Positions 1 through 27,813 of a stretch of DNA of 27,813 nucleotides are shown here, in pieces. This DNA is from a virus (Duplodnaviria; Caudoviricetes). The first letter of the stretch is position 1. Each line of letters opens with the position of its first letter. Location of the stretch: IMG/VR virus record IMGVR_UViG_3300010398_000034, positions 1 through 27,813 of that record; one strand, written 5' to 3'. Under the pieces are notes generated by a model. It saw only the letters and a program-made list of their open reading frames with translations, was not told the origin of the DNA and ran no database searches. The position numbers were made by a program, and so were the translations under genes.

Positions 1-40
1 ACCCAGACCCAGACCCAGACCCAGACCCAGACCCAGACCC
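1..40. repeat. Hexanucleotide tandem repeat (ACCCAG)n, truncated by the window edge
   Basis: Six full ACCCAG units plus a partial one from base 1. It could encode PD/PR/TQ (+) or GS/GL (-) dipeptide repeats; no ORF can be assigned. Confidence 0.9.
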
Positions 41-110
41 ATGCCTGCTCTATGCCCAGACCTATGCCTGCCCATGGTTCAGCCGTCCTCGGACGGATGG
101 ACTCCCTCTC

Positions 111-217
111 CTCTAGAGGTACCTCTACTCTAGAGGTACTCTGCTGGCGAGTACTCTGCTGGCGAGTACCCTGCTCTAGAGTACCTCTACTCTAGAGGTA
201 CCTCTGCTCTAGAGGTA
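111..217. repeat. Array of ~7 imperfect 15-17 bp direct repeats built from palindromes (CTCTAGAG, GAGGTACCTC, GAGTACTC)
   Basis: Units: ctctagaggtacctcta / ctctagaggtactctg / ctggcgagtactctg / ctggcgagtaccctg / ctctagagtacctcta / ctctagaggtacctctg / ctctagaggtag. Flanked by the short inverted repeats ccgtcc-tc-ggacgg and agtccg-ca-cggact. Confidence 0.85.
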
Positions 218-487
218 GTCCGCACGGACTGGTACAGCCAGATTAGTTTGGTAGGATTGTGACGATTTGTCCTATGGTCAGGGTGCCGGCTGTTCCCAGG
301 AAGCCGCCCCCAAATGCCTCTCTGCATTTTCACCGCCCGGCATTTTTGGGTCCCATCTGGTGGCGATAGCCGCCTGCGATCTGCGGGTATTGGTGTCGCC
401 GCTGCGGGTATTGGGCGCCCCGCAGATTGCGGGGAGGTTGCGCGTGGAACGCGGGTGCGTGGCGTAGGTGGAGAGGCGGGGTGTGTA

Positions 488-516
488 TTGACAGGCGGTG
501 GCGCAAGTCAGACACT
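488..516 (+). promoter_or_regulatory. Putative sigma70-type promoter for the methylase-terminase operon
   Basis: TTGACA-17 nt-GACACT. The 13-mer GTGTGTATTGACA is identical to the one at 9979-9991. Confidence 0.5.
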
Positions 517-606
517 CAGAGGAGCGGTGGGGCTCGCGGGTGGTTGTGGTGGTGAGGGACGGCAGAAGCGCGCAGGAGCCGTGGCCACGAGGAGGAGGTG
601 GGAGGG

Positions 607-1989
607 ATGGGAGAGCGGCGACGGTGGAAGGTGAGTATCGTGGGGGTAGGGGAGGAGGATCCGCGGACGCTGATGGGGCATCCGCTGAATCCGAAGATCC
701 ATACGGAGGCGCAGGATGCGGTGGTGGAGGGGTCGTTGGATGAGGTGGGGTGGCTGCGGCGGGTGTTAAAGAATCGGGTGACGGGGCATATTTTGGATGG
801 GCATGAGCGGATTGAGTTAGCGATTCGGGCGGGGGAGCCGACGGTGCCGGTGGATTATTGTGAGGTAGCGGCGGAGAAAGAGGGGTTTGTGCTGCGGGTA
901 CTGGACCAGAGCGCGGCGTTAGCGCAACCGCACTGGGGGCGGTGGGCGGAGTTGCATCGGCAGGCGGAGCCGGAGTCGGGGGCGCTGAAGGCGTTTTTTG
1001 CGCAGCAGGCGGCGCAGGGTGGGGTCGAGGCATGTGGGGAAGAGGTGGGGGAAGAGACGGGGAGTGCGGCTGTGGGAGGGGAGGGCGAGAACCTGGAGGG
1101 GCGTGGGGCGGAGTTACAGGCGCAGTGGGGGACGGCGCTGGGGCAGGTGTGGCGGTGCGGGGAGCACTGGGTGTGGTGCGGGGACAGTACGGGAGGGGCG
1201 GGATGGGGGTTGGTGCGGGAGACGGTGGGGGAGGTGCAGGGGTGCGTGACGTCGCCGCCGTATGCGGAACAGCGGGTGCGGTCGTATGGCGGGGTGGCGG
1301 CGGAGCGGTATGTGGGGTGGTTCTGGCCGGTGGCGGTTGAGCTCTATGGGGTGCTGGCAGAGGATGGGAGCTGGTTTTTGAATCTGAAGGAACATAGTGA
1401 GGGGATCAGGCGGCCGGTGTACGTGCATGAGCTGGTGGTGCGGCTGGTGCGGGAGGGGGGCTGGGAGTATCTGGACGAGTTTTGTTGGGAGCGCGGGGGG
1501 ATACCGGGGGATACGGAGCAGCGCGGGAAGTTCAAGAATCAGTGGGAGCCGGTGTTTTGGTTGGCGAAGCAGGTGCGGCCGGTGTTTTATCCGGAGCGGG
1601 CGCGGCACCGCACGGCGCATGGGCTGGACGGGCACTGGGAGATGGGGAATGCGGCGAAGTTGCAAGGGCGGGGGCGATTGTTGGGGGGGCCGGAGCGGCG
1701 CCAAGGGGGGTGGGCGTATGCGGGGAATCGGCTGCCGACGTTTGGGACGCCGGAGTTACTAGGGCATGTAGCGGCGTTTCCGGTGGGCTTACCGCGCTTT
1801 TTTATCGAGGTCTATTCGGACCGTGGGGACGTCTGGGTAGACCCATTTCTTGGATCAGGAAGTACGATGGTTGCGTGTCAGGAAGTGGACCGGGTCTGTT
1901 GGGGGATGGACCAGGATCCATGCGCCATTGCGCTGACGTTGGAGCGCTGGCAGGCGATGACCGGGGAGCGCCCGCATCTCATGGAGTAG
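607..1989 (+). CDS. ParB-like N-terminal domain fused to an N4-C/N6-A DNA methyltransferase (beta-class motif order)
   Basis: N-terminal HPLNPKIH...ILDGHERI (ParB-like); catalytic TSPPY precedes the SAM-binding DPFLGSGST. Typical position upstream of terminase. ATG 607 follows GGAGGAGG; GTG 598 is an alternative start. Confidence 0.88.
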   Translation: MGERRRWKVSIVGVGEEDPRTLMGHPLNPKIHTEAQDAVVEGSLDEVGWLRRVLKNRVTGHILDGHERIELAIRAGEPTVPVDYCEVAAEKEGFVLRVLDQSAALAQPHWGRWAELHRQAEPESGALKAFFAQQAAQGGVEACGEEVGEETGSAAVGGEGENLEGRGAELQAQWGTALGQVWRCGEHWVWCGDSTGGAGWGLVRETVGEVQGCVTSPPYAEQRVRSYGGVAAERYVGWFWPVAVELYGVLAEDGSWFLNLKEHSEGIRRPVYVHELVVRLVREGGWEYLDEFCWERGGIPGDTEQRGKFKNQWEPVFWLAKQVRPVFYPERARHRTAHGLDGHWEMGNAAKLQGRGRLLGGPERRQGGWAYAGNRLPTFGTPELLGHVAAFPVGLPRFFIEVYSDRGDVWVDPFLGSGSTMVACQEVDRVCWGMDQDPCAIALTLERWQAMTGERPHLME

Positions 1990-2012
1990 GCCGCATCTCA
2001 TGGAGCGAAGCG

Positions 2013-2669
2013 ATGCCGCAATGTAAGGCCAAATCGAAACAAAGCGGGGAGCGCTGTAAGCGGTGGGCGGCGATCGACCGGGAGGTGTGTGTGATCCATG
2101 GGGGGAAGACGTTGCAAGGGGCAGCGAGTGGGACGTACCAGCACGGGCGCTACAGTAAGTCGCTGCCGACGCAGTTAGCGGCGCGGGCGGAAGAGGCGCG
2201 GCGGAATCCGCGGCTGCTGTCGTTAGATGATGACATTGCGGTAGCGGAGGCCCGGCTGGCGCAACTCTTTGAGCAGGTGGAGACGGGAGAGGCGGGGCGG
2301 CCGTGGCGGGCCCTGCAGGGCGAGATGGAGGCGTTTGGGGTGGCCTCGCGGCTGGGGGATGCGGCGGCGCTAGAGGGGCATTTTCAGGCGATGCGGACGC
2401 TGGTGGAGCAGGAGGCGGCGCGGGGGGCGGCGTGGGAAGAGATTGGGCGGGTCTGGGAGCGGCGGTGCAAGCTGGTGCAGACGCAGGTGAAGACGCTGAC
2501 GAGCTTGCAGCAAATGGTGACATCGCAGCAGATGATGCTCTTCCTTGGCGCCATTATGAGCGCCGTGACCGAGGCGGTGAAGAAGCATGTCGAGGTGGGG
2601 CCTGGACGCAAGGTGCTGATGGACATCCAGACCGAGTTCACCCGGTTGGCGACGTTAGAGGAGCGCTGA
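2013..2669 (+). CDS. terS: Probable terminase small subunit (HGGxSTG-like N-terminus)
   Basis: MPQCKAKSKQSGERCKRWA...CVIHGGKT...HGRYSK, helical C-terminus, directly upstream of terL. The longer track ORF from 1482 overlaps the methylase. Confidence 0.7.
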   Translation: MPQCKAKSKQSGERCKRWAAIDREVCVIHGGKTLQGAASGTYQHGRYSKSLPTQLAARAEEARRNPRLLSLDDDIAVAEARLAQLFEQVETGEAGRPWRALQGEMEAFGVASRLGDAAALEGHFQAMRTLVEQEAARGAAWEEIGRVWERRCKLVQTQVKTLTSLQQMVTSQQMMLFLGAIMSAVTEAVKKHVEVGPGRKVLMDIQTEFTRLATLEER

Positions 2670-2670
2670 G

Positions 2671-4395
2671 ATGGATGCGGTGCTGAAGCCGAGGAACCGG
2701 GCGCGGGTACCGGCGGGGTCGTCGTGGGAGCGGGGCTTTGCGCATATGGCGCGGCTGCTGGCGGCGGAACTGGGGGAGGGGCCGGCGGTGTCGCGGCGCA
2801 CGGAGGTGTTTCGGCCGTTGCCCCCGCAGCCGATGCGCTGGCTGCTGGAGACGTTTCCGACGTATTTTCAAAATGCGGCGGGAGAGCAGGTGCGATTGGC
2901 GGCGCACCATGAGGAGTTTTGGGCCTGGCTGTGGGCCTTGCGTCCTGGGGTGGCGGCGCGGACCTTTATTTCGATCTGGAGCCGGGGCGGTGGCAAGTCG
3001 ACCTCGACGGAGCTGGGGGCGACGGTGGTCGGGTATTATGGGCTGAGGCGCTACGGGCTGTACTGTAGTGCCGTCCAAAAACAGGCCAACGATCACGTCA
3101 GTAACATCGCCAGTGCGCTGGAGGGGCTGGGGGTCGAGCGGGCGATTAATCAGTACGGGTTTTCGCGCGGGTGGAACAGTCTGCGGCTGCGCACGGCAGA
3201 CGGCTTTACGCTGGACGCGATCGGGATGGACGCGGCGCTGCGGGGGGTACGGATCGACGAGTCCAGGCCCGATTTCATCATCCTGGATGACCTGGACGAG
3301 GAACTGGATACGGCGGAGACGATCGACCGCAAGATTGATATTTTGACGCGCAAGATTTTACCGACGGGGGATGCGGCGCTGACGGTGGTGGGCGTGCAAA
3401 ATCTCCCCAATAAAGACGGTATCTTCGCGCAGCTCGTCGATGGGCGGGCCGAGTTCCTCATGGACCGCTACGTGTCGGGGCCCCATCCGGCACTCAGTGG
3501 GCTGCCGGAGCAGGACTGGTATCAGGCGGAGCGGGAGGTGGCCGAGGACGGGGCGGTGGCGCGGACGCGGTTCCTGCTGCCGTCTGGGCGGCCGGTCTGG
3601 GCGGGGCAGGACCGGGGGGCGTGCGAGCAGCTCCTCAACACGATAGGGCCCAGGGCGTTTGAGATCGAGTGCCTGCATCGGATCAGGCGGCTGGGCGGCA
3701 AGGTGTTTAAGCGCGAGTGGTTTCGGGTGGTGGACGACTGGCCGCGCGGGGCGCACCTCGTGCGGTATTGGGATTTTGCCTCGACGGCGGAACCGGGGCC
3801 GCGGGCCAAGGGGCGGGCGACGGATCCGGACTGGACGGTGGGGCTGCTGCTGGCGCACTGGCGTGGACAGTTCTGGGTCTTGGACGTGCAGCGGGCGCGC
3901 CTGACCCCGCTGGGGGTCGAGGACTTGGTGCGGCAGACGGCGCGGGTCGATGGGCCGGGGGTGGAGGTGTGGCTGGAGGAGGAAGGCGGGTCGTCGGGCA
4001 AGAGTGTGACGGCGACGTATCGGCAGACGGTGCTGGCGGGCTATGCCGTACGCACGTGGCATACCACCGGGGGCAAGGGCGAGCGCATGAAGCCGGTGGC
4101 GGCGGCGGCCGAAGCGGGCAATGTGGCGCTCGTGGAGGGGTACTGGAACGCGGCGTTCCTCGAGGAAGTGACGCACTTTGGCGAGGCGGGGTGGCATGAC
4201 GATCAGGCGGACGCGCTGGCGGGGGCGCACTATGCACTGACCTTGGGGCGGACGCTCCTCCCCACCGATTTTTCGCTGGCGAAGGCGGTGGAGGGGCTCG
4301 GGCAGAAGGGGCTGGAGGCGCGGGCACAAGCGGCGGAGATGCTCCCGCAGCTGGCGTGGAGATGGGGCGTGCTGGAGGCAGAGGAGGTGATCTAG
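2671..4395 (+). CDS. terL: Terminase large subunit
   Basis: Walker A SRGGGKST, Walker B FIILDD, C-terminal RNase H-like nuclease motifs YWDFAST, DPDWTVG, HDDQADALA. Confidence 0.93.
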   Translation: MDAVLKPRNRARVPAGSSWERGFAHMARLLAAELGEGPAVSRRTEVFRPLPPQPMRWLLETFPTYFQNAAGEQVRLAAHHEEFWAWLWALRPGVAARTFISIWSRGGGKSTSTELGATVVGYYGLRRYGLYCSAVQKQANDHVSNIASALEGLGVERAINQYGFSRGWNSLRLRTADGFTLDAIGMDAALRGVRIDESRPDFIILDDLDEELDTAETIDRKIDILTRKILPTGDAALTVVGVQNLPNKDGIFAQLVDGRAEFLMDRYVSGPHPALSGLPEQDWYQAEREVAEDGAVARTRFLLPSGRPVWAGQDRGACEQLLNTIGPRAFEIECLHRIRRLGGKVFKREWFRVVDDWPRGAHLVRYWDFASTAEPGPRAKGRATDPDWTVGLLLAHWRGQFWVLDVQRARLTPLGVEDLVRQTARVDGPGVEVWLEEEGGSSGKSVTATYRQTVLAGYAVRTWHTTGGKGERMKPVAAAAEAGNVALVEGYWNAAFLEEVTHFGEAGWHDDQADALAGAHYALTLGRTLLPTDFSLAKAVEGLGQKGLEARAQAAEMLPQLAWRWGVLEAEEVI

Positions 4396-4617
4396 GCAGG
4401 TGCGGGGCGTCAGCGGGTCGTACACGGTGGGAGAGGCCGCCACCGTCCACCCCGACCGCCACCCCTCCGAGAGGGTAGCGGCGTGGCGGGGATCGGTCAA
4501 TACACAGGCAGGGTGGGGAACGTGCGGTGTCTTGCCTGCCCGTATTCTCTCTAAGAGATTGATATATATATATATATTTAATATATATACTTATAATACA
4601 GACAGACAGACCATTCC

Positions 4618-4851
4618 TTATTTTAACCTTACCACCTTTGATGTGGCAAGGCAAGGAGCACGCTGCCGATGCTGCGCACGCTGGCGCGCTCTGAAGCGTT
4701 GTGTGGCGCCTCTGGCTCTGCGTGCACAGAGGAGACAATGCCGGAGGGCATGATAGGCCGGGCGTCGTTTACAGCGCTGACAGAGCCGGATCTCTTGCAG
4801 GCTTTCCGTCGCGCTCATGGGTGGCTCAGGGTCTGGAGCGGTAGGCATCAA
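4618..4851 (-). CDS. Small basic zinc-finger-like protein
   Basis: CQRC...CLLC and an Arg-rich helix; ATGA overlap with the stop of the upstream 4848..5879 gene. Confidence 0.55.
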   Translation of the reverse strand: MMPTAPDPEPPMSATESLQEIRLCQRCKRRPAYHALRHCLLCARRARGATQRFRARQRAQHRQRAPCLATSKVVRLK

Positions 4852-5879
4852 TCGGTGTCCGTGCTTGTCTCGTGTCTGTCGTGTGGCAAGACATCGTCCC
4901 AGGCGGACGCCTCAAAGCGTATCGGATCTTTGAGGAGGCGGCCGTCAGGTCGTAAATAGCGATAGATATCATGGCCATTATGGGGCGTGCCTTCTAAGCG
5001 CATGGGATTGCTACCGGGCTGCGGCACTAAATTTCTGAGATCGCGTTCCTGCCAGGAGGCATTCCAGGCCGCGGCGATATAGCGGCTTAAGAGATAGGGC
5101 TCGAAGTGCCGGGCTGCCGTTGTAATCAGAAACTCATGGAGTTTCTTCCGCGGATTATATTGACTGAGCCCATCATCATGGGCAACATCGCGACAAAAGT
5201 CATGGGCGTCTTGTCCAGTATGATGGAGCAGGACGAGGGCAACCGCCATCACACTCGATATCCGTAAAATAGGGCTGAGAAAACGGGACGTGCCTTTGAT
5301 CAGATCCCAATACTCCTGGCATTCCTCCTTCCACAGATGGACAAAGGCCATACGGGTATCGACGACATCCGTATAGCGTTTCAGCACGCCGGCCCCACGA
5401 TTTGTGGCTTCAAAGCCGGAGGCTAACAAGGGCAAGCAGGCACTCAACTGCACCGTCTGCGCTTTATTGAGGCCCGTCGCTGCTGCCAGATCGACCGCAT
5501 CAAACATATTGCCGAGCGAGCGCGGACGGTTCCGATCATGGAGGGCATATTCGGGCTTATTGTCGTCTTCGAGGTCAATGGGAATATCGTGAAACCAAAA
5601 GCCATAGCTGAAGGCTGGATCATGAATGGACGCAAGCGCGTTGAGACGGTGATGGCCATTCATGATGGTATATTTGAGGAGCCCCTCGGGCAGCCGGCGT
5701 ACCGTGCGCGTAATGATCGTATTGCTCGGAAACGTCCGCCGCCACATCAAGAGTCCATATTTGATTTTTGTCTCACGGTTAATGGCGCGCTGTCCACTAA
5801 ACGCTTGGTCAAGAAGCATGCGCTGTGCGTCCTGTGTTGTCAGGACGCCATACTGCATGGTACCTTGATGGTGTGACAT
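4848..5879 (-). CDS. ParB/DGQHR-like domain protein
   Basis: 343 aa ORF with QRAIN...MNGHHRLNAL (variant of the DGQHRL motif)...DRNRPRS; RBS AAGGAG and its own promoter. Confidence 0.7.
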   Translation of the reverse strand: MSHHQGTMQYGVLTTQDAQRMLLDQAFSGQRAINRETKIKYGLLMWRRTFPSNTIITRTVRRLPEGLLKYTIMNGHHRLNALASIHDPAFSYGFWFHDIPIDLEDDNKPEYALHDRNRPRSLGNMFDAVDLAAATGLNKAQTVQLSACLPLLASGFEATNRGAGVLKRYTDVVDTRMAFVHLWKEECQEYWDLIKGTSRFLSPILRISSVMAVALVLLHHTGQDAHDFCRDVAHDDGLSQYNPRKKLHEFLITTAARHFEPYLLSRYIAAAWNASWQERDLRNLVPQPGSNPMRLEGTPHNGHDIYRYLRPDGRLLKDPIRFEASAWDDVLPHDRHETSTDTD

Positions 5880-5965
5880 GGATGACTCCTTGTGGAGGTG
5901 GGGCTCACTGGAGTGACCGCTCTCGTGAGCCCGTTGTCGTTTTCTTTTCGTAGCAGTGCCCTAGG

Positions 5966-5994
5966 AGTATAGACAAAAGGGGTCGGCACGTCAC
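5966..5994 (-). promoter_or_regulatory. Promoter of the ParB/DGQHR-like gene
   Basis: GTGACG-17 nt-TATACT on the - strand, divergent from the + promoter at 6007. Confidence 0.55.
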
Positions 5995-6006
5995 GTCTCC
6001 CCGCGC

Positions 6007-6035
6007 TTGACACCCGCCCCCTCTCCGCCTACACT
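6007..6035 (+). promoter_or_regulatory. Sigma70-type promoter (portal segment)
   Basis: TTGACA-17 nt-TACACT, followed by the conserved leader. Confidence 0.8.
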
Positions 6036-6042
6036 GTGCGCC

Positions 6043-6110
6043 AGCGTGTTTTGGGAAGCCGGGCGGCTTGCTGGGACGCGCTTTGTGCATGCCTGCCGCT
6101 GGCTTTCCCC
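6043..6110 (+). ncRNA. Conserved promoter-proximal structured leader RNA, copy 1
   Basis: AGCGUGUUUUGG pairs with CUGGGACGCGCU, followed by UUGUG. Internal GGGAAGCC-GG-GCGGC can also pair with downstream GCCGC-U-GGCUUUCCC. Homologous to the copies at 10022 and 21641. Confidence 0.7.
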
Positions 6111-6111
6111 C

Positions 6112-7149
6112 TTAGAACAACCGCATCTGTTGGGTTTTCACGGTCCGATTCTTTTTCCTGTTACACCCGTAATGGGCGAGAGCGACATTTGGCCAGGTAT
6201 GGGTGCCGCCTTTACTCAGGGGAATAATGTGATCGGTCGTGGCACATAACGGATCAGGCCATGTGCGTTTGAGCGACACGCGCTTATGGCACAGGCTACA
6301 GATACCCTTGTCGCGGGCATAGAGGGTCGGCATATCGATCACGTCAATCTGCGTACCGCCGCGTTTGCGAGCACGGCGGGTCTCCTGATGCCTGCGCCCC
6401 ATCTCAGGATGCTCGCGGCGTCGCTCGGCCGCGCGTTGATTGAGCCGCTCACGATGGTCGCTTGCCGCGATATACACCTGAAATGCCTTGGCGCGACAGT
6501 CTTTGCAGTGTGCTTGACGCCCGTCTGGCTTGGACCGACAGATGGCATATTCCTCGAGCGGCTTCTCCATGAGGCAGCGGGGACAGATTTTGACGGTGGT
6601 ATGCGGGTCAAGATGCTCGACAGGCTTGGGAGCCCGGAGGCGCTCAGCATGCCGTTGATTATAGCCGCGCTGGTGTCGTGCACAACAGGCACGACACTGG
6701 GTTTTGAAGCCATCGCGACGCGCCAGATCGGCAGAGAAGGCCCGATAAGGGAGATCCTGCTCACAGCCGCTGCACCATTTGAGCGTATCAAGATCGACGG
6801 GCGGCGGGGTGGCAAGGTTCTGCGCTTTGCGCGCCTGTCGTGCCAGCGACTTCTGGTGCTTGCGGCACTCCCGACACTGGGACTGTAAGCCATATTGGCC
6901 TCTTTTGGATGTACCAAAGGCGCTTAACACAAGGTCGCGCCGACAGAGGCTACAGGGTTTGGTGGCGGGAAGGGGCTCACTGACAGGTTTCGGTGCCAGA
7001 ATCGATGTCCGATGCGTCCCATAATACGCCGTCCACGATGCCGCGGCACACGCTTTGCAATGCGACCGAAGGCCATCGCGTTTCTTGGCGTCCTGACTAA
7101 AGGCGTCAAGAGGGAGGTCACGTTGACAACCCGTACATTGTTTGGTCAT
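6112..7149 (-). CDS. Free-standing HNH endonuclease with four N-terminal CxxC...CxxC zinc-binding repeats
   Basis: Four KxCxxC-x~22-CxxC repeats; C-terminal ICSLC...TDHIIPLSKGGTHTWPNVALAHYGCNRKK. Start moved to ATG 7149 behind RBS GGAGGG. Ends QMRLF. Confidence 0.9.
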   Translation of the reverse strand: MTKQCTGCQRDLPLDAFSQDAKKRDGLRSHCKACAAASWTAYYGTHRTSILAPKPVSEPLPATKPCSLCRRDLVLSAFGTSKRGQYGLQSQCRECRKHQKSLARQARKAQNLATPPPVDLDTLKWCSGCEQDLPYRAFSADLARRDGFKTQCRACCARHQRGYNQRHAERLRAPKPVEHLDPHTTVKICPRCLMEKPLEEYAICRSKPDGRQAHCKDCRAKAFQVYIAASDHRERLNQRAAERRREHPEMGRRHQETRRARKRGGTQIDVIDMPTLYARDKGICSLCHKRVSLKRTWPDPLCATTDHIIPLSKGGTHTWPNVALAHYGCNRKKNRTVKTQQMRLF

Positions 7150-7170
7150 GATGCCCTCCATGTGGCAGTG

Positions 7171-7240
7171 TGGGACCATCAGGCTCTCCGTCGCATGGAC
7201 AACAGAAACTTGCACGCACCCGTCGGTGCGACCTGATGGC
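7171..7240 (-). ncRNA. HNH-associated three-way-junction leader RNA, copy A
   Basis: GCCAUCAGG-U-[CGCACC gacg GGUGCG]-UGCAAGU-[UUCUGUUGU ccau GCGACGGAG]-AG-CCUGAUGGU-CCCA. G.U pairs favour the - strand. Confidence 0.75.
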
Positions 7241-7246
7241 AGCATA

Positions 7247-7275
7247 ATTATAACAAATTCAATGACTTAGTGCAA
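7247..7275 (-). promoter_or_regulatory. Promoter of HNH cassette A
   Basis: TTGCAC-17 nt-TATAAT with extended TG; the predicted +1 coincides with the first base of the RNA motif. Confidence 0.8.
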
Positions 7276-7293
7276 TAAAGAAGTGACGAGAGT

Positions 7294-8913
7294 ATGGCAG
7301 AACAGGTGACCAACGGCACGCATTTTCCGGTCAATCCTTCGCAGCAGACGCCACAACTCACGCAGGTCGTGGAGCATCTCAACCTCAGAGATCTTTTACT
7401 TGAGCGTGGAACCAGCGGCTTGCGGCGTGCCGGTGGCTACGTACGAGAAGAACTATTAACAGAGCTATCAGGTCAACAAGGAATACGTAAGTTCAAAGAG
7501 ATGCGGGACAATTCGCCCGTAATAGGGGCATGCCTCTATGCCCTGGAAATGCGTCTACGCAATGTCAAATGGAAGTTTGTACCCGCTGATGATAGTGCCG
7601 AGGCCGACCGCTACGCCGAGCTGGCGACGGGTATGCTGTTTGAGGACCTGGAGTTACCCTGGTCGCTCTTGCAAAGTGAAATCCTCTCGTTTCTGCCTTT
7701 TGGCTTCTCCTATTTCGAGATGGTATTCAAGCGTCGTTTAGGGCTTGACCCGCCTCCGCAGCCGGACGGCATGCCGGGACTCCCGAGTCGCTTCAATGAC
7801 GGGCTGATCGGCTTGGGGAAGATTGCGCTGAGGCCGCCCGACACTGTCCTGCGTTGGGAGTTCGACCAGACCGGCGGCCTTATGGGGATGCACCAGATTG
7901 ACCCCTTCGCCGGTCGCCAGGCCTATATACCCTATGAGAAAGCCCTTCTGTTTAGACCTACTTTATATAAGAATAACCCCGAAGGTCGCTCCGTCCTACG
8001 CACCGCCTACCGTCCGTGGTACATGCTCACGCACATTGAGAACACGGAAGGAATCGGCATTGAGCGTGACCTCGCGGGGCTGCCGACCTTTGGCACGCCG
8101 CCGCAGTGGTGGCTCTCGTCGGCCTCGCCGGAAGAAGTGGCGCAGTTGGAGCTGGTGCGGCGCATTGGGCGCAATATCCGGGTCGATGAGCAGATGTGCT
8201 TGGTCTACCCGCTCATTTACGACCAGGCTGGCAACCAGCTGTTTAAATTTGAACTGGCCGGCACGGGCGGCGCCAAGGCGATCAACACCGATACGATTAT
8301 CCAGCGCTACGAACTGCGGATTACCCAGAGCCTGCTGTGTGACCTGCTCTTTATGGGGCATGAGGATGTGGGCAGCTTTGCCCTGGCCTCGTCCAAGTCG
8401 ACGACCGAGGCGATGAGCCTGGGCGGCTACCTGGAAGTGATCCAGGACGAGTTCAACCGGCGCTGCCTGCCGCTGCTGTGGCGCTTGAACGCCTTTCCCG
8501 AGCAGCGCCGCCCGCACTTAGAGCACGGCGACGTGGAATCGCTCGACCTCACCGAGCTGGCGCGCTTCATGCTCTCGTTTGGGCGGATTTACAATATGCA
8601 GGACCTGGAGAATTACTTCCGTACCGCCGCCGGACTCCCGGAGCGGCCGGGGGCGGAGAAGCATCCCTTGCCGCCGGCGATTCAGCCAACGCCGCGCGGG
8701 GGCGGCATGGGCGCGGCCAGCCACGGGGGTGGCTCCGGCACCTCGACCGAGGCCTTTCAGATGGGCGGCGCCGGCCTGGGGACCGGCAACGTCGGCATTC
8801 CCGATCTCGACCGCAGCCTGGAGTCGCAGAGTCTTTCCCTCAGTGTGGATCCAGCGCCAGCACCGACACCCGTGCGGAAGGGGCGGCGGCGCGCCTCCAA
8901 GGCACCCTACTAA
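7294..8913 (+). CDS. Portal protein (DUF935/Mu gp29-like)
   Basis: GTSGL...GYVREELLTELSG...EMRDNSPVIGA, NNPEGRSVLR, EGIGIERDLAGLP, GSFALASSK; 539 aa, located after terL. Confidence 0.88.
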   Translation: MAEQVTNGTHFPVNPSQQTPQLTQVVEHLNLRDLLLERGTSGLRRAGGYVREELLTELSGQQGIRKFKEMRDNSPVIGACLYALEMRLRNVKWKFVPADDSAEADRYAELATGMLFEDLELPWSLLQSEILSFLPFGFSYFEMVFKRRLGLDPPPQPDGMPGLPSRFNDGLIGLGKIALRPPDTVLRWEFDQTGGLMGMHQIDPFAGRQAYIPYEKALLFRPTLYKNNPEGRSVLRTAYRPWYMLTHIENTEGIGIERDLAGLPTFGTPPQWWLSSASPEEVAQLELVRRIGRNIRVDEQMCLVYPLIYDQAGNQLFKFELAGTGGAKAINTDTIIQRYELRITQSLLCDLLFMGHEDVGSFALASSKSTTEAMSLGGYLEVIQDEFNRRCLPLLWRLNAFPEQRRPHLEHGDVESLDLTELARFMLSFGRIYNMQDLENYFRTAAGLPERPGAEKHPLPPAIQPTPRGGGMGAASHGGGSGTSTEAFQMGGAGLGTGNVGIPDLDRSLESQSLSLSVDPAPAPTPVRKGRRRASKAPY

Positions 8914-8928
8914 AGGAATATATTTACT

Positions 8929-9192
8929 ATGGCACGCCGTGCGCCGATGGCCCGCAATGAGTCGATCCTCACCCGTATCCTGGCGGGGGAGTCCTTGCGC
9001 CACGTGGCGCGGGCCTACGGCATCTCGCCCGAGCGCGTGCGGCAAATTGTGGGGTGGCAGGCGCGCAGCCGCAATCAGCCACTCTACGATGATCTCATGG
9101 CCGACATTGCCACGGTCTCCCTGGTGCTGCTGCGCCAGCATGCCGTATACTTTATGGAGGATGTCGCGCGCGTGCGCGAGGCCGTCCCCTGA
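8929..9192 (+). CDS. Small helix-turn-helix DNA-binding protein
   Basis: RNESILTRILAGESLRHVARAYGISPERVRQIV; RBS AAGGA. Confidence 0.75.
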   Translation: MARRAPMARNESILTRILAGESLRHVARAYGISPERVRQIVGWQARSRNQPLYDDLMADIATVSLVLLRQHAVYFMEDVARVREAVP

Positions 9193-9203
9193 AAGGAGCC
9201 CGT

Positions 9204-9383
9204 ATGCCCGATCCCGATGTGGCCTCTGCCTTCCCCGAGTTTCCCGTGGAGGAGTTTCTCGACGCCGTGGCCCTGCGCGTCCCCGCCGACTGGTGGGGCG
9301 ACCTGCCTGCGGCTGGCCCAGTGCCGCAGACCTATGCGCTGCTGCGCGACGCCGACGCCGCCGATCTGGCGTCGGAGACCTGA
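9204..9383 (+). CDS. Hypothetical acidic 59-aa protein (absent from the ORF track)
   Basis: AAAGGAG RBS, then ATG; MPDPDVASAFPEFPVEEFLDAVALRVPADWWGDLP... Confidence 0.6.
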   Translation: MPDPDVASAFPEFPVEEFLDAVALRVPADWWGDLPAAGPVPQTYALLRDADAADLASET

Positions 9384-9388
9384 CCGTG

Positions 9389-9577
9389 ATGAAGCCCCTG
9401 CAACTGAGTGCCGGCCACTGGGTGAACGTCGACCTCATCACCCGCATCGTGTCTGACCGTGGTGGCTGGTATGTCTACGTCGGCCTGCGCGAAAGCCCCG
9501 TCATGCTGACGGCGGCAGAAGGGCAGGTGCTCGCCGCCTTTCTGGGGCTGGAGGTGGACGCCGCCACGAAAAGTTAA
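9389..9577 (+). CDS. Hypothetical 62-aa protein
   Basis: MKPLQLSAGHWVNVDLITRIVSDRGGWYVYVGL...; tightly packed after the previous ORF with high-GC3 codons. Confidence 0.6.
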   Translation: MKPLQLSAGHWVNVDLITRIVSDRGGWYVYVGLRESPVMLTAAEGQVLAAFLGLEVDAATKS

Positions 9578-9583
9578 GGGTGT

Positions 9584-9884
9584 TTGACGTCCTCCGCTCC
9601 CTGACGGAAGCGGATTCCTGGGAGGTCTTACCCAGAAGTTTACGGTTCAGGTTCTTGGGGTGTGCTCCAGTCGGCTGGACCCCGTACCCTGTGCAGCGCC
9701 CCGTCATTGGGCGCCCCTAGAGCAACCTCAAGAAGCTCTAGGACTTGCGAGAGGTTCGTGCTATGCGTACAACGTTTTACGCTGACACCTCCGGTCAGCA
9801 ACCACCTACGCTGTGTTGTCGAAGAACCTGGAACGGGAACAAAAATGGTCCGTGGCAATGGACACCATCTACTCCGCAGACCAC
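9584..9884 (-). ncRNA. Orphan structured RNA ending in an IS200/IS605-type right end (TnpB omega-RNA-like)
   Basis: 3' end GGAAUCCGCUUCC guca GGGAGCGGAGGACGUCAA resembles IS605/IS1341 right ends. A long-range stem CAGGUUCUU/AAGAACCUG encloses at least five hairpins. No credible ORF; promoter at 9890-9919. Confidence 0.6.
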
Positions 9885-9889
9885 ATATA

Positions 9890-9919
9890 AGTCTAGCAGT
9901 TTATTTGTTCCCTTTACAA
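9890..9919 (-). promoter_or_regulatory. Putative promoter for the orphan structured RNA
   Basis: TTGTAA-18 nt-TAGACT with extended TG; overlapped by the imperfect palindrome GCATTTATCTGTT/AACAAATAAACTGC. Confidence 0.5.
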
Positions 9920-9985
9920 CAGATAAATGCGCTACAGATACGTAGAAGTGACAGGAGGGCATGTATGTTATTTTGGTAGTGTGTA

Positions 9986-10015
9986 TTGACATTTCACTGC
10001 AACTGTCTTTACCTT
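9986..10015 (+). promoter_or_regulatory. Sigma70-type promoter (head segment)
   Basis: TTGACA-18 nt-TACCTT, followed by the conserved leader. Confidence 0.7.
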
Positions 10016-10021
10016 GTACGC

Positions 10022-10093
10022 AGCGTGTTTTGGGAAAAGGCCAGGCGTGGCTGCCCCTGAACGCGTTTTTTGTGTGCCTGCCTGCCCCTTTCC
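10022..10093 (+). ncRNA. Conserved promoter-proximal structured leader RNA, copy 2
   Basis: AGCGUGUUUUGGG pairs with CCCUGAACGCGUU, followed by UUUUGUG. Internal GGAAAAGGCCAGGC can pair with downstream GCCUGCCCCUUUCC. Confidence 0.7.
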
Positions 10094-10128
10094 TCGCCTG
10101 ACGTTCCTGCTGTGAAAGTCTCGCTGCC

Positions 10129-10713
10129 ATGCCCTGGAGCGCTGCGGACGCCAAAAAGCATAAGCAAGGTCTCACGCCGAAACAGTCCAAAACGTGGGCC
10201 ACAGTGGCCAATGAGGCCCTCAAGCGCTGCCAGGAGTCCGGGCAGGGGGACTGTGACGGACGGGCCATACGCATTGCCAACTCGGTCGTGGGCAAGAGTG
10301 TCGACAGTGAGGCCCTGGCCCTCGTGCTCGAAGCCCGCATCGCCAAATCCGACGATGAGCAGCGCCGTATCTGGGGCTATGCCTCGATTGCCGTGATGAA
10401 AAATGGCGTGCAACTGATTGATCTCCAGGGCGATGCCATCGACATCGAGGACCTCGCCGCCGGGTGGTACGACTACGTCAAAGAATCGGGCGCGCTCAAT
10501 TTCCAACATCAGGGTCCGGTGCGCGGGCGCTTGATTGAGGCGGTCGTGTTTACGCCGGAAAAGCTGGCGCTGTGGGGCCTGGAGCCCGATGCCCTGCCGC
10601 TGGCGGCCTGGGTCGGGTACGAGGTCGACACGCCAGAGGATTACCACGTGCTCAAAGATCTCGGCTTTTTTATGTTCTCCATCGAGGGCGAGGCCCTCAG
10701 AGAGCCCTTCTAA
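10129..10713 (+). CDS. XkdF-like putative prohead protease with ChaB-like N-terminus
   Basis: IAKSDDEQRRIWGYASI...DLQGDAID...NFQH...FSIEG; N-terminal WATVANEAL...RAIRIANSVV. Confidence 0.75.
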   Translation: MPWSAADAKKHKQGLTPKQSKTWATVANEALKRCQESGQGDCDGRAIRIANSVVGKSVDSEALALVLEARIAKSDDEQRRIWGYASIAVMKNGVQLIDLQGDAIDIEDLAAGWYDYVKESGALNFQHQGPVRGRLIEAVVFTPEKLALWGLEPDALPLAAWVGYEVDTPEDYHVLKDLGFFMFSIEGEALREPF

Positions 10714-12446
10714 TGCCGACCAAGCTGCGCAAACTCAAAATCACACGGGTCGCAGTGTGTCGGCAGGGCGCCAACTTCGACCCGGAGACGGGCGAGGGGG
10801 CGCATATTCTCCTGTTCAAGGCCCAGGACGAGGAGGAGAAGCGGCGCAGTGGGGTGGGAGCGACGCCGCAACCGGATGCGCGGGATCTGGAGGACGAGGA
10901 CGAGGAGGAGGACGAGGACGAGGACGAGGCCGAGGGCAGCGTCGGCAAGGCGTGGTCGACCGCTGCGGTCAACGATTTTCCTGACGCAAGTTTCGCCTAT
11001 ATTAGTCCAGGTGGCTCGAAGGATGCGAGCGGGAAAACGACACCCAGAAGCCTGCGCCATCTGCCCTATAAGGATAAGGGGGGTAAGCCCGATCGGGATC
11101 ATGTGCAGAATGCCCTGGCACGCCTGAACCAGACCGACATCCCCGCCGCTGCGAAAGCCAGCGCCGGACGCAAACTCCGGGCGGCGGCCCGCGCGCTGGG
11201 CATGGAGCTGAGCGCGGACACCGAGAAGCAGGCCCTGGACTACTCGCCCCTCACCGGCTGGCACAGTGAACCCGATGCCGACGCGGCTACCGAGCCCTTG
11301 GACTACGCCACGCGCAGCCAGCAGCAGGAACTGTGGTCGTGCCTGCTTGATAAGTGGCAGCGCTTCTCGACGACGTTCTATGACTGTGTCGGCGATATGG
11401 ACGCCGATAACGTCGCCTGTCTCCCGGTGCTGACGCGCTCTATTGGGCAGTTTGAAGAAGACGTGCAGGAGCTGCTCTCGGAACTGGGCATCGTCGAGAA
11501 AACGGCCCCGGTCCTGGCGCAGATGACCGAGGTGTGTAAGGCTGGCGCGGCCATGGCCGGACACCGCCTGACGCGCCTGAAGCATGCCATTACCACGCTG
11601 CAACAGATTCTGGATGAGTGTACCCCCGAAACTATTGACCGCCCTGGCGTCTCCGCAGCCGATGTGCTGTCCATGCCTGGGATCATGAAAGGAGAGGCCG
11701 CCATGGCTCTAGTCCGCAAGAATGCCGAGAGTGATAAGGAACACTGCGACAACTGTGAGGACGAGGATTGCGAGCACCCAGCCCACGAGCGCATGCAGAA
11801 GACCATGCAGGGGCAACTTGAGGCGCTGACGAAGCGCGCCGAGAAAGCCGAAGCCCAGGTGACCGCGCTCTCTGCCGACCTCGTCAAGTCCCAGAGCGAC
11901 CTCGCCACCCTGCGCGAGGAGATGGCCGTCGCCAAAATGAGTCCCGAGGAACAGCGCGTCAAGATGCTGGAGAGCATGCCCGACCTCGTGCGCAAGAACT
12001 ACCTGGATCAGGAAGCCCGGTTGGAACTCCTGGAAAAGAGTAACCGCGACCTGCAGGAGGGCAACCAGCGCCTGGCCTATATCCAGAAGACGGCCGGTCT
12101 CAGGCATTTTGGCCTGACGCCCGATAGCTGGCGCGTGCTCAAAGCGATCGACTTAATCCCGGATGAGGCGGACCGCACCGAACTGCTGCGCCTCATCACC
12201 TCGGCCAATGAACTCATGAAAACGTCGGCCGCCTGGGGCGCCCGCGGCTCCGATGGCCACGGCGCCGGCCTCTCTGCCTCCGCCACCGGCGATGCCGAAG
12301 GCCAGATCCTGGCGCTGGCCAAAGCGCGGGCCGAGGAGAAGGGCGAAACGCTCTCAAAAGCGATCGAGCACATCGCCCGCAGTCAGCCCGAGTTGTGGGA
12401 GCAGAATCAAAGAGAAAAGCGCGCCAAGAATCGGGTCAACACCTAG
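10713..12446 (+). CDS. Head maturation/scaffolding protein
   Basis: TAATG coupling to the upstream gene. N-terminal ITRVAVCRQGAN...HILLFKA, acidic (ED)n tract, NDFPDASFAYI...RHLPYKD module, coiled-coil C-terminus; strong internal RBS and ATG at 11703. Confidence 0.75.
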   Translation: MPTKLRKLKITRVAVCRQGANFDPETGEGAHILLFKAQDEEEKRRSGVGATPQPDARDLEDEDEEEDEDEDEAEGSVGKAWSTAAVNDFPDASFAYISPGGSKDASGKTTPRSLRHLPYKDKGGKPDRDHVQNALARLNQTDIPAAAKASAGRKLRAAARALGMELSADTEKQALDYSPLTGWHSEPDADAATEPLDYATRSQQQELWSCLLDKWQRFSTTFYDCVGDMDADNVACLPVLTRSIGQFEEDVQELLSELGIVEKTAPVLAQMTEVCKAGAAMAGHRLTRLKHAITTLQQILDECTPETIDRPGVSAADVLSMPGIMKGEAAMALVRKNAESDKEHCDNCEDEDCEHPAHERMQKTMQGQLEALTKRAEKAEAQVTALSADLVKSQSDLATLREEMAVAKMSPEEQRVKMLESMPDLVRKNYLDQEARLELLEKSNRDLQEGNQRLAYIQKTAGLRHFGLTPDSWRVLKAIDLIPDEADRTELLRLITSANELMKTSAAWGARGSDGHGAGLSASATGDAEGQILALAKARAEEKGETLSKAIEHIARSQPELWEQNQREKRAKNRVNT

Positions 12447-12526
12447 GGACGCCTCCCAGGGCTATCACCTTTCGTCCGCCACAGCCTGTTCCGGACGGGG
12501 CCAGGGGCGGAAAGGAGCCGTACGCT

Positions 12527-12928
12527 ATGCCACATATTGCGGTCTATGACGACAGTTTTCGCTCCACCACGGACATGCGCCTGAAGCAATTCGCGCCCGT
12601 GAAATTGGCCGCCACCAAGGATTTTATTACCGAGTGTGCCGCTGCGACGGATGATGTCTACGGCATTCAGCAGGGGAAACCCAATGTGAATGAAGTCGGG
12701 CGCATTGCCATTGTCGGGCGCTGGACGGCCTTAGTCGACGGCTCGGGCACCGCCATTGCTATCGGCGATCCCTTGGGTCCCAACGCCACCGGCACCATGC
12801 TGGTCAAAAAGACCACGGCGGATAACGCCATCTGTGCGCGCGCCTTGGATGTCTGCACCATTAGCGGCGGCAAAATCGACGTCGATTTGTTTGCCGGCAT
12901 GGGCGCGCGCTTTCGCCCGGCGGCGTAG
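12527..12928 (+). CDS. Capsid cement/decoration protein (DUF2190-like)
   Basis: AAAGGAG RBS; 133 aa, YGIQQGKP...AIAIGDPL...ARALD; lies between scaffold and capsid. Confidence 0.7.
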   Translation: MPHIAVYDDSFRSTTDMRLKQFAPVKLAATKDFITECAAATDDVYGIQQGKPNVNEVGRIAIVGRWTALVDGSGTAIAIGDPLGPNATGTMLVKKTTADNAICARALDVCTISGGKIDVDLFAGMGARFRPAA

Positions 12929-12938
12929 GGGGGGGCGC

Positions 12939-13199
12939 ATGCCAGATGATCCGTATCTGGATGAGTTGCTCCGGCACCTCTCCATCACGTACCGGCCCGA
13001 GCTTGAGCGCCCGCAGCGCCTGGCCCACACGTGGGGTGGCGTGGAGGGGTATCCGCCCCTCTCTGGCCGCATCCCGCGGGGCACCCAGGCGGACTGGTTT
13101 CGCCCTCTGACTGGCTGGGGACGCCTGCGGGACTGGGCCTGGAGTCGGACGACCCTGCTCGTATCGTGCCTCAGGCGGTGGGGGAAGGGGCTCCTCTAG
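12939..13199 (+). pseudogene. Degenerate duplicate of the major capsid N-terminus
   Basis: DPYLDELLRHLSITY...SGRIPRGTQADWFR aligns with capsid DPYVDILLTEISIGY...TGFIPGYMQSDWFR; the stop overlaps the HNH stop. Confidence 0.7.
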
Positions 13200-13939
13200 G
13201 AGCCCGCAAAGTCAAAGGTGAGGGTGGCATCTTCCGGGGACTGGCGCTTGGCAGAGCGCTGGCCCCGGCGCATCAGTTGGGCACTCTGTTCATGGGCATA
13301 GGTTGTCTGAAACCATACCAGAAACCTGGGTAGATTGACATGCTCCAGCAGACCATGCACAAGGCGATGACAGCCATAACACAGGCAGACAAAGTTCTCT
13401 ACCACGTTGTTCTTCCTGTTGCGGTCAATATGATGCAGATAGACCGCCCGGTCGGCATACGACACGCCGCACAGCACACAACACCCCTTGTCGCGCCTCC
13501 ACGCGATAACACCGCCTTCGCCATAGGTCTGACGGATGCGAAACTCTTTTTCGGCTTCCAGCGTCGTGCCCATCGTATTGACCATACGCTTGCGCCGGTG
13601 CTTCCGGGTGCCCTCCACAGCCGCAAGCATGTGTGTGACACAATGGCGTCGCGAGCTGGGGGCCAAACGCTCATCGCAATGCACACACAGCCCACGACTC
13701 AGATGGTCTTCTGCCCTCGCCTGCGCCATGGCTTGGCGCTTTTCCAGACAGTCGTCACACGTTACTTTGCCATTCGCTGTCGGTCTGCCGCAGGATCTGC
13801 ACTGGCCCCGCACGCTGCGCAGAATGGTGCGGACTGTGTTGTCATGAATTCCCATAATGCGTGCCGTTTTACGGAGTTCTCCCGTTTCCGCATAGACGGC
13901 CAGGACGCGGTCGCGATCAACAATTCTCGGTCGGGCCAT
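13196..13939 (-). CDS. Free-standing HNH endonuclease with N-terminal HTH and zinc fingers
   Basis: ELRKTARIMGIHDNTVRTIL (HTH), two Cys/His clusters, RDKGCCVLCG...LHHIDRNRKNNVVENFVCLCYGCHRLVH; RBS GAGGAG. Confidence 0.9.
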   Translation of the reverse strand: MARPRIVDRDRVLAVYAETGELRKTARIMGIHDNTVRTILRSVRGQCRSCGRPTANGKVTCDDCLEKRQAMAQARAEDHLSRGLCVHCDERLAPSSRRHCVTHMLAAVEGTRKHRRKRMVNTMGTTLEAEKEFRIRQTYGEGGVIAWRRDKGCCVLCGVSYADRAVYLHHIDRNRKNNVVENFVCLCYGCHRLVHGLLEHVNLPRFLVWFQTTYAHEQSAQLMRRGQRSAKRQSPEDATLTFDFAGS

Positions 13940-13979
13940 CGGTGTTCTCTCCTCTCTGTTTCAATGTCGAAGATGCTTA

Positions 13980-14008
13980 ATTGTACCAAGAATGACAGAG
14001 AATGTCAA
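13980..14008 (-). promoter_or_regulatory. Promoter of HNH 13196..13939
   Basis: TTGACA-17 nt-TACAAT with extended TG; short leader without the junction motif. Confidence 0.8.
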
Positions 14009-14149
14009 CATATTTCTAACGCCATGAGGCATAACCATGTGGCGTTTATGGGGGAGAGTATTTGTTCCCTCATAGATGATTATAATTTGGCACAGCCTAT
14101 ATTATACAACGATATAGGAATAGCCGTAGATCCAGAAAGGTAACGCCGC

Positions 14150-15091
14150 ATGGCTGAGACAGCGCTACACGACCCTTATGTCGATATCTTGTTAACCGAG
14201 ATCAGTATAGGATATTCCAACCCGGACTATATCTTCCCGCAGATTGCCTCGGTGGTGCCCTGCCGCTGGCCCACGGGCTTTATTCCGGGCTACATGCAGT
14301 CCGACTGGTTCCGCAACACCGCGAACCGCCGGGCGACGGGCACCATGAGCCGGCGCGGCTCGTTTAACCTGACCACCGACACGTATTCGTCGAAGCGCGA
14401 TTCCTTTGGGTTTGAGTTGGCGGATGAAGTGAGAGACGCGACGATGGAACCGTACAACATGGACAGAGACGGCACCCTGTTCGCGACCGACCGGGTCTTA
14501 ATGACCCAGGAGATGGACTTCTCCACGAACCTCTTTACGACCGGCGTCTGGACCGATGCCACGGGCTACGTGCAGTGGTCCGACTACGGGGCGAGTGTGC
14601 CGCTACTCCTCGTGGCGCAGTCGCTTGATAATATCGAGGGCCGCGTCGGGCGTGAAGGCAATATGGTAGTTCTAGGTAAACAAGTTTTCACTGTACTAAG
14701 GTGGCATCCGGATCTCCTGGATACCATCAAGTACACACAGCGCGCCATCATTACCGAAGACATCATGCAGTCGCTCTTTGGGGTGGATAAAATCCTGGTG
14801 GGGCGCGGCATTTACACGGCCAGCCCGGAAGGCACGGCGGAAGCGAGTGTGGTGTATCAGCGCATCTGGGCGAAGAACTGCCTGTTTCTGTACAACCCAC
14901 CCGCTCCTAGTTTAATTACTCCTGCGGCAGTCTATAATTTTGTTTGGCAGCGTGTACCTCTTAGTAATACTTATATGAGACGCTTTCGCGAAGAGCCTAG
15001 GGAGCTTGACGTGCTTGAAGCGAACTCGTATCATGATTTTCATGTAACATCCTCGCGGTCTGGAGAGTTTCTAGCGAACATTGTGGCATAG
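14150..15091 (+). CDS. Major capsid protein
   Basis: 313 aa; VDILLTEISIGYSNPDYIFPQI, WSDYGASVP, LRWHPDLLDTIKYT, IWAKNCLFLY; follows scaffold and cement genes. Confidence 0.88.
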   Translation: MAETALHDPYVDILLTEISIGYSNPDYIFPQIASVVPCRWPTGFIPGYMQSDWFRNTANRRATGTMSRRGSFNLTTDTYSSKRDSFGFELADEVRDATMEPYNMDRDGTLFATDRVLMTQEMDFSTNLFTTGVWTDATGYVQWSDYGASVPLLLVAQSLDNIEGRVGREGNMVVLGKQVFTVLRWHPDLLDTIKYTQRAIITEDIMQSLFGVDKILVGRGIYTASPEGTAEASVVYQRIWAKNCLFLYNPPAPSLITPAAVYNFVWQRVPLSNTYMRRFREEPRELDVLEANSYHDFHVTSSRSGEFLANIVA

Positions 15092-15092
15092 G

Positions 15093-16133
15093 CTAAAAGA
15101 TACCTAATTGCTCATTAAAAGGTAACATATTAACCGGGGTCCCGTAGCGCAACTCAAAGCGCACTCGGATGGAAGCCAGCAGTTCTGGGCTTTCCAGGCG
15201 ATTGTTCTTCAAGGTGTTACAGTAATGATGGGCCAGTTTCGTGTTACGATAGCTATGGTCCCCGCCACGTGTCACTGGAATGCGGTGGTCTATGGTGGGG
15301 ATACGCTTATCGGGCCATTTCAGACCGGCATCGACGGGGTAGCCACAGAGAGTGCACATGCCATGATCCCGTTCGTACACCAGGGCAATATCAATAAAGC
15401 GATCCGTGATCTGTGCCCCTCTGAGCAAGGCGCGTCGGCGCTGCGATGCCGCCCGGCGATAGCTCGGATGTTCCAGAAACCACCGGATGCTTTTTTGCCG
15501 CATTTTCTCCATGCGTACCGGATTGCTTCGCGCTTTCTCCCGGTCGCGGGCACCATAGATTTTGACTGCTTCGGGATGGGCCAGTTGCCACCGGCGCGTC
15601 TTGGCATAAATCACCGCACGCCTCTCAGGGTCCTGCCGCACTTTCTTGGCATGCCGATTCGCGATAGGTCTGCGCTTCTCAGGGTTTTCTCTATTCCACG
15701 CGGCATTGCTCGCTTTACGGCACGTGGTGCAGAATGTATCCATCCCCGTCTTGCTGTAGGGATTATCGTAAAACTCGCTCGCTACCTTCGTCTGTCCACA
15801 CTGCGAACACGCTTTCTCAACAATGCGCTCATCACGGGGATGGATCGGCTGGCTCCGCCCGTTATGACAGTCCTTACATTCAGCTTGCAAGCCATCAGGG
15901 CTGCGCGACCACTTATGAAACTCCGAGCCAGGCTTGACTTCTTGACACCTCGAACATGCTTTTGTCTCAACAGCAATCTTGGGCGCTTGCGTCCTGGCAC
16001 TATCGCGCTTTTTAAAGCACTCCTTGCACTCAGCCATGACACCAAGACGACCACCTTTGGCCTTATGAAACGCGCTCAAGGGCTTGGGATCACCACACTT
16101 GGAACATACTTTAGTCAGTTCTGGGGCTTCCAT
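15093..16133 (-). CDS. Free-standing HNH endonuclease with three CxxC...CxxC zinc-binding repeats (paralog of 6112..7149)
   Basis: Three KxCSxC-x~22-CxxC repeats; YERDHGMCTLCG...TIDHRIPVTRGGDHSYRNTKLAHHYCNTLK. ATG 16133 behind AGGAGG. Ends QLGIF. Confidence 0.9.
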   Translation of the reverse strand: MEAPELTKVCSKCGDPKPLSAFHKAKGGRLGVMAECKECFKKRDSARTQAPKIAVETKACSRCQEVKPGSEFHKWSRSPDGLQAECKDCHNGRSQPIHPRDERIVEKACSQCGQTKVASEFYDNPYSKTGMDTFCTTCRKASNAAWNRENPEKRRPIANRHAKKVRQDPERRAVIYAKTRRWQLAHPEAVKIYGARDREKARSNPVRMEKMRQKSIRWFLEHPSYRRAASQRRRALLRGAQITDRFIDIALVYERDHGMCTLCGYPVDAGLKWPDKRIPTIDHRIPVTRGGDHSYRNTKLAHHYCNTLKNNRLESPELLASIRVRFELRYGTPVNMLPFNEQLGIF

Positions 16134-16156
16134 GACACCTCCTGTACGGTGAAAGA

Positions 16157-16231
16157 TGGGGTGTTCAGGCTCCCAGCCTCTACAGGGAAGCCAGGACTTG
16201 CTCGGACGCTGATCAGGCGTCACCTGAACAC
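16157..16231 (-). ncRNA. HNH-associated three-way-junction leader RNA, copy B
   Basis: GUGUUCAGG-U-[GACGC cugauca GCGUC]-CGAGCAAGU-[CCUGGCUUC ccugua GAGGCUGGG]-AG-CCUGAACAC-CCCA. Confidence 0.75.
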
Positions 16232-16236
16232 TATAG

Positions 16237-16265
16237 ATTATACCATATTACGTCATTTTGTACAA
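16237..16265 (-). promoter_or_regulatory. Promoter of HNH cassette B
   Basis: TTGTAC-17 nt-TATAAT with extended TG. Confidence 0.8.
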
Positions 16266-16275
16266 GGTAATTGTT

Positions 16276-17124
16276 ATGCCTGACGACACGGCCAGCGAGT
16301 TTCTGGAAGTCCTCCAGCGCCTCTCGGACCAGCAGTCCTCGACCTTTGAGCGGCTGCTCCTCCAGCGCGGCATGGCCTGTAACTTGAACCAGCAGTATGT
16401 GCAGTCCCTCGCCATGCGCCTGCTGTGTACCACGGTGGTCGACCCCCTGACCAACGACACACGCCTGTGCGAGCACGGTTGTGGGCATGTCTGGTACGAC
16501 ATCCCGGCAGCAGTGCAGGACGCCTATGAGAGGTGGTCGGCACAGTGGGAGGATGAAGAGGGCGAGCCAGAGCCCGCAGATGCGGGGCAAGGTGAGGTGC
16601 CCCAGGACGTTGCGCCCGCTGATCACGTACCGGTGGTGCTGCCGGTTGAGGAACCTCTGGAGCCTCCGGTGCCCCCACCACCTGCACCTCCTCGCCCGCT
16701 GGCCATCCGTCCGGCCCGCGTGCAGCAGCAATGGTGGTGTAGGTTCACCGTGCCCGGCATGGGGTACTTTACCTACAAGGGCACCAACTACGACCGCGGC
16801 CAGCTCCTCACCTTGAGCGGCGGCCCGCGCGATGAACAACTGGAGCGCCTCGGCTATGTCTACCGGGCGCCTAGGGAAGAGACGTACCTCCAGGCCCAGT
16901 GCGGCGTCTGCCAGGCCTGGTTTCTCACCGAGGCCTTTCGCGATCAGCACGGGCGACTGCGCCACCGCGGGCGTTTCGCGGACGATCTGGAGATTGGCGG
17001 CGGCATGGAGGGACCACAGGGCGGTACCGGCTTCCGCGATATTACGGGCGATGCCGATGAAAGACGTATGCAGGCGCAGTACCCGCTGCACTTAGACCGC
17101 ACCAAGGCGACCCTGGAGGGCTAG
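16276..17124 (+). CDS. Hypothetical protein with Pro-rich linker and C2H2-like zinc finger
   Basis: ATG 16276 after AAGG; CGVCQAWFLTEAFRDQHGRLRH. Confidence 0.7.
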   Translation: MPDDTASEFLEVLQRLSDQQSSTFERLLLQRGMACNLNQQYVQSLAMRLLCTTVVDPLTNDTRLCEHGCGHVWYDIPAAVQDAYERWSAQWEDEEGEPEPADAGQGEVPQDVAPADHVPVVLPVEEPLEPPVPPPPAPPRPLAIRPARVQQQWWCRFTVPGMGYFTYKGTNYDRGQLLTLSGGPRDEQLERLGYVYRAPREETYLQAQCGVCQAWFLTEAFRDQHGRLRHRGRFADDLEIGGGMEGPQGGTGFRDITGDADERRMQAQYPLHLDRTKATLEG

Positions 17125-17129
17125 AGGCG

Positions 17130-17360
17130 ATGCGTGTTGACGTGACGTACACCTATCACTGTAGTGCGGCCGGCTGCGGGGTGACGAAAAGCGAGCACTA
17201 CGAAGACCAGACCTACGGCGGTGGCATCCCGCTGCGCCTGCCGAGCGTGCCGCGTGGCTGGTTGGAGTTGGGACTGCTCATGTTTTGTCCCATCCATACG
17301 GTGCTCTTGTCGGTGGATGGACACGAGGAAACCTTAACAGAGGCTAGCCCGCCTACGTAG
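17130..17360 (+). CDS. Small hypothetical Cys/His-containing protein
   Basis: 76 aa, HCSAAGC...FCPIH; packed in the operon. Confidence 0.55.
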   Translation: MRVDVTYTYHCSAAGCGVTKSEHYEDQTYGGGIPLRLPSVPRGWLELGLLMFCPIHTVLLSVDGHEETLTEASPPT

Positions 17361-17383
17361 GTGGGTGAGGAGGAGGTGGGCCA

Positions 17384-17830
17384 ATGTTACAGCGCGTCAA
17401 TGTTGTCTCGGAGGGGCTGAAGCTGCCCCGCACGGCGACGGTGATCCCGCAGGCGGGGGTGCGGTCGCTCTATACCATCAGCGGCGTCGTGCGCATTCGC
17501 CAACTCTACGGCGTCGTCACGACACTCATTGCCGGCGGCGCCAACAACGCCAAGTTTCAATTTCACCCCACGGGCCAGACCGCCATCGACCTCTGCGCCG
17601 TGGCCGATATTGGCACGGTGCCGCTCGTCGTGGGGCAACTGATCGGCGTCGTCTTTCCGCCGGCCACGGCCATGGCGGCGGGCTGGGGCATTCAGGATAC
17701 GACGCAGGATTTCCTTATTGGGCCGGGCACCATCGACTTTAACTGCACCGCTGCGGCTGGCACCGGCGCCTTCCGCTTTCTCCTGGCCTACGATACGGAG
17801 CCGGGAGCCTTTGCGGTGCTGGCCCCCTAG
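17384..17830 (+). CDS. Hypothetical virion-associated beta-rich protein
   Basis: Strong GAGGAGG RBS; 148 aa rich in G/A/T/V; head region. Confidence 0.7.
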   Translation: MLQRVNVVSEGLKLPRTATVIPQAGVRSLYTISGVVRIRQLYGVVTTLIAGGANNAKFQFHPTGQTAIDLCAVADIGTVPLVVGQLIGVVFPPATAMAAGWGIQDTTQDFLIGPGTIDFNCTAAAGTGAFRFLLAYDTEPGAFAVLAP

Positions 17831-18063
17831 GGCCTGACGCCGGTGGGGCAGGCTGGTTGAAAGGCCGTCGCGATATGTGTAACCGCGCCCGACGGGCACT
17901 CGACGACGAACGCCCCGCCCGTGACGCCCCGGATGGCGGTCGGGCAGCGTGGCTGAAAGCGGGCCGTGGTATGCGTAGCGGCGCCCGAAGGCGACCCCGC
18001 CATGTAGGTCGTGGCACTCGGCGGTTTGACTGCACCGCTCGGACAGTTGGGTAGCATAGGCAT
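17827..18063 (-). CDS. Small Cys/Pro-rich repeat peptide (78 aa)
   Basis: RBS AGAGGAG, then ATG; MPMLPNCPSGAVKPP...SPSGAATHTTARFQPRCPT...CPSGAVTHIATAFQPACPT. Confidence 0.55.
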   Translation of the reverse strand: MPMLPNCPSGAVKPPSATTYMAGSPSGAATHTTARFQPRCPTAIRGVTGGAFVVECPSGAVTHIATAFQPACPTGVRP

Positions 18064-18096
18064 AGCATCTCCTCTTCTGTGTAGAAAGGATACATC

Positions 18097-18552
18097 ATGC
18101 CCGGCAATCCGCAAACCTCCCCTTTCTGGGGCACCTTTCTGGATACGCACGGCTCCAACAGCGAAGAGGAAGCCGCCTTTCTGGGCTACCTCACGACGCA
18201 TCAGATTGATCCCGGTGGGGATCCCAGCATGGTGGCAGAGGCGTACAGCGCCTTTCACGCCTGGATGACCGACTCCTACACGCATGACGCCACGGCCTCT
18301 GAGGCGGCCAATGTCGCGGCCACGTCCCAGGGTGTGGCCGAAGCCAGGGCTGCGGAACTGGCGCTCTACGCCGTGCCACGCTCCTCGCACGGCGATGTCC
18401 GGTTGCAGAAACCGAACACGGCGGCGACCAGGCCCCCGGAGAGCCGCGTGGCGCCCCCACCGCCTCCGCCCGAGACGCCGCCGGCCGCTGCCGCCCCGCC
18501 GCCCCCGCAAGCAAGCGCCCGCAGCCGCTCCAGTAGCGAGGGCAGCGCATGA
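18097..18552 (+). CDS. Hypothetical protein with Pro-rich C-terminus
   Basis: AAAGGA RBS; 151 aa; ATGA coupling to the next gene. Confidence 0.65.
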   Translation: MPGNPQTSPFWGTFLDTHGSNSEEEAAFLGYLTTHQIDPGGDPSMVAEAYSAFHAWMTDSYTHDATASEAANVAATSQGVAEARAAELALYAVPRSSHGDVRLQKPNTAATRPPESRVAPPPPPPETPPAAAAPPPPQASARSRSSSEGSA

Positions 18553-18806
18553 ACCCGGCGAGCGAGCGCATGCTTGTCCATTTTGACTATGACCATCTGC
18601 CACCTCATCTGCGCGATGTGAGCCAACCGTTCTGTCTCCTCGCCGGACAACTCGCGCAGATCCTCGATAGTAATGATGCGACGGCAGGCGCGGAAGTCAC
18701 GACAGGCTTACGCAAACTGTTGGAAGCGAAAGATTGCTTTGTGCGGGCACAGGTGCGATTGACCAAACTTGACGATCCAAGCTCGGTGAGTGCCGATCCT
18801 GAGTGA
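18549..18806 (+). CDS. Conserved small phage helical-hairpin protein (HLPPHL...LRKLLEAKDC.VRA type)
   Basis: FDYDHLPPHLRDVSQPF...AEVTTGLRKLLEAKDCFVRA, a pattern I recognise from phage hypothetical proteins. Confidence 0.75.
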   Translation: MNPASERMLVHFDYDHLPPHLRDVSQPFCLLAGQLAQILDSNDATAGAEVTTGLRKLLEAKDCFVRAQVRLTKLDDPSSVSADPE

Positions 18807-18831
18807 ACGGGGCGAAGGAGCATGCCATTAG

Positions 18832-19461
18832 TTATACGTACAGTGGCAGCCTTGGTCCACGGCCAGGGGCCATACCATGCTTGTGGAGAAAGCGTTGCAT
18901 GGTGCATTGGCTGACGCCAAAGTGTTTGGCTAAGCGTACCTGTCCATACCGATAGGGATCATAGAGACGGATGATCTCTGGCAGGTCAGCCTCTGTGAGC
19001 TTGGTATTACTGGGTAAGCGCCGGCGTCCTTTGGTGATAGAGTCCTGGACATTTTGCTGTTGCGTGCCAGGCCAGAGATGGGCCGGATTCACGCAAGCAG
19101 GGTTATCCCCTTCGGGGCAGTTATGACAGATAAGCATGTCGTCGGGAATAACACCATGGGTCAGGACATAGGCGGCTCGGTGCGCCGGTATGTTCTTATG
19201 GTGGGTGATCGCAAACTGGCCATACCCATCTTTCCCTTTCGCACCTTGCCAGATCCAGCAGCCGTCCGCAGTCGTTTTGAGCACTTTGACCCAAAAGCGA
19301 TCCCACAGGCTGAGTTTTCTTGGACAGGATTTCCCTTGCCGCGCTCGTCCTTCAAAGCGGCTTTTGCATGGGTGCGAGCAAAACTTTGCTGTCTCCGCAC
19401 GATAGGGATGGACAAGAAAGGTCGTACCACATTCAAGACAGATAAGGGATATGCGTACCAC
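18832..19461 (-). CDS. Free-standing HNH endonuclease (HNH_3 type) with N-terminal zinc ribbon and C-terminal HTH
   Basis: CLECG...FCSHPC; RFWVKV...CWIWQGAK...GYGQF...AHRAAY...ICHNC...DNPACVNPAHLWPGTQQQNVQD; LAKHFGVSQCTM. GTG 19461 behind GAGGAG. Confidence 0.9.
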   Translation of the reverse strand: MVRISLICLECGTTFLVHPYRAETAKFCSHPCKSRFEGRARQGKSCPRKLSLWDRFWVKVLKTTADGCWIWQGAKGKDGYGQFAITHHKNIPAHRAAYVLTHGVIPDDMLICHNCPEGDNPACVNPAHLWPGTQQQNVQDSITKGRRRLPSNTKLTEADLPEIIRLYDPYRYGQVRLAKHFGVSQCTMQRFLHKHGMAPGRGPRLPLYV

Positions 19462-19486
19462 GTGATGTCTCCTCAACAGACGAGTA

Positions 19487-19558
19487 TGGGGTACCCAGGC
19501 TCTCTCTCGGTTGAGGCGAGAGAGACTTGTCGAGCGGAGGCCTCCGCTACCTGAGCCC
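19487..19558 (-). ncRNA. HNH-associated three-way-junction leader RNA, copy C
   Basis: GGGCUCAGG-U-[AGCGGA ggcc UCCGCU]-CGACAAGU-[CUCUCUCG ccucaac CGAGAGAG]-AG-CCUGGGUAC-CCCA. Confidence 0.75.
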
Positions 19559-19562
19559 TAAA

Positions 19563-19591
19563 AGGATAGCACGGTAGAACGAAAAAGTCTA
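19563..19591 (-). promoter_or_regulatory. Promoter of HNH cassette C
   Basis: TAGACT-17 nt-TATCCT with extended TG. Confidence 0.65.
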
Positions 19592-19623
19592 TGAGAATGA
19601 TGTAATTATAGGAATATATCTAA

Positions 19624-20067
19624 ATGTCATGGACTTACAGCGGTAATCCAAATGCTTCTAGGGTAGATGCAGTCCATTATTTCCTCGGAGATACAGACCC
19701 TGGAAACCCGGTCAGCACGGACGAAGAGTGTGCCTTCGAGCTGTGTAACTACGGCATGAATCCGCTCCTCGCGGCGGCCTCCATTGCCGAAACCAAGGCG
19801 GCGCAGTTCGTCATGCGCCCGACCAGGGTGCGGCGCGGCGACCGCATCACCGACTACGGCGATGGCGCCCAGGCCTACCGCATGCTGGCGCAGTCCTTGC
19901 GCCTGAAGGCCTCCATTGCCAGCACCGTGATCTACTCGGGCGGCGTGGACGTGGCGGAGAAGCAAGCAGAAAAGGCCGATATGAGTACGGTCAAGCCCTT
20001 TGCCACCACCGACCTGCATACGCCACGGCCGTGGAGAGGATGGGAAGAGGAGGAGCGTGAGCCGTGA
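19624..20067 (+). CDS. Head-tail adaptor/connector protein
   Basis: MSWTYSGNP...DAVHYFLGDTD...TDEE, a typical adaptor N-terminus; downstream of capsid. Confidence 0.75.
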   Translation: MSWTYSGNPNASRVDAVHYFLGDTDPGNPVSTDEECAFELCNYGMNPLLAAASIAETKAAQFVMRPTRVRRGDRITDYGDGAQAYRMLAQSLRLKASIASTVIYSGGVDVAEKQAEKADMSTVKPFATTDLHTPRPWRGWEEEEREP

Positions 20068-20909
20068 TCCCCATCGGCACCCTGACGCCGGCTGCCGTCC
20101 GTGACATCTATTTGCGCGGCATCAACTTGGGCGCCTCCTGGACCGGGGCCGGGGGCGATGCCGCGATCAACTCGCTCCTCAACCTCGAAGTGAGTCGGGC
20201 GGAAGCCTTGATGGGCATCCATTTCCGGCGCTGGCGCGTCCTCACCCTGCCGGCCGCTGGCCTCATCCAGGGCCAGGACTACGACCAGCTCGGGCTGCTC
20301 GTGCCCTACATAGCGCCGGAGCCCGACCAGGAGTTTTATGCGCTGACACTGCACTGGCACGATGTGCAGGCAGTGACGCGCGTGCGCCTGTTCGAGGGCT
20401 ACAATACGGCCGTTCCACCCGCCCCCGTGTTCGAAACGATGGCGCAGGCGCTCCTCGCCTTTTCCAGCTACCACGAAACCCTGTATGTGCCCGTGACCCT
20501 CCCCGTCAATCCCACCCTCGGGCAGGGCTGGGCCGTCGATTATCTCTTCGGCCTGGGCGTGCTGCCGCCTGAGGTGATCCAGTGGGCTTCCATTGGCGCC
20601 GCCATCCAGGTGCTCGGCATGGGCGGCGCCGCGGCCGATGTGAGCAGCGGCATTGCCGGCGGCTCCTTCCGCATGGACGGCACCGAAGAGCGCACCAACT
20701 ACCTCGGCCAGAGCCAGTGGATGGGGGGCGGCCTCTACGCTGGCCCCATCAAAATGCTGATGAACCAGCGCGACGATATTGAGCTTGCCAAACTGCGCTT
20801 TCGGTATCAAAATACCCTGGGCGATGGCACGGCCATTCCGGCGGATGCCGTGCGCCCCCGTCAACCGTATGAGCAGACGCCGTGTCTGCCACGAATCCCG
20901 CCCCTCTAG
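20064..20909 (+). CDS. Putative neck/head-completion protein
   Basis: 281 aa, GTGA-coupled; C-terminal GIAGGSFRMDG; position in the head-tail module. Confidence 0.6.
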   Translation: MIPIGTLTPAAVRDIYLRGINLGASWTGAGGDAAINSLLNLEVSRAEALMGIHFRRWRVLTLPAAGLIQGQDYDQLGLLVPYIAPEPDQEFYALTLHWHDVQAVTRVRLFEGYNTAVPPAPVFETMAQALLAFSSYHETLYVPVTLPVNPTLGQGWAVDYLFGLGVLPPEVIQWASIGAAIQVLGMGGAAADVSSGIAGGSFRMDGTEERTNYLGQSQWMGGGLYAGPIKMLMNQRDDIELAKLRFRYQNTLGDGTAIPADAVRPRQPYEQTPCLPRIPPL

Positions 20910-20920
20910 GAGTTGTGCGG

Positions 20921-21319
20921 ATGCAAACGGCCTGGCAAGGTCTGGCAGTCAGCCCACTGGCGGACAATACCCTGGACTCTCTGACCGCCCTCACCCCGTT
21001 CAGTACGCCAGTGACGCTCACCGGGACCCCGGCACCGAACCTCGATACCGTCGTCACGCTGCCGACGGGCACGACCCTGGTGCGGCTGTGGAATGCCACG
21101 GATATCATCTATGTGGCGTTCGATACGACGCCTGGGCCGATTCCCGCGACACCGCCGGCCACGCCGCAAATCCCAGCCGCGGCCTTTATGCCGGGCGCCA
21201 TCCTGATTCCTGGCGAGGTCCTGGCGCTGGCCGTCCCCAATCCGACGGTGACGCATACGCTGAACCTGATCAGTCGCGGAGCGAGTACGACCGTACAGCT
21301 CACCGCGTTCACGGAGTGA
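20921..21319 (+). CDS. Hypothetical Thr/Pro-rich structural protein
   Basis: AGGAG RBS 8 nt before ATG 20921 (track start 20882 overlaps the upstream gene). Confidence 0.65.
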   Translation: MQTAWQGLAVSPLADNTLDSLTALTPFSTPVTLTGTPAPNLDTVVTLPTGTTLVRLWNATDIIYVAFDTTPGPIPATPPATPQIPAAAFMPGAILIPGEVLALAVPNPTVTHTLNLISRGASTTVQLTAFTE

Positions 21320-21322
21320 TGT

Positions 21323-21607
21323 ATGCGCCTGTCGGAGGTGATCGTTGGGGGCATTGGGGTGCTACTGGCGGGGGCGATCGTGCTGGCGCAACAACCCGCG
21401 CCCACCCCGCCGCCCTCCCCGCCGCCCTGTGATGAGCAACTGCGGATCACGACGACCCGCATGGATATCAAGCGCCAACAGGCCGATCTCGCCGAGCAGA
21501 ACGTGGCGCAACTCCTCGAGCAACTGCGCCAGGCCCAGGTCCAGAATGCCGAGTTGAAGAGCGAGATCGACAAGCTCAAGGATGGCGCAAAACCCCCAGG
21601 CAATTGA
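21323..21607 (+). CDS. Protein with N-terminal hydrophobic segment and coiled coil (i-spanin-like or secreted)
   Basis: VIVGGIGVLLAGAIVLA, Pro-rich linker, Q/E/L-rich helix. Confidence 0.65.
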   Translation: MRLSEVIVGGIGVLLAGAIVLAQQPAPTPPPSPPPCDEQLRITTTRMDIKRQQADLAEQNVAQLLEQLRQAQVQNAELKSEIDKLKDGAKPPGN

Positions 21608-21633
21608 CTTTTCTTTTCCCTTGGGTGTACAGT
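21604..21633 (+). promoter_or_regulatory. Sigma70-type promoter (neck/tail segment)
   Basis: TTGACT-18 nt-TACAGT, followed by the conserved leader. Confidence 0.7.
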
Positions 21634-21640
21634 GTACAGC

Positions 21641-21708
21641 GCGTGTTTTGGGAAGCCTGCAGGTGGCCCAGGACGCGCTTTTTTTGTGCCGGCCTGCCGA
21701 CTTTCTCC
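21641..21708 (+). ncRNA. Conserved promoter-proximal structured leader RNA, copy 3
   Basis: GCGUGUUUUGGG pairs with CCCAGGACGCGC, followed by UUUUUUUGUG. Internal GCAGGU and GGGAAG can pair with downstream GCCUGC and CUUUCU. Confidence 0.7.
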
Positions 21709-21753
21709 GCACTCTCTGCCTGTGCTGCCTGCGCCCGCAACCAAGGACCTGCC

Positions 21754-21969
21754 ATGCGTCTGCGGCTCCTGTGCCTGTGCCTGCTGGTGCTGGGAGGATG
21801 TGGCAGTGAGGCCATGCACATCACGGTCGAAATCTCGCATCAGGTGCGCTGTGCGTTTGTGCGCTACCGGGGCACGTGGGAACTGGAGGCGACCGACACC
21901 ACCATCCCGGTCGAGCAGTGCCGCCGCGCTCTGGAACGCGTGCTCCAAGAGTGGGAGCAAGTGCGATGA
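21754..21969 (+). CDS. Small lipoprotein (possibly o-spanin-like)
   Basis: AAGGA RBS; MRLRLLCLCLLVLGG-C lipobox; 71 aa. Confidence 0.65.
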   Translation: MRLRLLCLCLLVLGGCGSEAMHITVEISHQVRCAFVRYRGTWELEATDTTIPVEQCRRALERVLQEWEQVR

Positions 21970-22433
21970 GCACGAGACTGATCCAGATCGCGCCCATCCA
22001 GGTCACCATTACGGAGGTGCCGGCCCCAGCCGCGCAGGGATCGCTGCGGTGGCATGTGGGTCCCGTCATCCAGAAACAAGGAGTGTCCGCCATGCCGAAC
22101 GAATATACGCTGACCCGTGAACAGGGCATGCGGTTTTTTATCGAGCCGCTCACGCCCGGCGGCTCGGTTGCGCCCATTGATGGGGCGGCGCAGTGGACGG
22201 TCGAAGGCATTCCCTGTACCGTCCAACCCATTGATAATCAGAGTATCTGGCTGATTTCGCCGGCGACCGGCGTGGGCGATACGGTGCTGACGGTGAAAGC
22301 CGATGCCGATATGGGCGCCGGCGTCGTCACGCTCATGGATACATCGCTCATTCATGTCACGGATCCGATGGCGTCGAATCTGGGCATGGGGGCTGATGCG
22401 CCCGTGCTCAAAACCGACATCCCACCAGCCTAA
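21966..22433 (+). CDS. Hypothetical Ig-like/beta-rich virion protein
   Basis: ATGA-coupled start at 21966. An in-frame ATG at 22092 has a strong AAGGAG RBS and may be the true start. Confidence 0.6.
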   Translation: MSTRLIQIAPIQVTITEVPAPAAQGSLRWHVGPVIQKQGVSAMPNEYTLTREQGMRFFIEPLTPGGSVAPIDGAAQWTVEGIPCTVQPIDNQSIWLISPATGVGDTVLTVKADADMGAGVVTLMDTSLIHVTDPMASNLGMGADAPVLKTDIPPA

Positions 22434-22445
22434 ACGCGAGGATGT

Positions 22446-23105
22446 ATGCTCACGTACGGCGGCATTGGCTTGCACCATTTGAGTCTGCTCAAGCAGCGTC
22501 TCTTTATCCAGAGCCACGGCGAACAGGTCCTGGTGTGGCCGGTCCTGCAGTGTCCGTGCTTGCTGGATGACCGGCAATTTTCGCCCGTCTGCACGACGTG
22601 TCACGGCACCGGGCGCTTCTATCCACCGGACACCGCCTACGGCACCATGCTGCTCCTTGTGCACGAAACCTCGCAGCGCGACTATAACGATCCGGGCACC
22701 TGGACGGCCGGCACCATCCAGGCCACCATGCTGCCAGGGATACGCCTGGCCGAGCGCGATAAAGTGCGCCGCCTGGACATCAAGGAAACGTTTACGGATG
22801 AAGTCCTGACCAGAGGCCTGGATGAGCAGGTCCGCTTTACCTCCGGTGTGGATGTGACCCTGCTCGCCGACCGCCAGCAGGTGTACGTCGCTGGACGCGA
22901 CTACACCGTGAGCGCAGACGGGATGGTGACGTGGACGGCCACCGGGATGCAGCCGGCCTTTGGCGAGCAATATGCCCTCAAGTATCTGGCGTATCCCGAA
23001 TATCTCTGTTCGCCCGATAGCCCACGCGCCCGCGCCGAACACCGCCTCCCCCAGGCCCAGGTGGTGACCCTGCACCGCCTCGACCGGCTCAGTGAGGACT
23101 TTTAG
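22446..23105 (+). CDS. Putative neck protein with CPC...CxxCxGxG zinc motif
   Basis: QCPCLLDDRQFSPVCTTCHGTGRFY; this motif occurs in neck-region proteins of SPO1/Twort-type myoviruses. Confidence 0.65.
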   Translation: MLTYGGIGLHHLSLLKQRLFIQSHGEQVLVWPVLQCPCLLDDRQFSPVCTTCHGTGRFYPPDTAYGTMLLLVHETSQRDYNDPGTWTAGTIQATMLPGIRLAERDKVRRLDIKETFTDEVLTRGLDEQVRFTSGVDVTLLADRQQVYVAGRDYTVSADGMVTWTATGMQPAFGEQYALKYLAYPEYLCSPDSPRARAEHRLPQAQVVTLHRLDRLSEDF

Positions 23106-23107
23106 CG

Positions 23108-23881
23108 ATGCCACGTGCCGCAGAGAGTATGCCTGCAACCGTCGACGCTATCCGTGCAGCCGCTGAACTGGTCAGGTGGGCGTGGGTGCAACTGGCCGAA
23201 GGCTCCTCTATGAGCCCGGCGCAGCAGGTCCGCTACGTCGAGGGCCTGCAGGACAGCCGCAGCATTATCCATCCGGTCGGCGGCGATCCGCTCACGGCTA
23301 CCATCGTCAATGTCTCGCCGCTCGCCAACAGTATCGACGAGGGACACGGCGCCTATCATCTGCCCAGTCGCATCCACTGGGCCTCCACGCTCGGGGCCAT
23401 GAAGAATAAGTTCGGGCGCTACTACATGTTCATCCCCTTTCAGCACGGCGCCTATCGCGGACACAAGGGACCGATGCGGACGCAGGCACGGGCCATGCCG
23501 CCCGCGGTCTATCGGCGGGCACGATTGCTCCAGCCCGGCGAGAACCTCGTCAGTAGTCGTCGGATTGCCGGCCGGCATTCCATTGTGACGCCCGGCATGA
23601 CACCCTACGTGCCGCGCTATCACCGCAATATCCGTCCAGGCTATACCCACACACTGCGCCAGGAGCGCATGATACGGCAACCAGGGCGGGGGAAGGGCTC
23701 ACAATATCTTACCTTCCGCACCATGACCCAATCCAGTACTGGCTGGTGGGTGCCGCCCCAGGCCGGATTGCATCTGGCGCGGCAGGCGGAGCAGGATACA
23801 GCAGCGGCCGTGGAGCAGATGCTGGCGGCGGCGATGCGTGAGGATATGGCGCAGCTGATGACCGACAAGCTTGGGGGCTAG
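23108..23881 (+). CDS. Putative neck/tail-completion protein
   Basis: 257 aa basic protein; YMFIPFQH, YLTFRTMTQSSTGWWVP; located between neck and sheath genes. Confidence 0.6.
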   Translation: MPRAAESMPATVDAIRAAAELVRWAWVQLAEGSSMSPAQQVRYVEGLQDSRSIIHPVGGDPLTATIVNVSPLANSIDEGHGAYHLPSRIHWASTLGAMKNKFGRYYMFIPFQHGAYRGHKGPMRTQARAMPPAVYRRARLLQPGENLVSSRRIAGRHSIVTPGMTPYVPRYHRNIRPGYTHTLRQERMIRQPGRGKGSQYLTFRTMTQSSTGWWVPPQAGLHLARQAEQDTAAAVEQMLAAAMREDMAQLMTDKLGG

Positions 23882-23884
23882 GCC

Positions 23885-24115
23885 GTGGCACGGGCGTGCG
23901 AATGCGAGCGCAACCTCAGCATGACCCGGCGCGTGCTGGCGGGTGAATCCTGCCGGGTCGTCGCCGAGGAGTATGGGCTGACCAGGAACCGCGTGCAGCA
24001 AATTGTGCATCGGGTCTGTGCGCAACTCAACCCGCACTACTATGCGAGGCTTTACGGGCCGTCGCTGTGGCAATTGCGCGATGACCGGCAGCAGCTCGTG
24101 CTGGGGGAGGAATAG
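23885..24115 (+). CDS. Small HTH protein, paralog of 8929..9192
   Basis: RNLSMTRRVLAGESCRVVAEEYGLTRNRVQQIV. Confidence 0.7.
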   Translation: MARACECERNLSMTRRVLAGESCRVVAEEYGLTRNRVQQIVHRVCAQLNPHYYARLYGPSLWQLRDDRQQLVLGEE

Positions 24116-24119
24116 CGGC

Positions 24120-24941
24120 GTGGTGCCCGAAATCAAATTTACCGCTTGGTTAACCGCCGGCTTCGCGGAGTACCAAAGTAATCCGTTGCTGGTGGAGTCC
24201 GTCTTTTGGGATCAGGGCCAGATGGGGCAGCCGACGAATCTGGCTCCGACGCTGCTCTTTGACTCAGAAAAGTTCTGGACCGTGAACGAATATAGCGGGG
24301 GTATCCTGCGTTGGGCCGGCGGCCAGTTTCCCATTGTGAGCAATACGGCCCAGCAGCTCACGCTGGAGGGTGATCCCTCGGTGCTGCCCCCAACTGATAA
24401 TCCGTACTACCAGATCGTGCCGAAAGAAGCGCAGGGGCTCACGCAGCTCCTCCAGACCCAGAAAATGAGCGTCTCGTCGGCTTTTAATCAGGTGCCTACG
24501 GAGATGCCAGCGCTGACCATACGGCTCGAAAAAGATGCCCAGGCCGACACCTATGTGGGCGAAAGTCGCCAGCAGTATGTCGTGGATGGCGTGGAGGTGG
24601 ACATCAATACGACCGCGGTGACGGGGTCCTATCTCTTCTCCGTCTGGGCAATCAATCGCGAGGCAGCTTTATGGCTTTATGCGTGGCTTCTCCACTACAT
24701 TGGGCGCAGTATCCAGCAGTTCAATAGCTGGGGGCTCTACGATATTGCGGTCTCGGGTAGCGATCTCGACCCGGCGCTCCAGTACCTCGCCGAGCGCACC
24801 TATAACCGCCATCTGCTCCTCACCGCCACCCGCACGGAGCGGGCCGTGAACACCCGCCAGCCCGTCGTGTGGATCGAGAGCTGGTGTCTGAAACTGCTCA
24901 CCAATTATCAAACATGGAGCGATACCATTGCTGCCATGTAA
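24120..24941 (+). CDS. Putative tail terminator/completion protein
   Basis: GTG 24120 after GGAGG; 273 aa; upstream of the sheath. Confidence 0.6.
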   Translation: MVPEIKFTAWLTAGFAEYQSNPLLVESVFWDQGQMGQPTNLAPTLLFDSEKFWTVNEYSGGILRWAGGQFPIVSNTAQQLTLEGDPSVLPPTDNPYYQIVPKEAQGLTQLLQTQKMSVSSAFNQVPTEMPALTIRLEKDAQADTYVGESRQQYVVDGVEVDINTTAVTGSYLFSVWAINREAALWLYAWLLHYIGRSIQQFNSWGLYDIAVSGSDLDPALQYLAERTYNRHLLLTATRTERAVNTRQPVVWIESWCLKLLTNYQTWSDTIAAM

Positions 24942-24953
24942 GAAGGAGGCCCT

Positions 24954-25367
24954 ATGGCCGAGCGCCGTCGTGTCCACGCTGAAGGCGAACCGCAAGGACC
25001 ACCCCATGAGGATCCCGAGCATCCCGGCAGACCGCCCGGCGATCCGGAGCACCCTGAGCATCCGCACGGGGCTCCTCCAGGTCAGGAGGACGACAACGGG
25101 GAGGAAGAGGAGGAGCATCCCGCCCATCCGATCGTAGAGCTACAGGCGCCGGCCCCTGTGGCCTATGGAGAGCCGCAACCGGAGGCCATCTTTGTCGAGC
25201 CCCTGCTGGGCCTGGGCGAGTATGTCAGTGTCGCCGGGTTGGGCACGCCGGCGGCAGCGGCCCTGAAGCGCTGGCTGCGCCTCAAGCGCCGGGATTTTAA
25301 CGGGCACTACACGCTGGCGCAGTGGCAGGACGCGGAGGCACAGATGATGGTGTATACGGGGGACTAG
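24954..25367 (+). CDS. Hypothetical protein with acidic His/Pro-rich N-terminus
   Basis: AAGGAGG RBS; DPEHP repeats. Confidence 0.7.
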   Translation: MAERRRVHAEGEPQGPPHEDPEHPGRPPGDPEHPEHPHGAPPGQEDDNGEEEEEHPAHPIVELQAPAPVAYGEPQPEAIFVEPLLGLGEYVSVAGLGTPAAAALKRWLRLKRRDFNGHYTLAQWQDAEAQMMVYTGD

Positions 25368-25440
25368 GGAGACACGTCGACACAACTGCAGAGCCGCGCC
25401 TAGCCCCGCCTAGCTAGCGGTGCGATGCGCAACGTCTTTG

Positions 25441-25479
25441 AGGGACGTCGAGATATCTCGCTCGGCGTCCCTTTTTTTG
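25441..25479 (+). terminator. Intrinsic terminator
   Basis: AGGGACGUCGAG/CUCGGCGUCCCU stem followed by a U-run; lies between convergent genes. Confidence 0.75.
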
Positions 25480-25493
25480 TGTTGCTGGCGCGG

Positions 25494-25691
25494 CTAGGCG
25501 GAGTCGTCGGCCACGAGTCTGAACAGCCACCGGCCATCCGGGAGCGCTTGAGGTGTCCAGTGCCAGCCTGGGGGGGTGTGTGGGTAGGTGAGGCCTCCAG
25601 GCGTGGTGCAGGACACCTGGGGCGGAATCGTCACCGATTCCCCACGATTGAGGCGGTCTACGACGGTCTGAATCGTGTCGGGTACGGACAT
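25494..25691 (-). CDS. Small antisense hypothetical protein (65 aa)
   Basis: Strong AAAGGAGG RBS and an upstream TATACT; MSVPDTIQTVVDRLNRGESVTIP... Confidence 0.6.
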   Translation of the reverse strand: MSVPDTIQTVVDRLNRGESVTIPPQVSCTTPGGLTYPHTPPGWHWTPQALPDGRWLFRLVADDSA

Positions 25692-25727
25692 GGAACGCCT
25701 CCTTTCTTCTAGGAGTATACACGAGTT

Positions 25728-27813
25728 ATGGCTACATTATCGCCCCTAGTCTTTACAGATATAAACAACCAGCCCCGCACGGAGCCATCAGTCAGCTCAT
25801 TATGGCGCTTCGATATCTCTACTGCTACGAGATATGTTACAATAAATGATTGTATTCTTATGAGTTATATGGAAGGTGGACCAGCCAATGCACTGGTTCC
25901 CTATCTTGATTTGCATAGTTTACAAAGCACTTACGATCCAGAAAATCTCGGCATTCTTGGTTCTGATTTGGCGAGTTATTTAAAGACTCCATCATTCGAC
26001 CTCAATGTACGAGGGGCATATCGCGTCTATGTCATCCGCCTGGGGCAGCCGAGCGGCGCCTCCCTCACGCTCCTCGACGGCGCCGCCCTGCAAGTGCTCC
26101 AGCTTACCAGTAAGGACGCGGGCACCTATGCCAATAAAAACAGCGTCGAGGTCGCCAGTGGCACGGTGGTGGGCAAGCGCCTGACGTTTCGGTTTCGCCA
26201 GGAGACGGTCATCCTCAACAACTTGCAAAATGCTTTCCATCTGGCCTACACGGGGAATGCCGCGACCGGCGCCCTCACGATTACGCGCACGGGCGATGTC
26301 GCGACGCGCCTCCAGACGACGCTTAGCGGGGCGAGTGATGGCTCGATTGCGATGGACCTCGACCTGACACAAGACGCCTTCAGTACCATCCAGCAACTCG
26401 TCCAGTACCTCAACGGCCAGAATGGCTACCGCGCCTCGATCGATCCCTACGGCAATGCCCTGCTGCCCAGTGCCCAACTCGACGCCGTTGCCAGTGCCAC
26501 CATCCGCACGCCGGTGGCGCTGGTGGTGCACTACGTAGGTGCGGGTACCGGCTGTACGATGACGACGACGAATACCGCCCTCACTACGCTTGTGTCGGGT
26601 GCCACCGGGCAGAACCTGAACATCGATCTCACCGCCCTCACCACCGATACCCTGGGCGAGGTGGTGAGCTATATCAACTCGTTCACCGGCATCTACACCT
26701 GTCAGCTCGGTCCCAACGCGGATCGGGATGCCTTTGCGCCGAGTCTCCTCACCAACGTGGCGGGCCAGGATATTCGCACGGCGGCCTACTCGCTGCTGGC
26801 ACAGCCCGGCCAGATGGACTACGTCGTGCCAGCGGGACTGGGGAGCATCGTCTTCGCCATTAATACGCTCGTGCCACGGGTCAGTGCGGCGCGGATCACC
26901 GGGGCGACCACGGTACCCGCGAACATCGCCCAGACCTTCCTGGCGGGGGGGACCAACCCGGTGCCGACCACGGCGGACTGGCTGAACGCGCTGGCGGTCA
27001 TCGACCAGCAGGATTTGTCCGGGGCCATGATGCTCCCGGTGACGACGAATCCTGTCTTTCAGGATGCCGTCCTGGCCTGGGCCATCGAGCAACACACCAA
27101 CGCCGGGAAACCCTTCCGCCCCTTCCTCGCCGCGCCCGATTACACCTCGACCGAAGACGCCAAGGCCATGGCCACGGGCTTTAACTCGACGTATGCCGAG
27201 ATGATGTTTCAGGCGGTGGTCAGCTCCAGCGGTGTCACTGAGCAGTCTCCGCTCTACCCGGTGGCGATGTACTGCGGTGGGGCCGCTGGGGCGCTGCCAA
27301 CCCAGTCGCTGACGCGCATGACGATGCGTTGCCGGGCCCTGCCAGCACGCGCCAAGTATGCCCTGTTCCAGCGCGAGGATCTCTTGAATAACGGCGTCTG
27401 TGTCTTAGAGGAGGTGCGCGGGGTCGGCGTGCGTATCGCCCTCGCCATTACCACGTCGCTGTCATCGGACCGTATCGACCGCATGCTCAGTGAGTCGATG
27501 GCCCGCGACGTGATCGACCAGCGCATCCGGGCCTACGTCAACCCGCTGATTCCGCACTGGGCCATGAACGAATACCTCGCGACGGTGAAAATGAGCGTCA
27601 TTCACGCCCTCCAGACGCTCCAGGAAGACGGCATTATCAGCACGGGGCGCGATCTCAACGGCAAGATCATCCCGGCCTGGCTCCCGATTCAGGTGAGTGC
27701 GACGGCAGGGAAGCTCAAAATAACCGTTCACGTCTATATTGGGGGTGAGGTGGATCATATTGACATAGTAGGAACTATAATGTACCAAGAATTCAACATC
27801 GAGATAGATGCAG
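25728..27813 (+). CDS. Tail sheath protein (3' end truncated by the window; absent from the ORF track)
   Basis: One frame read from MATLSPLVFTD (25728) to the window end, at least 695 codons. LQLTSKDAGTYANK, FLAGGTN, C-terminal LLNNGVCVLE...RIALAITT...ALQTLQEDGII...VHVYIGGEVDHIDI are typical of contractile sheaths. Confidence 0.85.
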   Translation, partial: MATLSPLVFTDINNQPRTEPSVSSLWRFDISTATRYVTINDCILMSYMEGGPANALVPYLDLHSLQSTYDPENLGILGSDLASYLKTPSFDLNVRGAYRVYVIRLGQPSGASLTLLDGAALQVLQLTSKDAGTYANKNSVEVASGTVVGKRLTFRFRQETVILNNLQNAFHLAYTGNAATGALTITRTGDVATRLQTTLSGASDGSIAMDLDLTQDAFSTIQQLVQYLNGQNGYRASIDPYGNALLPSAQLDAVASATIRTPVALVVHYVGAGTGCTMTTTNTALTTLVSGATGQNLNIDLTALTTDTLGEVVSYINSFTGIYTCQLGPNADRDAFAPSLLTNVAGQDIRTAAYSLLAQPGQMDYVVPAGLGSIVFAINTLVPRVSAARITGATTVPANIAQTFLAGGTNPVPTTADWLNALAVIDQQDLSGAMMLPVTTNPVFQDAVLAWAIEQHTNAGKPFRPFLAAPDYTSTEDAKAMATGFNSTYAEMMFQAVVSSSGVTEQSPLYPVAMYCGGAAGALPTQSLTRMTMRCRALPARAKYALFQREDLLNNGVCVLEEVRGVGVRIALAITTSLSSDRIDRMLSESMARDVIDQRIRAYVNPLIPHWAMNEYLATVKMSVIHALQTLQEDGIISTGRDLNGKIIPAWLPIQVSATAGKLKITVHVYIGGEVDHIDIVGTIMYQEFNIEIDA

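Follow-up and report, generated by a model that had tools for sequence, protein, structure and literature searches.

A structured RNA leader family upstream of unrelated phage HNH nuclease genes, with a putative translational lock and a possible role for RNA dimerisation

Introduction

Why should genes for unrelated HNH nucleases in one virus be preceded by the same structured RNA? In a 27,813-nucleotide stretch of DNA from a soil phage (IMGVR_UViG_3300010398_000034:1-27813; hereafter the window), a sequence-only reading had described such an RNA and regarded it as a portable module, possibly released as a tRNA-like small RNA of about 70-75 nt, that controls or partners toxic nucleases. On sequence comparison, the leader has a conserved junction, a loop (L3) complementary to the loop (L4) of a Shine-Dalgarno hairpin (P4), the P4 hairpin itself, a self-complementary loop (L2), a position just past a -10-like hexamer, and a spread over several gene types. 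The explanation preferred here, offered tentatively and with slightly less than even confidence, is a translational lock formed by L3 and P4 that would close mainly when two RNA copies dimerise through L2.

Leaders and nucleases of the window

The minus strand of the window carries three copies of the leader (7240-7171, 16231-16157 and about 19556-19487; Table 1), and the pattern CAGGT-N-CAAGT-N-AGCCTG has three matches in the window compared with none in 100 shuffles. The three-way-junction fold has z values of -2.8, -3.4 and -2.4 on this strand (copies 1, 2 and 3), against 0.1, -1.8 and -1.6 on the opposite strand, so that both the recurrence of the fold and the strand earlier assigned from G.U pairs are borne out, the sense strand having the G.U pairs and the better folding. 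A -10-like hexamer lies 5-6 nt upstream of each copy, in agreement with the proposed start at the predicted +1. A look-up of sequencing runs found no RNA run with this sequence. Other details of the original description require amendment. The P1 stem of 9 bp claimed for all copies does not apply to copy 3 (7 bp and one U.G pair), and the U and AG taken for unpaired joints are paired (U.G closes P1 and U-A opens P3), leaving two junction strands without unpaired bases. The UCAGG and CCUGR sequences at the end of P1 are present, although they are not fixed and vary with compensation, and the 11-13 nt thought to be a spacer before the ribosome-binding site belong instead to one more hairpin, P4, with a loop complementary to L3.

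Table 1. Positions of the leader copies, their elements and the neighbouring genes in the window.
Feature	Position	Strand	Remarks
HNH1, zinc-repeat HNH nuclease, 345 aa	6112..7149	-	C-terminus QQMRLF, predicted sliding-clamp-binding end
Leader copy 1, whole	7150..7240	-	fold
Copy 1 -10-like hexamer TATAAT	7247..7252	-	TG two bases upstream; sequence
Copy 1 P1	7240-7231 with 7184-7175	-	fold
Copy 1 P2	7230-7215	-	GACG loop 7224-7221; then junction UGCAAG
Copy 1 P3	7208-7185	-	linker between P1 3' strand and P4
Copy 1 loop L3 (UCCAUG)	7194..7199	-	complement 7162-7157 (CAUGGA), overlapping Shine-Dalgarno GGAGG
Copy 1 P4	7167-7164 with 7155-7152	-	fold
HNH4, no structured leader (internal control)	13196..13939	-	own sigma-70-like promoter 14008-13980
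HNH2, zinc-repeat HNH nuclease, 346 aa	15093..16133	-	ends EQLGIF; head-on behind major capsid gene
Leader copy 2, whole	16134..16231	-	fold
Copy 2 -10-like hexamer TATAAT	16237..16242	-	sequence
Copy 2 P1	16231-16222 with 16170-16161	-	fold
Copy 2 P2	16221-16205	-	palindrome CUGAUCAG at 16216-16209; fold
Copy 2 P3	16196-16171	-	fold
Copy 2 loop L3 (CCUGUA)	16181..16186	-	complement 16146-16141 (UACAGG), overlapping AGGAGG
Copy 2 P4	16151-16148 with 16139-16136	-	fold
Remnant of virion-gene 5' end (I-S-Y-T-Y-S-G)	18827..18847	+	sequence
HNH3, HNH_3-type nuclease, 209 aa, GTG start	18832..19461	-	profile matches
Leader copy 3, whole	19462..19556	-	fold
Copy 3 -10-like hexamer TATCCT	19563..19568	-	TG two bases upstream; sequence
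Copy 3 P1	19556-19549 with 19500-19493	-	fold
Copy 3 P2	19548-19533	-	palindrome GAGGCCUC at 19544-19537; fold
Copy 3 P3	19525-19501	-	fold
Copy 3 loop L3 (CCUCAAC)	19510..19516	-	complement 19477-19471 (GUUGAGG), overlapping GAGGAG
Copy 3 P4	19481-19478 with 19470-19467	-	fold

Profile matches identify two of the downstream proteins (HNH1 and HNH2) as zinc-repeat HNH (PF01844, phrog_1035) and the third as an HNH_3 type, as had been proposed, and BLASTP finds no similarity between HNH1 and HNH3. The pattern has no match at the fourth HNH gene. An IscB/HEARO assignment was correctly dismissed, the downstream proteins matching HNH families only and the leader lacking an Rfam match. The genes have the layout of free-standing phage homing endonucleases: an HNH gene is inserted among conserved genes and is dispensable, some relatives having the same site unoccupied (the HNH3 site in L061; the HNH4 site in L052 and L059). 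The HNH3 cassette lies between the virion-gene remnant and an intact gene start (M-S-W-T-Y-S-G) at 19624, and a duplicated gene start flanks it in both the window and L052. At the post-capsid site, four relatives have different HNH genes, and none of the DNA contigs compared over 14700-16900 has this site empty.

Homologs of the leader

The homolog set comprises 36 copies, of which 25 are from viruses or metagenomes (18 first and 7 later) and 11 from bacterial genomes. The junction strand GGU is present in all 36 copies and CGYAAG in most, while the third strand is AGCC in 27/36 and GGCC in 7/36; no alternative fold was found in these copies. P1 begins 4-8 nt past a -10-like hexamer in 22/25 viral and metagenomic copies. 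The tRNA-like CCA end does not survive as a conserved feature, since CCA directly follows P1 in just 8/36 homologs (CCCA in all three window copies; CCCU in a related phage at the site equivalent to copy 3), and the window yielded no tRNA or tRNA-like match for the leader. The Rfam model search suggested for detecting a characterised family returned no match to the leader for the window or the homolog loci. By these comparisons, the leader is an RNA family outside Rfam that has been captured by several unrelated nuclease genes.

Among the 25 viral and metagenomic copies, 17 lie upstream of a recognisable HNH gene, consistent with the proposed portable RNA module enriched upstream of phage nucleases; another five stand before an HNH-like start that is truncated or interrupted, and three before non-nuclease genes. 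Overall, homologs are found upstream of several HNH types and of two genes of replication type; in samples of Chloroflexota and Armatimonadota, they also precede helix-turn-helix genes that belong to satellite-like islands. Within bacterial genomes, the motif stands at the start of satellite-like islands upstream of excisionase- and primase-like genes, and the downstream gene, where readable, is a non-nuclease. No metabolic theme common to the downstream genes was seen. It is likely that the leader controls the downstream nucleases, keeping their production low.

Strict CCCA-containing patterns gave 17 viral and 9 genome loci, which were taken as chance because none fit the structure descriptor. 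Single-protein searches of viral contigs returned one weak or distant locus each, and in 22 more distant HNH loci the model matched L029 alone, where the copy precedes another gene. A loose pattern gave 34 matches in 31 of 401 genomes, not above the reversed control; rescoring 29 of 30 loose-pattern loci, with two known copies included under earlier identifiers, produced four new copies and L318, a weak match that was dropped. No copy came from model searches of the 151 genomes around G009, the 151 around G411 and the 121 around G413, in which 27-34 candidates were scored per genome.

Pairing of L3 with the Shine-Dalgarno hairpin

L3 can form at least six Watson-Crick pairs with the P4-loop region before the Shine-Dalgarno sequence in 35/36 copies compared with 22/1260 swapped pairs (counts that are not independent events, as the copies share descent), and it does so with 33 distinct loop sequences. 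The L3-L4 pairing was absent from every search pattern and model used. At the same threshold, the first copies give 18/18 versus 8/306 swapped (0/100000 permutations), the later viral copies 7/7 versus 0/42, and the bacterial-genome copies 10/11 versus 3/110. A second held-out set contained 12 model matches, from which L385 was dropped as false and L381, cut by a contig end, could not be parsed; at least six Watson-Crick pairs are present in 5 of the 10 parsed copies, versus 2/90 swapped. L383 and L382 have, by eye, six and five pairs with one G.U, L389 has five pairs and has lost its Shine-Dalgarno sequence, and complementarity fails in L379 and L388.

The P4 stem covaries as well (mean 4.44 versus 3.26 pairs; 0/20000) but by itself offers little stability (a median of -5.6 kcal/mol over 25 copies). 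The distance from junction to target is 21-25 nt in 31/36 copies. In four copies it is much shorter, at 15-19 nt, with a further one at 19, and the linker is missing from L257; the distance shows no correlation with the length of P3 (rho 0.22, p 0.20). Neither a second or decoy L3 target in the same transcript (0/36) nor an alternative pairing partner for L3 was found in the 36 copies. Together, these patterns make it very probable that the contact between L3 and the P4 loop acts as a lock on the ribosome-binding site.

Self-complementarity of L2

A palindrome of at least six bases is present in L2 in 20/36 copies (shuffles: mean 4.0, maximum 12, 0/10000), compared with 1/25 for L3 as a control. 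The other L2 types are a four-base palindrome (4), GACG (7), GGCA (2) and miscellaneous loops (3), the last two types being the 5/36 without clear self-pairing. With odd-length P2 stems, the two central L2 bases are complementary in 21/21 cases (AU, GC, CG or UA), a covariation that is not intramolecular because neighbours in a single strand are unable to pair with each other, and no L2 partner was found inside the same transcript. L2 thus looks made for pairing between two molecules of the leader. Copies within one genome may have the same L2 type (L052a and L052b are both GACG and both G002 copies are UAGCUA), so that strict orthogonality does not apply to L2.

Retroviral RNAs use palindromes and GACG tetraloops for dimer linkage (PMC516450), and it is between exactly these two loop types that L2 alternates. 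The genomic RNA context there is unrelated, the present one being a bacterial mRNA leader whose dimer is predicted from sequence.

Comparison with int-alpA

The int-alpA motif (RF02996), an orphan candidate RNA reportedly originating in Weinberg et al. 2017, is the closest known family, alike in layout and different in its junction. Its 19 real copies share with the leader a three-way junction, a P2 loop that is GACG (15) or a four-base palindrome (4), complementarity between the P3 loop and the Shine-Dalgarno region, in several copies (by eye) a hairpin with the Shine-Dalgarno sequence, and a variable downstream gene. The junction strands are GGU, CGYAAGU and AGCC in the leader versus mostly CUA or AUA, GAAAA and UGGCC in int-alpA, the spacing differs, and 14/19 int-alpA copies have both sites, including a second, proximal decoy site behind P1 that is seen in 0/36 leaders. 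L054, which belongs to the HNH1 family, has a leader with the int-alpA-type junction instead. The RF02996 model does not match the window at E<=5, its cut-off of 35.8 bits not being reached, and gives no match at E<=10 in 9 and 13 homolog loci, G000 and G001; conversely, the leader model R3 scores no int-alpA locus better than E 0.78, with the top two on the wrong strand. A literature search found no description of the leader; int-alpA itself appears in one paper only as a gene order, and a published supplement that probably covers int-alpA may already note the Shine-Dalgarno pairing.

Proposed mechanism and alternatives

In the preferred mechanism, mRNA would be made from what appears to be a host-type promoter. 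The few transcripts present just after DNA entry would be monomers, in which the weak P4 does not fully close the site, so that some protein is produced at a low level. With rising transcript numbers, kissing dimers would form through L2-L2 contacts, L3 would capture the P4 loop (its own or the partner's), and ribosomes would be excluded. The leader would then feed back negatively on gene dose through RNA alone, which could be useful to homing nucleases, replication initiators and the first genes of satellite islands. Coupling of the lock to dimer formation seems marginally more probable than not, and a dimer that switches translation off is likelier than one that switches it on. A limited literature search found no precedent for dimer-gated translation control in bacteria.

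A constitutive intramolecular damper, in which L3 always kisses its own Shine-Dalgarno hairpin, a small leak yields low steady protein, and the L2 palindromes serve stability or processing, has the same L3-L4 covariation in its favour. The tight spacing of most copies suits a purely intramolecular contact equally well, the lack of another partner for L3 also fits, and ordinary tetraloop docking could explain the invariant GG/CC pairs and the C-GYAA-G junction. The damper is nevertheless unlikely: it leaves unexplained the self-complementarity of L2 across many sequences, including the adjacent central bases, and it must accommodate the copies with much shorter spacing or no linker. More doubtful is a lock closed by default and opened by a cue, be it dimerisation during the lytic rise in copy number, a helper-phage protein or a junction ligand. 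The conserved junction bases and downstream genes wanted in lytic growth or helper infection would fit such a switch, as would the analogy with riboswitch kissing-loop control; the downstream genes, however, have no metabolic theme in common, no alternative fold appeared, and the use of a different junction in the same role by int-alpA and L054 argues against one ligand pocket.

The small RNA of the sequence-only reading, cut out with a CCA end to bind or guide the nuclease as antitoxin or partner, is very improbable. The CCCA behind P1 in all three window copies and a fold that is stable by itself speak for it; against it are the rarity of CCA among homologs, the CCCU of the related phage, the lack of a tRNA-like match, and a variable loop that tracks the ribosome-binding region of its own mRNA. 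Type III toxin-antitoxin RNAs are tandem repeats cut by the endoribonuclease toxin that binds them, the leader is single per gene and followed by HNH DNases or non-nucleases, and PADLOC reports no type III match; the leader is unlikely to act as an antitoxin that binds protein, since genes other than nucleases have this fold upstream too and since the variable loop covaries with its own ribosome-binding region rather than with nuclease family. A DNA-level role (operator, alternative-sigma promoter or end signal of a mobile cassette) accords with an element at a promoter, with palindromes that are palindromes in DNA too and with mobile cassettes, but is scarcely credible given the G.U pairs, the better folding of the sense strand, palindromes that vary in sequence and alternate with GACG, and a long-range Shine-Dalgarno complementarity meaningful only in a transcript.

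Relation to other RNA systems and implications

Several known RNAs resemble parts of the putative dimer-coupled lock. The C4 antisense RNAs of P1/P7 and the CI antisense RNA of P4 are 5' RNAs of mobile-element operons that target sequences beside the downstream gene. The analogy drawn earlier with them fits loosely, in that a 5' RNA targets the downstream ribosome-binding region, and fails for RNase P processing: the leader has no Rfam C4-type match and no conserved CCA, RNase P would find no 5' extension to cleave because P1 begins at the predicted +1, and the target is a single one of 6-7 nt at a constant distance, where the antisense RNAs have repeated ones. In class-II cobalamin riboswitches, a kissing loop decides access to a Shine-Dalgarno hairpin, and in ColIb-P9 repZ (a replication initiator) translation is switched on by a pseudoknot, against which a separate antisense RNA acts; access to a Shine-Dalgarno hairpin is thus governed by a loop-loop or pseudoknot contact in these systems, as is proposed for the leader, which, unlike the riboswitch, is without an Rfam match or a known ligand. 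Homing-nuclease genes of T-even phages are held down by ribosome-binding-site sequestration, and in I-TevI, II and III, segB and Aeh1 mobE the Shine-Dalgarno sequence of the selfish nuclease gene is hidden in a single RNA hairpin, which transcripts from a late promoter within the hairpin avoid (PMC2988022). The leader differs in its four-stem fold at its own predicted +1, its loop-loop contact and its self-pairing loop.

The proposal would give orphan RNAs of mobile elements, the leader family and the catalogued yet so far unexplained int-alpA, a concrete mechanism. It is possible, rather than probable, that both are widespread protein-free dose sensors, in which leaders docked by dimer loops of retroviral type lock each other's ribosome-binding site, homing nucleases, replication initiators and phage satellites are expressed briefly on entry and have built-in immunity later, and the variable loop of 6-7 bases is a private address. 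If the dimer coupling is true, parasites of bacteria use mRNA-mRNA self-pairing like that of retroviral genomes as translation feedback, which would explain how selfish nucleases and satellites are on at cell entry and off later, and a module of about 95 bases with an exchangeable loop address would make a compact, orthogonal part for translation control. If the cis lock alone is true, the leader is still a new RNA family captured by several unrelated nuclease genes. The int-alpA setting, behind an integrase in a satellite-like island, is not that of the copies in the window; two copies from Chloroflexota samples (L305 and L306) lie behind a Pfam-confirmed integrase, as L330 probably does.

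The leader RNA in the window

The 27.8-kb virus record is present in soil metagenome runs and carries genes for a terminase, a Mu-type portal, the major capsid protein and other virion components on its + strand. The - strand bears four inserted HNH nuclease genes. A sequence-only reading had proposed a tRNA-like three-way-junction RNA with a CCA end ahead of HNH1, HNH2 and HNH3, and the three leader copies were found where it placed them. The pattern CAGGT-N-CAAGT-N-AGCCTG matches three times in the window and never in 100 shuffles, and all three copies fold as three-way junctions (- strand z -2.8, -3.4 and -2.4, versus 0.1, -1.8 and -1.6 on the + strand). A -10-like hexamer precedes each copy, with the leader starting 5-6 nt behind it. 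In line with the reading, HNH1 and HNH3 share no detectable sequence similarity and HNH4 lacks such a leader; HNH4 has its own promoter. The CCA end did not hold up: CCA follows the first stem (P1) in just 8 of the 36 copies collected here, so the tRNA-like end is a local trait of the window copies. The supposed spacer before the ribosome-binding site proved to be a fourth hairpin, P4, with the Shine-Dalgarno sequence in its loop and 3' strand. Rfam and tRNA searches of the window leaders returned no match, and P1 begins at the predicted +1, which leaves RNase P no 5' leader to remove.

Features and their coordinates in the window and in related loci
Feature	Record	Position (nt)	Strand	L3:P4-loop pairs
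Leader copy 1, before HNH1	window	7240-7171	-	UCCAUG:CAUGGA
Leader copy 2, before HNH2	window	16231-16157	-	CCUGUA:UACAGG
Leader copy 3, before HNH3	window	~19556-19487	-	CCUCAAC:GUUGAGG
343-aa gene	window	4848-5879	-	
HNH1 C-terminal end	window	6112-6132	-	
HNH2 C-terminal end	window	15093-15113		
HNH4 cassette	window	12928-14150		
Sites without HNH4 cassette	L052	3891-3933		
	L059	3028-3160		
14-bp hairpin	window	14043-14078		
Old-start remnant, HNH3 cassette	window	18827-18847		
Recoded start, HNH3 cassette	window	19624-19644		
Duplicated gene start, HNH3 cassette	L052	about 8260-8285 and 9045		
Empty HNH3 site	L061	about 4579		
int-alpA-type leader	L054	about 200-310		
Broken HNH genes	L062	5845-7063		
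	L069	2587-2820		

Distribution of the leader family

Patterns retaining the CCCA end returned only chance matches (17 viral and 9 genome loci). Scanning metagenomes for the C-terminal end of HNH1-family proteins recovered 15 loci, comprising the window itself, one identical copy, two duplicates, one false match, three loci without an upstream region and seven informative loci; among the last, the motif precedes the gene in five, a leader with an int-alpA-type junction in one (L054) and a plain hairpin in one (L060). The first motif-first viral scan yielded 115 matches at 112 loci, 16 of which satisfied a filter for structure, and the second at least 119 loci and at least 19 model matches, repeats included. 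With covariance models, copies turned up in 6 of the 151 genomes sampled from the phylum around a Chloroflexia record, 16 of 66 genomes from the class of one matched genome and 2 of 151 genomes around an Armatimonadota record, and none in three further genome samples (27-34 candidates scored per genome). The main set that resulted, once redundancy was removed, has 36 copies, 25 of them of viral or metagenomic origin and 11 taken from bacterial genomes. GGU closes P1 in all 36, AGCC or GGCC follows the third stem (P3) in 34, and the long strand of the junction reads CGYAAGU, or nearly so, across the set. In a 20-sequence alignment, both partners change in 22 of 25 pairs, and 95% of cells are paired, both values being inflated by fitting to the structure.

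Together the leaders make up a genuine and so far uncatalogued RNA family, which is a variant of the int-alpA kind (Rfam RF02996). The 19 real int-alpA copies share the layout and both types of P2 loop (palindrome and GACG), making int-alpA the closest family; however, the junction bases differ, and 14 of the 19 carry a decoy site. Because of these differences, and because the model of each family fails to recognise copies of the other, the leader family is considered a sister rather than a member. The literature search found no description of it; int-alpA is absent from the main text of PMC5737381, and a published remark on Shine-Dalgarno pairing may exist. The L054 leader, before an HNH1-family gene, combines an int-alpA-type junction with a GACG loop, matches the loop of its Shine-Dalgarno hairpin over 5 bases, and was missed by both Rfam and the leader-family model. 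Leaders of the int-alpA and window types seem interchangeable.

Loop complementarities

The loop of P3 (L3) is complementary to the P4 loop by at least six Watson-Crick pairs in 18 of 18 copies of the first set (8 of 306 swapped pairs), all 7 viral copies found later (0 of 42) and 10 of 11 bacterial copies (3 of 110), or 35 of 36 overall, across 33 different loop sequences. This pairing was encoded in none of the search patterns or models. No decoy or second target for L3 was found in the 36-copy set. A close relative, L064, shows a double change to UCCGUG:CACGGA. In a last, weaker set of 12 matches (10 parsed), six pairs are attained by five copies, and 5-6 by two more if a G.U is allowed by eye; of the remainder, one combines five pairs with a lost Shine-Dalgarno sequence and two fail. 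Some of these copies may have decayed. P4 covaries yet is weak on its own, and it is therefore likely that the L3-P4 loop-loop contact closes the ribosome-binding site. Shine-Dalgarno-directed loop-loop pairing in this family is strongly supported by sequence comparison.

The loop of P2 (L2) contains a palindrome of at least six bases (e.g., UGAUCA, UAGCUA, UGGCCA, UGUACA, UGCGCA, GUGCAC) in 20 of 36 copies, versus a shuffle mean of 4.0 and maximum of 12; the other 16 loops comprise four four-base palindromes, seven with GACG, two with GGCA and three with neither. In retroviral RNAs, GACG loops kiss through a two-base-pair structure. In all 21 odd-length P2 stems the two neighbouring bases at the centre complement each other, a covariation that cannot be met within a single strand, and no partner for L2 was found within its own transcript. 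Palindromic loops occur in 7 of 10 copies of the last set, scored with a model trained on such loops. Retroviral RNA dimer-linkage loops likewise include palindromes and GACG loops, as PMC516450 describes.

Possible mode of action

While the L3-P4 and L2 complementarities are established at the level of sequence, we infer repression, dimer formation and the direction in which the dimer acts. Our tentative preference is for a translational lock gated by dimerisation: with few transcripts the leader would stay monomeric and allow some translation, and with many, L2-L2 dimers would form in which L3 keeps the Shine-Dalgarno hairpin shut. Self-pairing of L2 gives a sharp, testable prediction. A constant intramolecular damper and, with somewhat lower probability, a switch opened by a cue are serious though less likely rivals; the tight spacing is compatible with intramolecular and dimer geometry alike. 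Release of a tRNA-like antitoxin RNA from the leader, as proposed from the sequence, is very improbable given the scarcity of CCA ends and the absence of a tRNA match. The C4 and CI RNAs bear a loose likeness to the window leaders in their working. A closer resemblance in presumed working is to the hairpins at the ribosome-binding sites of T-even homing nuclease genes (PMC2988022).

Downstream genes and mobility

Recognisable HNH genes (zinc-repeat, McrA-like or HNH_3 type) follow 17 of the 25 viral or metagenomic copies, five of which were found via the HNH itself; a further five lie ahead of genes that begin like the HNH family but are truncated or interrupted, and the genes behind the last three encode a Phg_2220_C protein, an HTH_36 protein and a small membrane protein. 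Leader-bearing HNH genes broken by stops or an insertion were observed in L062 and L069. The leader is absent before three of five PF01844 matches in the related record G001 and before the matched HNH genes of 22 distant loci. More distant HNH genes (L039, L041, L043, L044, L047 and L060) are preceded by a different structure, one long hairpin that bears a small, capped side stem; this is a third type of leader.

In behaviour, the nuclease genes resemble free-standing homing endonucleases. The HNH3 cassette sits inside the start of a virion gene: on one flank a remnant of the old start persists, and on the other the start is recoded. A duplicated start also flanks the cassette in relative L052, and in L061 the site is empty. 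In each of four relatives a different HNH occupies the post-capsid site, with a variant leader wherever the region is present. The HNH4 cassette is absent from L052 and L059, and a 14-bp hairpin lies between the HNH4 promoter and the capsid gene.

In bacterial genomes the copies precede proteins that vary, several of them showing a weak helix-turn-helix signal at the C-terminus, and the neighbours of the copies include integrases, tRNA genes, an excisionase-type gene or primase-like genes, surroundings that we read as satellite-like islands. PADLOC returned weak generic matches and nothing more. In four loci (L305, L306, L308, L375) the first gene after the leader combines an unrelated N-terminus with a common helix-turn-helix-like C-terminal tail ('GRPxG...SQE(N/R)VA') that has no Pfam or PADLOC match; such proteins are possible sensor-regulators of the islands.

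C-terminus of HNH1

HNH1 and 14 of 22 aligned HNH1-family relatives (the window's own proteins excluded) end in QQ(M/L)RLF, and HNH2 ends in EQLGIF, which we take to resemble the sliding-clamp-binding consensus. When HNH1 residues 270-345 were modelled in complex with the beta clamp of E. coli, the score was 0.69 (best control 0.02). This passes a mark that 116 of 157 solved pairs and 2 of 215 mismatched pairs attain, with at least 95% contact agreement among runs, partner pLDDT of at least 84 and contacts centred on residues 339-345. The score possibly stems from likeness to solved clamp-peptide complexes; because these exist and the clamp comes from another host, the model is taken as likeness rather than binding. 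If true, a clamp-binding end would keep a homing nuclease attached to DNA under replication. Between terminase and portal, downstream of HNH1 and on its strand, there is also a 343-aa gene of no assigned family (weak phrog_5931).

Follow-up and report, generated by a model that had tools for sequence, protein, structure and literature searches.

What is a structured RNA with the right end of an IS200/IS605 transposon doing in a phage that carries no TnpA or TnpB gene beside it? The RNA, of about 300 nt, is encoded on the minus strand, flanked on one side by a small convergent ORF and on the other by a divergent head-gene promoter. The window, as we call the whole 27,813-nt stretch analyzed, is a 27.8-kb virus record that is 22% complete, and its gene content is that of a head-tail module (terminase, Mu-type portal, XkdF protease and tail sheath). 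The RNA is an ORF-less IS200/IS605 derivative, a gene-less piece of a TnpB transposon. An extended -10, an optional 5' hairpin, a leader of about 65 nt, an omega-RNA scaffold, the right end and a variable guide follow one another in the element (Table 1). The leader is composed of a boxA-like stretch and two covarying 7-bp helices.

Table 1. Parts of the window copy and its immediate neighborhood
Feature	Position in window	Strand	Basis and remarks
Small convergent phage ORF, 62 aa	9389..9577	+	Sequence reading; stop codon inside guide; outside element
Predicted guide (flanking DNA)	9564..9583	-	Differs in every copy; overlaps stop codon of convergent gene
IS200/IS605 right end: GAAT guide motif, subterminal hairpin, TCAA	9584..9618	-	End shared by tnpB-bearing loci
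TnpB omega-RNA-type scaffold (putative)	9619..9764	-	Compensatory changes; resident tnpB 3' matches in three genomes
Leader core: P2, GGUU, P3 with GNAGN loop, GUAAAA, CG	9765..9814	-	Family covariation
boxA-like stretch	9815..9828	-	2 mismatches to gamma-proteobacterial consensus GYTCTTTAANA
5' hairpin (9881-9848) and U-rich tail	9838..9881	-	Subfamily-specific; replaced or absent in other subfamilies
Extended -10 promoter-like site (TG-n-TAnnnT), TGCTAGACT	9890..9898	-	Sequence; same site in L002, L010, L011
Promoter-upstream stretch common to window and L010	9899..9930	-	Likeness ends at about 9930

The structured RNA and its transposon ends

The initial annotation, made from the sequence, had placed a structured RNA at the correct coordinates and strand. 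The fold of a 391-nt stretch has z = -3.49, and 0 of 100 shuffles equal it. When the full-length close copies are compared, three sequences only, 98.3% of the 58 proposed pairs are formed, and double-sided changes number 11 against 4.0 in shuffles. Among the helices proposed at first, the 5' hairpin, GCUGAC/GUCAGC, CCUAGAGC/GCUCUAGG, UCCAG/CUGGA and the right-end hairpin are supported. GCGCCC/GGGCGC is invariant in the three full-length copies and by eye has compensated changes in a fourth. The GCGUA/UACGC helix had been drawn in the wrong register: the family keeps ACAGCGU/ACGUUGU, with a mean of 6.72 of 7 pairs, and with the register fixed only 1 of 43 sequences keeps 4 of the 5 pairs of the earlier helix. 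A possible AACCUC/GAGGUU pseudoknot is uncompensated and is broken in the copy of the phage G001. The long closing helix CAGGUUCUU/AAGAACCUG is found in the MFE fold, but a nearer, competing GGUUC/GAACC pairing sits at the family position; across the family the closing helix, P1, covaries weakly (5.45 vs 5.27 ± 0.06). The scaffold contains hairpins at 9742-9716 and 9714-9696, a two-tier stem, an AAGAACC motif and a hairpin before the right end.

A promoter had also been claimed. The extended -10 is present, and 35 of 43 family members have a -10-like site upstream, compared with 30% of shuffles, but a promoter and terminator scanner run on the window called neither this site nor any terminator. 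Transcription is predicted to begin a few bases downstream of it. The Ktedonobacteraceae copies begin straight at the boxA-like stretch, right after the -10 site. A 20-codon ORF behind GGAG (9809-9871, minus strand) runs through the 5' hairpin and leader of the window copy; its frame is kept in 4 of 4 close copies and is absent from other subfamilies.

As first annotated, the window contains no TnpA or TnpB gene. No tnpB, dead TnpB or tnpA/Y1 transposase is encoded in the window or in two complete phages with related copies, G001 (54 kb) and G002. A nuclease-dead tnpB beside the guide RNA would have pointed to TldR; no TnpB-like frame was found in the window (22% of the genome), G001 or G002, and the controls were recovered. 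A full tnpB-like ORF is present in 14 of 18 other viral loci bearing the same right end, and the cognate TnpB of the window scaffold was not found among them. We take the GAAT/TCAA pair that flanks the subterminal hairpin (9618-9584) to follow the guide-cleavage rule of IS608. Rfam models gave zero matches on the window at E up to 1. The HgcC model (RF00062) did match the last 100 nt or so of the G001 copy (E 6e-4) and of L010 (E 0.43), both below the gathering score, and this sub-threshold match would mark the 3' part of the window subfamily as omega-RNA-like. HgcC, or sotRNA, is described as the right-end hairpin RNA of tnpB elements (PMC4615843). It covers only the 3' third of these two copies, its scores are sub-gathering, and the window copy lacks a match.

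Pattern scans returned three close relatives of the window copy: L002, in G001 (83% over 299 nt), L010 (86% over 338 nt) and L011 (85% over 222 nt), the last interrupted by an inverted tnpB 3' end. Homology to L002 and L010 ends precisely at TCAA (9584), and every 3' flank is different; 12 copies have 12 different guides. In mobile copies the guide is just the flank of the insertion site. Both L010 and L011 have kept a left end, overlooked in the initial annotation, as a hairpin after TTAC, in keeping with the IS608 guide rule. This hairpin is absent from the window within 3 mismatches, and since similarity stops at about 9930, a left end of the L010/L011 type is missing from the window copy. 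Lacking the hairpin, the copy is predicted to be immobile, yet still expressed.

DNA contigs from three sequencing runs contained no joint across the element, and a loose end at 9922 leads into L010-type sequence. A search with the protease gave no related viral locus, and so no empty site was found for the window copy. Of the sequencing runs looked up, none carrying the element was an RNA run. A viral scan for the left end and a genome scan with a subfamily-specific 18-mer each gave zero matches. By BLAST the RNA had one 36-nt right-end match among annotated phages and none among plasmids. An AT-rich phage gene (L004, L006) is identical over 23 nt, but the match is antisense in an unrelated ORF, and we took it as chance.

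Other features of the window were recorded in passing. Three HNH endonuclease genes (6112-7245, 15093-16223 and 18832-19476, minus strand) lie opposite the strand of the structural module, and an ORF between head genes (13196-13939, minus strand) has a weak HTH match. A long imperfect inverted repeat of short palindromic units is found near the contig start (99-223). A promoter-like pair (TTGAC followed by TACACT, TACCTT or TACAGT) occurs three times on the plus strand (5996-6118, 9975-10097 and 21593-21715), each time followed by GCGTGTTTTGGGAA, a variable hairpin and ACGCG(C/T)TTT. The three are likely copies of a phage late promoter with a conserved leader RNA.

A leader core in phages and six phyla

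Diverged copies in G001 and G002 came to light in a scan for the right end. Common to them is a core motif in which GGUU is followed by a 7-bp stem closed by a GNAGN loop, then by GUAAAA, seven bases and CG. To determine how widely it occurs, we scanned genomes with this motif and found at least 80 loci. Of 84 matches among those listed, 71 form at least 6 of the 7 pairs of the stem, P3, of which the scan pattern required only the closing pair. By their titles the genomes are from Chloroflexota, Synergistota, Acidobacteriota, Nitrospirota, Competibacteraceae and Actinomycetota (six phyla), and phages are also represented. The 5' third of the element, which the initial annotation had not set apart, is a separate module common to these phyla and grafted onto different TnpB scaffolds.

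Covariation was measured in 43 non-redundant cores, after removal of L171 and L173 (chance matches by eye), L057 (truncated 5') and near-identical cores (>93%). In the window copy P2 is formed by 9814-9808 with 9775-9769, and P3 spans 9799-9781. P2, which was in no search pattern, forms 6.72 of 7 pairs against 5.10 ± 0.12 with permuted partners (maximum 5.51 in 2000). Over the 43 members, P2 and P3 together are paired in 95% of cells, with a covariation of 0.979 against 0.199 when shuffled and at most 0.184 when slid; the P3 figures are inflated by the selection filter on its stem. G-U pairs outnumber A-C mismatches in P2, which fits an RNA on this strand. The invariance of GUU, GNAG, GUAAAA and CG is partly built in, as the search patterns fixed those letters. 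Rfam has no match for the leader core.

A model built from the core finds 4 copies in G001, 3 in G002 and a single one in the window, whereas 13 tnpB loci and 4 rRNA loci contain none. The copies in the two complete phages are diverged and have different guides. The distribution of the family is patchy. The model search had limited sensitivity, only 28 candidates being scored per genome; among 150 genomes sampled from each phylum, it was positive in none of the other Chloroflexota and in 1 of the other Acidobacteriota. By pattern search the motif is found in 6 of 201 Synergistota and in 17 of 61 genomes of the K. racemifer family, a tally that comes with many control hits and includes the unpublished G348, from which no conclusion is drawn.

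Some copies depart from the common arrangement. L193 (1779-2074, minus strand) has two tandem cores, the first followed by a left-end-like hairpin and the second by a long scaffold ending in TTCAA. Tandem GTTC-N7-GTTC repeats lie upstream of the cassette promoter in G001 (L026, about 5400-5450; L041, about 3400-3470), L175 and L219. These resemble what we take to be the alphaproteobacterial type of LexA box, and would suggest damage-induced expression.

Scaffolds joined to the leader

A strict IS605 right end lies behind the core in 27 of 40 members; the opposite strand has it in 0 of 40, and random windows in 5 of 313. Among 20 further Ktedonobacteraceae copies, 14 pass one of two right-end rules, 4 have a TCAG end as judged by eye, and the other 2 are truncated. 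Some members have IS607-like ends, also by eye. The right end is unrecognizable behind a few cores (L083, L276 and the first copy in L193). One of these, L276 (G006:C485, 4962-5050), precedes a short ORF. The L276 and L083 cores possibly have a role outside omega-RNA cassettes. No ORF of more than 77 aa starting with Met was found around 48 cores.

G003 encodes 25 copies by pattern. All 23 with a left end start at CCAT, and 23 of 24 end in TCAC; their flanks are unrelated, with no target duplication seen. CCAT also precedes a resident tnpA and tnpB element and a tnpB gene in this genome. The G003 element is 92% identical to the resident tnpA and tnpB element at the left end and 90% over the last 140 nt or so, and the related tnpB gene has intact RuvC D-E-D motifs. 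In K. racemifer two scaffolds, each matching a different tnpB family (90% over 60 nt and 71% over 272 nt), share one left end and leader, and G006 has the same design (88% over 66 nt to a tnpB element). Thus the sequence that follows the leader resembles resident tnpB 3' ends in three genomes, and in two the left end does as well. The shared part begins just past the codons of the last conserved TnpB motif, D-x-N-A-A-x-x-I. Because both scaffolds and left ends match resident tnpB elements, the leader takes the place of the tnpB ORF, and it has become linked to more than one scaffold. Y1 transposase matches are encoded in 5 of 5 hosts tested. The comparison of these sequences shows that relatives of the window copy have recently been mobile. 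Leader-omega-RNA cassettes are also insertion targets themselves: L043 (1650-2980) has an intact tnpB element (399 aa) at TTAC inside a cassette, and in L011 a tnpB 3' end is inserted in the opposite orientation.

Possible roles of the leader

Comparison with the gamma-proteobacterial boxA consensus, GYTCTTTAANA (10.1101/091223), gave a perfect boxA-like stretch in 6 of 43 members and one within 1 mismatch in 21 of 43. A pooled profile of the boxA-like stretch failed to distinguish rRNA regions, of which 1 of 20 fell below the 5% level. In a second attempt with lineage subsets, 9 of 10 K. racemifer rRNA leader or spacer regions scored within the best 0.6% of their 328 control windows; for Fretibacterium, 6 of 6 rRNA regions were in the best 5% of 200 windows. 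The rRNA operons of a single genome are not independent of one another, and it is by position that the rRNA sites are assumed to be boxA. In reports on boxA, it raises the level of untranslated CRISPR precursors about 10-fold (PMC7862264), and NusB binds divergent boxA outside the Proteobacteria (PMC13753749).

The anatomy of the element, its covarying leader, the fusions to different TnpB scaffolds and the loss of the left end are shown by sequence comparison. For the function we lean, with moderate confidence, to a leader that stands in the place of tnpB, recruits Nus factors and stabilizes an untranslated omega-RNA for loading by TnpB in trans. Ordinary elements obtain their omega-RNA from the end of a translated mRNA, which TnpB trims (PMC10278001). 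For a copy with no gene, transcription has to proceed without ribosomes. Transcription would start from the extended -10. NusB-S10 would then bind the boxA-like stretch and shield the ribosome-free RNA from Rho, while the folded leader domain may stabilize or present the transcript. A host TnpB would trim the 5' end, load the RNA in trans and cut sites composed of the target motif and the flank. An intact copy would thereby target its own excision scar and be retained, in line with the published retention model (10.1101/2023.03.14.532601). Nus recruitment is favored because of the boxA likeness, the lineage tests and the known effects of boxA on CRISPR precursors and NusB binding. The boxA-like stretch of the window, with its 2 mismatches, may alternatively pair with 9759-9753, and such pairing would hinder NusB binding. 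Many stand-alone omega-RNAs manage without such a leader.

The invariant GUU, GNAG, GUAAAA and CG are not accounted for by boxA. The leader core could instead be catalytic or block nucleases: as a self-cleaving ribozyme it would generate the 5' end of the omega-RNA, or as an exoribonuclease-resistant knot protect it, without Nus factors. Two 7-bp helices of fixed length enclose a sequence-conserved internal loop, and the core abuts the scaffold start, just after the position of the D-x-N-A-A-x-x-I codons in tnpB. The conserved AAC upstream might pair with GUU to tie a knot, as 42 of 43 members have A[AC][CT] there, but GUU was fixed by the search pattern. No Rfam ribozyme family matched at E up to 0.5-1, boxA likeness tracks the host lineage, and TnpB is reported to be able to trim its own 5' end (PMC10278001). 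We regard a ribozyme or knot as rather unlikely and retain it because the conserved internal loop is not accounted for.

The copies in phages raise the possibility of a guide repertoire, domesticated by the phages and redirecting or soaking up host TnpB or TldR against competing phages or host genes. The two complete phages have 4 and 3 diverged copies with different guides and neither tnpA nor tnpB, and two close copies without a left end have kept their structure. The guide of the window, as annotated earlier, has no second match in the window, its best 16-mer having 4 mismatches, and none in G001. A G001 cassette guide does match the window on the minus strand (4877-4892; 15 of 16 nt), close to the 3' end of the ORF at 4848-5879. 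The chance of such a match is about 0.035 over 12 guides, and it is one borderline match in 36 comparisons. It is preceded by GACGAT, not by the TTAC of the subfamily left ends, and we treat it as a lead for phage-phage conflict and no more. In addition, most phage copies keep their left-end hairpins, and chromosomes too show high copy numbers. Domestication of this kind is distinctly unlikely in our judgment. Of the original interpretations, an ORF-less IS element and a stand-alone guide RNA hold together, but we found no evidence for a decoy, a TldR partner or a chosen target.

We also considered, and think unlikely, that the leader is an undescribed RNA class that makes any TnpB scaffold a free-standing guide gene, and that phages without TnpB collect several such cassettes, a small library of guides turning host TnpB against rival phages. 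If true, this would be a protein-free, CRISPR-like parasitism of OMEGA nucleases, with the leader class either nucleating an antitermination complex or cleaving or protecting its own 5' end.

Alternatively, the leader could be mainly a cis-acting antitermination or read-through device past the right end that makes the insertion tolerable, with the guide role secondary. A few cores lack a right end, L276 with its downstream ORF among them, and the promoter, boxA-like stretch and hairpin with a five-base loop resemble what we take to be a nut site. However, 4 of 7 measured phage copies, including that of the window, in which the convergent stop is 6 nt from the element end, point into a convergent stop codon 5-34 nt away, so there is nothing to express downstream. 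The scaffold is also intact, with compensatory changes. A cis device is highly unlikely in our view. A decayed tnpB 3' fragment or neutral remnant is scarcely credible: the window copy has lost its left end, but it has no tnpB coding trace and no tnpB C-terminal motif in any frame, its helices covary (three copies, with 11 compensated pairs), none of the 13 tnpB loci has the leader, and the complete omega-RNA scaffold is under structural selection.

Returning to a leader that recruits Nus factors, we compared the family with known systems. Stand-alone omega-RNAs and PATEs are already published, while the leader is new to Rfam; a literature search, with supplements and most subscription journals outside its scope, found no published description of it. 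PATEs are ORF-less IS200/IS605 elements encoding omega-RNAs (10.1101/2023.03.14.532601). They share with our elements the gene-less transposon ends, the omega-RNA and the reliance on TnpA and TnpB in trans; the accessible text of that report describes no dedicated leader, and the window copy, unlike PATEs, lacks a left end. The leader family also differs in that one leader is found on IS605 scaffolds ending in TCAA, TCAC or TCAG and, by eye, on IS607-like ends. The stand-alone omega-RNAs of OMEGA systems are mobilized guide loci without effector or transposase that act in trans (PMC10691335). The leader family is likewise made up of guide loci without either gene and is also found in K. racemifer, but its function in trans is putative, and a shared 5' module is not described in the accessible part of PMC10691335. 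Like rRNA leaders and CRISPR arrays led by boxA (10.1101/091223, PMC7862264, PMC13753749), the family has a boxA-like 5' stretch on a non-coding transcript; unlike in these, the stretch is able to base-pair and has a fixed place beside a two-helix motif carried by a transposon, and its Nus binding is putative. IStrons also combine an extra structured RNA between IS605/IS607 ends with an omega-RNA (10.1101/2023.11.20.567912), whereas the window element has no group I intron match, has an internal promoter and ends in TCAA rather than a terminal G.

According to the available portion of the OMEGA report, it is unknown what stand-alone omega-RNAs do (PMC10691335). The leader family shows how omega-RNAs may be expressed without their mRNA, through one portable leader joined repeatedly to unrelated TnpB scaffolds. 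Test pairs of a cassette and a resident TnpB are encoded within single genomes, including that of the cultured K. racemifer. If the leader raises omega-RNA levels, it might be of use in TnpB-based editing of bacteria.
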